The notes beneath the pieces are model-generated. The model did no database searches. It saw only the letters and a list, made by a program, of their open reading frames with translations, and was not told the DNA's origin. The position numbers were made by a program, and so were the translations under genes. A DNA stretch of 64,000 bases from Sphingomonadaceae bacterium. Its GTDB lineage: Bacteria; Chloroflexota; UBA6077. The stretch lies in the NCBI GenBank assembly GCA_050261575.1, contig JBLNDL010000005.1, positions 1 through 64,000 on the forward strand, given 5' to 3'. Positions within the stretch are counted from its first letter, which is position 1. Each line of letters starts with the position of its first letter. Below, piece by piece: positions 1 to 64,000 of the stretch.

Positions 1-1130
1 GAGGTAGCCTCCTGCGCCTCCCATCGAATGGTGGCCGTGTGGATCTCCTCCACCGCGCCGCTCTTGCTCTCGAGCCACACGACGCGGCCGTCGAACACCC
101 GAGGGTCGCTGCTGCTCGCGGGACCCGTGGCTATGGGAAACGTCACCCCCCGGCTGATGCTATAGCCGTACAGGTCGAACTGGCCGCCGGATTTGAGTTC
201 TGTCCACACCACCAGATCATCGTGGATGGCCGGGCTCTCCTTGGCCGCGCCCCCCGCCGCTATCGCGAACTGGCCGACTCCCTTGCGGTACCCGTACACC
301 CCCGCCGCCCCCTTCCGGCTGTCCAGCCAGACGAGGGTCCAGGAATCGCCGTCTCCGGACACTTGAGGCTTCGTCTGTCTCGATGACTTGGCGAAGCTGG
401 CTGTGTCCAGGACGGACTGAGGGTTGAAGTCGCCACCATCGGTGGAGAAGGAGAAGAGGCGCACGTGAGCCACGCCATCCGCCCCCGTTTGCTGGAAGGC
501 GATCAGGCCATCGGCCAGGGAGGGAGCATCTTCCACCCTGTTGGCCGTGGAGAGGTCCACGACGGTATCCTGGGTTCCAGCCAGGTCCCTGAGGTGAACC
601 CTGCCGTCGGAGCCCTGGTAGGCCACGAAGTTGCCGTGGATGGCCGGCGCCGTGGTGGTGGTCTTCAGCATGGCGTCGAGCTGGGCAACCGATTCGTCGT
701 GGACGTCGTACTTGAATAGGGCCGGGGGCGTGCCATTTCGCCAATCCACCCACACCACGTTGGATCCGTGAAGGCGGGGGTACTTCTGGTTGCCGGATCC
801 ATCGGGGGAGAGGGGCCACGAGTCCCCCGAGGCGACGTCGACGGCTCGCACCTGGACGGCCCCACTCCCCGGCACCTGCTCTTCGTAGACCACCAACCCC
901 TGGTGTAGGTCCGGCCCGGCAACCCTCTTGCCGCTGCGCACCAGCGGGGTCAGCTCGATCCATGGGAGATCGGCGGCTCTGGCGACCCCCAAACCGAGGG
1001 CCGAGGTGTGGCTCTCAGTTCCACGACCGTCGAGATCGATCGAGACGAGGGCAAGAGGAAACAGCAGAAGGGCTGCCAGCACGGGCGACAGGACTACGTG
1101 CGGGAGTCCGCCACCAACCCGTCCGCCCAC
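1..1130 (-). CDS. Secreted beta-propeller repeat protein (Methanosarcina-type/TolB-like repeats), runs off the left edge
   Basis: Not in the ORF track; translated by hand. GTG at 1130 follows GGAGGAGG; hydrophobic signal segment VLAALLLFPLALV; repeats PRLHGSNVVWVDWRNG, PAIHGNFVAYQ, PAIHDDLVVWTE, PRVFDGRVVWLE; frame open to position 1. Confidence 0.75.
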   Translation of the reverse strand, partial: MGGRVGGGLPHVVLSPVLAALLLFPLALVSIDLDGRGTESHTSALGLGVARAADLPWIELTPLVRSGKRVAGPDLHQGLVVYEEQVPGSGAVQVRAVDVASGDSWPLSPDGSGNQKYPRLHGSNVVWVDWRNGTPPALFKYDVHDESVAQLDAMLKTTTTAPAIHGNFVAYQGSDGRVHLRDLAGTQDTVVDLSTANRVEDAPSLADGLIAFQQTGADGVAHVRLFSFSTDGGDFNPQSVLDTASFAKSSRQTKPQVSGDGDSWTLVWLDSRKGAAGVYGYRKGVGQFAIAAGGAAKESPAIHDDLVVWTELKSGGQFDLYGYSISRGVTFPIATGPASSSDPRVFDGRVVWLESKSGAVEEIHTATIRWEAQEAT

Positions 1131-1377
1131 CGGGAGTCCCTCCTCCTCCGCTCCCAAACCAAGGTCAGGCCGAGCTATCGGCTCCGGTCACACCGGTATA
1201 TCCACATAGATGTTGTATCTGCAGGTTAGCATCACGCCGGTAGCTCGTCAACCCCACACGCCCGATCCCCCTTGTCGCTGCATTGGAAGACGGGCTCTCC
1301 CGCACGTCCCTGGGCGGTGACACGATGGGGGAGACACAGCAGCCGTGGGGCCACGGCTGCTGTGTCTGGGGGGCTAT

Positions 1378-1443
1378 GCAGGTATCTCTAGTTCGTGTCA
1401 ACTTCTCTGTCGGGAAACGTGTACTCTCTCTGGAGATACCTGC
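1378..1443. repeat. 66-bp element with 11-bp terminal inverted repeats (GCAGGTATCTC...GAGATACCTGC), copy 1
   Basis: Same-length, closely similar copy at 13560-13625. Confidence 0.8.
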
Positions 1444-1752
1444 TTAGAAGTCGAGTGCGCTTTCCCGCCCCATGTTCATCAACCCGACGTAGCGCCAGAG
1501 CGCGGCCACGTCGGGGGGAACGAGGACCACCCGATCGCCGGGCTCGAGGGCCACACCGTTCCGGCGGATGCGGCCGTTGACCATCGTCATGGCCACCTGA
1601 TCCGGCGGGACTCCCATCCGCCGGATCACATCCGGTACCGTGCACCCCTCCTCCATCTCCAGCCGGAACGTGCCGTCGCCGTTACTGGGGCAATCCCGCC
1701 CGTATCCGTCGAGCTTGAGCCTGCCCGACAGCATGACGTCCACCTGCACCAT
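1444..1752 (-). CDS. MoaD/ThiS-like beta-grasp protein without C-terminal GG
   Basis: VDVMLSGRL...TVPDVIRRMGVP...MVNG...LEPGDRVVLVPP pattern; ends ESALDF. Confidence 0.75.
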   Translation of the reverse strand: MVQVDVMLSGRLKLDGYGRDCPSNGDGTFRLEMEEGCTVPDVIRRMGVPPDQVAMTMVNGRIRRNGVALEPGDRVVLVPPDVAALWRYVGLMNMGRESALDF

Positions 1753-1772
1753 GGCTCGACCTCCGCGGGGTG

Positions 1773-1985
1773 CTACAGAGCCTTGCGAAACTCCTCCCAC
1801 AGGTCACCCTCGGACAGGTAGAGCCGATTGGGGATGCGCTCCAGCACCGACAGGACGTTCTCGGGCGCCTTCTGTGCCCTGGCCACGTCTATCGCCTCGA
1901 CCGGCGCCATCGGCCAACCCGCCTTCCTCAGATAGTCGTGCAGCTCCTTCCGAGTGATCGTCGGCCCATCCGTCGTCGTCGACAT
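1773..1985 (-). CDS. Small DUF2795-like protein
   Basis: 70 aa; YLRKAGWP...ARAQKAPENVLSVLERIP..Y pattern; RBS GGAGGAAG. Confidence 0.65.
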   Translation of the reverse strand: MSTTTDGPTITRKELHDYLRKAGWPMAPVEAIDVARAQKAPENVLSVLERIPNRLYLSEGDLWEEFRKAL

Positions 1986-2352
1986 TCGGTCTTCCTCCTT
2001 TCCCTCGGCAGCATGAAACCCATTCGCCCGAAACCTGTGGAACGAGATCGAAGCCTGCTCGCTCGACCGCAGATCCGCCCTCCGCCCCGAGAACCTATCC
2101 CGCAACCACGCATGCCCAAACACACAAGGGCACGCCAAGGCCATCCCGAAGTCACTCTTCGTGCATCCTCGTGTCCTTCGTGGTGAAGGTCCTTGGCAAG
2201 CTTCAGGCTCCTTCTCGTCCGCCTACAACCTAGCACCGGGCACCGCTACTGGCATCCGAGAAGCGCCGATCCACCCTAAACAGAGGGACCGCCTTCCGGC
2301 GGCCCCTCTCCACAGCGATCCAACGGTGGCTACAACAAATGTGCAGATCCGT

Positions 2353-3030
2353 CTAGCCGTGCCCCTCGACCGAGCCGTTCAGGGATGCAAGGCCCACCCG
2401 CAGTGCGTACAGCGCGGCCTGCGTCCGGCTGGCTAGCTGCAGCTTCCCCAGGATGTTGCTGATGTGGGTGCGCACCGTAGCCTCCGTGATCACCAGCCGC
2501 TCGGCTATCTCCTGGTTGAGAAGCCCCTGCCCCACCAGTCCCAGCACCTCGATCTCTCGCTCCGTCAGGGCGTCGAGAGCCGAGGGGCGATCCGCGGGGC
2601 GGGCCAGCTCCAGCAGCACCCGTCGGGATATGGTCGGGTCCAGCGAAGCCTCTCCACGATACAGGTGGCGGATGGCCCGCACCAACTCATCCGGCCCCGA
2701 GTCCTTCAGCAGGTAACCCATCGCCCCGGCCTTGATCGCCGGAAACAGCTTGTCGTCGGCGGCGAAGCTGGTCAACACCAGGATCCGCGCCCGCGGCTCC
2801 GAGGCCGCGATCTGGCGAATGGCTTCGATCCCGTCCATCCCAGGCATCACCAAATCCATCAGGACCACGTCGGGGTGCAGGCTACCGGCCAGTGCCACCG
2901 CTTCCCGTCCGTTGGAGGCCTCGCCCACAACCTCGATGCTCGGCTTGGCCTCCAACAGCGCGCATATCCCCTTGCGGACGATGGCGTGATCGTCGACGAC
3001 GAGCACGCGGATAGCCTCCTCCTGAGCCAT
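2353..3030 (-). CDS. NarL/LuxR-family response regulator
   Basis: REC domain (VVDDH, DLVMPGMDG, GYLLK) plus HTH LTEREIEVL...TVRTHISNILGKL. Confidence 0.95.
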   Translation of the reverse strand: MAQEEAIRVLVVDDHAIVRKGICALLEAKPSIEVVGEASNGREAVALAGSLHPDVVLMDLVMPGMDGIEAIRQIAASEPRARILVLTSFAADDKLFPAIKAGAMGYLLKDSGPDELVRAIRHLYRGEASLDPTISRRVLLELARPADRPSALDALTEREIEVLGLVGQGLLNQEIAERLVITEATVRTHISNILGKLQLASRTQAALYALRVGLASLNGSVEGHG

Positions 3031-3033
3031 TGC

Positions 3034-4125
3034 TCACACCTCCCGCTCGGCCACGGCCCGGGGCAACAGTTCGACACTCACCCTGCATCCCCCGCCGGGG
3101 GCGCTATCCACCCGGAACTCCCCACCGAGCCGCTGTGCCCGCTCACGCATTCCCTTCAACCCCAGGCCGCCCCTATCCCACACCGCTTCCGGATCGAAGC
3201 CCACCCCGTCGTCCTTCACCTCCAGGCAGACGGAGCCCTCCCCCAGCCTCAGCAGCACCGTCACGTGTCGAGCCCTAGCGTGCTTGAGAACGTTGTTGAG
3301 GGCCTCCTGGGCGATACGATACAGCTCCCGCTCCAGGGCGGGGGGAAGCCTTCCGGCCCCCTCCACCCGCAGGTCGGCCTGCAACCCTCCCCGAACCTCC
3401 ACCGCCTCCAACCTTGCCTGAAGGGCGGCCACCAGCCCGTCCTTCTCCAGCACAGGCGGGAGCAGCTCGAAGATGAGCAGGCGCATCTCCCGCAGCGCCT
3501 CCTGGGCGGTCTCTCGAAGCTCCCGCAGCCGATCCATCGCCTTCTCCGTCTGCCCAGCCCGCAACAGCTCCGCGGCAGCCTCCGCGTAGAGGGTCGTGCT
3601 GTAGAGGGACTGGGTCACCGAATCGTGGAGCTCTCGGGCCAGCCGCTGCCGCTCCTCCATCACCGCCAGCCGCTCCTCCTGCGCCTCCATGTCTCGGTGC
3701 ATCGCCTCAGCGTAGAGGTGCCCGAAGCGGGCGATCAGGTGGCGGACGCAGGCGTCCAGTTGGGCGATGGTCTTGCATGCCTCGCTCCAACTGGAGGAGA
3801 AGGCGTCGAGGACGTATGGCAGGGCAGTCTCCCTCCACAGCAACAGCCCCTCAATCACCTCTGAGATGTCGAATCGCTGGCGGAGTCTGGCCAGACTCAC
3901 ATCCAGCAGGTAGTGGTCGATTGCGGCGTAGGAGCCGGTAGCGAGCGCCTCCAGGATGGCGTCGACACATCTGGAGCCCGCGACGCGCAGTTCCTCCAGA
4001 GGGCGCTGGCGATAGTGGGAATCGGGTAGCTGGTGGACCCTCTGCGCCCAGGACCGGGCGATCTGCTGGCGGTGTCGGCCCAGCAGCGCGGCCAAATCCG
4101 GGGACTTTTCGATCGGTGGCGCCAT
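3034..4125 (-). CDS. Cytoplasmic HisKA_3 sensor kinase with RsbRD-N-like N-terminal domain
   Basis: ERQRLARELHDSVTQ H-box, EALNNVLKHA, DDGVGF, GLGLKGMRER; no TM segment. Confidence 0.9.
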   Translation of the reverse strand: MAPPIEKSPDLAALLGRHRQQIARSWAQRVHQLPDSHYRQRPLEELRVAGSRCVDAILEALATGSYAAIDHYLLDVSLARLRQRFDISEVIEGLLLWRETALPYVLDAFSSSWSEACKTIAQLDACVRHLIARFGHLYAEAMHRDMEAQEERLAVMEERQRLARELHDSVTQSLYSTTLYAEAAAELLRAGQTEKAMDRLRELRETAQEALREMRLLIFELLPPVLEKDGLVAALQARLEAVEVRGGLQADLRVEGAGRLPPALERELYRIAQEALNNVLKHARARHVTVLLRLGEGSVCLEVKDDGVGFDPEAVWDRGGLGLKGMRERAQRLGGEFRVDSAPGGGCRVSVELLPRAVAEREV

Positions 4126-4450
4126 CTCCCTCACCCGACGGCACAGAACGAGGGTAGGGCCGATTGACTTCCGACGTTGCCTACGTATACTACATAGTTA
4201 AAGACGTAGCCGTCTACAAGCCGCAACACTCCCTCCCCAAGGACTGTGGAGCGCGAGGGTGGCTCGGCCCCGAGGACGGGGCGCCAGACCAAGGCCGCTC
4301 GGCGTGATGAGTACCCGGTTCTAAGATGGAGGGAGCTATGGGCACCCCCCAGTTCAGGACGGCGCTCCTCGACAATCCGCGACACCATTTCGCCTCTATC
4401 CACGCTTTCCTGCACCCCTGCCACTCGATTCCACTTCGCCGGAGGGCGCC

Positions 4451-4825
4451 ATGATCGCGATCGAGGTATGGCTGTACGGTCCCCTCTCCAGGTACGGGGG
4501 GGAGCAGAACCGGGGAAGCCACGCACAGTTGCAGCTCGAGTTGCCCAAGGGGTCGAGGATGAGAGACCTGCTCCACCTGCTGAAGCTGCCGGTGGAGGAG
4601 AAGGGGATCACCTTCATCAACGCCCAGTTGACCGACATGCCCGGGCTGGCGGCCGACCTGGAGTGGGAGTTACGGCAGGGGGATCGGGTCGGCATCTTCC
4701 ACCGAGCCAGCATGTGGCCCTTCCAGTACCGCCACGGGGCCGACCTCAGCCCGGAACTGCGCGAGGCCATGAATCGGCAGGGGGGAGGGGCACTGCGCCA
4801 CTCGCCGAGCCAGCGGAACGAATGA
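4451..4825 (+). CDS. MoaD/ThiS-like beta-grasp protein without C-terminal GG, with long C-terminal extension
   Basis: IEVWLYGPLSRY...MRDLLHLLKLP...FIN...LRQGDRVGIF; RBS GGAGGG; first gene before aor. Confidence 0.7.
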   Translation: MIAIEVWLYGPLSRYGGEQNRGSHAQLQLELPKGSRMRDLLHLLKLPVEEKGITFINAQLTDMPGLAADLEWELRQGDRVGIFHRASMWPFQYRHGADLSPELREAMNRQGGGALRHSPSQRNE

Positions 4826-4954
4826 GCCTGGGGGCATAGGACCCACCAGGCAAGGGAGGTGATGTTCGAACAACTCCTGGCAGGCCCTCACGTCAAAGGG
4901 TAACTTCGTCTATGTACCATGGAGAGTGTGTGATCGCTGAAGGAGGCAGCCAAG

Positions 4955-6700
4955 ATGGCGACATTCCTGCGCGTAAACATGACCGACCGGACGGCCAGGT
5001 ATGAGGAAGTACCCGAGAAGTACAGGCTGATGGGAGGCCGCTGGCTGACCAGCATCCTCACAGCCGACGAGGTGCCCCCCACGGCCCACCCACTGGGCCC
5101 CCACAACAAGGTCATCCTCTCACCCGGCATCGTCACCGGCACGGCCGCCCCAACCTCCGCGCGAATCTCGGTGGGCGGCAAGTCCCCTCTGACGGGTGGC
5201 ATCAAGGAGGCGAACGCGGGCACCGGACTGGGGCAGAGCATAGCCCGTATGGGGATCAAGTCGGTGATCGTGGAGGGTCAACCCCAGGAGAAGGGGAAGC
5301 TGTGGGGGCTTCACCTCACCAAGGACGCAGCCACCTTCTTCCCCGCCGACGAGTTCGCCGGCAAAGGGTTGTACGAGGTGTACCCGCTGCTGTTCCAGCG
5401 CTTCGGCAAGAAGGTCGACATCATGGCGATCGGTTCGGCCGGTGAGTTCGCGATGGCCAACGCGGGCGTCTGCTTCAACGACCAGGAGGGGCGCCCCGCC
5501 CGCTATGCCGGTCGCGGGGGGCTGGGTGCCGTACTGGGGAGCAAGGGGCTGAAGTTCCTGGTGGTGGACGGCGCCGGACTGCCGGCCTCGATCCCCATCG
5601 CCAACGAGGCCCTCTTCCAGCAGGGCCGAAAGAAGCTGACCGAGGCCCTCTTGAGCCACGACATCACCAAGCCGAAGGGTGGGCTGAACACCTACGGCAC
5701 CGCCGTCCTGGTGAACATCATGAACGAGGCCGGAGGCCTCCCCACCCGCAACTTCTCCTCCGGCCGCTTCGAGGGGGCGGCAACCATATCCGGCGAGGCG
5801 ATCTTCGAGGGGAACAGGCAGCGGCTGGGCAAGGAGCTGTACAACCACGCCTGCAGCCCCGGCTGCATCATCCAGTGCTCCAACGTCTGGCACAGGCCCG
5901 ACGGCAGCGAGCACGTCTCCTGCCAGGAGTACGAGTCGGTCTGGTCGCTGGGGGCCAACTGCGGCATCGACTCCCTGGACGTAACCGGAGAGCTGATCTA
6001 CCTCTGCAACGACATCGGCCTGGACACTATCGAGGCCGGCGTCACCCTGGGGGTGGCCATGGAGGGCGGCCTGGCCAAGTTCGGCGACGCCGAGGCCGCC
6101 ATCAAGCTGATGCAGGAGATCGGCAAGGGCACTCCGGTCGGGCGGATCCTGGGCAACGGCGCGGCCTTCACCGGCAAGGCACTGGGGGTCGTGCGGGTTC
6201 CGACCGTCAAGGGCCAGGCGATGCCCGCCTACGAGCCCAGGGCGGTCAAGGGTATCGGCGTCACCTACGCCACCGGCACCATGGGTGCCGATCACACCCA
6301 GGGCTACACCATCGCGCCGGAGATCCTGGGTGTTAGCGGCAAGGTGGACCCGTTCGCCACCAACAAGGGCGAGCTTTCCCGCAACTTCCAGGCGAGCACG
6401 GCGTTTATCGACAGCTCGGGCCACTGCCTCTTCATCGCCTTCGCCATCCTGGACATCGCCAGCGGCTTCGAGGGCATGGTGGAGGAGTGCGCCGGAGTGC
6501 TCGGCACCAACTGGACGGCGGACGACGTGGTGGAGATCGGCCGAACGATCGTCCGAAGGGAGAGGGAGTTCAACCTGGGCGCCGGCATGAGCAACGCCCA
6601 CGACCGGATGCCCGAGTTCATGAAGTACGAGCCCCTCCCGCCGCACAACGTCGTCTGGGACGTCACCGAGGCGGAGCTGGATTCGGTCCACATGGCCTGA
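4955..6700 (+). CDS. aor: Aldehyde:ferredoxin oxidoreductase family protein (W/Mo-bis-pterin)
   Basis: KSPLTGGIKEANAG, GRGGLGAVLGSKGLK, CSPGCIIQC, EYES, GLDTI, YEPR, GADHT motifs. Confidence 0.93.
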   Translation: MATFLRVNMTDRTARYEEVPEKYRLMGGRWLTSILTADEVPPTAHPLGPHNKVILSPGIVTGTAAPTSARISVGGKSPLTGGIKEANAGTGLGQSIARMGIKSVIVEGQPQEKGKLWGLHLTKDAATFFPADEFAGKGLYEVYPLLFQRFGKKVDIMAIGSAGEFAMANAGVCFNDQEGRPARYAGRGGLGAVLGSKGLKFLVVDGAGLPASIPIANEALFQQGRKKLTEALLSHDITKPKGGLNTYGTAVLVNIMNEAGGLPTRNFSSGRFEGAATISGEAIFEGNRQRLGKELYNHACSPGCIIQCSNVWHRPDGSEHVSCQEYESVWSLGANCGIDSLDVTGELIYLCNDIGLDTIEAGVTLGVAMEGGLAKFGDAEAAIKLMQEIGKGTPVGRILGNGAAFTGKALGVVRVPTVKGQAMPAYEPRAVKGIGVTYATGTMGADHTQGYTIAPEILGVSGKVDPFATNKGELSRNFQASTAFIDSSGHCLFIAFAILDIASGFEGMVEECAGVLGTNWTADDVVEIGRTIVRREREFNLGAGMSNAHDRMPEFMKYEPLPPHNVVWDVTEAELDSVHMA

Positions 6701-6796
6701 GGCCGAGGAGTGAGCGGTGGGGACTGAGGACTGAGTTGCGAGGACTGAGTAAGCATCTCTCCTCCCTTAGTCCTCTGTCCTGAACAGAGGCGACTG

Positions 6797-7057
6797 ATGA
6801 TCGAGGTACACCTGTACGGCCGCCTGCGACGGTATGGACCTACCCAGGAGGCCACCACCCCATGCGTGCTTCGGGTGGAGCCGCACCCGGAGCACCGGAC
6901 GGTGGGAGACCTGGTCACATCCCTGGGGATCCCGCCCGAGGCGGTGGCCAGCGTCTTCAGCGACGGCCGCTGGCGGCAGGAAGGGGTGAATGCGCCGCTC
7001 GGCGAGACCACGCGCCTCGGCCTCTTCCCGCCGAACATGAGCCTGCTGTACGTGTAG
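6797..7057 (+). CDS. MoaD/ThiS-like protein without C-terminal GG
   Basis: IEVHLYGRLRRY...TVGDLVTSLGIP...RLGLFPPNMSLLYV*. Confidence 0.75.
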   Translation: MIEVHLYGRLRRYGPTQEATTPCVLRVEPHPEHRTVGDLVTSLGIPPEAVASVFSDGRWRQEGVNAPLGETTRLGLFPPNMSLLYV

Positions 7058-7070
7058 GGGACTCGGATGG

Positions 7071-7154
7071 ATCCGCAGATGTCGCAGATCGACGCAGATG
7101 TATTCCATTCAGACCGGCATCTGCGAGCGCCTGCGTACATCTGCGGATCGGTTC
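7071..7154. repeat. Palindromic GCAGAT-periodic intergenic repeat, copy 1
   Basis: ATCCGCAGATGTCGCAGATCGACGCAGA...CATCTGCGGATCGGTTC; arms identical to 16022-16104. Confidence 0.85.
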
Positions 7155-7179
7155 TGCTGGGCGCTTTGAGGAGGGACTG

Positions 7180-7506
7180 ATGGCGCTTCCGCAGGAACGC
7201 GACGAGAGCATCGAGGTGAAGGTGAGGGTGTACGCCGGCCTGCGCCGCCACCTGCGCGACCTCCCCATAGGCCAATCCCTGGCGGTCCGGATCCGGCCTC
7301 AGGCCACCATCGCGGAGCTTCTGGAGCAGATGGGCATCTCCCCCACCGAGGTCAAGAGCTGCTTCGTCAACGGCATTCGGCAGGAACTGGATTGTCCCCT
7401 GCGAGAGGGCGACGAGCTCGCAGCCTTCCCCCCCGTCGCGGGCGGCGCACCCCGCACAGCCCTTTACAGACGCCCCATGCAGAAGTATGCGGTAGCACTT
7501 AAGTAA
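7180..7506 (+). CDS. MoaD/ThiS sulfur-carrier-like protein; GG motif followed by a 19-aa tail
   Basis: VKVRVYAGLRR...FVNG...LREGDELAAFPPVAGG then APRTALYRRPMQKYAVALK; RBS GAGGAGG. Confidence 0.8.
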   Translation: MALPQERDESIEVKVRVYAGLRRHLRDLPIGQSLAVRIRPQATIAELLEQMGISPTEVKSCFVNGIRQELDCPLREGDELAAFPPVAGGAPRTALYRRPMQKYAVALK

Positions 7507-7576
7507 CATGACACGCCCCCGAACTCGGGGTGTGTCATGTCGGTCACGACCGGCGGGGGAGAAGGCCCCGCCCTAC

Positions 7577-9604
7577 TCACTCCTTGCCCACCGGCAGGCT
7601 GAAGGAGAAGATGCTGCCCCTGCCCAGTTCGCTTTCCACCCAGATCCGGCCACCGTGGGCCTCCACGAGCATTCGGGCTATGTACAGCCCCAACCCCAGC
7701 CCAGCGCTCCTCCTGTTCGCATCGCTTCGGTAGAAGCGATCGAAGATGTGAAGCTGATGCTCCGGAGCGATGCCAACGCCTCGATCCCTCACGGAGACCA
7801 CCACCACGCCATCGCCCGGCCTCGCCGCCACTAGCACCTCGGATTCCGGAGGCGAGTACCTGAGGGCATTTGCGACCAGATTGGTCACTACCCTCTCGAT
7901 CCGTTCGGGATCCAGCCACACCGGTGGCAGGCCGTCGCAGGCCTCGAGCCGCAGACGTGACTGCTCCTCCATGGAGCCGACCCGCTGCAGCAGGTCGGAC
8001 AGCAGTTGGCAGAGATCGACCTGCTGACGCCGGAGCTCTACCTGCCCGGCACCGAGTCGCACGGACTCCACCAGATCCTCGATCATCGCCCCCATCCGCC
8101 TGGCAGCCTTCAGGATCCACTCGGCGCTCTTGCTCTCTCGCTCCAGTCCCCGCTGCATCAGGAGTCGCTGCAGCAGTTGCGCCTGCCCCATCAGGGCGGT
8201 GAGGGGATTGCGCAGATCGTGGGAGATCAGGGAGACGTACTCCTTCTGGAACCGTTCCACCTGCTTCTGCTCGGTGACATCGTGGAAGGTCACGATCCCG
8301 GCGACGATCCGCCCATCCCGATCCCTGATGGGAGCGGAGTTGACGTGGAGGGTCCTCCAAGCGCCGTCCCCTCGCCGAAACTCGATCTCCTCTCCGGCCA
8401 CCACCTCACCGGTCCAGATCGGTCGAAACAGGAAGTCCTCGAGCCGCGATGGCCTCCCATCCGAAGAGCGAGCCAGCAAGTGGGTGGGCTCCCCGCACCG
8501 AGCGAAGGCACGGAGACCGCCGGGCACGATCTCCTCTACCTGCCGGTTGGCCAAGATCACCTCGCCGGAGGGAGCCTCGACGATGACCACCGCCCCGGGC
8601 ATCTGCTGGAGCACAGCCTGCAACTCGTCAGCCCGCCGCCGTGCCTGGGCGGCCAGCTCCTCCATCTGCTTGCGGGCCGCCACCTGCTCGGTCACGTCGG
8701 TGCCCAACAGCATGAAGTCGAGCTGATCCCCGCTGGGACCGGGAAGGGGCAGCACCGTCCAGTTCCAGTAGGTGCGGCCTCGAGATGGGATCTCGTGCAG
8801 GAGCCCCTGCTCAGTGAGCGGGTGCCCCAACTCGGCTACCCTTGAGAAGACCTTAAAGACGCCACACTCGGCCGCTCCGGGAATTATGTCCCCTAGGTGG
8901 AGCCCGGTGAGATCCACATCACGGTACCGTTCGTCCACGAACTGCCGGAAGGTGTCGTTGCCCCACTTCACCCGCAGTTCCCGACTGTCCACCATGGCGA
9001 TGGCGGCCGGTGCGTTGTCCACCATAGCCCGGAGGAGCGATCGTTGGGTATCGATCTGATGGAGCAGCCCTTCGCGCTCCTTTTCCGCCCGAACGCGCTC
9101 GGTCACGTCGTGCCCAACCAGGACCACCCCGGCTGTCCGGTCACCGACCATCAGTGGGGATGCCGACATGAGCAGACTGCAGTCGACCCCCTCGGCGTTG
9201 GTGCAGTGGATCGGCACGGGCCTCGACCAATCAGCCCCCGCCCTGCCGACCACGGGAAGCTCGTCCTTGGTGATGGGCCTCCCATCCTCGTGCCGGACCG
9301 ACAGCCTGGCGAAAACGGTCGACACGTCGACGCCCACCAGATCGAATCCAGAGTAGGAGTAGGCAGCGCGGTTGGCCAGTATGGCTACCCCGTTCCTGTC
9401 GAGAACCATCACCGGATCGACTATGGAGGAGAACACTGCTTCCAGTTCGGCGGCTCGTCCACGGGCCTCTTCTGCCAGTCGACGGCTCTCCACGCTTGTG
9501 AGAACCAGTTGCTGATTCGCCTCCCGCAGTCTGCGAACGAGCCCGGGCTTGTCCCGCCGGTCGTAGCCCCCCGCTTCTTCAACCGAGACGTCGTCGGCGC
9601 TCAT
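7577..9604 (-). CDS. Multi-PAS sensor histidine kinase (orphan)
   Basis: Three PAS/PAC units ending [14 protein letters not shown]-box, [22 protein letters not shown]; start MSADD after GGAGG. Confidence 0.92.
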
Positions 9605-9883
9605 CCGTACCTCCCGGAACGCGGCTCTCAGGCCCGCGCGGCGCCCCCAACCGGTTGAGACCATGCCGGTCGCTCCAGCCGGTAGGGTACCGTGTGCCGT
9701 TGTCGTCTCCACCTCCCAGCCTCGCATGGCAGCGTCCACGGCCGATGCTGGACAATCAAGACCATCTTCTAACAGATAGCTCTGAATGTCTATAAGAATT
9801 GAGTACTACAGGGAGGAGGGTGTGGTGTAAAGGCTGGGGTATCGTGTGGAGAATCCGTGGTTCACCCCGGGGCTTCCGGGGGG

Positions 9884-10513
9884 TCAGGATGCCGGACGAT
9901 CGTGGGGCAAGGCGAGGTTGACGATTCGGGCCCAGGCGCTCTCCACTTGGCGGCGGGTCTCATCCAGGGTGCCACTGTTGTCTATCACCACGTTGGCGTG
10001 CTTGGTCTTCTCCGCCGCGGGGGTCTGGACGTCCACCCGCAGCTCCGCCTCGGCCTGGCTCAGCCCACGGCTCCGCCTCAGCCGCTCGATCTGCTGCTCC
10101 CGGCGACATGTCACCACCCACACGGAGTCCACCCGGCGGCTCCAGCCGGCCTCGATCAGCTTGATGGCCTCCAGCACCACCACCGGCCTCTTGGATGCGT
10201 TGATCCGCTCCTCGGCCAGCCTTCGTGCCGGCGGATGGAGCATCGCCTCCAGATCGGCGAGCGCCTCCCGGTCGCGGAAGACGATCTCCCCCAGCCGAGC
10301 GCGGTCGATCGTGCCGTCGGCGCGCAGGATCCCCTGGCCGAAACGCTGCACGATGCCGCGCCAACCCGCGGTACCGGGCTCCATCAGTTGGTGCACCAGC
10401 CCGTCGGCGTCGATCACCTCGGCACCCAGCTCCGCCAGCATTCTCGCGACGGTGCTCTTTCCGCATCCGATGTTGCCAGTCAGCCCAATCACGTAGTGTT
10501 TCATCGCGGCCAT
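9884..10513 (-). CDS. coaE: Dephospho-CoA kinase
   Basis: IGLTGNIGCGKSTV, IDAD, IDRARLGEIVF, HP, VIDNSG. Confidence 0.95.
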   Translation of the reverse strand: MAAMKHYVIGLTGNIGCGKSTVARMLAELGAEVIDADGLVHQLMEPGTAGWRGIVQRFGQGILRADGTIDRARLGEIVFRDREALADLEAMLHPPARRLAEERINASKRPVVVLEAIKLIEAGWSRRVDSVWVVTCRREQQIERLRRSRGLSQAEAELRVDVQTPAAEKTKHANVVIDNSGTLDETRRQVESAWARIVNLALPHDRPAS

Positions 10514-10646
10514 CAGCCCTCGGCAATCAGCGGTCTAGACAGTCTCAGCGGATTATACACCCGGCAAGACCGATTCCAGGGAGAAGGGTTCCGAATATGG
10601 TAAACTTGAAGGCTGCCCGCCCGCGGGGCGGCTTCCGGAGGTGTTC

Positions 10647-11435
10647 GTGAACGCACAGAGAATGGCCGAAGACGAGGCGATCGTGTTGCGCTCGCCCAGA
10701 GAGATCGAGAAGATGCGTGAGGCGGCGAGGGTCGTCGTGCTGGCGCTCAAGAAACTGAAGAAGGCGGTGAAGCCAGGGGTCACCACCAAGGAGCTGGACG
10801 ACCTGGCTGCCAGGGTGTTCCAGGAGAACGGGGCCGTGTCCGGCTCACTCAACTACCACGGCTACCCCGGCTACATCTGCGTGTCGGTAAACGAAGAGGT
10901 AGTGCACGGCATCCGCGGCAACCGCCGGCTGCAGGAGGGCGACATCGTGAAGCTGGACGTGGCGGCCTCCCTCAGGGGCTACTTCGCGGATTCCACCATG
11001 ACCTACCCGGTGGGCGAGGTCAGGCCGGAGGTGGCGCGGCTGCTGAAGGTGACCGAGCAAGCGCTGTGGCAGGGGATCGACAAGGCAAAGGCGGGAAACC
11101 GTCTCTCCGACATCTCCCACGCCATCCAGACCCACGTGGAGAAGAACGGATTCTCCATCGTCCGCGCATTTGTAGGCCATGGGGTGGGACGCAGCATGCA
11201 CGAGCCGCCGCAGGTGCCCCATTTCGGACCACCGCACCAGGGCCCGCTCCTGCGGCCCGGGATGGTGCTCGCCATCGAGCCGCAGGTCAACATGGGAACG
11301 CCGGAGATCTCCATTCTGGACGACCATTGGACCGCGGTGACCAAGGATGGCAGGTGGTCTGCTCACTTCGAGCACACCGTGGCTATCACCCCCAACGGCC
11401 CCGACGTCCTCACCCGATGGGATCAGTGGGATTAG
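10647..11435 (+). CDS. map: Type I methionine aminopeptidase
   Basis: CVSVNEEVVHGI, GDIVKLD, GHGVG..MHEPP, AIEP, SAHFEHT. Confidence 0.96.
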   Translation: MNAQRMAEDEAIVLRSPREIEKMREAARVVVLALKKLKKAVKPGVTTKELDDLAARVFQENGAVSGSLNYHGYPGYICVSVNEEVVHGIRGNRRLQEGDIVKLDVAASLRGYFADSTMTYPVGEVRPEVARLLKVTEQALWQGIDKAKAGNRLSDISHAIQTHVEKNGFSIVRAFVGHGVGRSMHEPPQVPHFGPPHQGPLLRPGMVLAIEPQVNMGTPEISILDDHWTAVTKDGRWSAHFEHTVAITPNGPDVLTRWDQWD

Positions 11436-11439
11436 AGCT

Positions 11440-11479
11440 GTAGGGGCGAAGCATTCGCGCCGAATGCCTCGCCCCTGCA
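11440..11479. repeat. GTAG-type REP-like hairpin between convergent genes (possible terminator)
   Basis: GTAGGGGCGAAGCATTCG-CGC-CGAATGCCTCGCCCCTGC. Confidence 0.65.
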
Positions 11480-11489
11480 CGTGTCGCAA

Positions 11490-13466
11490 TCACTCCGTGG
11501 CCGGCTTGGGCGGCCTGGCCTTGCCGCTCCTGACCAAGTGACGCTGGTGGAGGAATATGGCCGCTAGCAGTGCCAGCCCTCCCAGGCTGGTTTCGATCCC
11601 TGGGACTATCAGCCCCAGGGCGGCTACCAGCAAGATGATCCGCTGCCACCAGGGCACCGAGGTCATCATCCAGCCGAAGAGGCCGACGCCAAGGGCTATC
11701 ACACCAAGTATCGAGAAGACTCCTACCTCCAGCCCCGTGAAGAAGTCGTACCCCAGCAGGGTCATCTCGGGCGCGTAACACAGAACGTACGGCACCAGGT
11801 AGGCGGGTGCCGCCAGCCGGAACGCCTGCACCCCCGTCTTGGTAGGTGGCGCCCCCGCGATCCCCGCCCCCGCCATGGCAGCCAGGGCCACCGGCGGGGT
11901 GAGGTCGGCCACGATCCCGAAGTAGAACACGAATAGGTGGGCGGAGAGCAACGGCACCCCCGCCTGTACCAAGGCCGGGGCCGCGATGGTGGAAGTGACC
12001 AGGTAGTTGGCGGTAGTGGGGAGCCCCATGCCCAGGATCAGGGATGCGACCATGGTGAAGACGAGCGTCAGGAAGAGGTTTCCTCCGGCCAGGGCCACGA
12101 TGCTGTTGGCGATCTTCAGACCAGCGCCAGTGAGGGTGGCTGATCCCATGATGAAGCCGATTGCGAGGCAAGCGATGCTCACCCCCAGGGCGTCTCTGGC
12201 CCCCAACACCAATGCCTCCCAGTACTTCCTGGGATGCACCCTCGTGCTGGGCAGCAGGGCGCCAACGACTATGCTGGTGGCGATGCCGGTTACGGCAGCG
12301 TACGGCGGGGTGTAGCCGTTCATCAGCATGTAGACGACGGCGACGATGGGCAGCAGCATCGTCCCGCGCTCCTTCATCACCTTCCAAGGGCTGGGCAGCA
12401 TGTGCCGCGGCAGCCCCTCCAGGCCGGTGCGCTTGGCCTCCAGGTGGACGCCGACCAGGACGCCGGTGAAGTAGAGGACGGCAGGTATCGCCGCGGCGAT
12501 GATGATCTGGGAGTAGGGTATCCCCAGGATCTCCGACATGATGAAGGCCCCGGCACCCATCACCGGCGGCATTAGCTGCCCTCCAGTAGAGGAGGCGGCC
12601 TCGACCGCGCCCGCGAAGTAGGGCCGATAGCCGATCGACTTCATGAGGGGAATGGTGAAGGATCCGCTGCCCACCACGTTGGCCACCGAGGAGCCGTTGA
12701 TGGTGCCCTCCATGGCCGAGGCGAAGACCGCCACCTTGGCAGGCCCCCCGGAGAAGCCACCCAGCAGGGCTACCGCGATGTCGTTGAAGAACTGGCCGGT
12801 GCCCGTCCGCACCAGGAATGCGCCGAACAGGATGAACATGAAGACGTAGGTGGTGGCGACCCCCGCCGCCACACCGAAGATCCCCTCGGTAGTCAGGTAC
12901 ATGTGGCTGACCACCCGTGTGAATGGATAGCCGCGGTGGGTGAGGAAGCCCGGGACGTAGTTGCCGAAGAGGGCGTACAGGATGAAGACGGTGCAGATGA
13001 TTGTCAGCACGGGCCCGACCGCCCGGCGGCACAACTCCAGCACCAGCAGGATGGCGATACTGCCCATGATGAGGTCTGTCTGGTTGGGATTCCCCATGTT
13101 CTCGACGATGGACTCGAAGTTCACGATGATGTAGAGCCCCACCATCGCCGAGAGCCCCATCAGTATCAGGTCGTACCAGGGTGGTATGCGGCGGGTGTCC
13201 AGCTTGCCCGTGAAGCGGGCCGGGTAGAAGGCGTAGCCCAAGACGAAGACGAAGGTAAAGAAGGCGGCTCGCTGGATCGGCGCGTCGAAGAAGCCGAAAA
13301 AGGTGGTGTATAGGTGGAAGATGGACATGCCGGCAGCCACGATCGTGAGAAAGATGCCGAAGGGGCCGACGTACTTGCTGAGGCGCGAGGCGGTATCCAG
13401 TTGCGCCGTAATCCGTTCGACTTCCTCTTCAGAGACGGACTCGACCAGCGGCGGCGTTTGTGACAT
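11490..13466 (-). CDS. TRAP transporter fused 4TM/12TM permease (TAXI-associated)
   Basis: GGPAKVAV, GSSVANV, ASSTGGQLMPPVMGAGAF, GMGLPTTANY, TPPVALAA. Confidence 0.95.
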   Translation of the reverse strand: MSQTPPLVESVSEEEVERITAQLDTASRLSKYVGPFGIFLTIVAAGMSIFHLYTTFFGFFDAPIQRAAFFTFVFVLGYAFYPARFTGKLDTRRIPPWYDLILMGLSAMVGLYIIVNFESIVENMGNPNQTDLIMGSIAILLVLELCRRAVGPVLTIICTVFILYALFGNYVPGFLTHRGYPFTRVVSHMYLTTEGIFGVAAGVATTYVFMFILFGAFLVRTGTGQFFNDIAVALLGGFSGGPAKVAVFASAMEGTINGSSVANVVGSGSFTIPLMKSIGYRPYFAGAVEAASSTGGQLMPPVMGAGAFIMSEILGIPYSQIIIAAAIPAVLYFTGVLVGVHLEAKRTGLEGLPRHMLPSPWKVMKERGTMLLPIVAVVYMLMNGYTPPYAAVTGIATSIVVGALLPSTRVHPRKYWEALVLGARDALGVSIACLAIGFIMGSATLTGAGLKIANSIVALAGGNLFLTLVFTMVASLILGMGLPTTANYLVTSTIAAPALVQAGVPLLSAHLFVFYFGIVADLTPPVALAAMAGAGIAGAPPTKTGVQAFRLAAPAYLVPYVLCYAPEMTLLGYDFFTGLEVGVFSILGVIALGVGLFGWMMTSVPWWQRIILLVAALGLIVPGIETSLGGLALLAAIFLHQRHLVRSGKARPPKPATE

Positions 13467-13559
13467 GCTCCTCTCCTTTGGATGGATCGATGATCCGCGG
13501 CGCGATCATGCCATTGCGGCTGACCCGTACAGACTGCAGACAACTGCAGGCCAACCCAA

Positions 13560-13625
13560 GCAGGCACCTCTAGTTCGTGTCAGCTTCTCTCGAGTGAAAC
13601 GTGTACCCTATCCAGAGATACCTGC
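13560..13625. repeat. 66-bp terminal-inverted-repeat element, copy 2
   Basis: GCAGGCACCTCTAGTTCGTGTCAGCTTCTCT...GAAACGTGTAC...GAGATACCTGC, colinear with 1378-1443. Confidence 0.8.
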
Positions 13626-13637
13626 TAAGGCGGGGCG

Positions 13638-14300
13638 TCAGGCGCCCAGGCTCAGCCATGCGGCCACGCGCGGGCGGCTGGCCGCCTCGATCACCAACAG
13701 GGTCATCGGGGTGGCGAGGGAATCGAGGCGGAACTCCTCCGATCCCACCTTCAACGTCTGCTCTGCGGTGAACGCCACCCTAACCCGCATGACGGGTAGA
13801 TCCCGCGCCATGTTGACGATCCGGAACTTATCGTTCTCGTCATCGAAGACGAAATCGCCGTCCAGGACATCCGACGGAAGCCCCACGCCCAGCATATCGT
13901 AGGCGGTCTCTCGCACCACAAGGCGGCCGTCCGAGGTCACTTCCAGGATCTCTTCCACCGGTCTCTTCTGCACCGAGTGCAGATAGGTGTAAGTGAACCT
14001 GTCGCCCGGGTTCACGCGCATGGTCTTCACCACTGGCCCGCCTTCGCCCCGATGGATCTCCAGGGCCATAGTGGGCCAGAACAGCCACACCACCACGGCC
14101 ACCACGGCCAGGGCCGTCGTCGCGGCCGGCGCAGAGAGTCGACGACCGATGAAAGGGATCGCCCATCGCTCGAGATGGGGCGAGCGCTGCGATGGCAACG
14201 AGACTGTCCTTCTAGACTGTGTATGCCCCAGGCGATCCGGTGCTGCCGACGGATCGCCTGGGGCCAGCATCTGCATGGGGGGGCGAGCAGACCTCGCCAC
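13638..14300 (-). CDS. DUF1850-like TAXI-TRAP accessory protein (start uncertain)
   Basis: TM helix then FTYTYLHSVQKRPVEE...GVGLPS; lies between the TAXI receptor and permease genes. Confidence 0.8.
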   Translation of the reverse strand: MARSARPPMQMLAPGDPSAAPDRLGHTQSRRTVSLPSQRSPHLERWAIPFIGRRLSAPAATTALAVVAVVVWLFWPTMALEIHRGEGGPVVKTMRVNPGDRFTYTYLHSVQKRPVEEILEVTSDGRLVVRETAYDMLGVGLPSDVLDGDFVFDDENDKFRIVNMARDLPVMRVRVAFTAEQTLKVGSEEFRLDSLATPMTLLVIEAASRPRVAAWLSLGA

Positions 14301-14309
14301 CGCACCCTT

Positions 14310-15413
14310 CTACTTGATGACGCCGATCTCCTTGTAGTACTTCTCGGCGCCGGGATGCAGCGGTGCGGTCAGACCCTTGACTGCCGACTCCTTGGAGAGC
14401 TCCTTGCCCTTGGCGTGCGCCTGAGCAAGCTCCGGCTGCTTCTCGATCAGGGTCTTGGTCAGCCAGTAGACCAGGTCGGTGTCCAGGTCCTCTCGCGCCA
14501 CCAGCATCGCCTGGACCGCGATCGTCGGAACGTCGGCCTCGATGCCCTTGTAGGCGCCCTTCGGGACAGTGGTGGGCACGAAGAACTTGTACTTGTCCAT
14601 CGCCTTCTTCGCCTCGTCACCGGTGACCGGCAGGATGTTGATTTCCAGCGCGGTCGTGACGTCGGTGATGGCCGACGTGGGCACGCCGCCGGTGACGGCG
14701 AAGCCGTCCATCTGGCGGTCCTTCATGGCGGCCGCCGCCTCAGCGTAGGACAGGTAAGCAGCCTTCCCGAGGTCTTTGTAGGTTATGCCGTTGGCCTCGA
14801 GGATCTGGCGAGTGTTGGCCTCGGTCCCCGAGGCGGCCGCCCCCACCACGAACCGCTTGCCCTTCAACTCGGCCATGGACTTTATGTCGGGGGTCACTAC
14901 CCATTGCACTACCTCAGGGTAGAGAGCGGCGACTGCCCGGAAGTTGGTGATCTTCTCCTTGAACATCTCGGTGCCGTTCATGGAGTAGTCGGCGATGTCG
15001 TTCTGGGTGATCGCCAACTCAACCTGCTTGTTGCCTAGCAGCCGCTGGTTCTCCACCGCTGCTCCGGTGGTCTCCGCCGTCACGGTCACACCCTTGATGT
15101 TCTTGGACCACAAGCCCGCGATGGCCCCACCGTAAGGGTAGTAGGTCCCGGCGGTGCCGCCCGTGGCCATGGACATCTTGTACTCCTTGGTCAGGGCGGG
15201 GACGCCGGCTGCGGGCGCGGCAGCCTTGGTCGGCGCAGCCGTGGCCGCTCCGGAGGGGGCGGTGGTAGCAGCAGCGGGAGCCTTGGTGGCCTCAGCCGGC
15301 TTGGCCGGTGGCTGGGTAGCAGCAGGCGCGGCGCCACCCCCGCAAGCCGTGGCCGCGAGAGCCACTGCCAGCAGTGCCATCCAAAGGTAACGTAGAACGT
15401 GAAGCCTTCTCAT
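14310..15413 (-). CDS. TAXI-family TRAP solute-binding lipoprotein
   Basis: Lipobox ATAC, Pro/Ala/Thr linker, ATGGTAGTYYPYG, LYPE, SGTE, PLHPGAEKYYKE. Confidence 0.95.
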   Translation of the reverse strand: MRRLHVLRYLWMALLAVALAATACGGGAAPAATQPPAKPAEATKAPAAATTAPSGAATAAPTKAAAPAAGVPALTKEYKMSMATGGTAGTYYPYGGAIAGLWSKNIKGVTVTAETTGAAVENQRLLGNKQVELAITQNDIADYSMNGTEMFKEKITNFRAVAALYPEVVQWVVTPDIKSMAELKGKRFVVGAAASGTEANTRQILEANGITYKDLGKAAYLSYAEAAAAMKDRQMDGFAVTGGVPTSAITDVTTALEINILPVTGDEAKKAMDKYKFFVPTTVPKGAYKGIEADVPTIAVQAMLVAREDLDTDLVYWLTKTLIEKQPELAQAHAKGKELSKESAVKGLTAPLHPGAEKYYKEIGVIK

Positions 15414-16021
15414 CTGACTTCTTTCCTCCTCACTGGATCCGAGAGGGAGTAACCGAGGCAACAGATAGCGACCTGGAAAGCCCGAGTATTCCCACCTCCT
15501 TTCCTACCCGAGTCTATCCCGCATGTGGGGCGTGGCCTGCGACGAGGGTCCGATAGGTCGAACTCGCGGGCTCGCAAAGGCGCCTCCAGGGCGCCACAAA
15601 GTTGCGTCGAGGGAATCTCCGCCGCGGCTCTGCACTTCTGCGTTGCCGCAACGTCGATCGCCAACCGTCGGCGACATCTGATCCCCCGAAGCACAGGCGC
15701 AGCGGTCGATATCCCGCCAAGCTGACCCTGACAGCTTGGCGGGAGCGGATCGGCGCGTCCAAGGACCGGTCTGCTGCACGAGGAACCTGGGCGAGCGAGG
15801 CATGCCCATCGAGCGCAGTCTACCGATGGCCACATGCCTTGTCAACCAATTGCGCGGCGGACGCACCGCCACGAATGCCGGCGCCACCCTCGAAATCCAG
15901 GCACGAGGGGGGAAGGGGCCCACCGAGGGGACAAGTGAAGCAGCCCAAGCACTCGGGTGTGGGGGGGTCAAGACGCCCCCACACGAGGCTGCATGCCCTC
16001 CATAGTGAGAAGGACGAACGA

Positions 16022-16104
16022 ATCCGCAGATGTCGCAGATCGACGCAGAGGATCGCGTCCGGATCGAGATCCGCGGCCATCTGCGTGCATCTGCGGATCG
16101 GTTC
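16022..16104. repeat. Palindromic GCAGAT-periodic intergenic repeat, copy 2
   Basis: Same arms as 7071-7154 with a different spacer. Confidence 0.85.
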
Positions 16105-16132
16105 CGTCAGCTACTGGCAGTAGACCATCCCC

Positions 16133-17515
16133 CTACGCGTACAGATCCGCCCGGCTCATGGGCAGATCGCTGCGCCCGTCGCGCCCGGGCTTGCTCAGGA
16201 GGGATTGGTGCACGCTCAGCCGGGCGGTGCTGAAGGCATGGGAGCAGCCTGCCATGTAGAGCCGCCACACCCGGTAGGTCCTCTCGTCGACGTGCCGCAG
16301 CGCCTCTTCCCTATTGGCCTCCAGCCGGTGCACCCAATGGCGCAAAGTGAGGGCGTAGTGCTCCCTCAGGCTCTCCACGTCCCGCACCTCGAAGCCAGCC
16401 CGCTCGGCTGCCCCCAACATCTCCCCCAAAGGCACCAGCTCACCGTCCGGGAAGACGTACCGGCGAAGGAATGCCCCTCGCTGGAACACGTACCGATCCA
16501 GCGGATTGAAGGACCCCGGATCCCTGGCCGCGGAGGTGATTCCATGGTTGAGGAAGAGGCCGCCAGGCTTCAATGCGGACCAGGCCACCTGGAAGTACTC
16601 CGGGAGCTTCTTGCTGCCGACGTGCTCCACCATCCCAACGCTGACGATCTTGTCGAACGTCTCGCTGCCCTCCACGTCCCGGTAGTCCATCACCACCGCC
16701 CGCGCCCGGTCCGCCAGGCCCGCATCCGCGATCCTGCGGTTGGCCAGCTCCGCCTGGGGTTCGCTGAGGGTGATCCCGGTAGCCCTGACGCCGAACTTCT
16801 CGGCAGCGTAGGTGATCAGCGCCCCCCAACCGCAGCCGATGTCCAGCAGCCGCTCGCCGGGCTTCAACCTCAGCTTCCGGCAGATATGCTCCAGCTTCGC
16901 CTCCTGGGCAGAGTCCAGATCCTCCTCTCCAGTTGGAAAGTACCCACAGGAGTAGACCATCCTCCGGTCGAGGAACAGCCGAAAGAACTCGTTGCCGACA
17001 TCGTAGTGATAGGTCACGGCCAGCCGGTCCCGCTCCTTGGAGTGCTCGCGGCCCTTCAGTTCGACCCGACGCCGTGCCGCGAAGAACCGGCCCTTGCCAT
17101 CACCCTCGCCGTCCCCATCCCTGCCGGGCAGCGCAACTATCTGGCGCACGATAGAGAGGAGCTCGCCCGGCCCCATCGCGAGCTTCTCGAACGCGTCGCC
17201 CAGCCGCATGGCTGCGAGGACGTCCCCCTCCAGATCCCACTCGTTGTCCAGGTAGGCTTCACCCAACGACAGCTCGTTGGGGGGCAGCAGCATCCGCCTG
17301 AGCGCGGTGGGGCGATTGAGCACTAGAGTGAACCGGGTCTCCTCACCGGGATCAGCGGGGACCAGGGTGCCATCCCACAACCGCAGCGCAAAATCGCGCC
17401 TTCCATAGTGGGCGAACACCCGGTTGAGGACTGCCAGGGTTGCGGCTGTATCGTGGAGATTTCCAGTGACTCTCGGGGAGTCAGTGGGTCGGTTGGTAGT
17501 GGTTGAGACCGTCAT
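16133..17515 (-). CDS. cfa: Cyclopropane-fatty-acyl-phospholipid synthase family methyltransferase
   Basis: HYDVGNEFF, MVYSCGYF, AQEAKL, LLDIGCGWG, SVGMVEHVG, YVFPDG, HYALTL. Confidence 0.92.
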   Translation of the reverse strand: MTVSTTTNRPTDSPRVTGNLHDTAATLAVLNRVFAHYGRRDFALRLWDGTLVPADPGEETRFTLVLNRPTALRRMLLPPNELSLGEAYLDNEWDLEGDVLAAMRLGDAFEKLAMGPGELLSIVRQIVALPGRDGDGEGDGKGRFFAARRRVELKGREHSKERDRLAVTYHYDVGNEFFRLFLDRRMVYSCGYFPTGEEDLDSAQEAKLEHICRKLRLKPGERLLDIGCGWGALITYAAEKFGVRATGITLSEPQAELANRRIADAGLADRARAVVMDYRDVEGSETFDKIVSVGMVEHVGSKKLPEYFQVAWSALKPGGLFLNHGITSAARDPGSFNPLDRYVFQRGAFLRRYVFPDGELVPLGEMLGAAERAGFEVRDVESLREHYALTLRHWVHRLEANREEALRHVDERTYRVWRLYMAGCSHAFSTARLSVHQSLLSKPGRDGRSDLPMSRADLYA

Positions 17516-17768
17516 CTCGTCGCTCCCTTCCTGATCGTACGAAAGCTCACTCGGCGAGGGAACGCGACGATGCGCCTCTCGCACCGGCTTTCGCCTACTG
17601 CTTCTTCGTTGAAGCATGGCCTCAAGAGGCAGCTTGTACGGCGAATATAATACTACGGTAGCGCAACCAGATACCCGAGATCCCGCTGGCCGACCTCGCA
17701 AAACGGTGAAGGGGCGGCCCAATGGACCGTCCCTTCACGCGTTGCTCTGTGGCCCGCTAGGGCCCGGG

Positions 17769-19043
17769 CTACCGGCGTCCCCCTCGGGAGTTAGCACTCC
17801 TGCCAGCGTCGTCCTTCGCCCCCTTCCCGTCGGGGCCGTCTTCCGCCCTGCTATCCTCCGACTGTCGGTTCCCGCGGCCGGAGTCCCGTTCCTTCACATC
17901 GCGGCGCGGCTGCTCGGTCGGTGACGCGGCCGTGGGCTGCGGGGTGGGTTCCGCCACGCCCGCGCTTTCTCGCTCCGGCGCCCGCGCTTCCTCCACCTTC
18001 CCCTCCCCGGCGTTCCCTCGACCCCGGGCATTCGTCTCTTCCGGCAGACCTCTCCCCTCCGGGGGCGCCCCGGTGGGTGCATCCACGACCCTTCTATCCT
18101 GCTTTTTCTGCTCCTTGCCCCGCTCCCCGCTCACACCCTCCGAGGGCTGCTTCTCTTGAGGTGTGGCCGTCGGCGCAGCACGTCGGCTCTCCCCCCTCGA
18201 GGATCCCCTCACCTCTGCTGGATCGGGTTTGCCCGGAGGAGTCGCACCGGCCTGATCCGATCCCTCGGAAGCGGGCACGGGGCGCGGCGTTCCCTTTGCC
18301 TTGGGGGCGCCATCCTCCTTCTCGTCGCCTGGTGACGTTCCCCGCTTCGACGCCTCCATGGCGTGGAGGACTGCCGGTTGGGCCGCCGCCGGAAGCTTGG
18401 TGTACACCCTGGATAACACCTCCTGCTGGCGGCTCAGCGATTCCCGAAGCGTGGTTGCCGTCTCCGGCTCGGCCTGGGTCTGGCCCAGGGCGCTCTCGAC
18501 CCGCTCCTCGTACAGGGCCAGCCCCTGCTGAACCGCCTCGAGCTTCCCCTGCTGCGCGGCAGCTTCCACCTCCGCCAACCTCCTGTCGGCGAACTGCATC
18601 TCCATCTCCGCCCGGCGTTGGGGGTCGGGCGTCAGCGCCAGTTGGACGCCTTCCACCGCCAGCTTGACAGGATAAAGGGGTTCCGCGGGAAGGCTTCCGG
18701 CCGAGGCAACCATTGTGCCGCCCATCAGCAGGGTCGCCGCTGCGAGGCCCGCCGCCAGTCGGGCGAAGGGGGTCGGTCGAAGAAGGACCCGGCCCATTTC
18801 CCACGCCAACCAGCGAGGGCCGGCCACTCTACTCCGATCGGCAAAGACTGGGCGTCGGGAGCCTCTCAGCCTCTCCGGGGCCGTGGGCTTGGGAATGGAG
18901 CGCAACTCCTGCCCAAGCGCCAGAAGCGGCTGCAACTCCGCTCTCAGCTCCGGATAGGCTCCCAGAGCCTCCTCCAGCGTCGCCTCACCGCGCTCCAGCT
19001 TCTCCAGGCAATCGGCCAGAGCCAACTCGATGTCCACGGACAC
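17769..19043 (-). CDS. Putative anti-sigma factor (DUF5667-like) with disordered C-terminus
   Basis: CLEKLERGEATLEEALGAYPE N-domain, TM, SLPAEPLYPVKLAVE; directly downstream of the ECF sigma gene. Confidence 0.8.
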   Translation of the reverse strand: MSVDIELALADCLEKLERGEATLEEALGAYPELRAELQPLLALGQELRSIPKPTAPERLRGSRRPVFADRSRVAGPRWLAWEMGRVLLRPTPFARLAAGLAAATLLMGGTMVASAGSLPAEPLYPVKLAVEGVQLALTPDPQRRAEMEMQFADRRLAEVEAAAQQGKLEAVQQGLALYEERVESALGQTQAEPETATTLRESLSRQQEVLSRVYTKLPAAAQPAVLHAMEASKRGTSPGDEKEDGAPKAKGTPRPVPASEGSDQAGATPPGKPDPAEVRGSSRGESRRAAPTATPQEKQPSEGVSGERGKEQKKQDRRVVDAPTGAPPEGRGLPEETNARGRGNAGEGKVEEARAPERESAGVAEPTPQPTAASPTEQPRRDVKERDSGRGNRQSEDSRAEDGPDGKGAKDDAGRSANSRGGRR

Positions 19044-19047
19044 CCTC

Positions 19048-19623
19048 TCAACCCTCTCGCGCCAGAATCCTTCTCAGCGCCGCCAGGCCCCGATGCTGAA
19101 TCACCCTCAGCGCCCCCTGGCTCTTGCCCATGATCTCGGCCACCTGTGAGTAATCCATCTCCTCGATGAAGCGGAGCACGATCACCGAACGCTGCTCCTC
19201 CGGCAGGCCCCGGATGGCTGACTCGAGATCCCTCAGCCGCTCCCCTCGCAGATACTCGCCCTGGGGATCCGGCTCCTGGGACACCAGACTCTCGTCCAGT
19301 TCTCCTCGAGGCTTCGCCGTCCGATAGTGATCGATAACCGCGTTCCGGGCCAGCCGCATCAGCCAGTGGGAGAAGGGTATCTCGCGCCACTGGTACCGAG
19401 GCATCGCCTCCCACGCCTTCAAAAAGATCTGACTGGTCAGGTCCTCGGCCTCGGCGGCGTCGCTCACCTTGTAGTAGACGTACCGGTAAACGGTGTCCAG
19501 GTGCAGATCGTACAGCTTGCCAAAGGCTTCGCCGTCGCCACGGCAAGCCCGCCGCACCAGGAGCTCCAACTCCCTCCGTGCTTCGTGCAAGTCTTCTACC
19601 GAGATCTGGTGGCCTTCACCCAT
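19048..19623 (-). CDS. ECF RNA polymerase sigma factor
   Basis: GDGEAFGKLYD, AEDLTSQIFLKAW, FSHWLMRLARN, LPEEQRSVIVLRF, QHRGL. Confidence 0.95.
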   Translation of the reverse strand: MGEGHQISVEDLHEARRELELLVRRACRGDGEAFGKLYDLHLDTVYRYVYYKVSDAAEAEDLTSQIFLKAWEAMPRYQWREIPFSHWLMRLARNAVIDHYRTAKPRGELDESLVSQEPDPQGEYLRGERLRDLESAIRGLPEEQRSVIVLRFIEEMDYSQVAEIMGKSQGALRVIQHRGLAALRRILAREG

Positions 19624-19624
19624 T

Positions 19625-19652
19625 AGAACGCCCTTAGTGCAGGGTTGTTACA
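19625..19652 (-). promoter_or_regulatory. Putative autoregulatory ECF promoter TGTAAC-N16-CGTT
   Basis: Minus strand reads TGTAACaaccctgcactaagggCGTTCT immediately before the sigma ORF. Confidence 0.6.
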
Positions 19653-19784
19653 GGTTGAGGAGGGTTGATCTTGAGGATTCGTAGTGCCAATCTAGTAACA
19701 TTAGCCACCGTTGTCCATGCGCAATAAGTACTACCACCCGGCTGGCCCGCCCTTTGCACTTCTTTTCATGGAGGAGACTTGCAG

Positions 19785-20819
19785 ATGAGAATCGGCGTAC
19801 TGGGCCCTATCTCGTGGCGTGTTCCCCCAAGACACTACGGCGGTTGGGAGTTGGTCACGCACAACCTGGTGGAGGGATTGGTCGCCCGAGGCCACCAGGT
19901 GACCCTCTTCGCCACCGCCGATTCCGAGACCAGCGCCAGACTGCTCAGCGTCTGCCCGAGGCCGCTGTCCGAGGATCCGACCCTTTCCCCCCGGATGTAC
20001 GAAACGCTGCACACCGCTCTTGCTTTCGAACACGCGCGGGAGTTCGATCTGATCCACAACCATCTCGGATGCTACCCCGTCTGCTACTCCCGGTTGATAC
20101 CGGTGCCGCTGATCACCACCCTCCACGGCTCGGGCGCCGAGGATCACAGCCGCATCATCTACTCGCGATACCGGGACTCCCACTACGTCTCCATCACCGA
20201 CGCGGAGCGTCGGTTGACACCGGAGCTGAACTACGTTGGCACAGTCTACAACGGCATAGACTTGGGGGCTTTCGATTTCAGTCCCACGCCGGGGAGCTAC
20301 CTGCTGGTGATGGGCAGGATGTCGCCGGATAAGGGGATCCACTCCGCCATCGCCATAGCCCAGCGATCCGGGATGCGGCTGATCCTGGCGGGCATCATAC
20401 CCCCCGAGAACGAGGAGTACTTCGAGACGCAGGTGAGGCCCCATCTGAGGAGGGGCTTCATCGACTTCGTCGGGCCCGCCGACCACGCCCGCAAGAACCA
20501 GTTGCTGAAGGGAGCCTACGCCCTACTGCACATGATCACCTACCACGAGGCGTTCGGTCTGACGATGGTGGAGTCGATGGCCTGCGGCACCCCGGTTATC
20601 GCCGTGCCGATGGGGTCCGTTCCGGAGTTGGTGGTGAACGGGGAAACCGGATTCTGGGCCGACGACGTGGAGGAGGCGGCCCGGCTGCTGCCGAGGGTCG
20701 CCCGTCTGGACAGGATTCGCTGCCGGCAGTGGGTGGAGGAGAGGTTCGGAGTAGACCAGATGGTGGAGGGCTATCTGCGGGTGTACGAAAGGGTGCTCCA
20801 CGCGAGGACTGAGGGCTGA
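19785..20819 (+). CDS. Glycosyltransferase family 4
   Basis: VPPRHYGGWE, GHQVTLFA, GRMSPDKG, EAFGLTMVESMACGTPVI. Confidence 0.93.
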   Translation: MRIGVLGPISWRVPPRHYGGWELVTHNLVEGLVARGHQVTLFATADSETSARLLSVCPRPLSEDPTLSPRMYETLHTALAFEHAREFDLIHNHLGCYPVCYSRLIPVPLITTLHGSGAEDHSRIIYSRYRDSHYVSITDAERRLTPELNYVGTVYNGIDLGAFDFSPTPGSYLLVMGRMSPDKGIHSAIAIAQRSGMRLILAGIIPPENEEYFETQVRPHLRRGFIDFVGPADHARKNQLLKGAYALLHMITYHEAFGLTMVESMACGTPVIAVPMGSVPELVVNGETGFWADDVEEAARLLPRVARLDRIRCRQWVEERFGVDQMVEGYLRVYERVLHARTEG

Positions 20820-20876
20820 GGACCGAGAGGGTCTGGCCCGGTCCTCAGTCCCGAGCCCTCAGTCCTGACCGGCTCC

Positions 20877-21257
20877 TCAGTCCTCGCTCTCCGGTTCCTC
20901 TGTCACGGCCTCGCCGCCTTCGTTGCCGATCGCCCCGAAGCCGGTATCGCCGTAGCCGCCCGTCACCCCGGGGTCGGTGTCGGAGCCGAGCCCCGCGGTT
21001 TCGTAGCCCCTGGTGAAGGTCGGCTGAGTAGTGGCCATGGTGGCGTTGTTCAGCGACCGAATGTAGACCCACACTGCGTCTTCGCTGATCCCCTCCTCCA
21101 TGGCGATTTCGTAGGGCCGACGCCCCTCGGCGATCATCTGGGCGATGTGCTGCTCCCGGTCCGGCAGCGACTCCACCAGGCCGGGCACACTGTTCAGCCG
21201 ATCGGCCAGTTCTCTGTAACTCCGCTCCTCGGTGCTCTCGAAGTCTCTTTGATTCAT
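20877..21257 (-). CDS. Small protein with sigma-region-4/LuxR-like HTH and Gly/acidic tail
   Basis: LPDREQHIAQMIAEGRRPYEIAMEEGISEDAV; tail GLGSDTDPGVTGGYGDTGFG. Confidence 0.6.
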   Translation of the reverse strand: MNQRDFESTEERSYRELADRLNSVPGLVESLPDREQHIAQMIAEGRRPYEIAMEEGISEDAVWVYIRSLNNATMATTQPTFTRGYETAGLGSDTDPGVTGGYGDTGFGAIGNEGGEAVTEEPESED

Positions 21258-21568
21258 CCTGGATCCCTGCCAGATTGCAGGATAGGAGGCCGAAACCCGC
21301 AGATGGCATCCGGGCCGACGACGGGGACGGACATCCCTCCCTCGAAGTAAAGAAGATGGGCCGCTCAGTGGAGGCAACCCGACCAAGCGGCCCACACAAC
21401 GTGATTGGCGATCTGCATACGCCGGCATCACCTCCTCCACAGGACGGCTATTCCATCGTGGAAGGCAAGGCTATCCCCCGTAGGGCAGGAAGCATGCCAT
21501 TGCGGCCGGCTGATCATCGAGGGATGGGGCTCGACCCGTGTCCGGTCCCTGGTGGAAGGCTGGCAGCA

Positions 21569-21634
21569 ATTAGCATCCCTTATAGATCGAATAGAATCTT
21601 CATTCTTGACGATATGTTACAGTAGGAGCATATT
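21569..21634 (+). promoter_or_regulatory. LysR-type binding site plus sigma70 promoter (Na/Pi transporter-dehydrogenase operon)
   Basis: ATTAGCATCCCTTAT-N7-ATAGAATCT-N6-TTGACG-N17-CATATT; same layout as 26499-26564. Confidence 0.8.
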
Positions 21635-21658
21635 AGCGACCTCAGTCTCCAGGGGGAG

Positions 21659-23281
21659 ATGCCTTTGGACGCCAACCTGATGCTGTTCAGCCTCTTTGGA
21701 GGGGTCTATCTCCTCCTATATGGGATCCGACTGTCTGGCGAAGGGATGCAGCGGGCGGCGGGGAACCAGTTGCGCCGGATCCTGGGCACCCTCACCCAGA
21801 AGCCGGTGGTGGGGCTGCTGGTCGGCGCCGGGGTCACTGCGGTCCTCCAGAGCAGCGGCGCCACCACGGTGATGCTGGTGAGCCTGGTGGGCGCGGGGCT
21901 AATGACTCTGCGACAGGCCATCGGCGTCATCCTGGGTGCGGACGTCGGCACCACCATCACCGTCCAGCTCATCGCCTTCAAGGTACTGGACTACGCCATC
22001 CTCCTAGTCGGACTGGGGCTGGCGATCATGTTCAGCTTCCGGCGCAGCGCCTACCGCCACCTGGGGGAGGCGATCCTCGGCTTCGGCTTCATCTTCCTGG
22101 CCATGAAGATCATGATCGACGGCATGGCTCCCCTGCGCCAAAGCCTCCTCTTCCAGGAAATCCTGCTCAATCTGGTGGACATGCCGCTCCTGACGGTTCT
22201 CGTCGCCGCGGTGCTAACGGCGCTGGTTGCCTCCAGCGCGGCGACCATCGGCCTCGCTATCACCCTGGCCCTGCAGGGCCTGATGCCGTTGCCGGTGGGG
22301 CTCGCCATCGTCCTGGGAGCCAACCTCGGCACCTGCGCCACCGCCCTGGTCTCTGCCCTGGGCACAACGCCGGAGGCCAGGCGGGTAGCCATCACCCACA
22401 CCCTCTTCAAGCTGATCGGGGTGCTGGCCCTGTTTCCCTTCCTCCCGCCGTTGACGAGTTTGACCGCCCTGACGGCGGGTGACGTGCCGCGCCAAATAGC
22501 CAACTTCCACACCCTGTTCAACGTGGCGCTCGCCGTGGTCTTCCTGCCCTTCACCGGCCCCTTCGCCAAACTGGTTACACGCCTGGTGCCAGAATCGAAG
22601 AAGGTGGGAGACCCCATGCAGCCCCGCTACCTGGACGAGAGCGTGCTGGACACCCCGGCATTGGCGCTGGGGCAGGCCACGCGGGAGACGCTGCGGATGG
22701 CGGACCTCGTGCAGGAGATGTTTCGGGATGCCATGTCGGTGTTCCGCACCAACGATTTGGCGCTGGCCGAGGAGCTGCAGGCCCGCGACGACGTGGTAGA
22801 CCGACTGGAGGAGCACATCAAGCACTACCTCACCCGGCTCACAGAGCAGGAACTCACGCCGGAGCAGTCCAAGCGCGAGGTTAGCCTGCTGTTCATGATC
22901 CAGGACCTGGAGAACATCGGTGACATCGTGGACAAGAACCTGATGGAGCTGGCCAAGAAGAAGATAGCCAGCCGGCTGGAGTTCTCCGCGGAGGGGGCCA
23001 AGGACATCGAGCATCTGACCCGCCTGGTGGCGGAGAATCTGAACCTGGCGGTGGCCGCCTACGCGACCCAGGATGCCGATCTAGCCCAGAAGCTGCTGCG
23101 GCACAAGCTGAACATAACCCGCGCAGAGCGGGAGCTGAAACAGGCCCACATCCGCCGCCTTCACGACGGTGTGAAGGAGAGCATGGACACCAGCGCCATC
23201 CACCTGGACGTGCTCTCCAATCTGGAGCGGATCAACTCCCACGCCACCAACATAGCTTTCGTCGTGTTGGGCGAGCTGTGA
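21659..23281 (+). CDS. Na+/Pi cotransporter family protein with C-terminal PhoU domains
   Basis: QSSGATT and ASSAAT repeats, GADVGTT/GANLGT, IANFHTLFN, DLENIGD, NLERINSH. Confidence 0.92.
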   Translation: MPLDANLMLFSLFGGVYLLLYGIRLSGEGMQRAAGNQLRRILGTLTQKPVVGLLVGAGVTAVLQSSGATTVMLVSLVGAGLMTLRQAIGVILGADVGTTITVQLIAFKVLDYAILLVGLGLAIMFSFRRSAYRHLGEAILGFGFIFLAMKIMIDGMAPLRQSLLFQEILLNLVDMPLLTVLVAAVLTALVASSAATIGLAITLALQGLMPLPVGLAIVLGANLGTCATALVSALGTTPEARRVAITHTLFKLIGVLALFPFLPPLTSLTALTAGDVPRQIANFHTLFNVALAVVFLPFTGPFAKLVTRLVPESKKVGDPMQPRYLDESVLDTPALALGQATRETLRMADLVQEMFRDAMSVFRTNDLALAEELQARDDVVDRLEEHIKHYLTRLTEQELTPEQSKREVSLLFMIQDLENIGDIVDKNLMELAKKKIASRLEFSAEGAKDIEHLTRLVAENLNLAVAAYATQDADLAQKLLRHKLNITRAERELKQAHIRRLHDGVKESMDTSAIHLDVLSNLERINSHATNIAFVVLGEL

Positions 23282-23298
23282 ATTGAGGAGGCTTCGCG

Positions 23299-24399
23299 TT
23301 GGGTCAAGCGCAGTTCAAGGTGGTGATCCTGGACCGGCCTAGCTGGTACGTCCCCAGCCTGGAGCAGGAGGAGCTGGGCAAGGTGGGAGCGCAGGTAGTG
23401 GTGGGATGGTCGAGTCTACCCGATGCGCCCCCCGAGGCGGCCTGGCACTATCCCACCGCCATGACTCCGGAGCAGTACAGCACCATCACCTCGGCCTTCG
23501 TTCCGGTATCCATCGGCACCGAGGAGAGGCTGATAGCCATGGCCCGGGACGCCGACGCCGTCCTGGTGATCTCGGCCAGGGTGACCGGCAGGGTGATAGA
23601 GTCGCTGCCGAGGCTGAGGGCGATCGGCCGCTACGGCATCGGCGTGGACAACGTCGACGTGGAGGCCGCCACCCGGCGAGGCATCGCCGTGGTCAACGTG
23701 CCGGGCTTCTGCGTCCGGGAGGTGGCGGACCACGTCATGATGTTGGTGCTGGCCTTCGCCCGGAAGCTGACATTCCTGCACGGACTGATGCGCCAGGGGG
23801 TCTGGGGCCGGGGGAAAGCCTCCCCCATGCCCGCCCTCTACAGCCAGACCCTCGGCTTGCTCGCCTTCGGCGAGATCAGCCGAGAGGTGGCCCTGCGAGC
23901 CAGCCCCTTCGGGCTAACCCTGCTGGCCCACGACCCCTTCGTGACCCAGGACACCGCCGACCGCTACGGCGTCACCCTGGTGAGTCTGGAAGAGCTGCTC
24001 GCTCGATCGGACTACCTCTCGGTCCACGCCCCCCTCAACGCAAAGACCAGGCACATGCTGAGCGAGGCGGAGTTCCGGCGGATGAAGCCCTCCGCCGTCG
24101 TCCTCAACACGGCGAGGGGACCGGTAGTGGACGAGGAGGCCCTGGTCAAGGCGCTCCGGGAGGGGTGGATCGCCGGAGCCGGGCTGGACGTCTACGAGGA
24201 GGAGCCTCTAGACCCCACCAGCCCCCTGCTGACGATGGAGAACGTCCTGCTTACCCCCCACACGGCCGGGCTCTCGGACGAGAGCCAGCGAGACTCCCGC
24301 AGGCGGGTATCCAGGGCGGTGGCGGAGATACTGGCGGGCCGCTGGCCGGAGGGCCGGGAGCTTTACAACCCAGTCGTCAAGGAGCGGGCCCAAGCCTAA
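23299..24399 (+). CDS. D-isomer-specific 2-hydroxyacid dehydrogenase (CtBP/SerA-like)
   Basis: RYGIGVDNVD, EVADH, NTARG, DVYEEEP, TPHTAG (Arg/Glu/His triad); variant Rossmann motif GLLAFGEI; ~30-aa N-terminal insertion. Confidence 0.9.
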   Translation: MGQAQFKVVILDRPSWYVPSLEQEELGKVGAQVVVGWSSLPDAPPEAAWHYPTAMTPEQYSTITSAFVPVSIGTEERLIAMARDADAVLVISARVTGRVIESLPRLRAIGRYGIGVDNVDVEAATRRGIAVVNVPGFCVREVADHVMMLVLAFARKLTFLHGLMRQGVWGRGKASPMPALYSQTLGLLAFGEISREVALRASPFGLTLLAHDPFVTQDTADRYGVTLVSLEELLARSDYLSVHAPLNAKTRHMLSEAEFRRMKPSAVVLNTARGPVVDEEALVKALREGWIAGAGLDVYEEEPLDPTSPLLTMENVLLTPHTAGLSDESQRDSRRRVSRAVAEILAGRWPEGRELYNPVVKERAQA

Positions 24400-24406
24400 C
24401 AGCCGC

Positions 24407-24445
24407 ATTCTGGTAGCGGGGGCGAACCTCCACCGCTACCAGAAT
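24407..24445. terminator. 13-bp hairpin, probable bidirectional terminator
   Basis: ATTCTGGTAGCGG/CCGCTACCAGAAT just after the dehydrogenase stop. Confidence 0.7.
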
Positions 24446-24454
24446 CGCCCCACC

Positions 24455-24750
24455 ATCCGCGCAGGGCGTTGGCAGCAGCCTGGGCGATATCGGTGTCAGT
24501 GCGCATCCGCTCTCCGGGCAGGCTCGCATCGATATCATTAGCTACCGCCTTCACACCTAGGACACTCTTCGCGGCTTTTTCGGCGGCGTACTTACTCTAT
24601 CGGGTAGCTCGCAACCGTGCCTGTCAAGGTCACCACCCCATCGTTGACCTCGGCTCCCACATCCGTCTGCTCCACTTCGGGGTCCCACTCGAGTTCATCC
24701 AGCACCTGCCGCTGGATCTCCTCGTCGGTCAGCAGGGTAGTTCTCGTCAC
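24455..24750 (-). pseudogene. BON-domain (OsmY-like) pseudogene, frameshifted and truncated
   Basis: TDEEIQRQVLDELEWDPEV...VNDGVVTLTGTVASYPIE* then shifted frame KYAAEKAAKSVLGVKAVANDI...RTDTDIAQAAANAL; similarity ends at the hairpin. Confidence 0.8.
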
Positions 24751-24760
24751 GGTTCTTTTC

Positions 24761-25210
24761 CTACGCTGCCTTCACCTTTATGTGGGATTCCTTTGCTGCC
24801 CCTGACATGGGCAATCGCAACCTCAGGATGCCGTTCTCGTACCTGGCCTCGGCCTTGTCCGCCTGCACCTCACTGGGAAGGGTCAACTGCCGGAAGAAGC
24901 GAGCAGTCCCCACCTCGCGGTAGTAGTAGTCCTCCTCCTTGCGCTCCTTCTCCTCCTTGCGTTCGGCACGGATGGTCAGCGTGTTGCCCGACACGCTGAT
25001 GTCCACGTCCTCAGGGCGGACGCCGGGCAGGGTGGCCTCGACAATCACATCGTTGTTCTGCCGGTACATGTTGACCGGGAAGAAGCGCATCGCCACACCC
25101 GGCCGCTCCCAGTGGCGCTCGAAGGGCTCGATGGCCTCCTCCATCATCCTCTCTAACTCGTCGGTCAGCCTTCGCATCTCGCGCATCGGCCGCCACAACT
25201 CCAAAGTCAT
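24761..25210 (-). CDS. Hsp20/alpha-crystallin small heat-shock protein
   Basis: PVNMY, LPGVRPEDVDISV, FFRQLTLP, AEARYENGILRLRLP. Confidence 0.95.
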   Translation of the reverse strand: MTLELWRPMREMRRLTDELERMMEEAIEPFERHWERPGVAMRFFPVNMYRQNNDVIVEATLPGVRPEDVDISVSGNTLTIRAERKEEKERKEEDYYYREVGTARFFRQLTLPSEVQADKAEARYENGILRLRLPMSGAAKESHIKVKAA

Positions 25211-25585
25211 GCCAATCCCCTTCCACATGTCGTTCTCGACAAACCGTCATCAGCGCCTGGTCTGCGAACGCGACGAAAGCGGTGCTTCGAGGATGCCCAG
25301 CAGCTCGGGCTGCCAGGATTCTTCAGTATCCACGCCTTCTTGCGCTCGAACCTACGTGCATGTCAAATCGCGAAGGAAAAGCGGCAAGAGCTGTACCATC
25401 GAATCTGATCTCATGCTCGTCGCCACCTCGATGAGTGGGCGCGGCTCTCGGTTGCCTCCACTCGAATGAGATGCGTCGGCCCTGTTCCGCTCCCCCTCGG
25501 ACTTGCGCTCTGTGGAATCAACATGCATGATACTGTCTGGTGTCGTATCCCAGCCACGGAACTGCTCATTCCAGGGAGGTCGACC

Positions 25586-26503
25586 ATGGCGGATCTCCGG
25601 CTGAAGGTCTTCTGCAAGGTGGCAGAGCTAGGCAGCTTCTCGAAGGCGGGGGAGGCCCTCTACCTCACCCAGCCGGGGGTGACCTTCCACATCAAGATGC
25701 TGGAGGAGGAGGTAGGCACCCCCCTCTTCGTACGACAGCGAAGCGGCATCTCCCTCACTCCCGCCGGAGAGACCCTGCTGAGGTACGGCAAGGAGATCCT
25801 CAGCCTCTACGAGCAGATGGAGCGAGAGATCCACACCCTCACCGGCACCGTGCGGGGCCACCTCTCCATCGGCGTCGCGTCGATCATGGGCCACTACTTC
25901 ATGCCCAGGATCATCGGCGCGTTCAAGAAGGGATTCCCGCAGGTCGAGTTGACCACGCATATCGGAAACAGCGGGGACCTGCTGGAATCACTGAAGAACG
26001 GCGACTTCGACCTGGCCGTCGTCGGCGGCCCCATCGAGGTGAAGGGGCTGGCGAAGGAGCTGCTCGTCCAGGATGAGCTTGTGCTCATCGTGCCCCCGGA
26101 CCACCGATGGGCTGGGCTCACTCAGGTCGAGCCAGTGGACTTGAAGAGAGAGCCCTTCATTCTGCGAGAGGAGGGCTCCAGCACCCGAGACACCCTGGCG
26201 ATCCACCTCAAGTCCAAGCGGATCAAGCTCGGTGACCTGAAGGTGGTGATGACCCTGGGCAGCACCGAGGCGATCAAGGCTGCCGTGCAGAGCGGGGTGG
26301 GGGTCTCCATCGTTTCCAACCTGGCCATCGGGAACGAATTGAGGCTCGGCCTCTTCAAGAAGGTGGGCATCAGGGGAATGCATCTGTCCAGGAGCTTCTA
26401 CATCGTGCTCCCACCAGGCAGACCGCGCCTCTCTCCAGCGGCCGACGAGTTCCTCGACTTCCTGCGCCATCACCACGCCGCCGTCCCCCATTGCGATCAT
26501 TAG
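25586..26503 (+). CDS. LysR-family regulator (CysL/CmpR-like)
   Basis: SFSKAGEALYLTQPGVTFHIKMLEEEVG HTH; LREEGSSTR, GSTEAIKAAVQSGVG. Confidence 0.95.
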   Translation: MADLRLKVFCKVAELGSFSKAGEALYLTQPGVTFHIKMLEEEVGTPLFVRQRSGISLTPAGETLLRYGKEILSLYEQMEREIHTLTGTVRGHLSIGVASIMGHYFMPRIIGAFKKGFPQVELTTHIGNSGDLLESLKNGDFDLAVVGGPIEVKGLAKELLVQDELVLIVPPDHRWAGLTQVEPVDLKREPFILREEGSSTRDTLAIHLKSKRIKLGDLKVVMTLGSTEAIKAAVQSGVGVSIVSNLAIGNELRLGLFKKVGIRGMHLSRSFYIVLPPGRPRLSPAADEFLDFLRHHHAAVPHCDH

Positions 26504-26564
26504 CATTCCTTATGCCCGGCATAGAATCTCCCATGTTGACGCTGTCGTGGCCCCAACTTAGAGT
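26499..26564 (+). promoter_or_regulatory. LysR-type binding site plus sigma70 promoter (pepM-DASS operon)
   Basis: ATTAGCATTCCTTAT-N7-ATAGAATCT-N6-TTGACG-N17-TAGAGT. Confidence 0.8.
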
Positions 26565-26611
26565 GCCTTCGCCCCCACATGTCAGTTCGACAGGGTGAAA
26601 GGTGGTTGGAT

Positions 26612-27508
26612 ATGGCGATCAACAAGGCCACTCAGCTCAGGCGTCTTCTTCACTCCGACAAGCTCGAGTTCTTGATGGAGGCCCACAACGGCCTCAGCGC
26701 CAGGATCGTGGAGGAAGCAGGCTTCGAGGGTATCTGGGCCAGCGGCCTATCGATCTCGGCGGCCATGGGCGTGCGGGACAACAACGAGGCCAGTTGGACG
26801 CAGGTGCTCGAGGTGTTGGAGTTCATGAGCGACGCCACCAACATCCCCATCCTGCTGGATGGCGACACCGGCTACGGGAACTTCAACAACGCCCGGCGTC
26901 TGGTCAAGAAGCTGGAGCAGCGGGGCATCGCGGGCGTCTGTCTGGAGGACAAGCTGTTCCCGAAGACCAACTCCTTCATCAGCGGCGAGCAGCAACCACT
27001 GGCCGACGTCGAGGAGTTCTGCGGAAAGCTGAAGGCCGCGAAGGACGCACAGGAGAACCCCGACTTCTGCGTGGTGGCCCGGACCGAGGCGTTCATCACC
27101 GGTTGGGATGCGGGCGAGGCATTGAGGCGGGCGAAGGCGTACCGACAGGCCGGCGCCGATGCCATCCTGGTCCACAGCAAGAGAACCGGCCCCGAAGACG
27201 TGGTGGCGTTCATGCGGGAGTGGGACAACCGCTGCCCAGTAGTGATAGTCCCCACCACCTACTACGGCACCCCAACCAGCCTGTTCGAGGAGATCGGCAT
27301 CAGTCTGGTGATCTGGGCCAATCACGTGCTGCGGGGAAGCATCGCGGCCATGCAGGCGACGGCTGCGCAGATCTTCCGAGAACGATCTCTCGCTGGGATC
27401 GAGCCGAAGATCGTGCCCGTCGCCGAGGTGTTCCGCCTGCAGAGGGCCGACGAGTTGAAGCAGGCGGAGAAGAAGTACCTACCGCAGGCGACCGCGTGCG
27501 CCAGATAG
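26612..27508 (+). CDS. pepM: Phosphoenolpyruvate phosphomutase
   Basis: [25 protein letters not shown], and the PepM signature EDKxxxxxNS ([10 protein letters not shown]). Confidence 0.95.
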
Positions 27509-27595
27509 GCCGCGCAGCCGCCGGATTGGCCGCCTTGCCCGGCATCCCTCTCTGTGCTAACCTGCGGCCGACTGCCTGGGAGTAACGAGTGATGA

Positions 27596-29089
27596 GTGAT
27601 GAGTAGAACAAGCGAGGCACCCGATACTCATCGCTCATCACTCATCACTGCTTACTGGAGGATCGCCCTCGCCGCCACGGTCTTCCTGGCCCTCCTGCTG
27701 ATGCCCCCCCAGCCAGGGCTGTCCACCCAGGGCCAGAGGGTGCTGGCCATCGTCGCAACAGCCGTCATCCTGTGGGCCACGGAGGCGTTGCCGGTGGCCG
27801 TCAGCTCCCTGGCGGTAGTGGTGCTGCTGAACATCACAGGCGGGGTGAGGAGCCCGTCCGAGGCGGCGGCCGGCTTCTCCTCCCCCATTCTCTACTTCCT
27901 CATCGGCTCCCAGGTGATGGGGGCGGCCGTCATGCAGTCGGGGCTGGCAGAGCGGCTGGCCACCTACCTGGTGAACCGATCCCAGGGGAGCCCCCGCAAG
28001 CTCACACTCCAGCTTCTACTTGCCCTGCCCTTCATGGCGTTCCTGATTCCGTCCGCCATCAACCGCAACACCATGCTGATCCCTGCCTACGAACAGGTCT
28101 TCCGCTCCTTGAAGGTGGGCAAGGGCGATCGACTGCCTAGGGTGATCATGCTGATCCTGGGCATCCTGAACCCCCTGGCCTCCTCCGCCTTCATGACCGG
28201 GGGGCTAGCCTCCATGACGACCTCGACCCTGCTCGGCGGCTTCACCTGGTTCGGCTGGTTCGCCCTCATGGCGGTGCCCAACTACCTGACGATGGCACTC
28301 GGCGGAGCGATGATCTACCTGCTGTACAGGCCCGACGGCGGCGAGCCACAGGGGCACTGGGACGCCGAGATGCATCCTGCGTCCCGCGTCCCGCGTCCTG
28401 GGAGTGGGGTGCCAACTCAGTACCCAGCACCAAGCGCCCGGCACTCACCACTCAATCGCGCCGAGCGCTACACCTTGCTGGTGATCGCGGCCACCTCGCT
28501 CCTGTGGCTGACCGACTTCATCCACCACTGGAACGCAGCCATCCCGGCGCTGCTTGCGGGCACGGCGTTGATGTGGCCGGGTGTAGGCGTCTTCACCTGG
28601 AAGCAGTTCGAGAAGATGGTGAGCTGGTCCAACTTCTTCTTCCTGGGCGCCTCTCTCTCGCTCACCCAGGCCCTCATCTCCACAGGCGCGGCCAACTGGT
28701 TCGCGCAGGGAACACTGGCCATTCTGGGAAACGGCATGCCCTCCGCGGTGGAACTCGCCCTCTTCGTGATCGCCGTCACATCCGTGGTGCACCTTGCGAT
28801 CCCGAACCAGTCCGCGTGCATCGCCCTGCTGATACCGGTGGTGACGGCCCTAGCCCACTCAACGCAGGTGAATCCGATGGCAACCGGACTGATCGTGGGC
28901 TTCGTCGTGGATACGGTGATCCTCTACCAGGTGCAGACGGTGACGGTCCTGATAGCCTACGAGACGGGACACTTCTCCACCAGGGACGTCTTCAGGGTGG
29001 GGCTCGGCATGCTCGCCCTCACCGTCGGGATCGTCCTGCTGGTGGCCATCCCCTGGTGGGGGCTGCTGGGCCTGGCCTTGGCCCCGTAG
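27596..29089 (+). CDS. DASS/SLC13 anion (dicarboxylate-like) transporter
   Basis: ILWATEALPVAV, SGLAERLA, IPSAINR, many TM helices, ETGHFSTRDVFRVG. Confidence 0.88.
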   Translation: MMSRTSEAPDTHRSSLITAYWRIALAATVFLALLLMPPQPGLSTQGQRVLAIVATAVILWATEALPVAVSSLAVVVLLNITGGVRSPSEAAAGFSSPILYFLIGSQVMGAAVMQSGLAERLATYLVNRSQGSPRKLTLQLLLALPFMAFLIPSAINRNTMLIPAYEQVFRSLKVGKGDRLPRVIMLILGILNPLASSAFMTGGLASMTTSTLLGGFTWFGWFALMAVPNYLTMALGGAMIYLLYRPDGGEPQGHWDAEMHPASRVPRPGSGVPTQYPAPSARHSPLNRAERYTLLVIAATSLLWLTDFIHHWNAAIPALLAGTALMWPGVGVFTWKQFEKMVSWSNFFFLGASLSLTQALISTGAANWFAQGTLAILGNGMPSAVELALFVIAVTSVVHLAIPNQSACIALLIPVVTALAHSTQVNPMATGLIVGFVVDTVILYQVQTVTVLIAYETGHFSTRDVFRVGLGMLALTVGIVLLVAIPWWGLLGLALAP

Positions 29090-29103
29090 GCCAAGGCCAG
29101 GCC
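29069..29103. terminator. Perfect 15-bp inverted repeat over the DASS stop codon, between convergent genes
   Basis: GGCCTGGCCTTGGCC-ccgta-GGCCAAGGCCAGGCC. Confidence 0.6.
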
Positions 29104-29116
29104 GATGGCCCAGGCT

Positions 29117-30844
29117 CTACTCGGCGTAGAAGCCGATGCGCACGGCACCGTAGCGCCTGCCCTTCACGAAGAAGGGAATGGCCAGATCGCAGACGACGTC
29201 GCCCGTGTCCCTAGCCTGAGTCTGGAGCAGGAAGGTGTCTTCCGGCAGCGGTTGGTCGGGATCGACCCCGGCCGCCAGGAACTGCGACCTGTTCGCCTTC
29301 TTGGGCGCCTTGTCCCATCCCTTCAGCCCCACCCTGGCCGCCTTCAACACCACGGGGTAGTCGGTGATCCACTTGACACGGTTGAAAACCGAGTCGACCT
29401 TCGGGTCTCCGGTGTGGTTCCGGCAGTACTTGGTGAGGTGGGTGAAGTTGTAGCCGTTGAGATCGGGGACGCAGACGTTGTTGATCCGCTTGTGCTTCAC
29501 CAGATAGCGATCCAGGATGGAGCGCACCGGCACGTCCAACTGATGATCCCAGCCGACCGAGTACTTGGGCGGATTGAAGCCCTCGGGGGGCACTCCGCGC
29601 ACGTCGAATAGCCGGCCCAGGCTCTGGATCGCCGGCCCCTTGATCTCCTCGTAGCGATAAGCGAGCAATTGCTCCAGGGAGACCTTCCTCTCATCGATAG
29701 CCCGTTCGAAGAGAAGCCTGATCTCATCTGCGCACTCGCGCGCCCAATCCCGAACCTGCTCCGTGAAGGTGCCCAGTCTGTAGCGAGACAGCAGCCGTTG
29801 GATCTCCATGGTCGCGGCGCCGATCTCCTGCGAGGTAGCCGACGCCTCCACCTCCTGGGCCATCCTGTCCGCAGAATCGGAGAGCCTGGCCACCCTGACG
29901 GCCACGTCGTCGATGGTGGCCGCCATCTCCTGGTTGGCCGCCGCCACCGCGTTCATCTCTTCGGTGGAGCTGCCGGCCAGCCCGGCGATCTCGGACAACG
30001 TCGCACTGGAGGAGGATGCCTCCTTTACCGCCAGCTCCGCCTCCTGCAGGTTCCGCTCGATCACCCTGGCCAACTGCGCCATCTCCGCCTGGAGATCCCT
30101 CACCATCCGGGAGATCTCCTTGGTGCTGTCTCTGGTCCGCTCGGACAGCTTCCGAACCTCGGCTGCCACCACCGCGAAGCCGCGCCCGTGCTCTCCAGCT
30201 CTGGCTGCTTCGATAGCGGCGTTCAACGCGAGCAGGTTGGTCTGGTCGGCGATGTCGGAGATGGTCTCGGTGATCTTGTCGATCTCGCTGGAGTGCTGGA
30301 TCAACTGCTCCACCGCTTCGGCCGACGTGCGGGCCGTCTGGCGGCTGCCCTCCACCCTTGCCACCATCGCGTCCACCACCTGCTGTCCGCGCTTGGCCAC
30401 CTCCAGACTCTTGTGGGAGGTCTCGCTGGCCCGCCCGGCCGCCTCAGCCACCTCTTCGCTTGCCTGCCTGGCCTGAGAGAGCAACTCGGCAGCCGCCTCG
30501 GTTTCCCGTGACTGGGACTTCGTAGCGGAGGCAATGCCGAGGATGTTCTTGGCAGCCCCCACTCCCACCCGATTGGTCTGATCCTCCACCGCCCTCAGCA
30601 GTTGAGCGATCTCATCCAGGAAGCGGTTCAAGGCTTGGGCCACCTCCCCGGATCGGGAGCCCAGCCCAGGTTGGAGCCGTGATCGCAGATCTCGCCCCTT
30701 CGACAGATCCCGCAGGAACGCCACGATCGGGTCTTCTTCGCCGCCTCCCTGACCCATGTCCCCAAACGGTAGCTCACGGGGCAACGGACGCGGCCGCTCT
30801 TGCACCTCGTCGACGGCTGCTGACCGCCGGAAATCAACCGTCAT
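29117..30844 (-). CDS. Soluble methyl-accepting chemotaxis protein with C-terminal sensor-like domain
   Basis: [36 protein letters not shown]; no TM; ~220-aa C-terminal domain. Confidence 0.92.
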
Positions 30845-30988
30845 ACTTCACCTACCGTCTTGCTCAGCGCCACCCCAAGTCCCAGCCCAACAGCAGCCGG
30901 AATGGCGGCAAACATCAGATAGTATCTATATCGGCACTTTCATGGGGATCTGCAGAGGGTGCAGAGCGGCCACTCCGATACGATAACG

Positions 30989-31024
30989 AGCAGGGGCCGC
31001 GAGGGAGATCTCGCGGCCCCTGCT
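30989..31024 (-). terminator. 15-bp hairpin after the adaptor gene
   Basis: AGCAGGGGCCGCGAG/CTCGCGGCCCCTGCT. Confidence 0.65.
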
Positions 31025-31072
31025 TCCCGTCGGCAGAGACGAGTCAGTCGCGCCTCCGCACTGGCTCCGTCT

Positions 31073-32887
31073 CTACGACTTCCTTACCTTGTCCCCATCG
31101 CGGAGGTCGTTCTGGCCGACGACCACTACCTCCTCGCCAACATCGACCCCGTTCAGTACCTCGACGGTTCCGTCCCTGCTGAGCCCCAGCTTCACCGGCC
31201 GCATCTGGACGATGTCGTCCTTCAGCACGAACACCGAAGGCTGGCCGGAGCGGGTAACCACCGCCTCCTTGGGGATCAGCACCGCCTTCGCCTTCTCCTG
31301 GGTCACGATGCTCACCTGGGCGAACATCCCCTGCCGCAGCCTGCCGTCGTTCTGATCCGGCCTGATCTTCACCTGGAAGGTACGGCTTCGAGGGTCCGCT
31401 GAGGGGGCAATCACCGACACCTTGGCAGGGAACGCCACGCCGGGATAGGCTGCCACGGTGATCTCCGCCTTCTGCCCCATCTGAACCTGGCCGATCTGGC
31501 TCTCCTCCACACCCAGCACCAGCTCCACGTCGTCGGAGATCACGTTCACGATGGGGGTCTGCGGGCTCACGAGAGCGCCCTCCGACTGGAGCCTGTCCGC
31601 GACGACGCCGTCCACGGGGCTCACCACTTTGGCCTCGGCCAGGGCGATCTCCGCCATCTCCAGCGCCGCCTGGGCTTGGGTGACGCCAGCCCGGGCCATC
31701 TCGATGTCGTGCTGCGTGTAGGGGCGCAGGGCCAGGTTGTACGCCTGCTGCGCCTGCTCCACCGCCGCATCGATGGCCTTCAGGTCCTCCTCGGTGGGAC
31801 CATCCTTCAACTGCTTCAGCCGGGCCTCTGCCTTGGCGAGCGCCGCCTCCGCCTGCTGGATGTCCTCGGGCTTGGGTCCACGCTTCATCTCGTCCACGGC
31901 GTTGGACCATTGCTCGTAAGCGGCCTTCGCGGCATCGAAGGCGCTTTGGGCCGCCTGCAGATCGGCCGGCAGCGGATAGCTCTTCAAGAGGTTTAGCTTC
32001 TCCACCGCGGCGTTGTAGTTCGCCAGTGCGGCATCGGCGTTCCTGCCAGCCTGTCCCGCGCTGGTCACCCCCAACGGCGCCAGGGAGGCCAGGCTGTTGT
32101 TATCTCCGGCGAAGCTCTTCACGTCGTCGGCCGCGTACAGCGCCGCCCTTGCGGCCTCCACCGCAGCCTCGGCAGCGGCGATATCGGCCGGCTTCGGCCC
32201 GGCCTTCACGTCGGCCAGCCTCGCCTCGGCGGCCTTCATGTTCGCCCGAGCGGCATCCAGGGCGCCCAACGCCTGCCACCACTGGGTCTGCGTGGGCCCC
32301 TGCTTCACCCTTACCAGCGCAGCCTTGGCAGCGTCCACGTCGGCCTGGGCCATCTGAAGGTCGTTCTCGGTCGCCCCCTTCCTCACCTTGTCGGCATTCG
32401 CCTGCGCCGCGTCCAGCGCGGCCTTGGCCTGGGCAACCTGCTCTGCTCTGGAGCCGGACTCCATGTTGGCCAGCCTCGCCTGGGCCGAGGCGAGGTTAGC
32501 CTTGGCCTGGGTCACCTGGGCCTTGAGGGATGCCGAATCCAACTCGGCGATGGTGTCCCCCTTCTTCACCCTGCTCCCAACGTCCACCAGCATCCGCTCG
32601 ATCCGGCCGGTGGCCTTGGGAAGCACCGAGATCTGGGACACCGCTTTCACGTCGCCGGTGTAGGAGAGGCTGGACGCGATGCCCCCCTCGGTGGCCTGAG
32701 CCGTCTTCACGGTGACAGTGCCCGCCCCCTGGTGGGCGGGTGTCTTCTGCTCCGCCCCCTGGACTCGGGTGGCAAGGCCCCATCCCCACAGGCCAAAGAC
32801 CAACACCAGGGCGAGCCCAGCGGCTAGGATCAGTCTCTGCCGGTCCAATCCGCGACTCCAGAACGATCGCATCTGTCTCGTCTGCAT
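31073..32887 (-). CDS. Efflux membrane-fusion (HlyD/RND adaptor) protein with very long alpha-helical hairpin
   Basis: TM anchor, GRIERMLVDVGSRVKKGD, VVSPVDGVV, LRQGMFAQV; repeated GPxxxD/ExxxAxAA units. Confidence 0.9.
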   Translation of the reverse strand: MQTRQMRSFWSRGLDRQRLILAAGLALVLVFGLWGWGLATRVQGAEQKTPAHQGAGTVTVKTAQATEGGIASSLSYTGDVKAVSQISVLPKATGRIERMLVDVGSRVKKGDTIAELDSASLKAQVTQAKANLASAQARLANMESGSRAEQVAQAKAALDAAQANADKVRKGATENDLQMAQADVDAAKAALVRVKQGPTQTQWWQALGALDAARANMKAAEARLADVKAGPKPADIAAAEAAVEAARAALYAADDVKSFAGDNNSLASLAPLGVTSAGQAGRNADAALANYNAAVEKLNLLKSYPLPADLQAAQSAFDAAKAAYEQWSNAVDEMKRGPKPEDIQQAEAALAKAEARLKQLKDGPTEEDLKAIDAAVEQAQQAYNLALRPYTQHDIEMARAGVTQAQAALEMAEIALAEAKVVSPVDGVVADRLQSEGALVSPQTPIVNVISDDVELVLGVEESQIGQVQMGQKAEITVAAYPGVAFPAKVSVIAPSADPRSRTFQVKIRPDQNDGRLRQGMFAQVSIVTQEKAKAVLIPKEAVVTRSGQPSVFVLKDDIVQMRPVKLGLSRDGTVEVLNGVDVGEEVVVVGQNDLRDGDKVRKS

Positions 32888-33016
32888 CGTGTCCTCCCCA
32901 AACGGGCAATCAGCCATCAGGATCTCCCGGCGGCGGGCACAAGATCCCTCCCTACGGCTGATAGCCCAGTTTCTCCAACGAAACGCATCGATAGTGAAGT
33001 AGAAGGGTGTACCGTG

Positions 33017-33946
33017 TCAAGCCCTGCGGGCGCCGACGGCGCCGATGAAGACATCCTCCAGAGACGGCCGCACCGCCTCGAGCCTCCGGACCGCGATTCC
33101 CCGCCCCTCCAGGGCCTCCTTCAGCCGCGCCGCCAGACCCTCTGCTGGCTCCACCACCACGTGGAGGAGGCTGCCGTACATCGCCACCTCCAGCACCCCA
33201 TCCACCCGTGGCAGGTAGTCCAACGCTGGTACCAGGGGCTCGCATTCCACCTCCAACAACGAGCCGGGCAGGGCAGTCGCCTTCAGGGCCTCGGGGCTCT
33301 CGCAGGCTATCAGCCTGCCGGCCATCATCAAGCTGACCCGATGGGCGTGCTCCGCCTCGTCCATGTAGTGGGTAGTCACGAAGACCGACACTCCCTTGTC
33401 CGAGAGGTCGTAGATCATGTCCCAGAAACGGCGGCGGGAGACTGGGTCCACCCCCGCGGTGGGCTCGTCCAGGAAAAGTATGGGCGGATCGTGGACGATG
33501 GAGCAGGCTAGCGCCAGACGCTGCTTCCACCCACCCGAGAGGTTGGCCACCAATGCCCCCTCCCGGCCATCCAGCCCCGCCATCCAGATCAACTGCTCCA
33601 TCCGCTCTCTTCGGCGGGAACGGGGCACCTGATACACCCCAGCGTAGAACTCCAGGTTCTCCCGGGCCGTGAGGTCCTCGTAGAGGGAGAATCGCTGAGA
33701 CATGTAGCCGATATGCTCTTTGACCCGGTCGCTCTCGGTGCGGATGTCGAACCCTGCGACGCTACCGGTGCCGGACGTGGGGGTGAGGATGCCGCACAGC
33801 ATCCGGATGGTGGTCGTCTTTCCGCAACCGTTGGGGCCGAGGAAGGCGAAGATCTCCCCTCGCTTCACCTGGAAGGAGACCCCATCCACGGCGGTGAAGT
33901 CGCCGAACCTCTTCGTCAGATTGATGGCCTCGACCACGTAATCCAT
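33017..33946 (-). CDS. ABC transporter ATP-binding protein
   Basis: GPNGCGKTT, LSGGWKQR, LDEPTAGVDP, TTHYMDEAE. Confidence 0.95.
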   Translation of the reverse strand: MDYVVEAINLTKRFGDFTAVDGVSFQVKRGEIFAFLGPNGCGKTTTIRMLCGILTPTSGTGSVAGFDIRTESDRVKEHIGYMSQRFSLYEDLTARENLEFYAGVYQVPRSRRRERMEQLIWMAGLDGREGALVANLSGGWKQRLALACSIVHDPPILFLDEPTAGVDPVSRRRFWDMIYDLSDKGVSVFVTTHYMDEAEHAHRVSLMMAGRLIACESPEALKATALPGSLLEVECEPLVPALDYLPRVDGVLEVAMYGSLLHVVVEPAEGLAARLKEALEGRGIAVRRLEAVRPSLEDVFIGAVGARRA

Positions 33947-34056
33947 GCTTACCCGTTAGAGTGAGTGAAAGCGGTGCATCGTGGACACCCCAAACCCCGC
34001 TAGTTGGGTTCATGAACGCTGCGCTCGCTCGCGTTCATCCCTCTGGGCTCCCCATC

Positions 34057-35061
34057 TCAGGACTCAGCACTCAGGACTCTCCCCGCCAGGCTCATGAAGG
34101 CGTCCTCCATGGAGGGCTCGATCCGCCGCAGGCTCTCCACCCGAATCCCGTGAGCAGCCATCGCCCGCCGCGTGGCGGACTCGGCCGCCGGTGGGTCCGC
34201 GGTGACCAGATGGAGCAGATCGCCGAAAGCCCGCACGTCCTCCAGCTCCCCCAGCTCTCGCGCCACCTGCATCGCCGTCCGCCTGGGCTCGGCCCGCAGC
34301 TCCAGGATCGCCCGACCCACCAACTGCTTCAACTGCTTGGGGGTTCCACTCGCCACCAGCCTACCCCGGGCCATGAAGCCCACCCGGTTGCACCGCTCGG
34401 CCTCATCCATGTAGGGGGTGGTGACCAGGATCGTTACCCCCTGCCCGAGCAGGCTGTAGAGGATCCGCCAGAACTCCCGGCGGGATACGGGATCCACCCC
34501 GGTGGTTGGCTCGTCCAGCAGCAGCAGCTCCGGCTCATGGATAAGGGTGCAGGCGAGCGCCAGTTTCTGCTTCATCCCTCCGGAGAGGAACTCCGCCAAC
34601 CGATCGACGAAGGGCTCCAGCCGACTGAAGGCGAGCAGCCTAGCCGACCGCTCCTCGCGCACCCTCCTAGGCACGCCGTAGAGGTCGGCGAAGAAGGCCA
34701 GATTCTCCTTCACCGTCAGGTCACCGTAGAGGGAGAAACGCTGCGGCATGTAGCCTATCCGCTGCCGGACCTGCTCGATCTCGGCAACCACGTCGTGGCC
34801 CATCACCCGGGCTCTTCCCGCGTCGGGCGCCAGCACCCCACACAGCATCCGCAGGGTGGTGGTCTTGCCGGCCCCATCCGGCCCCACCAGCCCGTGGATC
34901 TCACCCCTCTTCACCACGAGGTCGAGGCCCCGGACCGCGGCGACCTCACCGAAGCTCTTCCTCAGACCGGCGGCCCAGATGGCAGGGAAGTCCAGAGGGA
35001 GCCACGTGCCCGTCTCTGACGAGGTTTGGGGGGTCCCCGGATTGCCCAGAGAGCTCTCCAT
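34057..35061 (-). CDS. ABC transporter ATP-binding protein
   Basis: GPDGAGKTT, LSGGMKQK, LDEPTTGVDP; H-loop His replaced (TTPYMDE), as seen in first NBDs of YbhF-type exporters. Confidence 0.93.
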   Translation of the reverse strand: MESSLGNPGTPQTSSETGTWLPLDFPAIWAAGLRKSFGEVAAVRGLDLVVKRGEIHGLVGPDGAGKTTTLRMLCGVLAPDAGRARVMGHDVVAEIEQVRQRIGYMPQRFSLYGDLTVKENLAFFADLYGVPRRVREERSARLLAFSRLEPFVDRLAEFLSGGMKQKLALACTLIHEPELLLLDEPTTGVDPVSRREFWRILYSLLGQGVTILVTTPYMDEAERCNRVGFMARGRLVASGTPKQLKQLVGRAILELRAEPRRTAMQVARELGELEDVRAFGDLLHLVTADPPAAESATRRAMAAHGIRVESLRRIEPSMEDAFMSLAGRVLSAES

Positions 35062-35065
35062 CCCC

Positions 35066-36196
35066 CTACTCCACCTTCTTCTGGAACCGCTTGGCGCTCA
35101 TGCCGAACACCACAAGGCCGAAGATGGCCAGCAGCAGCACCTCGAACCAGAGGTACTCCAGCCCGATCCCTTTGAGGAAGATGCCCCGCAAGATCTTGAG
35201 GAAGTAGGTAAGGGGAATGAGGTAGCTCAGGTAGTAGAGGATGGCAGGCATCGCCTCCCGAGGGAACACGAACCCGGAGAGCACGAAGGAGGGCACTATC
35301 ATCACCATCGCCATTTGGAGTGCCTGGGACTGGGTCTTGGAGACGGTGGAGACGAAGAGCCCGATCCCCAGTGAGCCCACCAGGAACACCACGGATAGGG
35401 CCAACAGCAGCAGGAGGCTCCCCGCGATCTCCACCCGGAACCAGAGGGTACCCACCAGCAGCGCCACCGTGACCTGGACAAAGGAGATGAGCACGTAGGG
35501 CAGGATCTTGCCGACCATCAACTCCCACGGCTTGATGGGAGTGACGACCAGTTGCTCCAGGGTGCCCTTCTCCCGCTCTCGCACGATGGCGAAGGCGGTG
35601 AGGATCACCGCCTGGATCTGGATGATCAGCCCGATGAGCGCTGGAATCATGAAGTTCACACTCTGCATGCTAGGGTTGTACAGGATGTTGGGCCGGATCT
35701 CGATGGGCATCTCCACCGTACGAGCGATCCCCAATCGGGCCATGGTGCTCTGCACCAGGTTGGCGGAACGGGCCTGGGCTATGCTGGTTGCCGTGAAGAG
35801 GGCGGTGCTGGCGGTGTTGGGATCCGAGCCGTCCACCACCAACTGAACCTGGGCCTGCTTGCCCGCGTCCAGATCCCGAGAGAAGTCGGGCGGGATGATG
35901 ACGGCCACCTTGGCGTCTCCCCTGTCGATCGCCTCGCGAGCCTCGCTGTGGCTGGATACCTGGCCCACGACCGTGAAGTACTCGGTGTTCGTGAATGCCT
36001 GGATGAACTCTCGGCTGCGGCCATCCATCGCCTGGTCGAACACCACGGTCGAGATGTGGTCGACGTTCGTGGTGACGGCGTAGCCCAGGAGGAACATCTG
36101 CATCGCCGGCACCAGCAGCATGATCGCCAGAGTGCGGGGATCCCGCCTGATCTGGATGAACTCTTTTCGCATGATGGGAAGGATGCGACCGTTCAC
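35066..36196 (-). CDS. ABC-2 type permease (YbhS/R-like)
   Basis: KEFIQIRRDPRTL, VREREKGTLEQLVVTP, LSGFVFP. Confidence 0.93.
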   Translation of the reverse strand: MNGRILPIMRKEFIQIRRDPRTLAIMLLVPAMQMFLLGYAVTTNVDHISTVVFDQAMDGRSREFIQAFTNTEYFTVVGQVSSHSEAREAIDRGDAKVAVIIPPDFSRDLDAGKQAQVQLVVDGSDPNTASTALFTATSIAQARSANLVQSTMARLGIARTVEMPIEIRPNILYNPSMQSVNFMIPALIGLIIQIQAVILTAFAIVREREKGTLEQLVVTPIKPWELMVGKILPYVLISFVQVTVALLVGTLWFRVEIAGSLLLLLALSVVFLVGSLGIGLFVSTVSKTQSQALQMAMVMIVPSFVLSGFVFPREAMPAILYYLSYLIPLTYFLKILRGIFLKGIGLEYLWFEVLLLAIFGLVVFGMSAKRFQKKVE

Positions 36197-36253
36197 TCGC
36201 TTCGCTCCCGGACAAGGACCGGTTAGGGCCTCTCAGCCCTCTGTCCTCGCAAC

Positions 36254-36982
36254 TCAGTCCTGAATGATGGTGGCATCAGCCGGCATGCCTGGCTTGAGAC
36301 GCAGGTCCGGGTTTGGGATTCGCACCTTCACCGCGAACACCAGGTTCAGCCGGTCCCGCTGGGTTTGGACATTGCGAGGGGTGAACTCCGCCTTGGTGGC
36401 GATGAAGATCACCCTCCCCTCGAACACCTCGTCGGGGAACGAATCCACCCGCACCTCCACCCTCTGCCCGACGCTGACCTGCCCGATCACCGCCTCCGGC
36501 ACGTAGACGGTGAGCTCCATCGGGTCGGGCTTCGTCACCACCATCAAGGTGGACCCGGGGGAGGCTATCTCCCCGACCCGAATGGAGCGGCGAGCCACGA
36601 TTCCATCCAGGGGCGAGCGGAGCGTCAGCTTGGCGATCTGCAGCTCCAGCAACTGCCGCTCCGAGACGGGCGCCATCCTCAGTTGAAGCTGCTGGAGGGA
36701 GTCGTCCAGCTTCACCAGGACGTCCCCTGCTCTGACGCTGTCCCCCTCATCCACCAGCAACTGGACGACCCGACCGGCCAACTCCGCGGCGATTGCGACC
36801 TCCTCGGACTCGATGGTGCCCGAGGCCACGATGCCCCTGGGTGGCTGAACCGCGAACTGGGTGAAGTACCACCATCCCGCGATGGCGATCAGAATCCCCA
36901 GAAGGACGAAGGCCCTACGAGGGATCCGATGCCCAACGGCCGGACTCTTGCCGGCGACTGAGGGTTGCGTCGCTGCATCCAT
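36254..36982 (-). CDS. HlyD-family adaptor (short, YbhG-like)
   Basis: ASGTIE, VDEGDSVRAGD, AEFTPRNVQT, LKPGMPADA. Confidence 0.9.
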   Translation of the reverse strand: MDAATQPSVAGKSPAVGHRIPRRAFVLLGILIAIAGWWYFTQFAVQPPRGIVASGTIESEEVAIAAELAGRVVQLLVDEGDSVRAGDVLVKLDDSLQQLQLRMAPVSERQLLELQIAKLTLRSPLDGIVARRSIRVGEIASPGSTLMVVTKPDPMELTVYVPEAVIGQVSVGQRVEVRVDSFPDEVFEGRVIFIATKAEFTPRNVQTQRDRLNLVFAVKVRIPNPDLRLKPGMPADATIIQD

Positions 36983-36984
36983 AT

Positions 36985-37629
36985 CTATCCCTCCTGGTCG
37001 GGGATCGGCTTCACCACCCCGTGAAGCAGTATGTCCACCATCCCCTGCTCCCACCCCTCCACATGGAGGGGAAGGCTGAGCGAGGTGGGAAGCAGGGAGC
37101 TGAGGACGTCCTCGATAAGGAAAGAGGAGAAGATCATGCCGATGAAGGTGCGGGCCATGAGCATGGGAGAGACTGGGCGCAGTTCGCCCCCGTTCTGACC
37201 CAGTTGGTAGACCTGCTGGAAGAAGCCGAGGAACTCTGGTACTACCTCAGAGAGCAGCTTGGCGATGTGGCTCCCCCGGAATTCCAGGAAGTCGATAAAG
37301 AGGAGAACGGGGAAGTCGGACTTGCCTTTCAGCATCGCCATTACCTCGACGAAGCCGCTCGCCAGCAGCTCCGCCGCGGTGTCCCCGCGCGCCCTGGACA
37401 GTCCCTCGACGATGGCTCGATAGACGTTTCGCTCCGCGAGGATCGCCGCGAAGATCTCCTCCTTGGATTGGAAGTGGTTGTAGACGGCGCCGAGGCTGAT
37501 GCCGGACTCGTGGGCGATCTCCCGCATGCCGGTGGCGTGGTATCCCTGGCGCAAGAAGAGGCTCCTGGAGGCCTCCAGGATGGCCTCCCTGGTCCTGAGC
37601 CCCGCGGGGCGCTTGGACGCGTCGACCAT
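36985..37629 (-). CDS. TetR/AcrR-family regulator
   Basis: TREAILEASRSLFLRQGYHATGMREIAHESGISLGAVYNHFQSKEEIF. Confidence 0.95.
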   Translation of the reverse strand: MVDASKRPAGLRTREAILEASRSLFLRQGYHATGMREIAHESGISLGAVYNHFQSKEEIFAAILAERNVYRAIVEGLSRARGDTAAELLASGFVEVMAMLKGKSDFPVLLFIDFLEFRGSHIAKLLSEVVPEFLGFFQQVYQLGQNGGELRPVSPMLMARTFIGMIFSSFLIEDVLSSLLPTSLSLPLHVEGWEQGMVDILLHGVVKPIPDQEG

Positions 37630-37642
37630 CGCCGCCCCTCCG

Positions 37643-37689
37643 TGAACGAACGATCGTTCATATGATAACGACTTCTTCTACCCTGTCAA
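37643..37689 (-). promoter_or_regulatory. Sigma70 promoter and palindromic TetR operator
   Basis: TTGACA-N16-TATCAT on the minus strand; palindrome GAACGATCGTTC at 37648-37659 overlaps the predicted +1. Confidence 0.7.
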
Positions 37690-37873
37690 GCCCCACGGCC
37701 CGGCTGTGTGGTCCCGATACGCCCCCCAGGGGATCGAACCTCAGGAGGTATCGGCCTGCGGCATTGGTATCCTCCGTTCCGGGGCTCCGCTGAACGGCAG
37801 GAAGAGGGCACAACAGCAGGGGCGGGTCTGCGGACCCGCCCCCGATCAGGATGCCGACCGCGCTTCGGCCCGC

Positions 37874-38881
37874 TTACCCCAGCAGGAAGCCGTTGGGGAA
37901 GGGATCCTCGGGGTCCAGGACGATGGTGTTGAAGCCGCTGATGTAGGCTCGCCCCCTGATGGTGGGGATCACCGCGGGGTAGCCGCCCACCCTGGTCTCC
38001 CCGACCAGCTTCCCCCAGAAGAGGCTCCCGATTATGCTCTCGTGGACGAACTCCTGGCTCAGGGCCAGCCGCCCCCGAGCGTGAAGCTGGGCCATCCGGG
38101 CCGAGGTGCCGGTCCCGCAGGGCGACCTGTCCAACCCGGAGGGCCCGTAGATCACGGCGTTCTTGGCCGTAGCACGGGGATCCTTTGGGGGCGCCGTGAA
38201 CATCACGTGGGATATCCCTTCGATCTGGGGGTTCTCCGGGTGGACCACTCGCAACCGATCGTTGAGCACCGAGCGGATCCTCCGGCCGGCCTGCACGAAG
38301 GCGCTGGCGTTCTGCGGCTCCACGGCGAGATCGACCATCTCGGCGGGCAGTATCGCGTAGAAGTTCCCGCCGTAGGCCACATCCGCCACGATCCTTCCGA
38401 TGCCCGGGACCTCCGCCTCCACGTCACGCTCGACCAGGAAGGAGGGAACGTTCTGGAAGGTCACCCCCTTCACCCCCCGATCCCCCACCTCCACCTGCGC
38501 CCGCACGATCCCCGCCGGGGTATCCAGCACGAGCTCGGTGACCGGCTCCCTGGCCGGCACCATCCCGGTCTCCAGCAGTACAGTGCAGGCGGCAATGGTA
38601 TCGTGGCCGCACATTGGGAGACAGCCACTCACCTCTATGAAGACGAGGCCGACATCCGCCCCGGGGGTGGTGGGCTGGGTGATGATGGCGCCCGACATTG
38701 CACTGTGTCCCCGAGGCTCGTACATCAGGAGCTGCCGGAGGTCGTCCCGCTGCTCCTCGATGTACCGCTTCTTCTCGAACATCGTGTCGCCGGGGATGAA
38801 TGGGATCCCGCCGACGATGATCCGCGCTGGCTCCCCCACCGTGTGGGAATCCACCGCCGTGAAAAACCGTTTGAACCTCAA
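37874..38881 (-). CDS. Proline racemase family, Cys/Cys type (probable hydroxyproline 2-epimerase)
   Basis: HTVGEP, EPRGH, LPMCGH, DRSPCGTGT. Confidence 0.88.
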   Translation of the reverse strand: MRFKRFFTAVDSHTVGEPARIIVGGIPFIPGDTMFEKKRYIEEQRDDLRQLLMYEPRGHSAMSGAIITQPTTPGADVGLVFIEVSGCLPMCGHDTIAACTVLLETGMVPAREPVTELVLDTPAGIVRAQVEVGDRGVKGVTFQNVPSFLVERDVEAEVPGIGRIVADVAYGGNFYAILPAEMVDLAVEPQNASAFVQAGRRIRSVLNDRLRVVHPENPQIEGISHVMFTAPPKDPRATAKNAVIYGPSGLDRSPCGTGTSARMAQLHARGRLALSQEFVHESIIGSLFWGKLVGETRVGGYPAVIPTIRGRAYISGFNTIVLDPEDPFPNGFLLG

Positions 38882-38936
38882 CCCTCAGCCTCCTCTCCAG
38901 AACAGGGCTGGCCCGTCCCGCGGGATCACCACTTCT

Positions 38937-40097
38937 TCAGGAACGATGCACGAAACGGTCAGGGCTGAACCACCCCGCCGGAAAGTCCAAGGTCTGTCCC
39001 GTCACCCACTGGGCGATGAGCCTGCCGGTGGCCGGTGCCAGCCCGATGCCTGCTCCCTCGTGCCCCGTGGCCACGTAGAAGCCCTTCGCCCCCGATAGGG
39101 GGCCAATCAGCGGCAGATGATCCGGGCTGAAGGGGCGTAGGCCGGCGTAGTTCCGGATGGAGCGGAGCTCGCCCAGGGAGGGGAAGAAGCGCAGCGCCCG
39201 GGCGGTGATGGCCGCAGCCACCCGCAAGTTCACGCTGCGATCGAACCCCACCAACTCGCGGCTGCTCCCGAGCAGCAACGTCCCGCCCCTCGTGGATTCG
39301 GCCACCGTCGCCACCTGGAGGCCCGCGGAGTCGCTCTCCACCGCCGAGGTGTAGCCGGCCTCCATCAGCTTGCGCCTGAAGAGGTAGGGCGCCCTCTCCA
39401 CGACGACGATCTGCCCCTTTCGGGGGTAGACGGGGACGTCCAGTCCAGCGGTCGCGGCGACTTCGCGAGTCCACACCCCAGCCGCCACCACCACGGCGCC
39501 CGTGGGGATCCGCTCCCGATCCGTCTCCACGGCCTCAACCCGGCCGTCCGGACCGAGCGCCACCCGGCGAACGGCCGCATCCTGCCGGACCACCAGGCCG
39601 TGGCGTCGCCCACTATCTATCAAGGCGGTAGTGGCGATCCTGGGCTCCACCTGGGCGTCCTCGGGGAAAAGGGCGCCCCCGGCTAGGTCGTCAGCGAGTG
39701 CGGGCTCCTCGGCGTGAAGCTGCCGCGGGTCGAGCATCTCGCCCGCCACCCCCGCCGCAGACAGATCGCTGAGCTTGCGGCTCACGGCGGCGAGGGCGGC
39801 CTCGTCCTCAGCCAGCATGATGCTGCCCTTGGGATCGTACTCGAAGTCGATCCCGAGCTCCCCAGCCAGTTCCCGCCACAGTTGGAGGCTGCGCTGGGCG
39901 AGGGGGAGTTCCCTCTCCAGCTCCTTGTCCCACAGCAGGAGGTTCCCCTCGCAGGCGCCCGAGCTGCCCGAGGCGAGAAAGGAGCGCTCCAGCAGAAGAA
40001 CGGAAAGCCCCTCCCGGGCAAGGTAGTAGCCGCAGGCGGCGCCGATGATGCCGCCGCCGACCACCACCACGTCGGCATTCCTGGTGGGACAGATCAC
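38937..40097 (-). CDS. FAD-dependent D-amino-acid/D-hydroxyproline dehydrogenase catalytic subunit
   Basis: VVGGGIIG, PRKGQ, AGLRPFSPDHLPLIG, TGHEGAGIGLAPATG. Confidence 0.85.
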   Translation of the reverse strand: MICPTRNADVVVVGGGIIGAACGYYLAREGLSVLLLERSFLASGSSGACEGNLLLWDKELERELPLAQRSLQLWRELAGELGIDFEYDPKGSIMLAEDEAALAAVSRKLSDLSAAGVAGEMLDPRQLHAEEPALADDLAGGALFPEDAQVEPRIATTALIDSGRRHGLVVRQDAAVRRVALGPDGRVEAVETDRERIPTGAVVVAAGVWTREVAATAGLDVPVYPRKGQIVVVERAPYLFRRKLMEAGYTSAVESDSAGLQVATVAESTRGGTLLLGSSRELVGFDRSVNLRVAAAITARALRFFPSLGELRSIRNYAGLRPFSPDHLPLIGPLSGAKGFYVATGHEGAGIGLAPATGRLIAQWVTGQTLDFPAGWFSPDRFVHRS

Positions 40098-40378
40098 CCA
40101 TTACCTCTTCAACGGCCTTGCAACGTAGGGCAGGGCCTCGTGTCCTGCCGCACGCCCCCTCTGCTGCGACGACGGGGGCTTGGGCGCATCCGATCGGCCA
40201 GACAGCGGGGCACACGTGACGCGAGCGGGCACGCGAGGCGAGCGAGCCCAGCCTCGCGGCCACGCCCGTCCTACAGGCGTCGCATTTGCGGAACGGCGCA
40301 CTTGGTCGTCGCTGCCGCGGGCCAGCAGCGTGGCGCGAGCGGGCGCAGCGTCAGAGGCAGCCCCTACGACGCATCGCG

Positions 40379-41308
40379 TCAGTAGCACCTGGGTGGGTTG
40401 GGCGCCTTGGACCATCGATCCATCGCGCCGACGTTCACCAGCAGCTTCCTTAGTTCCTCGACCTTCTCCAGAGACAGAGGGCGGTAGGGAGGCCGCGGGT
40501 CCCCCACGTGGAAGCCGATCAGGTTGGCCCCGGCTTTGACGCTCGCGGCGTACCCCTCGGTCACCAGGAAGTGGTTCACCGGCCACATCTTGGCCCACAG
40601 GTCCCTGGCCTCGTTGATCTGGCCGGCGTCGATCAGGTCGAACAGTTGCGCGCACTGCTTGGGCATCACGTTGGCCGCCCCCCACACGGCCCCCTTGCTC
40701 CCCAGGGCCAGGACCGAGAAGGTGATGGTGTCCCAGCCGTTGAAGACGGTCACCTCGTTGCTGTACCTGTAGAGCAGCTCCGAGACCTGGGAGAGGTTGC
40801 CGCTGGAATCCTTGATGTACCGCACGTTCTCGATCTCTCGGGCCAGCCGGATCCAGAAGTCGGTGGGGGGGTTCATACCCGTGCCAGCCGGATTGTTGTA
40901 CACCATCATCGGGATGCGGATGGCGTCGGAGATCTCCTTGAAGTAGTCGAACAGCTCCTGCAGGCTGGTGGGCTCGTAGTAGGGCTGGACCACCATGACG
41001 GCATCGGCACCGATGCTCTCGGCGTGCTTGGAGAGCATCACCGCATCGGTGGTGCTGCACGCCCCCGTGTGCGGAACCACGGGAACTCGGCCACGGGCCT
41101 GGTCGACCACGATCTCGGCGACCCGCATCCGCTCCTCTCTAGTGAGCACCGGGAACTCACCCGTGCTGCCACAGGGGATGAGTCCGTGGATGCCGGCGGC
41201 GATGGTGCCTTCTACCAACTCGCGCAGGCCGGCCTCGTCGATCTTGACACCACCTGGGGTGAACGGGGTGGCCAGGGCGGAAAGGATGCCGCGAAGGGGA
41301 CGAACCAT
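40379..41308 (-). CDS. DHDPS-family lyase (candidate pyrroline-4-hydroxy-2-carboxylate deaminase)
   Basis: CGSTGEF, MVYNNP, YIKDSSG Schiff-base Lys; hydroxyproline-cluster context. Confidence 0.8.
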   Translation of the reverse strand: MVRPLRGILSALATPFTPGGVKIDEAGLRELVEGTIAAGIHGLIPCGSTGEFPVLTREERMRVAEIVVDQARGRVPVVPHTGACSTTDAVMLSKHAESIGADAVMVVQPYYEPTSLQELFDYFKEISDAIRIPMMVYNNPAGTGMNPPTDFWIRLAREIENVRYIKDSSGNLSQVSELLYRYSNEVTVFNGWDTITFSVLALGSKGAVWGAANVMPKQCAQLFDLIDAGQINEARDLWAKMWPVNHFLVTEGYAASVKAGANLIGFHVGDPRPPYRPLSLEKVEELRKLLVNVGAMDRWSKAPNPPRCY

Positions 41309-41410
41309 CGGAAGACCTCCTCTTCTGGCTACTGCACGGCGGAACCCTTAGGCGCGATCGCCGGAATCTCGACTGCTTACAGGCCACCGGGAATCCATCA
41401 CGATGAGGCC

Positions 41411-41440
41411 AGTGTAGGCAGCCGCCCAAACCACTGTCAA
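41411..41440 (-). promoter_or_regulatory. Internal sigma70 promoter
   Basis: TTGACA-N18-TACACT on the minus strand upstream of the DHDPS-like gene. Confidence 0.55.
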
Positions 41441-41470
41441 CGGTGCGGACAGACCACCCCACACCTGCCT

Positions 41471-41740
41471 TCACCGCAGATACTCCCAACAGCGGCACAC
41501 GGCGGCGTAGTCGCCGCAGAGCGGGCACTGCTCGATCGCGCAGTCCCGATGGTGGTAGCCCCCCACCACCACACCGCAATCGTCGCAGCGCCCCTCGTAC
41601 TCGTACCAGGTGCGAGCCCGGCGCTCCTCGCCGTAGCGGATGCGGGGCACGGGCCGTCCGGCCAGATCGAAGTGCTCCCGTGTGCAGGTCGTCGTGGCCT
41701 CCTGAGGCACGTCGCTGCCGCAATCTGGGCAGGTGGCCAT
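41471..41740 (-). CDS. Small Cys/His-rich putative zinc-binding protein (89 aa)
   Basis: CPDC...C...CDDCG...YHHRDC...CPLCG...CRC; RBS GGGAG; 11 bp after the upstream stop. Confidence 0.7.
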   Translation of the reverse strand: MATCPDCGSDVPQEATTTCTREHFDLAGRPVPRIRYGEERRARTWYEYEGRCDDCGVVVGGYHHRDCAIEQCPLCGDYAAVCRCWEYLR

Positions 41741-41750
41741 GCGGTACTCC

Positions 41751-42818
41751 CTACTCGACGTTCGTCCCCCAGATGTCCCCCACGGTGAAGCCCTCCGCAA
41801 AGGGGTCCTCGGCGTCCACCACGTACTGGGTGATGGCGTAGATCCACGCCTGCCCCGTGATGGTCGGGACCACCGCGGGGTACTGGCCCACCCGGGTCTC
41901 CTCGACCAGCCGCCCAGTGAAGGTGGTGCCGAGGATCCCCTCGTGGACGAAGTCCTGGTGCAGCCCCAGCATGCCGCGAGCGTAGAGGGTCGCCATCTTG
42001 GCGCAGGTGCCGGTGCCGCAGGGCGACCGGTCCAGGATGCCCGTCCAGGAGTCGGGCCGGTTCCAGTCCAGCTCGCCGCTTGAGACCACCACCGTGTTCT
42101 TCATCGAAGCGCCGGGCCTGGTTGCCGGGGCCGAGAACTCGGCAATGGTCACGCCCGCGATGCCCGGGTTCTCCGGGTGGACCACCGGAAGCTGCTCCCG
42201 AGTTGCAGCCTTGATCATCTCCCCCAGCCGCACGATGTCCTTCCCCTCGTCCGGGGTGATCCGCAACCCCACCTGCGCGGCATCGACGATGACGTAGAAC
42301 ATCCCGCCGTAGGCCACGTCCACGGTGACCGTCCCCAGGTTGGGGACCTCCACCTTGGCGTCCAGGTAGGCGGCGAAGGCAGGCACGTTCCGGAAGGTGA
42401 CGCTCCTCACCTTGCCGTTGGCGCACTCGGCCCGGATCCGCACCAACCCCGCCGGAGCCTCCAGGGTGAACTCCGTCACCGGCTCCTTCATGGGAATCAT
42501 GCCGGTCTCCAGCAGCACCGTGGCGGTGCACAGGGTGTTGCTGCCCGACATCGGAGGGTACTCCACCTGCTCCATGATGACGAAGCCGGCATCGGCCTCC
42601 GGGTGGGTGGGGGCAAGTACCAGGTTGCAGCAGAGGGCGGGGTAGCCCCGAGGCTCGCGCAGCATCAGCTTCCGCAGGCCGTCGTGGTGTGTCCGCAGGT
42701 AGACCATCTTCTCGAACATGGTGTTGCCGGGAACGTCGAGCACACCCCCGACGATGACCCGCCCTGGCTCCCCAGCGGCGTGGGCATCGACAGCAGTGAT
42801 CATATTCCTGAGTCGCAC
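41751..42818 (-). CDS. Proline racemase family, Ser/Cys type
   Basis: HAAGEP, EPRG, YPPMSGSN, DRSPCGTGT. Confidence 0.88.
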   Translation of the reverse strand: MRLRNMITAVDAHAAGEPGRVIVGGVLDVPGNTMFEKMVYLRTHHDGLRKLMLREPRGYPALCCNLVLAPTHPEADAGFVIMEQVEYPPMSGSNTLCTATVLLETGMIPMKEPVTEFTLEAPAGLVRIRAECANGKVRSVTFRNVPAFAAYLDAKVEVPNLGTVTVDVAYGGMFYVIVDAAQVGLRITPDEGKDIVRLGEMIKAATREQLPVVHPENPGIAGVTIAEFSAPATRPGASMKNTVVVSSGELDWNRPDSWTGILDRSPCGTGTCAKMATLYARGMLGLHQDFVHEGILGTTFTGRLVEETRVGQYPAVVPTITGQAWIYAITQYVVDAEDPFAEGFTVGDIWGTNVE

Positions 42819-42991
42819 AGAAGCCTCCTATCAGAGTCCTGGGTCCTCAGCGCTCAGCGCCCTGAGCGCCTAACACGACCTATGTGGGGGCAGATCCATG
42901 ATGTGCCTGCCCTCCGTGCGGAAAAGGCCACACGGGCGGACCTGCGTGCCCGCCCCTACCGGTATTGTCGGGGTCTCTTGGGGCACAGGAC

Positions 42992-44389
42992 TCAAAACTG
43001 GGCGCCCAGCACACGCAGTGGCACCGGCTTGATGGGCGGCCTCGGGGTGGTCTGCAGCAGCTCCTTCAGGGGTCGACCGGTCTCCTGCGCCAAGAGGTGG
43101 GCGATCAGGTTAGCGCAGATCCGCCCCTGGCAGGGCCCCATCCCCACGCGGGTCCACATCTTCAGCGCCCTTAGGCTGTCGGCACCGCGGCGGATCGCCG
43201 CCCGAACCTCCCCCACGGTCACCTCCTCGCATCGGCAGAGGGGGGTATCTGGCTCAGCCAACTGGTAGATGCCCGGGCGTGGCGCGAAGAGATCGTTCAG
43301 CATCTCGGCGAAGCCCAACTGGTGGCGCCGCCGCGCCCTGGCCGCCTCCATCTCCCGCTGCAGCTCCGAGTTGAGCGGATGCCCGAGCAGCCGAGCCGCG
43401 GCCAGGCCCGCGATCTCCCCCTCCGCCAGCGCCAACTCCGCGCCCCCGACGCCCGTGGTCTCCCCGGCGACGAACACGCCGGGGACGCTGCTCTCCATAT
43501 CGGGGCCGTGGACCGGCAGGTACTGCTGCTGGGCCGGATGGTAGCGCATCCGGCAGCCGAGCAGGGCAGGCAGCTCGGTGGAGGAGAGGAAGCCGTAGCC
43601 GATGCAGAGCAGGTCCACATCGAAGACCTTCTCACTCCGCGTCACCGGTCGCCACAGGCTGTCCACGGCAGCGACGATCACCCGCTGGACCGATTCCTCC
43701 CCCTCGGCTCGCACCACGACGTGGCCGAAGTAGCGGGGAAGCCGGGCTGCCAGTAGGGCCCGCTCGTGGACGATGGCGTCCCTCATCCGGTCCCAGTGGC
43801 CCCACATCCGGTGGGCCCTGAGGGCCCACTCCTGCCGAGTGGTCGCCTCCACCACCCCGACGACCGTCGCGCCGGCCTCCACCAACCCCTTCGACAGCGG
43901 CAGCAGCAGGGGGCCTGCGCCGGCCACCAGCACCCGCCGCCCGGGGAGGACGTGCTGACCCTTCAGCATCGCCTGAGCGCCCCCGGCGGACCAGACCCCC
44001 GGAAGGGTCCAGCCGGGGAAGGCGACGGGACGATCGTAGGCGCCGGTGGCCACCACGATCGCCTCGGCTCGCAGCGTCTCCGCATCCCCTCCCTCACGGT
44101 AGAGGAGTATGGTTCGGCCATCCTCGACTCCCCACACCAGGGTCCCCGTCCGAAGCTCCACCGGAGCCACCGCCAACTGCCCGAGCAGCTTCTGTGAACG
44201 GGCCTGCGCCGCCGGTGAGGCGAACCAGCCTCCGCCCTCGAACCCCTCCGGGGGCTGCCGGAAGAACTGCCCGCCGGGGCGGGGATACTCGTCTATCAGC
44301 GTGACCGCAGCCCCTGCCCGGCTCGCGGCGAGCGCGGCGGCGATGCCGGCGGGGCCGGCCCCCACGACAGCCACCTCAGTCCGCGGCAC
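42992..44389 (-). CDS. FAD/NAD(P) oxidoreductase with BFD-like domain (alpha subunit of hydroxyproline/opine-type dehydrogenase)
   Basis: VGAGPAG, ATGAYDR..FPGWTLPGV, CRCEEV, GMGPCQGRIC, RPPIKPV. Confidence 0.9.
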   Translation of the reverse strand: MPRTEVAVVGAGPAGIAAALAASRAGAAVTLIDEYPRPGGQFFRQPPEGFEGGGWFASPAAQARSQKLLGQLAVAPVELRTGTLVWGVEDGRTILLYREGGDAETLRAEAIVVATGAYDRPVAFPGWTLPGVWSAGGAQAMLKGQHVLPGRRVLVAGAGPLLLPLSKGLVEAGATVVGVVEATTRQEWALRAHRMWGHWDRMRDAIVHERALLAARLPRYFGHVVVRAEGEESVQRVIVAAVDSLWRPVTRSEKVFDVDLLCIGYGFLSSTELPALLGCRMRYHPAQQQYLPVHGPDMESSVPGVFVAGETTGVGGAELALAEGEIAGLAAARLLGHPLNSELQREMEAARARRRHQLGFAEMLNDLFAPRPGIYQLAEPDTPLCRCEEVTVGEVRAAIRRGADSLRALKMWTRVGMGPCQGRICANLIAHLLAQETGRPLKELLQTTPRPPIKPVPLRVLGAQF

Positions 44390-44702
44390 GGCCGCCACCC
44401 CTTTCGTCGCCAGGAAGACCACCCAGGCTCACCCGCATACCCGGCCGGACCGGGACGACGCAACTGCGCACCTGCCCCATCCCCTCGACTGTGACCGTGC
44501 ACTCGAAGCATGCCCCGATCCCGCAGAACACGCCCCGCGGCGCCCCCGTGCGAGGGGCGTGGCGGAACACCCGGCGCCCGGCCGCCGTGAGCGCAGCGGC
44601 GATGGTCTCGCCGGCATAGGCCGGCACCACCTCGCCGTCCACTATCAAGTCGATGAGTTCACCCCGCCGCACGCGTGGATCGCGCGCGGGCACCTCAGCC
44701 AT
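44376..44702 (-). CDS. 2Fe-2S subunit (gamma subunit)
   Basis: GETIAAAL, RGVFCGIGACFECTV, RSC. Confidence 0.9.
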   Translation of the reverse strand: MAEVPARDPRVRRGELIDLIVDGEVVPAYAGETIAAALTAAGRRVFRHAPRTGAPRGVFCGIGACFECTVTVEGMGQVRSCVVPVRPGMRVSLGGLPGDERGGGRAAD

Positions 44703-44768
44703 TGCTCGCTCCGAGATCGTCCCCTCACTGTGAGATCGGAGCCTCATACGAGGCCATCGACAAAGCAG

Positions 44769-44833
44769 CACGGAGGCACAGAGACACGGAGATGACGTGA
44801 CCGCATATCTCCGTGCTCTCCGTGTCTCCGTGC
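44769..44833. repeat. CACGGAG-periodic intergenic hairpin
   Basis: CACGGAGGCACAGAGACACGGAGA...TCTCCGTGCTCTCCGTGTCTCCGTG. Confidence 0.75.
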
Positions 44834-44847
44834 CACAACGAACTCGT

Positions 44848-45555
44848 TTACGATATGCCCAGGTACGCCTTTCGGACGGCCGGATTCTCCAGCAGCTCCG
44901 CCCCCGTCCCCTCCAGGACGATGCGACCCGTCTCCAGCACGTAGGCCCTGTCTGCCATCGCCAGTGCTAGCTGCGCGTTCTGCTCCACCAGAAGGATCGT
45001 CGTGCCCTGTGAGTTGATCTCGTCTATCGTCTCGAAGATCCGCTCTACGATTATGGGAGCCAGGCCCAGAGATGGCTCGTCCAGCAGCAGCAGCCTCGGC
45101 CGGCCCATCATCACACGGGCTATCGCCAGCATCTGCTGCTCCCCCCCGGACAGGGTCTGCCCCACCTGCTTCCAGCGCTCCTTCAGGCGAGGAAAGAGCG
45201 CCACCACCCGCTGGCACTCCTCCTCGAATCGGGTCTTCCCCCGCTGCGGGTAGTGCCCTATCCGGAGGTTCTCCTCTACCGTCATCCGGGTGAAGATCTG
45301 CCTGCCCTCGGGGCACTGGCCAATCCCCATCCTGGCAATGTCCCACGGCCTTGCCCCTTGGATCTCCCTCCCCTCGAAGACGATCCGACCCCTCCAGGGG
45401 CGCAGCAATCCGGAGATCGTTCGCAGGGTGGTGCTCTTGCCCGCACCGTTCGCCCCGATCAGCGCAACGATCTCCCCCTTCTCGACCCGAAAGGAGATCC
45501 CCTTAAGCGCCGCTATCTGTCCGTACTTCGTCGCGATGTCTTCGACTACGAGCAA
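44848..45555 (-). CDS. livF: HAAT ABC ATPase
   Basis: GANGAGKST, LSGGEQQMLAIAR, DEPSLGLAP, VEQNA. Confidence 0.93.
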   Translation of the reverse strand: MLVVEDIATKYGQIAALKGISFRVEKGEIVALIGANGAGKSTTLRTISGLLRPWRGRIVFEGREIQGARPWDIARMGIGQCPEGRQIFTRMTVEENLRIGHYPQRGKTRFEEECQRVVALFPRLKERWKQVGQTLSGGEQQMLAIARVMMGRPRLLLLDEPSLGLAPIIVERIFETIDEINSQGTTILLVEQNAQLALAMADRAYVLETGRIVLEGTGAELLENPAVRKAYLGIS

Positions 45556-46327
45556 AGCCCGTCTCCCTCTTCGTCCCCAGATAGGCCTCTATCACCAGCG
45601 GATCGTTCTGGATCTGCACAGGCGTTCCCTCGGCTATCTTCGCCCCGTAGTTCAGCACCACGATACGCTCAGATATCCCCATCACCACCTTCATATGGTG
45701 CTCGATCAACAGCACCGTCACCCCGGTGGCCCGGATACGCCGGATCAACCCCATCAGGTCCTGGCTCTCCTGAGGGTTCATCCCCGCCGCGGGCTCGTCC
45801 AGCAGCAACAGCTTCGGCTCCGTCGCCAGGGCCCGGGCGATCTCCAATCGCCGCTGCCCGCCGTAGGGGAGGTTCTTCGCCATCTCCCGCGACCAGCGAC
45901 CGATCCCCACGAACTCCATCAGCTCGAGGGCCCGGTCCTCGGTGGATCGCTCCTCCCGCTTCGTCCAGGGCGTCGCCAGGGCGGCACCCAAGACTCCCGG
46001 CCTGGTCCGGCAGTGCATCCCCACCTTCACGTTGTCCAGGGCCGTCATGTTGTCGAACAACCGGATGTTCTGGTAGGTGCGCGCAATCCCCCACTCTGTC
46101 AGACGGAACTCCGGCTGGTTGAGGGTGCTCCTGCCCCGAAACAGCACCTGGCCGCTGGTAGCCCGATAGGTGTTGGTGATCAGGTTGAACAGGGTGGTCT
46201 TGCCCGCGCCATTGGGCCCGATTATGGCGGCAATTTGCCCCTCCTCGACCGACATCGAGACCCGGTCCACCGCCTTGATCTCGCCGAACTGCTTGGATAG
46301 CTCCCTGATCTCCAGTATCGGTGCCAT
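45503..46327 (-). CDS. livG: HAAT ABC ATPase
   Basis: GPNGAGKTT, LPYGGQRRLEIARAL, DEPAAGMN, VIEAYLG. Confidence 0.93.
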   Translation of the reverse strand: MAPILEIRELSKQFGEIKAVDRVSMSVEEGQIAAIIGPNGAGKTTLFNLITNTYRATSGQVLFRGRSTLNQPEFRLTEWGIARTYQNIRLFDNMTALDNVKVGMHCRTRPGVLGAALATPWTKREERSTEDRALELMEFVGIGRWSREMAKNLPYGGQRRLEIARALATEPKLLLLDEPAAGMNPQESQDLMGLIRRIRATGVTVLLIEHHMKVVMGISERIVVLNYGAKIAEGTPVQIQNDPLVIEAYLGTKRETGFARSRRHRDEVRTDSGA

Positions 46328-47448
46328 CAGTCGTTACCCCCGACTCCGGAGACCACGGGCTCTGCCGCGACGTCCTCGCTCTCCGCCGACTGCCGCCCCT
46401 CGTGGAGTTCCGCCCGGATCATGCTGCTGGGCCAGATCCCCTCGGGTCTCAACACCATCATCACCACCATCACCACTCCGAAGACCAGCATCCGGTAGTC
46501 GGAGTACTGCCTCAGCAACTCCGGGATCCCGATCAGGGCCACGGCACCGACGATCACTCCGGGTATGCTCCCGATGCCCCCAACCACCACCATCGACAGC
46601 ATCAGGATCGACTCCCAGAAAGTGAAGCTCTCGGGGCTGACGAAGCCCTGGAGCCCCGCGAACACCACCCCCGCCAGCCCAGCGAAGGACGCCCCGATGG
46701 CGAAGGCCATCAGCTTCAGCCGCGTGGTGTCCACCCCCATGGCCCGAGCCGCGCCCTCGTCCTCCCGTATCGCCGCCCAGGCCCTGCCGATCCGGGAGCC
46801 CTCGAGCCTCCGCAGCAGGACGACACTCCCCACCAGCAGCGCCAGCAGCAGGTAGTAGACGTGGGTCGGCGTGGAGAGCTTGACCCCGAAGAGATCGGGG
46901 GTATCGATCAGGCTGATTCCCTGGGGGCCGTTGGTCACGGAGCTGAGGTTGTTCAGAAAGATCCTCACGATCTCCCCAAAGCCGAGCGTCACGATGGCGA
47001 GGTAGTCCCCTCGCAGCCGCAGGACTGGGATGCCCAGGAGCACCCCGAAGAGGGCGGAGACCAGACCTCCCCCCACCAGCAGCAGGAGGAAGGGAAAGTG
47101 GATGTTGAACTGGGCCGAGGCCAGGAAGGCGTAGAGGTAGGCCCCCACCGCGTAGAAGGCAGCGTACCCCAACACCAGCAGCCCCGCGAAGCCCGTCACC
47201 ACGTTCAGTCCCAGCGCCAGCAGACTGTAGATGGCGATCAGGTCCAGGATCCGAATGACCGCCGTTGCCTCCGACATCTGGAGGGGGGCTATCGCTAGAA
47301 CCAGCACCAGCAACCAAGGGGCGGATCCGCGCAGGCGACGGAGGCGCGAGAGGCTCGAGGCGTGGGCCTTCCCCTGTCCGCTCCTTGCCCCCTGGTTGCC
47401 CGCTTTCTGGCTGTTGGCGTTTTCGCTGCCTAGAAGCTTCTCTTCCAA
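46327..47448 (-). CDS. livM: HAAT ABC permease
   Basis: LRLRGDYLAIVTLGFGEI, GRAWAAIREDE. Confidence 0.93.
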   Translation of the reverse strand: MEEKLLGSENANSQKAGNQGARSGQGKAHASSLSRLRRLRGSAPWLLVLVLAIAPLQMSEATAVIRILDLIAIYSLLALGLNVVTGFAGLLVLGYAAFYAVGAYLYAFLASAQFNIHFPFLLLLVGGGLVSALFGVLLGIPVLRLRGDYLAIVTLGFGEIVRIFLNNLSSVTNGPQGISLIDTPDLFGVKLSTPTHVYYLLLALLVGSVVLLRRLEGSRIGRAWAAIREDEGAARAMGVDTTRLKLMAFAIGASFAGLAGVVFAGLQGFVSPESFTFWESILMLSMVVVGGIGSIPGVIVGAVALIGIPELLRQYSDYRMLVFGVVMVVMMVLRPEGIWPSSMIRAELHEGRQSAESEDVAAEPVVSGVGGND

Positions 47449-48389
47449 GTCATCGACTCCATCGGTATCCGCTCACCCAGCAGCCCCATGGGGCGGAAGA
47501 TCAACACCAGGATCAACACGACGAAGGCAAAGATGTCCTTGTATTCGGGGGTGAGCAGGCCACCGCTGATCACTGGGAGCAGCCCCGCGCCAAAAGTCTC
47601 CAGCAAGCCCAACAGTATCCCCCCCACCATCGCCCCCGGGATGTTGCCGATCCCTCCCAACACGGCAGCGGTGAACGCCTTCAGGCCGGCCGTGAAGCCC
47701 ATAGTGAAGAAGGCCACCCCGTAGTACAACGAGAACATCACACCCGCCGCCGCTCCCAGGGCAGGACCCACCACGAACACCAGCGAGATGGTATTGTCCA
47801 CGTTCACACCCATCAAGCTCGCCGTGTTCCGGTTCTCCGCCACCGCCCGTATCGTCAGCCCGAAGACCGTCCGGTTCACCATCCAGTACAGCCCCACCAT
47901 CAGCAGCGCCGACACCACCAGGATCACCACCTGGTGGTTGGTGAAGGTCGCGCCGAAGAGGCTGTAGCTCTGGGAGGGGAAGACACCGCTGGGGAAGACT
48001 CGCGGGGCCCTTCCGGCCACCAACATCGCCCCGTTCTCCAGGATCAGGGAAACGCCGATGGCGCTCAGCATCGGCGCCAGCCGCGTCGAGTTCCTCAATG
48101 GCTTGTAGGCCACCTTCTCGATCGCCACCCCGAGTCCCGCCACGAGGAAACCCGCCACGAGCAGGAGGGCCAGAATAACTCCGCCGATGGCCACCACGCT
48201 GAGCCCGCCTCCGACGCCCAAGAACAGCAACACGGCAATGGCAACGTAGGAACCCACCATGAAGAGGTCCCCGTGGGCGAAGTTGAGCAGCAGCAGGACG
48301 CCGTAGACCATGGTGTAGCCCAGGGCAATCAGGGCGTACATCGAGCCCACGGTCAGTCCGTTGATCAATTGTTGAAGAATCGTGTCCAC
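47430..48389 (-). CDS. livH: HAAT ABC permease
   Basis: YALIALGYTMVYG, NFAHGD, KAFTAAVLGGIG. Confidence 0.93.
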   Translation of the reverse strand: MDTILQQLINGLTVGSMYALIALGYTMVYGVLLLLNFAHGDLFMVGSYVAIAVLLFLGVGGGLSVVAIGGVILALLLVAGFLVAGLGVAIEKVAYKPLRNSTRLAPMLSAIGVSLILENGAMLVAGRAPRVFPSGVFPSQSYSLFGATFTNHQVVILVVSALLMVGLYWMVNRTVFGLTIRAVAENRNTASLMGVNVDNTISLVFVVGPALGAAAGVMFSLYYGVAFFTMGFTAGLKAFTAAVLGGIGNIPGAMVGGILLGLLETFGAGLLPVISGGLLTPEYKDIFAFVVLILVLIFRPMGLLGERIPMESMTWKRSF

Positions 48390-48759
48390 GCAGACCTCCA
48401 AACGAGCCGTCAGCTATCAGCCCGTGGCCGCAGGCTTCAGCCTGCGCCTGCTTCCCTGGAGAAGAGGGAAACACACGCACCCTGAAGCGTGTGATGTGGA
48501 TTGGGAACGCTGGCCTCCTGGTGGGGGCCGTGGTCGTGAGGTTGCGCTCGCTCGCCTTACGTGCCAGCTCGCCTCACGCTATGTGCGCGCCCTCGCTATC
48601 CACACCCGGGGTGGGCGGATGCGCAGTCCCGCCCCAACAATGGGGCCGGGGGCGGACACGCGTGTCCGCCCCCACAGCCAGCCGCAGTCTCTCTTGGCGC
48701 CATGCCCGATGCACATCACGCGTTGAAGGGTGCGGCTACTGCTGATCGCTGATTGCTCG

Positions 48760-49980
48760 CTACTTGACCAGATCGAACTTGCCGTCCTTGACCTGGAAGA
48801 TGAAGATGGCCGGCTCCTTCACCTCACCGGTCGCATCGAACTCGATGGGTCCGTAGAGGCCGTCGATCTTGACGCCGCGCATCGCCTTGACAACCGCCTC
48901 GCGATCGGCCGAGTTGGCGGCCTTGATACCGGCGATCAGCGCCTTCGCCTGATCGTAGCCGCTGCCCGAGTAGGGTCCGGGCTCCTCGTTGTTGAAGCTC
49001 TTCTTGTAGTCGTCGGCGAACTTCTTCGTGGCCGGAGTCGCATCGTAGGGCGGGATCTGGAATGTCACCAGCGCGCCCTCGGCGTTCTCCTTGCCCGCAA
49101 CCTGGATGAACTCGGGAGTGTAGCACCCGTCCGGCGCCATGAAGGGCTGCTTCAGCCCTTGAGCCCGCAACTGCTTCAGCAGCAGGCCACCCGCCACGTG
49201 GGTCCCCCCGAACTGGATCACGTCTGGGTTCTCGTTCTTGATCTTGGTCACCACAGCCGAGAAGTCGGTATCGGTGGCGGTGATGCCGTTCACGCTGGTC
49301 ACAGTCCCGCCAAGCTCCTTGAACCTCTTCTCGAAGACGTCCGAGACGCCCTGGCCGAATGCCTGCTTGTCGTGGACGACGGCAGCCTTCTTCGCCTTCA
49401 GCACGTTGATGGCGTAATCCGCGGGGGTCCCGCCCTGCATGTTGTCGTTGGCGATGGGGCGGAAGACGGTGTCGAAGCCCAACTGGGTGATCTTGGGATT
49501 GGTAGACGTGGTGACGTGAGCGAGCCGCGCCTTGTTGTAGACCGGGGCGGCCGGGATGGTGACGCCGCTGTTGAAGTGGCCGATCACCGCGACGATCGAC
49601 TTATCGTCCGCGAACCGCTGCGCCACCACAGGGCCCTGCTTAGGGTCGGCCTGGTCGTCCAGGGGCACGAGCTCCAGCTTCTTGCCCAGCAGGCCACCAG
49701 CCGCGTTCACCTCGTTGGCGGCCAGTTGGGCGCCGTTCAGCAGGGTCTTTCCGAACAGGGCCTGGTCACCGGTGAGGGGCGCACCGAAGCCGATCTTGAT
49801 AGTCCCCCCTGCGGGTGCCGCGGCAGCGGTGGGTGCTGCCGCCGGAGCCTTCGTGGGCTCGGACACCGGGTTGGCCGGGGCCTGAGTGGGCGCGGGCGCC
49901 GCCGGTGCACACGCTGCCACCAAGAACATGGCGCCAATCGTGCCGGCTACCAGCATTGCCAGTCTCTTCTTGTTTGGCAT
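48760..49980 (-). CDS. livK: HAAT substrate-binding lipoprotein
   Basis: Lipobox VAAC, IKIGFGAPLTG, DDQADP, GHFNSG. Confidence 0.9.
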   Translation of the reverse strand: MPNKKRLAMLVAGTIGAMFLVAACAPAAPAPTQAPANPVSEPTKAPAAAPTAAAAPAGGTIKIGFGAPLTGDQALFGKTLLNGAQLAANEVNAAGGLLGKKLELVPLDDQADPKQGPVVAQRFADDKSIVAVIGHFNSGVTIPAAPVYNKARLAHVTTSTNPKITQLGFDTVFRPIANDNMQGGTPADYAINVLKAKKAAVVHDKQAFGQGVSDVFEKRFKELGGTVTSVNGITATDTDFSAVVTKIKNENPDVIQFGGTHVAGGLLLKQLRAQGLKQPFMAPDGCYTPEFIQVAGKENAEGALVTFQIPPYDATPATKKFADDYKKSFNNEEPGPYSGSGYDQAKALIAGIKAANSADREAVVKAMRGVKIDGLYGPIEFDATGEVKEPAIFIFQVKDGKFDLVK

Positions 49981-50275
49981 ACGTAGTCATCCTCCTGAGA
50001 GTAATGCTTGGAAGGCCGCACGGCGCTGTGCAACGACGCCGGCGCTGGTCCCGCTGGGGGTGCGGTCAGCGCTACCCGTGAGAGCGCGCTTCTTGCTGCT
50101 ATCCACCTCCTTTCTGCCAACAGAACCCCCTCCGGCCCGGCCTTTCCGGCGAACACCAGCCGGAGCCGGCCGGCAGGTACTCCTCACCGAGAGGCCAACG
50201 GTTCGGGGCGGCCGTCGGGCGGCCGGAAGAAGGGGAGCACCTCAGTCTCTGGGCTACCTTCCATGAGGCACGGGC

Positions 50276-50305
50276 ATTATGAAAACTCGGTGGTGTTGTT
50301 GTCAA
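50276..50305 (-). promoter_or_regulatory. Sigma70 promoter of the liv/hydroxyproline operon
   Basis: TTGACA-N18-CATAAT on the minus strand; implies a ~290-nt leader. Confidence 0.65.
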
Positions 50306-50537
50306 TGCGGATGGGGTTTCGGAGGGAAAGCGGGGCAGACGAGGGTGCCCGAAGGGTCCCCCAGCGCGACACTCGACCGGCGAAGGGAGGGGAGCGACGC
50401 GCCGGGCGGAGGGGTACCCCTACTTCGCGCGGCGGCTGGCGGAGCGCCCCGTCCACATGGTGTTCCTGTTGGGGAACGTGGCGCGGGAGGTACTGCCGCG
50501 CCACTGAGTGGGGGCGGGGATCCCCGCCCCCGACCGG

Positions 50538-50849
50538 CTAGCGACCGGCCAATACCGGCATCTGCACCGGCACCAGGATCTTGGTGGAGAGGTTGGTGAC
50601 CAGGTGCTCGTAGTCCTCCAGCAGCCGCTTCGCTTCGTCGGAGTCCAGCGCCTTCATCAGGTTCTCGGGAGAATCGAAGTCCATCTCCAGCACCCAGTCC
50701 GGGCCGCTGCCCACCAGGGTCGAGTACATCCTGATGTTCTGAAAGCCTGCCTGCCTCTGGAAGAAGGGAATGCCGGTGTCGCGCAGCCAGCTATCGTGAT
50801 CCGACTCACGGCCGGTCATAACGCTGTAGGTGACCAGATACTGCACCAT
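50538..50849 (-). CDS. Small dimeric alpha/beta-barrel-like (EthD/ABM-like) protein
   Basis: 103 aa; YLVTYSV..G...W.......GF...R.Y......WVLEMDFDS pattern. Confidence 0.6.
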   Translation of the reverse strand: MVQYLVTYSVMTGRESDHDSWLRDTGIPFFQRQAGFQNIRMYSTLVGSGPDWVLEMDFDSPENLMKALDSDEAKRLLEDYEHLVTNLSTKILVPVQMPVLAGR

Positions 50850-50906
50850 CGTAGTGCGGCACACTCCGTGGTAAGCCTCGCCCCCTTGCTGGGGGAGGGA
50901 ATGCGG

Positions 50907-50921
50907 GCAATGTCCGTGCCA
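50907..50921 (-). promoter_or_regulatory. Sigma54 (-24/-12) promoter
   Basis: TGGCACGGACATTGC matches TGGCAC-N5-TTGC exactly, 58 bp before the 50849 start. Confidence 0.65.
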
Positions 50922-51026
50922 CCGACGTCATCGCCGCCGCAGGGTGGGGACCGGTCCCCGCCGCACAGTTGCCGTATGAGCCAGCGGCCCCGCAGGTGCC
51001 CCGGCGGCAGGGGATAACCCCCCGCC

Positions 51027-51512
51027 CTACGGTTTGGGACAGTACGCCGCCAGGATCCTCCGGATGATCTCCGTGGTGGAGCGCCCTTCGTGGTAGCGCA
51101 CCAGCTTCACCAGCCCGCCGTATCCCTCGACGATCCGCGCCTCCGGCAGCGTCTCGGGGGTGTAATCCCCCCCCTTGACGTACACGTCCGGCCGCACCTC
51201 GGCCACGAGATCCTCGGCCGTCTTCTCGTCGAACGGCACCACGAAGTCGACCATCTCCAGCGCCGCCAGCAATTCCGCCCTGTCCTCCTGGGGAACGATC
51301 GGCCTGCCGGGCTCCTTGAAGGCCCGGATGGAGGCATCGCTGTTGAGCCCCACAACCAGCAGATCGCCAAGGGAGGCGGCCTCCCGAAGGTAGCGCACGT
51401 GGCCTGCATGCACCAGGTCGAAGCAGCCGTTCGTGAGGACGACCGTCTTGCCGGCGGCCCGAGGGCCGGCCAACTCCATCGTCAGTCGAGGCCGATCGAC
51501 AACTCTGCCCAT
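51027..51512 (-). CDS. RfaE2/HldE-like nucleotidyltransferase
   Basis: TNGCFDLVHAGH, GLNSDAS, VKGGDY, RSTT. Confidence 0.9.
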   Translation of the reverse strand: MGRVVDRPRLTMELAGPRAAGKTVVLTNGCFDLVHAGHVRYLREAASLGDLLVVGLNSDASIRAFKEPGRPIVPQEDRAELLAALEMVDFVVPFDEKTAEDLVAEVRPDVYVKGGDYTPETLPEARIVEGYGGLVKLVRYHEGRSTTEIIRRILAAYCPKP

Positions 51513-51824
51513 CCCACCCTCCCAGCCAGTGTCTCGGCACTATCATAGCCTACACGGCCCGGGCCACGCGCGAAAGCACGGAGCGGACCGGCACCACCAC
51601 CTAGCCACCCCGACGGAGCATGCGGATAGCTGATGATGCTTATCTACCGTTTACTGCCTTTGACGTTCGTGTTGCGGGACCAGACCACATCGTGTAGAAT
51701 CGACCTGTTGCTCTGCTATAGAGGTCGAGAGCGAGTGATGAGGGCTTGCGCATAGCCCGGCGCCAAGAGGCGTGCCCTGTAGCGATTCCTGCCACCACCC
51801 CATCCGGATCAAAGGACGCATGGT

Positions 51825-52571
51825 ATGCCCAGTATCTCGGCAGTGCTCCCCGCCTTCAACGAGGAAAGGGTCATCGCGGACACCGTATCCTCGATGGTGG
51901 CAACCCTCTCCGATCTCACCGATGACTACGAGGTTGTGGTAGTCAACGACGGCAGCCGCGATGCCACACGCCAGGTGGTCGAGGCTCTATCAGCCCAGAA
52001 CCCCCGCGTCCGTTGCGTCAGCCACGAGGTCAATCGCGGGTACGGCGCGGCCCTGGGAACCGGGTTCGCCGCCGCCACCAAGGAACTGATCTTCATGACC
52101 GACGGGGACAAGCAGTTCGATGCCCGCGAGGTGGCGAACTTCCTGCCCCACATCGACCATGCCGATCTGGTGATCGGATACCGGAAGCCTCGGATGGACC
52201 CCTTCGTGCGGCGGCTGAACGCCTGGGGTTGGAACCTGCTGGTTCGCCTGATGTTTGGATACGTGGCAAGGGACGTGGACTGCGCGTTCAAGCTGTTCAA
52301 GCGCTCCATCCTGCAGGACGTCCACGTGCAGTCGACCGGGGCTACCTTCAGTGCCGAGTTCCTGATCAAGGCGAGGCGCCGTGGCTACCGCGTGGTGGAG
52401 TTGCGCGCCACTCACTTCCCGCGCACCGCGGGCCGGGCCACGGGCGCCAAGCCCTCAGTCATCCTTCGAGCTTTCCGTGAGCTGATAAAGCTGCGGCTAA
52501 CCCTGTCCAGGTCCATGAAGCCGGGGGAGCCAGTTGAAGACGCCAGCCGAAGGGAGGCCCAACCCTCCTGA
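51825..52571 (+). CDS. Glycosyltransferase family 2 (DPM-synthase-like)
   Basis: PAFNEE, VNDGSRD, NRGYGAA, DGDKQF, DVDCAFKL. Confidence 0.93.
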   Translation: MPSISAVLPAFNEERVIADTVSSMVATLSDLTDDYEVVVVNDGSRDATRQVVEALSAQNPRVRCVSHEVNRGYGAALGTGFAAATKELIFMTDGDKQFDAREVANFLPHIDHADLVIGYRKPRMDPFVRRLNAWGWNLLVRLMFGYVARDVDCAFKLFKRSILQDVHVQSTGATFSAEFLIKARRRGYRVVELRATHFPRTAGRATGAKPSVILRAFRELIKLRLTLSRSMKPGEPVEDASRREAQPS

Positions 52572-52671
52572 TGGACTGCCAGCCGGGCCGGAGGGCGTGA
52601 CTCGAGACGCACAAGGGCAGTCTCGTGATCACGGCCGCCGCTCCGCGCCGGCGCCGGGGGCCGAGGGTAGA

Positions 52672-53907
52672 GTGATCCCCGATTCAGATTGGAAGCGGCC
52701 AGGCCGCTTCTCAGTGCTGCAGATCGCCCCGACCTTCTTCTTTGCGGACTACGGCTGTCACGTGCGGATCCTCGAAGAGATCCGGGTGCTCCAGTCCATG
52801 GGCCACCGTCCCGTACTCTGCACCTACCCGTCCGGCCAGGACGTGGCCGGGGTCGAGATCCGTCGGGCAGCGCTGGGCCCCTGGGTTCCAGGGGTGAAGG
52901 TCGGACCGGCCAGGCGCAAGTTCTACCTGGACCCCCTCCTCTCCCTGAAGGCGGGCCTGGTGGCGCGGGAGGTGAAGCCGGACATAGTCCACGCCCACCT
53001 CCACGACGGCGCCCTCATCGGCTACCCCATCAGCCGGGCGATCCGGGCCCCCCTGGTATTCGACTTCCAGGGAAGCCTCACCAGCGAGATGCTGGACCAC
53101 GGCTTTCTCAGCCGGCACAGCCCCCTCTACCACCCCTGGCGCTGGCTGGAGCGAGCCATCAACGGCATGGCCGACGCCATCATCACCAGCACGGCCAACA
53201 GCGCCGGCATCCTCGTCAAGAAGTTCGGGTGCCCGCCCCGCAAGGTGTTCACCGTCGCCGACTGCGTCAACACCGACATGTTCGCCCCCTACTGGATGAC
53301 CGGCCAGTCCAACGGCCACGCCGACGAACTGGAGGCGCTGCGCCGCCGGTTGGGGGTCCCCTCGGGATACAAGGTGGTGGTCTACCTGGGGCTACTCCAG
53401 GAGTATCAGGGGATCAGCCACCTGCTCCAGGCCGCCAAGGAGCTGGCATCCCGCCACCTGGACGTCCACTTCCTGATCATGGGTTACCCCGGGCTGGAGA
53501 AGTACAAGAACGCGGCAGACGAGCTAGGCATCTCCAATCGGGTCACCTTCCCAGGCCGGGTGCCCTACCACGAGGCTCCACTCCACCTGGCCCTCGGGGA
53601 CGTGGCCGTCTCGCCGAAGATGTCCGAGACGGAGGGGAACGGAAAGCTGCTCAACTACATGGCCATGGGGTTGCCCACCGTCGCCTTCGACACCCCCGTC
53701 AGCCGCGAGATCCTGGGGGATCTGGGGATCTACGCCCGCACGGGCGATTCCCACGCCCTGGCGGCCGAGCTGGAATCGGTGCTCTACAACGAGTCCGCGG
53801 CCAGGGCCCTTGGCGAGCAGCTCCGCGCTCGCGCCGTCTCCGTCTACTCCTGGGTCCGTGGCGGCAAGCTGATCCAGGAGATCTACGAGAAGCTGCTCGG
53901 GGTGTAG
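52672..53907 (+). CDS. Glycosyltransferase family 4 (start uncertain)
   Basis: GCHVRI, HAHLH, YLGLL...QG, KLLNYMAMGLPTV. Confidence 0.9.
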   Translation: MIPDSDWKRPGRFSVLQIAPTFFFADYGCHVRILEEIRVLQSMGHRPVLCTYPSGQDVAGVEIRRAALGPWVPGVKVGPARRKFYLDPLLSLKAGLVAREVKPDIVHAHLHDGALIGYPISRAIRAPLVFDFQGSLTSEMLDHGFLSRHSPLYHPWRWLERAINGMADAIITSTANSAGILVKKFGCPPRKVFTVADCVNTDMFAPYWMTGQSNGHADELEALRRRLGVPSGYKVVVYLGLLQEYQGISHLLQAAKELASRHLDVHFLIMGYPGLEKYKNAADELGISNRVTFPGRVPYHEAPLHLALGDVAVSPKMSETEGNGKLLNYMAMGLPTVAFDTPVSREILGDLGIYARTGDSHALAAELESVLYNESAARALGEQLRARAVSVYSWVRGGKLIQEIYEKLLGV

Positions 53908-54122
53908 ATCCTCGCGGTCGCGCCCGTCCTCCACCATCGAATCCGCGGATCGACGCACTCCGATAGTGCTGTCAGTAGGGCGTCAAGTTCCGCGCTCCTC
54001 AAGACTGCACGAATCCCGTCTATTGAGCAAGAACTTCCGTATCCTGCCCCCGGAGCATCTGCTACCATTTGGCTACCTCTCGCTCCCACAGCGAGCTCAG
54101 TTCGTTTGCCCCGGAGGCAGCT

Positions 54123-55511
54123 ATGCTACCGGCCCAGGTCTGGGACGCCGCGCTGGGCGAACTCCAGCTTCAGATGACGAAGGCCAACTTCGACACCTGG
54201 TTGAAGGACACCTTCGTCGCTTCGCAGGAAGACGGGGTCTTCGTCATCGGTGTCGGCAGCCCCTTCGCCGCCGACACCCTCGAGCAGCGGCTCTCCCCGA
54301 TGATCCGCAAGGTGCTCGCCGGCATCCTGGGCCATCACGTGGACCTCCGCTTCGTCGTCCAGCAGAAGAAGCCCCGGGGGAGAGCGCAGAAGGGGATAGA
54401 CGCGCCGCTGGAGGCCGCTCCTCGCAACGGCCGCAACGGCTCGGCAAGGAACGGAGCAGGCAAGGTGGAGAGCCCCCACTTCGACTCCGCGCTGAACCCT
54501 CGCTACACCTTCAGCAGCTTCGTGGTGGGCAAGAGCAACCAGCTAGCCCACGCCGCTTGCCAGGCCGTCGCCGACGACCCCGGTCGCGCCTACAACCCCC
54601 TCTTCCTGTACGGCGGCGTCGGCCTCGGCAAGACCCACCTGATGCACGCCATCGGCCACGAGACGCTCGAGCGCGGCCTGCGCGTGCTGTACGTCACCTC
54701 CGAAACCTTCACCAACGAGTTGATCAACTCCATTCGGGAACATCGGACGGAGGAGTTCCGCAACAAGTACCGGAGGGTCCAGGTTCTCCTGATCGACGAC
54801 ATCCAGTTCATCGCCGGCAAGGAGAGCACCCAGGAGGAGTTCTTCCACACCTTCAACGCCATCCACGAGAGCGGGGGACAGATCATCATCTCCAGCGACC
54901 GCCCCCCGAAGGCGATCTCCACCCTGGAGGACCGGCTGCGCTCGCGCTTCGAATGGGGGCTGATCGCCGACATCCAGCCTCCCGATCTGGAGACTAGGAT
55001 CGCCATCCTCCGCTCCAAGTGCCAGTGCCTGGGGATCACGGTCCCCGAAGAGGTGCTGGAGGCCATCGCGCGGAAGATGCAGAGCAACATCCGAGAGTTG
55101 GAGGGCTCGCTCAACCGGATCGTCGCCATGGCCGCCGTCACCGGGGAACCGATCACCATCCAACTCGCCGCCGCCGCGTTGAACGACGTGATGTTCAACA
55201 TCTCCCGCCGCTTCGTGAAGCCCGAGACGATCGTTGCCGCCGTGGCGCAGTTCTACCACGTAAGCGAGGATGAGTTGCGGGGCAAGCAGCGGGACAGGCG
55301 GGTGGTGCTTCCCAGGCAGGTGGCGATGTACCTGCTGCGGGAGGAGACGGAGCTGCCGCTCGTTGAGATCGGCAACCTGCTGGGTGGCCGCGATCACACC
55401 ACCGTGCTCCACAGTGTGGAGAAGGTGGCCGCCGAGCTGAACAACGGCGGAGCCCTCGTGAAGGACATCAACGCCCTGCGGGAGAGCATCTACTCCGTCT
55501 CCACGGTCTGA
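54123..55511 (+). CDS. dnaA: Chromosomal replication initiator DnaA
   Basis: YNPLFLYGGVGLGKTHL, IDDIQF, QEEFFHTFN, RLRSRFEWG, NIRELEG, RDHTTVLH. Confidence 0.98.
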   Translation: MLPAQVWDAALGELQLQMTKANFDTWLKDTFVASQEDGVFVIGVGSPFAADTLEQRLSPMIRKVLAGILGHHVDLRFVVQQKKPRGRAQKGIDAPLEAAPRNGRNGSARNGAGKVESPHFDSALNPRYTFSSFVVGKSNQLAHAACQAVADDPGRAYNPLFLYGGVGLGKTHLMHAIGHETLERGLRVLYVTSETFTNELINSIREHRTEEFRNKYRRVQVLLIDDIQFIAGKESTQEEFFHTFNAIHESGGQIIISSDRPPKAISTLEDRLRSRFEWGLIADIQPPDLETRIAILRSKCQCLGITVPEEVLEAIARKMQSNIRELEGSLNRIVAMAAVTGEPITIQLAAAALNDVMFNISRRFVKPETIVAAVAQFYHVSEDELRGKQRDRRVVLPRQVAMYLLREETELPLVEIGNLLGGRDHTTVLHSVEKVAAELNNGGALVKDINALRESIYSVSTV

Positions 55512-55549
55512 ACACTATGAACATTACTGGGATTCTCCTTCCCGGCAGA

Positions 55550-55577
55550 TAGACTTCTTTCTTCGGTTGAGTATAAT
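55550..55577 (+). promoter_or_regulatory. Sigma70 promoter upstream of the Fe-S/CooS-like operon
   Basis: TAGACT-N16-TATAAT, ~545 nt before the first start codon. Confidence 0.6.
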
Positions 55578-55690
55578 GCTGGCGTGGGTCGCGCCAGTGC
55601 CAGCGCTCGCCTACCCGTTCCCCAACCTGCCGGCCGCCAGCCGGCACCCTTTCGGGCTCACGGACATGGAAGCCGTCCACTCCATAGAGA

Positions 55691-55814
55691 GGGACCATCC
55701 TGACAGCAGAGAGCGGCACACAGCTCGGAAGCGCGCAGGTAACCCCGCAGGCAGTGATGCCGCGGATCGTCTGTGCGCCTGAGCAGCCGGCTCTCGGAGG
55801 GAAACCACGGTCCC
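55691..55814 (+). ncRNA. Candidate structured leader RNA (riboswitch-like, family unassigned)
   Basis: Nested helices GGGACC/GGTCCC, GAGAGC/GCTCTC, GGCACACAG/CTGTGCGCC; inner GGCA-GTGA-TGCC GNRA hairpin. Confidence 0.4.
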
Positions 55815-56123
55815 AGCGTCGCACACCCCCAACAACGTCCTTGAGGTAACGGCACCACCAAGATACCAGGACACGAAGAACCACAGAGAAATCCTGATGA
55901 TTCTTGGTGTCCTCGTGCCTTCGTGGTTCATCTCCGGGTTCGCGATCTCATAGAGGAGGTGGTAGTCGGAAGGCAGCCGATCCACAACGTCATCGCGACA
56001 TCCCGTACCAGTCCGCATCTACGAGGCACTTCATTCATCAAGGGCGGCCGGGAGCATCAGCACCCGCCGCGGGCCAACGGCGTCGGCTAGTTCCGGCCCT
56101 TGCCTGAGAAAGGAGGCTCTGCT

Positions 56124-56681
56124 TTGCCAGAGATCATGGTGGATCCAGGGCGCTGCATGGCGTGCCGATCCTGCGAGGTGGCATGCGGCATCAACCGCGA
56201 TTCCGTCTCCAAGAGCGTCGCCGGTGCGTTCAAGGAGGCAATGAGGCCGACCCCTCGAGTGGTCGTTCAGGGCAACGGCACCGTCGCCCTACCGCTGCAG
56301 TGCCGGCATTGTGAGGACGCCCTCTGCCTGGACACCTGCCCGACTGGAGCCCTGTACCGCTCGGCAGAGGACAACAGGGTTCTCTTCGACGACAACAAAT
56401 GCGTCGGATGCTGGATGTGCGTGGGCGTCTGCCCCTTCGGGGCGATCAAGCCCAACAGCGCCGGCAAGGTAGCCATCAAGTGCGATGCCTGCTTCGGCAT
56501 GGAGCGCCCTTTCTGCGTGGACGCCTGCCCCACCAAGGCGCTGGCCTACGTGGACACGGAAGGCATGCGCCAGAAAGCCAAGCGGCGGGCCGGCAGCATC
56601 GTCGAGACCCTCTACATCGGGGGCGAGGGTTCCCCAACCTACGTCAAACTTGGCCACAGCTTGCGACGAGGAGGTCAATAA
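56124..56681 (+). CDS. CooF/HydN-like 4x[4Fe-4S] electron-transfer protein
   Basis: CMACRSCEVAC, CRHCEDALCLDTCP, CVGCWMCVGVCP, KCDAC...CVDACP; TTG start after AGGAGG. Confidence 0.92.
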   Translation: MPEIMVDPGRCMACRSCEVACGINRDSVSKSVAGAFKEAMRPTPRVVVQGNGTVALPLQCRHCEDALCLDTCPTGALYRSAEDNRVLFDDNKCVGCWMCVGVCPFGAIKPNSAGKVAIKCDACFGMERPFCVDACPTKALAYVDTEGMRQKAKRRAGSIVETLYIGGEGSPTYVKLGHSLRRGGQ

Positions 56682-56684
56682 GAG

Positions 56685-58148
56685 ATGATGCGCATCCGCA
56701 AGAAGACCTTGGACAAGGCGACGGAGAACGCCATCACCCAGGCGGCTGCCGCCGGTATCCCCCTCCCCTTCGACCGCTACGAGGACCAGGTGCCCGTGTG
56801 CCGCTTCGGCCAGATGGGGCTCGACTGCAAGGCATGCACCCAGGGCCCCTGCCGGGTCAACCCCTTCGACGCCACCAACGGGACCGCTTGCGGCCGTGAC
56901 CGCGAGGGCATCGTCTCCGCCAGCTTCCTGCGCCTCGTTGCCGATGGTGCGGTAGCCAACTCCTCCTTCGCGGGCACCCAGGCGAAGGTCGCCGGCGCCG
57001 TGTTCGACGGTATCGCCGCCGCCAACGAGGGGATGCTGTCATCGGCCGACCTGCTCCGGAAAGCGATCGACGTGGCGGACGCGAGCTTCGGCGCCCTGGC
57101 GCACAGAGCCAACGGCGCGGTCAAGACGATCCAGGTGGGTATTGGGACCCTGAACCCCGACAAGATCAACATCCTCCTGCTGGGCAACATCCCAGCGGGG
57201 CAGGCGGGCAAGATCGCCAAGGCTCTTGGCTCCAACGCCAAGGTCAATCTGGTCGGCGCGGTGGGCGGCGAGGCGGCAGGCCTGCCGGTCGCGGGCAACT
57301 ACAACAGCCAGGAGGCGCTCCTGGTGACCACCGCCGTCGACGGCGTTGTCGTCGGCAAGGCATGCGTCTCCCCCGGCTTCCTGGCGCTGGCAGCCAAGCA
57401 GGGCGTGCCGGTGGTGGAGGCCGACAAGTTCGACGCCGCCGGCCTGCTGGATAAGGCCGAGACCCACTACCGCCAGAACGCCGGCCGCAGCATCGCCGCG
57501 AGGTTCGCCCGCGTCGCGGCCACAGTGGGCTTCGCTGCCTCCACCTTCGCCTCCCTCTCCGCCCAGCAATGGGGCGAGCTGGCCAAGTCGGGCATCAAGG
57601 GAGTGGCGATCGTGGGCGGCTGCAACAACGCCATCGAGACCCAGGACGCCGCCATCGTCCGCCAGGCCGATGAGTTTCTGAAGAACGACGTGCTGGTGAT
57701 CGCCAGCGGCTGCGCCGCGGTGGGCCTGGCCAAGGCCGGCTACATGGATCCGGCCAAGGTGGGCTCCCTCGCCGGCAAGGGGCTGCAGGCGTTCCTGGCC
57801 GCCCTGTCCGGCGCCACCGGCACCCAGCTCCCCGCGGTCCTCGAGGCCGGTAGCTGTTGGGAGCTGCCGACGGCTGTGGAGTTGGCCCAACTGTTCCAGA
57901 AGCGACTGAAGTTGCCCCTGGCTGCCGCGATGCCGGAGCTATCCAGGCCCGCCGCGTGGAGTTCGGCTCTCGCCGTCGCCGCGCAGGGTGTCCCCACCTA
58001 CGTGGGGCCGGTGCTCCCCCTCGACGGCGGCCTCCAGACAGTTCAGGCTCTCAACGATATGCTGAAGGCCAGGGGCGGATCCATCGTGGGCCCTGGCCAG
58101 ATCGGCGATCCCGAAGCCTTCGTGAACTCGGTGATAGGTAACGAGTGA
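56685..58148 (+). CDS. Shortened, degenerate Ni-CO dehydrogenase (CooS) homolog
   Basis: CRFGQMGLDCKACTQGPCRV...CG, GGCNN, SGC, GSC motifs; several active-site residues lost; 487 aa. Confidence 0.85.
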   Translation: MMRIRKKTLDKATENAITQAAAAGIPLPFDRYEDQVPVCRFGQMGLDCKACTQGPCRVNPFDATNGTACGRDREGIVSASFLRLVADGAVANSSFAGTQAKVAGAVFDGIAAANEGMLSSADLLRKAIDVADASFGALAHRANGAVKTIQVGIGTLNPDKINILLLGNIPAGQAGKIAKALGSNAKVNLVGAVGGEAAGLPVAGNYNSQEALLVTTAVDGVVVGKACVSPGFLALAAKQGVPVVEADKFDAAGLLDKAETHYRQNAGRSIAARFARVAATVGFAASTFASLSAQQWGELAKSGIKGVAIVGGCNNAIETQDAAIVRQADEFLKNDVLVIASGCAAVGLAKAGYMDPAKVGSLAGKGLQAFLAALSGATGTQLPAVLEAGSCWELPTAVELAQLFQKRLKLPLAAAMPELSRPAAWSSALAVAAQGVPTYVGPVLPLDGGLQTVQALNDMLKARGGSIVGPGQIGDPEAFVNSVIGNE

Positions 58149-58218
58149 TGAGTCGTGAGTGGATAGCCACTCATCTCTCGCAACTCATCACTCATTACTG
58201 GTTAAGGAGATAGCCGAG

Positions 58219-58971
58219 ATGCTAACTGACGAAACCAAATGCATCGGCTGCGGCAGATGCATTCCCTTCTGTCCAGTGCAGGCCCGCTCGTTTGGGCGCG
58301 CGGCCACCACAGGGCGGACAGTGATAGTGATAGACAAGGATCGGTGCACCGAGTGCGGCGTGTGCGAGCGCACGGCTCCCTGTCCGGTGGACGCCATCCA
58401 CCAGGACGTGCTGGAGTGGCCCCGCCAGGTTCGAGGGATCCTCTCCAACCCGCTGGTGGAGTTCAAGGGCACCGGCATCCCCGGCCGAGGCACCGAGGAG
58501 ATCAAGACCAACGACATCACCGGTCGGGTGAAGTACGGCAGGGTCGGCGTCGGCATCGAGGTCGGCCGGCCAGGCGTCAGCGCCCGCTGGACCGAGGTCG
58601 AGAAGATCTCCATGGCGCTGGCGAAGCTGGGGGTCGAGTTCTGCGCAGAGAACCCCATCACCCACTTCATGGTGGACAAGAAGACCGGCAAGCTCGATCC
58701 CGCAGTGGTGAACGAGGTCTCCCTCTCCGCCATCGTCGAGTTCGAGATGGCCGAGGATCGACTGCCGGAGCTGTTCCGGGTCCTCCGCGAGGAAGTGGAC
58801 GACAAGATCGACACGGTCTACACCTTCGAGATCGCCGCGCGGCTGAAGCCCGATGGGACCACGACGGTGGTCCAGAAGATCCAGGACGCGGGCTATCAGA
58901 TGCTCACGGTCAGCAAGAACAACCTGGGCCTCGGGCGGCCGCGATACCAGGATGAGGAGGTGCCAGCATGA
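58219..58971 (+). CDS. 2x[4Fe-4S] protein with uncharacterised C-terminal domain
   Basis: CIGCGRCIPFCP, CTECGVCERTAPCP; GRGTEEIKTNDITGR; RBS AAGGAG. Confidence 0.85.
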   Translation: MLTDETKCIGCGRCIPFCPVQARSFGRAATTGRTVIVIDKDRCTECGVCERTAPCPVDAIHQDVLEWPRQVRGILSNPLVEFKGTGIPGRGTEEIKTNDITGRVKYGRVGVGIEVGRPGVSARWTEVEKISMALAKLGVEFCAENPITHFMVDKKTGKLDPAVVNEVSLSAIVEFEMAEDRLPELFRVLREEVDDKIDTVYTFEIAARLKPDGTTTVVQKIQDAGYQMLTVSKNNLGLGRPRYQDEEVPA

Positions 58972-59618
58972 CCCACAGCCTGCATCGCCGCGGCGACGTG
59001 GAGAGCCTCAAAAAGGACTTCCTGGTTCTGGCCTGCACGGCCAAGGGCCACAACGACAAGGTGTTCGCCCCGCTGGGCAGCGAGTTTGCTCGGATCTGCG
59101 CCAAGCACAAGCCGGTCAACGGCGGCGACATGAAGACGGGCAACCTGCTCTACGTGGATGCGGAGACGATCGCACAGAAGGTGTCCAGCAGCACCATCAT
59201 CGAGTTCACCTTCGACAACAAGCAGAACGTCATCGACTGCATCAAGGAGTTGAAGGAGCGGGACCTGGGCATCTCCGTGGTGATCACCGGCATGATCGAC
59301 GAGGTGAACGACATCGTCGAGAAGGCCGGGCTGCCCAAGGTCCACACCCGAGAGTACTCCCTGGGCACCCACGGCAAGACCAAGCTGCTGCCGGAGTGGG
59401 AGGTGCTGGAGTTCACTACCATGTGCGGCCACGCCATGGTAGCCAACGAACTCGTGAAGAAGTCCATCGTGGATGTCAGGAAGGGCCGCGCCTCCGCTCG
59501 AGAAGCCGCGGTGACCATGGGGAAATGCTGCTCCTGCGGCAACTTCAACATCAACCGCGCCGTGGAGCTAATCGAGAAGAACGCCCCTCTCTGGACGGCC
59601 GACTATCCTGTGTACTAA
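58968..59618 (+). CDS. Hypothetical protein with Cys-rich C-terminus
   Basis: MTHSLHR start, TMCGHAMV and CCSCGNFN; ATGA overlap with the upstream gene. Confidence 0.8.
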   Translation: MTHSLHRRGDVESLKKDFLVLACTAKGHNDKVFAPLGSEFARICAKHKPVNGGDMKTGNLLYVDAETIAQKVSSSTIIEFTFDNKQNVIDCIKELKERDLGISVVITGMIDEVNDIVEKAGLPKVHTREYSLGTHGKTKLLPEWEVLEFTTMCGHAMVANELVKKSIVDVRKGRASAREAAVTMGKCCSCGNFNINRAVELIEKNAPLWTADYPVY

Positions 59619-59724
59619 TCGGAGTGGGTTGGGGCCCGACATCGGTCCTGAGTACTGAGTCCCACTGCTCAGGACTCAGCACTCAGGGCTCGACACCGAC
59701 CTCTGACCCACGTGGAGGGGATAC

Positions 59725-60963
59725 ATGAAACATCTGATAGTGGGCAACGGGCCGGCCGGCATCAGTGCCGCCAGGACCCTCCGGAAGATCGCGCCGGAGG
59801 ACCAGGTGGTGGTGCTGGCGGAGGAGGCCCAGCCCTTCTACTCCAAGGTGCTCACCTCCTACTTCGTCGGCGGCAAGGTTCCCTACGAGAACATGCTCCT
59901 GGCCAACTCGGAGCAGTTCCAGGATCAGGGCATCCAACTGCGGACGGGCAAGCAGGCGGTGAGGGTGGATGCCGCCGCCAAGGAGCTGCTGCTCTCCGAC
60001 GACGAGAGGATCGAGTACGACCGGCTGCTGCTGGCGACGGGCGCCGCGCCCTTCATCCCCCCGGTCGAGGGCATCCAGTTGCCCGGGGTGTTCACCCTCT
60101 GGACGCACGACGACGCCGTGAACATGCAGGCGTGGATCCAGCCGGGCCAGAAGGCCCTGGTGATCGGCGCCGGCCTGGTGGGCTTGAAGGCAGCGGAGGC
60201 CTTCCTGATGAAGGGGCTCTCCGTGACCGTGGTGGAACTGCTCGACCGTGTGCTGCCGCAGGTGCTCGCGGTGGAGGACGCCGCCCGTGTGCAGAAGGCG
60301 CTGCAGCAGAAGGGTCTCGCCATCCGAACCGGTACCGCGGTAACCCGGATTCGCGGAGATGGGAAGGTGCAGCAGGCGGTCCTGAGCGACGGGTCGACGC
60401 TGGACTGCGACCTGGTGGTCGTTGCCACGGGCGTGCGACCAAACCTCGCTCTGGCGAAGTCCTCGGGGGCATCCGTCGGCAGAGGCATCCTGGTGGACGA
60501 GTACATGCAGACCAGCGTGAAGGACATCTTCGCCGCTGGCGACGTAACCGAGGGCTGGGACACAGCCAGGGGGCGGAAGATGCCGAATCCCACCTGGGGC
60601 AACGCCTCGGAGCAGGGCCGGATCGCCGCCTACAACATGGCCGGCTACAGCAAGCCCTTCGTCGGCGCGGTAACCCTGAACACCTTCACCTTCCTGGGCT
60701 TCTCCATGGCGGCAGTAGGGATCACCCAGCCAGACGGCGACTACCTCAAGGTCGAGAGCTACAGCGATCCCAGGACTGGGGACTACCGGAAGCTGGTGAT
60801 GCTGGGTGACCGGCTGGTTGGGGCGGTGGCCATCGGCGACGTCCGAATGGCAGGGGTGTGGCGTGGTCTGATCGCTCGCAGGGGCCCCTACGCCCAAGTG
60901 GCTCAGGCCCTCCTTCCGAGGAAGACGGACTTCGCCTCAACTCACGGCTTCGCGCCGGTCTAA
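59725..60963 (+). CDS. FAD/NAD(P)-dependent oxidoreductase (NirB/rubredoxin-reductase-like)
   Basis: IVGNGPAG, LLLATGA, VIGAGLVG, ATGVRPN, FAAGDV. Confidence 0.92.
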   Translation: MKHLIVGNGPAGISAARTLRKIAPEDQVVVLAEEAQPFYSKVLTSYFVGGKVPYENMLLANSEQFQDQGIQLRTGKQAVRVDAAAKELLLSDDERIEYDRLLLATGAAPFIPPVEGIQLPGVFTLWTHDDAVNMQAWIQPGQKALVIGAGLVGLKAAEAFLMKGLSVTVVELLDRVLPQVLAVEDAARVQKALQQKGLAIRTGTAVTRIRGDGKVQQAVLSDGSTLDCDLVVVATGVRPNLALAKSSGASVGRGILVDEYMQTSVKDIFAAGDVTEGWDTARGRKMPNPTWGNASEQGRIAAYNMAGYSKPFVGAVTLNTFTFLGFSMAAVGITQPDGDYLKVESYSDPRTGDYRKLVMLGDRLVGAVAIGDVRMAGVWRGLIARRGPYAQVAQALLPRKTDFASTHGFAPV

Positions 60964-61205
60964 GGAGCCTGGCTTCGTAGCGTACGGACGTTTGCGGAAA
61001 CGCGCCAGCCTGGTGGGGTCGTGCCCGCGAGGCTTTGCTCGCTCGCCTCGCGGGCACGCTCACCTCACGCTGCGTGTGCGCCGCCCCCTCGGCAGGAAGG
61101 CGGAGACACAGGCCTGTCCCCACTGGATTTCAGCAACCCCGCGTACACTGCCCCCAGCTGATGCACGGAGATGCGCAGGTGCGCGTCTCCGCGTATCTGT
61201 GCCGA

Positions 61206-61937
61206 TTACCGTTCCGAGCCCGTGGGGGAGCCAACCTCCTCGGCTTGCCGGGTCTCTGTGAGGTCCACCAGTTGGTAGCGCCTCACCGGCCTCCCGACGG
61301 CGCCGTAGCTCAGCTTCACCTCCGCCTGGCCCACCTCGGCCAGGTACTCCAGGTAGCGGCGGGCGGTGACCCGTGAGGCACCCACCTTTTCCGCCACCTC
61401 CTCGGCCGTGAGGTACTCCCTGTGTCGCTCCAGAAGCTCGGTGATCGCCTTCAGGGTCAGGTGGTCCAGCCCCTTGGGCAGCTCGTCCTGCTGGGGGGCC
61501 ACCAGCACCCTCCGCAGCCTGTCTACCTCCGCCTGGCTCAGAGTCGACTCGCCCTCCAGGAAGGCGCGCCACCGCCGGTACGCCTGCAGCGCAGCGGCGA
61601 AGCGCTCGTACTTGAAAGGCTTCACTATGTAGCCGACCGCCCCGTTGCGCAGCAGCTCCCTCACCACAGTCGAACTCCTGGCGGCGGTCACCGGGATCAC
61701 GTCCACATCGCTCTCCAGGCGGCGGACCTCCTTCAGCAGCCGAACCCCGTCCCCGTCGGGCATGTAGATGTCCAGCAGTACCAAGTCGGGCTTCTGCCGC
61801 TGCACGGCTTCCACCGCAGCCGCGGCCGATCTGGCGACACCCACCACCTGGAACCCCTCGACGCGCTCGGCAAACTCCCGGTTAATGTCTCCCACCACGG
61901 GGTCATCCTCCACCACCAGAACTCGCAACGCGCGCAT
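61206..61937 (-). CDS. CitB/DcuR-family response regulator
   Basis: VEDDP, DIYMPDGDG, YIVKPF, LPKGL...TL, SRVTARRYLEYL, YGAVGRP. Confidence 0.93.
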   Translation of the reverse strand: MRALRVLVVEDDPVVGDINREFAERVEGFQVVGVARSAAAAVEAVQRQKPDLVLLDIYMPDGDGVRLLKEVRRLESDVDVIPVTAARSSTVVRELLRNGAVGYIVKPFKYERFAAALQAYRRWRAFLEGESTLSQAEVDRLRRVLVAPQQDELPKGLDHLTLKAITELLERHREYLTAEEVAEKVGASRVTARRYLEYLAEVGQAEVKLSYGAVGRPVRRYQLVDLTETRQAEEVGSPTGSER

Positions 61938-61941
61938 CCAG

Positions 61942-63645
61942 TTACCCCCTTATACCATGGATCGCCCTCTGAGTTCCGGGGCTCGATCCCCCCTCTGAGC
62001 CGCGCCCAGAACTCACGAGCGGGGCTTGCCGTTCGGTGCCGGGCTCCGGCCTCTGACCCCCGCCGCGAGGTAGATGAATCGTGAATCGTGTACCCACCCC
62101 CACCTGGCTCTCGACCTCGATTCCTCCACCCAATCGCGACACCTCGTGTGCCACCAGGGAGAGGCCGATACCCTTGCTGCCAGGCTTCGTGGTGAAGCCT
62201 CGCTCGAAGATCCGCTGCCGATTCTCCTCTTCGATACCGAGCCCCGTATCCTCCACCTCGATCAGCATCTCCTGCTCGTCGGCATAGAGGGAGAGCCAGA
62301 CGTTTCGCCTATCTTCCGGCAGTGTCGATACGGCGTCGAAGGCGTTCTCCAGCAGGTTCCCCACGACCGTGGTCAGATCCGCCCGGCGGGAGCGATGGTC
62401 GTGAACCGGCACGTCGCTGTCGGGATCCAGGTTGAGGGTGATCCCCCGCTCGTTCGCCGCGCTGATCTTGCCCAGCACCAGCCCGGCCAGAGCTGGTTCC
62501 CGAATCCGGCGGGTCACAAACCCCACCATCTCTTCGTGTGTGCGGGTGGCGGTAGCGATGTACTCTATCGCATCGTCGTATCGCGCGAGCTGCAGGAGGC
62601 CAGAGACGGTGTGCAGCCGGTTGATGAACTCGTGGGCCTGCGCTCGAAGCGCATTGGCGAGCTGGGTCACGCCAGTCAGCTCGGCCGCCAGCTCCCTCAT
62701 CTCGCTCATATCCCTGAAGGTGGCCACGGCGCCCACCACCTTGCCGTCGACCACGATAGGCACCCGGTTGGTGAGGATCACACGCCCCTGCAGCACCTGC
62801 TCCTGATCGAACTCCGGCCGCCCGGTCTCCACGATCTCCGGCAAGCGAGAGTTGGGCAACGCCTCGACGACGGGTCTGCCGATAGCCTCCTGCCCCACCC
62901 CCGTCAGCCGCTCCGCCTCCGTGTTGAGCAGGGTAATCCTGCTCTTCTTGTCCACCGCGATCACCCCTTCTCGGATGCTCTGCAGGATGGCCACCCTTTC
63001 CTCCAGTATCGAGGCGATCTGGGAAGGCTCCAGGCCGAAGATGCTGGTCTTAATGTTGTACGCAACCGCGGCGGCCCCCAGCGCACCCACCCCCAGCCCG
63101 AAGAGGGCGAAGCCCGCCAACTCAAGCAGCGAATCCCTCACCTGCTGCGTCAGATGCGACATCCACACGCCAGCCACGACGACGCCCACCTGCTTCCCAT
63201 CGTCGTCGTACACCGGCACGAATGCCCTGAGGGACGGCCCCGAGATCCCCGTGGCCATGGATACATACTCCTCTCCCTCCAGGGACGGCCCCTCGTCCCC
63301 ACCCGTGAAGTGCTGGCCCACCAGATCGGGATTGGGATGCGAGTAGCGGATGGTATCCATGTTGAACACGACGATGAGGTCCAGGCCGGTTTGCTCCAGC
63401 CAGCGCTGGGTGAGCGGTTGCAGCACCTCGGCGGGGTTCTCGAGGCTGAACGCCTCTCGCACCTCCGGCCTCTCCGCCAGGAGTCTCCCCACCCCCAGCA
63501 CCCGGTCGCCGGCTAGGCTCTCCTTCTGGCGCGTGAGCGCTTGGCTAGCGAAGTAGGCAGTCACCAGCCCCGCGAACAGCAGGACCGCGAGCACCAACGC
63601 CGTCAGCTTCCACTGCAGCGGCAGAGCCGGGATCGCCCGGCGCAT
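61942..63645 (-). CDS. CitA/DcuS-family sensor kinase
   Basis: TM-Cache(RYSHP, GPSLRAFVPV)-TM-PAS, LRAQAHEFINRLH, GNLLENAFDA, GFTTK. Confidence 0.93.
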   Translation of the reverse strand: MRRAIPALPLQWKLTALVLAVLLFAGLVTAYFASQALTRQKESLAGDRVLGVGRLLAERPEVREAFSLENPAEVLQPLTQRWLEQTGLDLIVVFNMDTIRYSHPNPDLVGQHFTGGDEGPSLEGEEYVSMATGISGPSLRAFVPVYDDDGKQVGVVVAGVWMSHLTQQVRDSLLELAGFALFGLGVGALGAAAVAYNIKTSIFGLEPSQIASILEERVAILQSIREGVIAVDKKSRITLLNTEAERLTGVGQEAIGRPVVEALPNSRLPEIVETGRPEFDQEQVLQGRVILTNRVPIVVDGKVVGAVATFRDMSEMRELAAELTGVTQLANALRAQAHEFINRLHTVSGLLQLARYDDAIEYIATATRTHEEMVGFVTRRIREPALAGLVLGKISAANERGITLNLDPDSDVPVHDHRSRRADLTTVVGNLLENAFDAVSTLPEDRRNVWLSLYADEQEMLIEVEDTGLGIEEENRQRIFERGFTTKPGSKGIGLSLVAHEVSRLGGGIEVESQVGVGTRFTIHLPRGGGQRPEPGTERQAPLVSSGRGSEGGSSPGTQRAIHGIRG

Positions 63646-63795
63646 CGTTTCGGTTCGATATCCGTGGCCATCTACTACGGCAGACGTAGCGCTTCCTCCA
63701 GTAGGGGTGGTGGTGTGCCCGAGTTTACCGTTGGCCCGGTAACCTGTCAAACTGCGCTCACGTCCAACCCCAGACCTGTGGTCGATTCCCCTCGT

Positions 63796-63973
63796 TTTTC
63801 CCCACTCTCTGTGGATAACCAGCCGTTTCCTGTGGAAAACCCACTCGCGTTGTGGATAACACGCCCACTCATCCACACCCTCCAGGCCCGGCGGACACCC
63901 ACTCGCACAGCCTCACCGGCCACCCTCTCCGCCTCACACAACCTTTCCACACCCCTTCCCAGCCTTGCCCACA
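63796..63973. other. DnaA-box cluster, candidate oriC
   Basis: TGTGGATAA at 63810 and 63851, TGTGGAAAA at 63831, TCATCCACA at 63869, CTTTCCACA at 63943, weaker boxes at 63796 and 63965. Confidence 0.7.
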
Positions 63974-64000
63974 CCGGCTCACGCACGCCGCACGCACGGT

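Follow-up and report, generated by a model that had tools for sequence, protein, structure and literature searches.

A phosphoenolpyruvate mutase (PepM) that has no biosynthetic partners and lies beside a dehydrogenase and uptake transporters suggests that the enzyme is used backwards here, on an imported three-carbon phosphonate that is most likely phosphonolactate (2-hydroxy-3-phosphonopropanoate), a substrate that we infer. The best reading of the system, to which we give roughly even odds (a probability of about 0.5), is LysR-induced uptake of phosphonolactate, its oxidation to phosphonopyruvate and isomerisation of the latter to PEP by PepM. The phosphonate would enter through a binding-protein-dependent importer, TctCBA, and possibly through a DASS-family carrier too; an NAD-dependent 2-hydroxyacid dehydrogenase would convert phosphonolactate to phosphonopyruvate; and PepM, working in the direction that thermodynamics favours, would deliver PEP, the C-P bond being lost without hydrolysis and the phosphoryl group kept in a high-energy compound. 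A Na/Pi-PhoU protein may shed the phosphate surplus from a carbon source with a C:P ratio of 3:1. Here the direction of flux is predicted, as are the roles of DASS and Na/Pi-PhoU, Pi export included. If the reading is true, an imported phosphonate is turned straight into a central metabolite; no PepM-to-PEP pathway of phosphonolactate catabolism was found in the literature searched.

The window, by which we mean the whole 64,000-nucleotide stretch analysed, contains all five genes described in the first-pass annotation (Na/Pi-PhoU, dehydrogenase, LysR, PepM and DASS), arranged with their control elements as follows.

21569-21599, plus strand: box 1, ATTAGCATCCCTTAT-N7-ATAGAATCT, upstream of the Na/Pi-PhoU gene
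21569-21634, plus strand: box 1 with its promoter, -35-like TTGACG and -10-like CATATT
21659-23281, plus strand: Na/Pi-cotransporter-related protein with two C-terminal PhoU domains, 540 aa (PF02690, PF01895)
23299-24399, plus strand: D-isomer-specific 2-hydroxyacid dehydrogenase (HADH), 366 aa (PF02826, PF00389)
24761-25228, minus strand: HSP20 small heat-shock protein, between the operons (PF00011)
25586-26503, plus strand: LysR-type regulator (ORF open from 25466; Pfam HTH_1, LysR_substrate)
26499-26529, plus strand: box 2, ATTAGCATTCCTTAT-N7-ATAGAATCT, upstream of pepM
26499-26564, plus strand: box 2 with its promoter, -35-like TTGACG and -10-like TAGAGT
26579-27508, plus strand: PepM, phosphoenolpyruvate mutase (TIGR02320; likely start 26612)
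27581-27656, no strand given: REP-like palindrome with GAGTGAT repeats and a 19-bp stem, between pepM and DASS
27596-29089, plus strand: DASS-family anion carrier (PF00939; start uncertain)

LysR does lie between the two operons, as had been stated, but more precisely it is directly upstream of pepM and in the same direction, and the HSP20 gene also intervenes. That gene had been overlooked, and it is not assigned to the system. The likely LysR start, 25586, is preceded by a GGGAGG ribosome-binding site; the protein scores 265.8 with NF040786 (cut-off 250) and 177.1 with TIGR03339 (phn_lysR), below the 341.1 required, and has no orthologue in the family genomes, where the highest identity is 40%.

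The identification as PepM was borne out. In the profile search the protein scores 389.9 with TIGR02320 (cut-off 319.55), it aligns with the Mytilus PepM structure 1M1B over residues 13-303 (E 1e-136), and it bears the 10-residue sequence cited when it was first noted. The alternative of a phosphonopyruvate hydrolase (PPH) was checked both with models and at the active site: TIGR02321, the PPH model, gives 229.6, under its cut-off of 374.4; the discriminating residue is Asn (KTNS), where PPH has Thr (KDTS); and the bit score is 457.7 against the assayed Mytilus PepM versus 214.5 against PPH. On these sequence criteria the enzyme is a true PepM and not a hydrolase. Of 5 genomes from the family, 1 has PepM; at the level of the order the count is 2 in 39, and in a sample of 401 from the phylum it is again 2. 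In both trees built, the window PepM falls apart from TctCBA-linked PepMs, and the AU test rejected neither its grouping with these nor that with the dehydrogenase-linked clade.

The PepM equilibrium favours PEP more than 500-fold, according to an excerpt of 10.64898/2026.01.15.699783. On inspection, the genes of 21569-29103 include none for a decarboxylase, an aminotransferase, a nucleotidyltransferase or a tailoring enzyme, in agreement with the original claim. The rest of the 3.72-Mb genome, rated 100% complete, was also checked for ppd: nothing scored above the Ppd cut-off, nor did any PhnJ, PhnX or PhnW pass theirs anywhere. With 37 pepM-adjacent Ppd queries, strong matches were confined to contig C57, where a ThDP decarboxylase is split into two halves (109 and 69 bits); a third match, on C96, reached 50 bits. 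The split decarboxylase, the one Ppd-like gene of the genome, stays short of the cut-off and is conserved in pepM-less relatives, with 74-78% orthologues in genomes G003 and G004; it was matched in 32 of the 39 order genomes, only 2 of which have any PepM-like gene. A pulling or tailoring enzyme, and other recognised phosphonate genes, are thus absent from the genome, and this absence, together with a true PepM and a PEP-favouring equilibrium, argues for catabolism.

A regulon linking both operons had been proposed, and they do have a LysR-type box and promoter in common. The 31-nt box, ATTAGCATnCCTTAT-N7-ATAGAATCT, contains a T-N11-A LysR-type site and is followed by -35/-10 elements. Searching the whole genome for its 23 specified bases with up to 4 substitutions returned exactly two sites, ahead of the Na/Pi-HADH operon and of pepM; the second site begins just ahead of the LysR stop codon (26501-26503), which it overlaps. 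A shorter core, CTTAT-N7-ATAGAAT (at most 1 substitution), yielded one extra site, before tctCBA on contig C86, with the same AATCTCC..TTGACG-N17-TAGAGT downstream. Half-sites and promoter hexamers are conserved among the boxes, while the spacers differ. The occurrence of box and promoter at three promoters favours a regulon, and LysR would be the protein that binds the box. In the relatives G001-G004 the box is absent from the promoter of the tctC orthologue, and in G002 from that of the Na/Pi orthologue too; by this comparison it is confined to this genome, as LysR and PepM are. The region originally singled out starts at 21569, the exact first base of box 1.

The catabolic reading draws further strength from the third site, because the importer that it adds to the regulon is linked to PepM elsewhere. 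Metagenome contigs L168 and L176 carry a LysR gene divergent from a dehydrogenase-PepM-TctC-TctB-TctA operon. The C86 TctC and TctA are reciprocal best hits of their counterparts there (54-63% and 69% identity, as against only 34-37.5% and 48-52% for paralogues), and the window LysR is the reciprocal best hit of L168 LysR (43%). Because the two contigs are close relatives, with dehydrogenases 91-93% identical, they represent one independent lineage. Their dehydrogenase belongs to the NAD_binding_2/DUF1932 family, and a dehydrogenase of that type (53-59% identity) accompanies PepM in the Paenibacillaceae MAG L070, in one same-strand cluster that also holds two sugar-type binding proteins and two sulfatase-family genes. 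The proposed uptake link for PepM therefore recurs, through TctCBA in one case and binding proteins in the other. PMC5812351, in the excerpted text, presents TTT systems as importers, one of them for sulfolactate, the sulfonate analogue of phosphonolactate, and uses neither "export" nor "efflux"; a passage of PMC7980370 cites Pi export by Na/Pi-PhoU proteins of the YjbB type. Both descriptions support the catabolic reading.

The distal TctCBA appears better tied to PepM than DASS is. The idea of DASS as a dedicated phosphonolactate carrier is weakened by orthologues, 65-73% identical, at the same locus in pepM-less G003 and G004; conservation with the orthologue starts at residue 35, and the G004 copy (66%) is syntenic. 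Co-transcription of pepM and DASS, also proposed at first, is not established: the 88-bp gap contains the REP-like hairpin, an arm of which has 64 matches genome-wide and which was not found upstream of the G004 DASS orthologue, as well as a block conserved upstream of DASS orthologues in pepM-less relatives, and this separation weakens the case for membership of DASS. Among 160 loci surveyed for the closest PepM relatives, none has DASS or Na/Pi nearby, 90 have Ppd and 43 a 2-hydroxyacid dehydrogenase directly upstream of pepM, a biosynthetic arrangement; this and the unsupported tree grouping of PepM count against the catabolic reading. The Na/Pi-PhoU protein (TIGR00704 score 250.3, cut-off 210.1) is an accessory paralogue, with a second genome copy on C57 (53% identity) and an 85% orthologue at the same locus in G002, and TctC has orthologues 52-88% identical in pepM-less relatives. 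DASS, Na/Pi-PhoU and TctCBA thus work without PepM in such relatives, which weakens the notion of a dedicated module. As for HADH, it begins 18 bp after the Na/Pi-PhoU stop, falls under every NCBIfam equivalog cut-off and has the short phosphoglycerate dehydrogenase 1WWK as its best solved relative (243 bits). Six other dehydrogenase loci in the genome resemble 15 pepM-adjacent dehydrogenases more than HADH does, and a VlpB-like character was not upheld, as it has no specific kinship with such enzymes; its 67% orthologue in G004, moreover, adjoins MttB and TRAP genes. Its role is weakened on both counts. Hence the first-pass annotation stands as to the true PepM, the lack of Ppd, the regulon and the uptake link, and gives way as to DASS as carrier and VlpB kinship.

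Other explanations deserve consideration. The locus might serve minimal biosynthesis, PepM converting PEP to phosphonopyruvate, HADH pulling this to phosphonolactate as proposed for VlpB, DASS (for example) exporting the product and Na/Pi-PhoU supplying phosphate. The excerpts of PMC8942020 and 10.64898/2026.01.15.699783 treat a pulling dehydrogenase as an established early branch, the 43 surveyed loci have this pairing, and the best solved relative of HADH is a phosphoglycerate dehydrogenase. Nonetheless, we consider biosynthesis unlikely: the regulon has an importer that directly follows pepM on L168 and L176, activation, transfer and tailoring genes were not found in the module, HADH does not adjoin pepM and differs in type from the dehydrogenases that do, and a LysR box on three transporter/enzyme promoters fits substrate induction better. 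We give less credence to catabolism of some other substrate through PepM, be it phosphonopyruvate, a larger conjugated phosphonate, or phosphonoalanine that a housekeeping transaminase would convert, with a different role for HADH. The non-phosphonate context of the G004 HADH orthologue, the different dehydrogenase family on L168, L176 and L070, and the L070 hydrolases and binding proteins, which hint at a conjugate, all point that way. Against this, an NAD-type hydroxyacid dehydrogenase accompanies PepM here, in L168/L176 and in L070, the two unrelated families looking like one required oxidation step filled twice, and the clusters of this genome and of those three lack a transaminase.

A little less probable still is a mosaic, in which a horizontally acquired LysR-pepM pair sits in a variable locus beside resident transporters, leaving PepM an orphan without partners nearby. 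The rarity of PepM suits this, as do the synteny of the flanking GT4 and small minus-strand genes and of the Na/Pi and DASS genes with pepM-less relatives, and the splitting of the module by the opposite-strand HSP20 gene. It must contend with a 31-nt box that, with its promoter, precedes pepM and the Na/Pi-HADH operon and nothing else in 3.72 Mb, and with the third copy ahead of TctCBA, whose orthologue is pepM-linked elsewhere; chance does not place two matches to 23 specified bases inside 5 kb. That the PepM homologue is a PalA-like hydrolase giving pyruvate and phosphate seems very improbable: PPH and PepM share about 41% identity, with a single active-site change thought to separate them (PMC3266647, in part), and the regulon includes a Pi-handling protein, but both models, the Asn and the bit scores go the other way.

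The catabolic reading can be set beside four systems. The phosphonoalanine-degrading cluster of Variovorax sp. Pal2, which encodes the transaminase PalB, the phosphonopyruvate hydrolase PalA, a LysR regulator and transporters, is likewise a substrate-type, LysR-linked cluster that takes a C3 phosphonate to phosphonopyruvate; it differs in starting with a transaminase instead of a dehydrogenase and in yielding pyruvate and Pi, where the true mutase here would yield PEP, and the genes here are at three promoters, one on another contig. Valinophos biosynthesis employs, in its early steps, the same enzyme families, VlpA (PepM) and VlpB (2-hydroxyacid dehydrogenase), and the same intermediates, phosphonopyruvate and phosphonolactate (excerpt of PMC8942020). 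The direction proposed here is the opposite, however, HADH is not beside pepM or of that type, and uptake transporters and LysR are found in place of vlpCDE-like genes. The SlcHFG TTT system of Roseovarius nubinhibens and Chromohalobacter salexigens also takes up a 3-substituted lactate analogue (PMC5812351, in the same excerpt). Its substrate is a sulfonate, ours a phosphonate. In sulfolactate catabolism the imported compound is oxidised, and the resulting 2-oxo acid goes on to decarboxylation or transamination rather than isomerisation. Finally, the uncharacterised L168/L176 operon, known from metagenome contigs, differs in gathering all its genes into one operon, in its NAD_binding_2/DUF1932 dehydrogenase (2-hydroxyacid dehydrogenase family here) and in showing no DASS or Na/Pi-PhoU on its short contigs; like the system described here, it dispenses with Ppd and combines a PepM (67-68% identity) with orthologous TctC and TctA, a reciprocal-best LysR and an NAD-type dehydrogenase.

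Five plus-strand genes make up the locus, as the first-pass annotation had described it, with a minus-strand HSP20 gene, overlooked there, lying between the two operons. The window is bases 1-64000 of contig C5, and the genome to which the genes belong (G000) comes to 3.72 Mb in 103 contigs and is rated 100% complete, with 4.76% contamination. The features are as follows.

Upstream of the Na/Pi gene: GT4 glycosyltransferase gene
Upstream of the Na/Pi gene, minus strand: small gene with a weak GerE match
21659-23281, plus strand: Na/Pi-cotransporter-related protein with PhoU domains (TIGR00704 250.3 bits, cut-off 210.1; PF01895)
23299-24399, plus strand: D-2-hydroxyacid dehydrogenase (HADH), 18 bp past the Na/Pi gene
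24761-25228, minus strand: HSP20 gene, between HADH and LysR
ORF from 25466, likely start 25586, plus strand: LysR regulator, its start preceded by a GGGAGG site
26579-27508, likely start 26612, plus strand: PepM
27596-29089, plus strand: DASS-type carrier
After DASS, minus strand: chemotaxis receptor gene

In two relatives without pepM, G003 and G004, the gene order is GT4, small minus-strand gene and DASS (65-73% identical), and in a third, G002, it is GT4, small minus-strand gene and Na/Pi-PhoU (85% identical). The DASS and Na/Pi-PhoU genes thus belong to the resident stock of the locus and work in the absence of PepM. With the locus a mosaic, the case for a dedicated five-gene module is weaker, and above all the proposal that DASS serves as the phosphonolactate carrier, given that its orthologues occupy the same place in genomes lacking pepM. 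The carrier itself scores 146.6 bits on Pfam PF00939 (cut-off 27) and 148.9 bits on TIGR00785, below the cut-off of 198.6. The gap separating pepM from DASS holds, at 27581-27656, a palindrome with a 19-bp stem built of GAGTGAT repeats, and also a block, CTGTGCTAACCTGC, that recurs upstream of DASS in G003 and G004; on the strength of hairpin and block, DASS may keep a promoter of its own. A terminator role for the hairpin was rejected, since it lacks a U-tract and is a member of a genome-wide repeat (its arms find 64 matches in the genome at 3 or fewer substitutions), and a pattern scan for terminators called none at this position. The repeat is a REP-like family of inverted GAGTGAT heptamers that form long intergenic hairpins, found at 27581-27656, at 58143-58200 and in about 30 other places in the genome. 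Elsewhere in the window, the minus strand at 38937-44422 carries an FAD oxidoreductase (DAO), a proline-racemase-family gene and a sarcosine-oxidase-alpha-like pyridine nucleotide-disulphide oxidoreductase, which together look like a hydroxyproline or D-amino-acid catabolic set; dnaA lies at 54069-55511, and the cumulative GC skew of the window shows no sign change at the resolution used.

On TIGR02320, the equivalog model for PepM, the protein encoded by pepM reaches 389.9 bits (cut-off 319.55), and it aligns end to end with the Mytilus PepM structure 1M1B (E 1e-136, 457.7 bits), with which it shares an identical EDKxxxxxNS stretch, which we take to be the PepM active-site motif. Against the phosphonopyruvate hydrolase (PPH) structure it scores 214.5 bits, and on the hydrolase (PalA) model TIGR02321 its 229.6 bits do not reach the cut-off of 374.4. 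At the position that distinguishes mutase from hydrolase it reads KTNS, compared with KDTS in PPH 2DUA, that is, Asn rather than Thr; passages of PMC3266647 single out one residue as the likely switch and have a single substitution separating the enzymes. The sub-threshold TIGR02321 score and the Asn at the switch position lead us to reject the hydrolase identity, which the first-pass annotation had listed among the outcomes that would refute its proposal, and the protein is, by sequence, a genuine PEP mutase, with that catalysis predicted. It is also a rarity in its lineage, present in 1 of the 5 genomes of the family and in 2 of 401 genomes sampled from the phylum; a PepM-like gene occurs in 2 of the 39 genomes of the order, the other being only 38% identical.

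The first-pass annotation had asked for the rest of the genome to be checked for a phosphonopyruvate decarboxylase (Ppd). A profile search of the whole genome with TIGR03297 gave no match over the cut-off. A second search, with 37 Ppd proteins encoded next to pepM in other genomes as queries, returned as strong matches only the two halves of a split ThDP decarboxylase on contig C57 (109 and 69 bits), followed by a third place, on contig C96, at 50 bits. The split enzyme is the best Ppd candidate (146.8 plus 67.9 bits on TIGR03297), and it has orthologues in G004 (78%) and G003 (74%), both without pepM, and matches in 32 of the 39 genomes of the order, as against 2 of 39 for a PepM-like gene; the order-level tallies take in the unpublished genome G023. 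The distribution of the split enzyme thus does not track that of pepM. With nothing over the cut-off and the sole candidate distributed independently of pepM, a Ppd elsewhere in the genome can be set aside. The split enzyme, a two-subunit ThDP decarboxylase at G000:C57:72175-73193, reaches the cut-off neither of the sulfopyruvate decarboxylase model nor of the one for phosphonopyruvate decarboxylase. Searches of the genome also found no PhnJ, and no match over their respective cut-offs for PhnX or PhnW.

The regulator has the expected LysR architecture (PF00126, HTH_1, 74.4 bits; PF03466, substrate-binding, 175.9 bits). On the aminoethylphosphonate-catabolism model TIGR03339 it reaches 177.1 bits and not the cut-off of 341.1, and it passes NF040786, "selenium metabolism-associated LysR" (265.8 versus 250); the family holds no orthologue of it, the best identity being 40%. 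In a promoter scan, one and the same pair of hexamer sets came up ahead of both the Na/Pi gene and pepM, and common to the two promoters is ATTAGCATnCCTTAT-N7-ATAGAATCT, followed by TTGACG and a -10-like hexamer. The 31-nt box so defined, with 23 specified bases and up to 4 substitutions allowed, has exactly two sites in the genome, at 21569 and 26499. Its core, CTTAT-N7-ATAGAAT with at most 1 substitution, has a single further site, at 9936-9955 of contig C86, where the sequence continues AATCTCC..TTGACG-N17-TAGAGT as at the window sites, and this third site lies 220 bp before tctC, tctB and tctA in a row (G000:C86:10178-13207; PF03401, PF07331, PF01970). At each of the three promoters the box contains TAT-N7-ATA, shortly before the -35-like hexamer; this is a T-N11-A dyad, as is usual for LysR-type sites. 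Across the three promoters the half-sites and hexamers are kept and the spacers differ, a pattern that reads as selection on a putative binding site and not as recent duplication. The box is absent from the orthologous Na/Pi promoter of G002 and from the orthologous tctC promoters of G001-G004, despite a TctC 88% identical in G001, with which the proximal 150 bp of the tctC leader is conserved and the box region is not. Missing as it is from the relatives' orthologous promoters, the box, like LysR and PepM, is specific to G000. We infer that the box is probably bound by the LysR protein and that transporter genes already resident in the genome were drawn into a PepM regulon. Upstream of the LysR gene itself there is no box, and a different palindrome, TCA-N7-TGA, is present.

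Among the loci that hold the nearest PepM relatives, 160 in all (the best 80 of 230 from genomes and the best 80 of 254 from metagenomes, with PepM 61-76% identical), a Ppd lies no more than 4 kb away in 90, pepM directly follows a 2-hydroxyacid dehydrogenase gene in 43, and 27, many of them on short contigs, have neither; none has a DASS or Na/Pi gene near pepM, and the five-gene layout, which the first-pass annotation had suggested seeking in other genomes, was found in none of the 80 genome or 80 metagenome loci. What does recur is a different combination. The metagenome contig L176 carries a dehydrogenase (NAD_binding_2 plus DUF1932) followed by PepM, TctC (PF03401), TctB (PF07331) and TctA (PF01970), and a second metagenome contig, L168, carries a LysR gene divergent from the same type of dehydrogenase, then PepM and TctC up to the contig end. 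The G000 TctC is the reciprocal best match of those on L168 and L176 (54-63%, versus 34-37.5% for paralogues), as is TctA (69% versus 48-52%), and the LysR proteins of the window and L168 are reciprocal best matches at 43%; no box was found on L168 or L176. Since their dehydrogenases are 91-93% identical and the contigs closely related, these two loci count as one lineage. A further lineage with PepM and a DUF1932-type dehydrogenase (53-59% identical) is the Paenibacillaceae MAG locus L070 (469-13891, with L228), which runs on one strand from a GFO-type oxidoreductase through a sulfatase, ROK, a binding protein, a TIM-barrel protein, CBM96 and a second binding protein to PepM, and then through a protein without assigned family and a second sulfatase-family protein to the dehydrogenase. 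With its two ABC binding proteins, two sulfatase-family genes, ROK, GFO oxidoreductase and CBM96, this cluster resembles a sugar-utilisation locus, and it may degrade a phosphonate-decorated glycan. From G000, L168/L176 and L070 together, it follows that PepM with an NAD-type hydroxyacid dehydrogenase and uptake components, and without Ppd, recurs; the dehydrogenases that accompany such PepMs belong to two unrelated families.

The TctC orthogroup is also found in relatives lacking pepM. The G003 copy, 63.5% identical to the TctC of L176, sits beside a GntR regulator, an HMGL-like enzyme and another 2-hydroxyacid dehydrogenase, and the ancestral ligand may have been a malate-like acid. The region G003:C8:904-10283 has a tctCBA set on either side of genes for a GntR/FCD regulator, an HMGL-like (homocitrate-synthase-like) protein and a 2-hydroxyacid dehydrogenase, and the first of its two TctC proteins is orthologous to the G000 TctC under box control. 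In passages of PMC5812351, tripartite tricarboxylate transporter (TTT) systems are described as serving uptake, and one of them takes up sulfolactate. Other arrangements were seen in passing. Three Nitrospirales MAG loci (L026, L028 and L031), whose PepMs form a clade with 100% support, have pepM without a nearby Ppd, followed after about 0.7 kb by an aldo/keto reductase gene. In the plasmid collection, 103 records carry PepM, and all four that were examined (H15, H18, H20 and H21) are biosynthetic, with PepM plus Ppd or with a transaminase, a cytidylyltransferase and a CDP-alcohol transferase; the L168 dehydrogenase has no match in that collection at E 1e-40.

HADH is not of the type of the VlpB (SerA-like) phosphonopyruvate reductase, which the first-pass annotation had cited: it lies 2.2 kb from pepM in a separate operon, is only 30-41% identical to the dehydrogenases found next to pepM elsewhere and, when those are used as queries, is outranked by 6 other dehydrogenase loci of the genome. 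Its only orthologue is in G004 (67%), beside MttB-family and TRAP/TctC genes. Its best solved relative is a short phosphoglycerate dehydrogenase, and that family physiologically oxidises a 2-hydroxy acid bearing a distal phosphoryl group. As for PepM, both FastTree on 160 PepM rows (without L164, which has an internal stop) and a quick run of IQ-TREE on 70 rows picked by hand place it on a long branch and assign it to no context class. It falls outside the one clade that gathers 42 of the 43 PepMs linked to an upstream dehydrogenase among the best 80 of 230 and best 80 of 254 relatives, and also outside a clade of 11 holding the TctCBA-linked and SelA-adjacent PepMs. AU tests of its grouping with one or the other of these clades give p values of 0.78 and 0.83 and reject neither. 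The free quick IQ-TREE search was a poor one, as its tree scored below the constrained trees. The SelA-adjacent PepMs are themselves a well-supported clade of 7, among them four metagenome or MAG loci (L156, L174, L187 and L032) in which a lone PepM gene lies divergent beside selA (L-seryl-tRNA selenium transferase), without Ppd or dehydrogenase.

These results bear on two opposite readings. The low similarity of the dehydrogenase to the pepM-adjacent ones, and the place of PepM outside both clades, count against catabolism and leave some probability, though a low one, to biosynthesis, in which PepM and dehydrogenase would make phosphonolactate from PEP for subsequent export. The boldest reading, at a probability of roughly 0.4, is that PepM serves in nature as a catabolic remover of the C-P bond, turning imported phosphonolactate by way of phosphonopyruvate into PEP, with the phosphorus kept as a high-energy phosphoryl group and not set free as phosphate, and that LysR-controlled, importer-linked pepM sets of this kind exist in G000 and at least 2 other lineages. 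As to substrate and direction of flux, the reading that we favour, about as likely as not, is a substrate-induced catabolism in which TctCBA, and perhaps DASS as well, would take up phosphonolactate, HADH would oxidise it to phosphonopyruvate and PepM would convert that to PEP. The PepM equilibrium lies more than 500-fold toward PEP, according to the part of 10.64898/2026.01.15.699783 that treats it. Growth on a substrate that brings one phosphorus for every three carbons would load the cell with excess phosphate, which Na/Pi-PhoU would export. TIGR00704 proteins are presumably of the YjbB type, and a passage in PMC7980370 cites a YjbB-type Na/Pi-PhoU protein as a Pi exporter; excess and exporter together would give the Na/Pi-PhoU gene a role.

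If the catabolic reading is right, some genomes counted as phosphonate producers in pepM surveys are really consumers, and since pepM is the standard marker for producers, such a class would bias those surveys. The route would give a fate to phosphonolactate-type compounds, and genes for making these are common, being present at 43 of the 160 PepM loci (the best 80 of 230 and best 80 of 254). The C-P lyase, PhnX, PhnA, PalA and PhnY*/PhnZ routes each end in free phosphate or a hydrocarbon; one that led to PEP would add to the known means of C-P bond removal, and would be energy-conserving and sensible for use of the compound as a carbon source. In the openly available literature searched, including the consulted passages of phosphonate-degradation reviews of 2012 and 2023, we found neither phosphonolactate catabolism nor a catabolic PepM, and the word stem "phosphonolact" is absent from the 2023 review. 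The pertinent passages of the two reviews describe C-P lyase, the hydrolases PhnX, PhnA and PalA, and the PhnY*/PhnZ pathway, and they mention PepM only as the entry to biosynthesis. Substrate-specific, LysR-linked phosphonate catabolism is already known as a kind, and the arrangement described here is a variant of it. Among characterised systems, the closest is the phosphonoalanine cluster under LysR control that includes the hydrolase PalA; relative to it, a dehydrogenase would here replace the transaminase and a mutase the hydrolase. The VlpA and VlpB enzymes of the valinophos pathway belong to the same families as the pair considered here and run in the direction opposite to the one that we propose.
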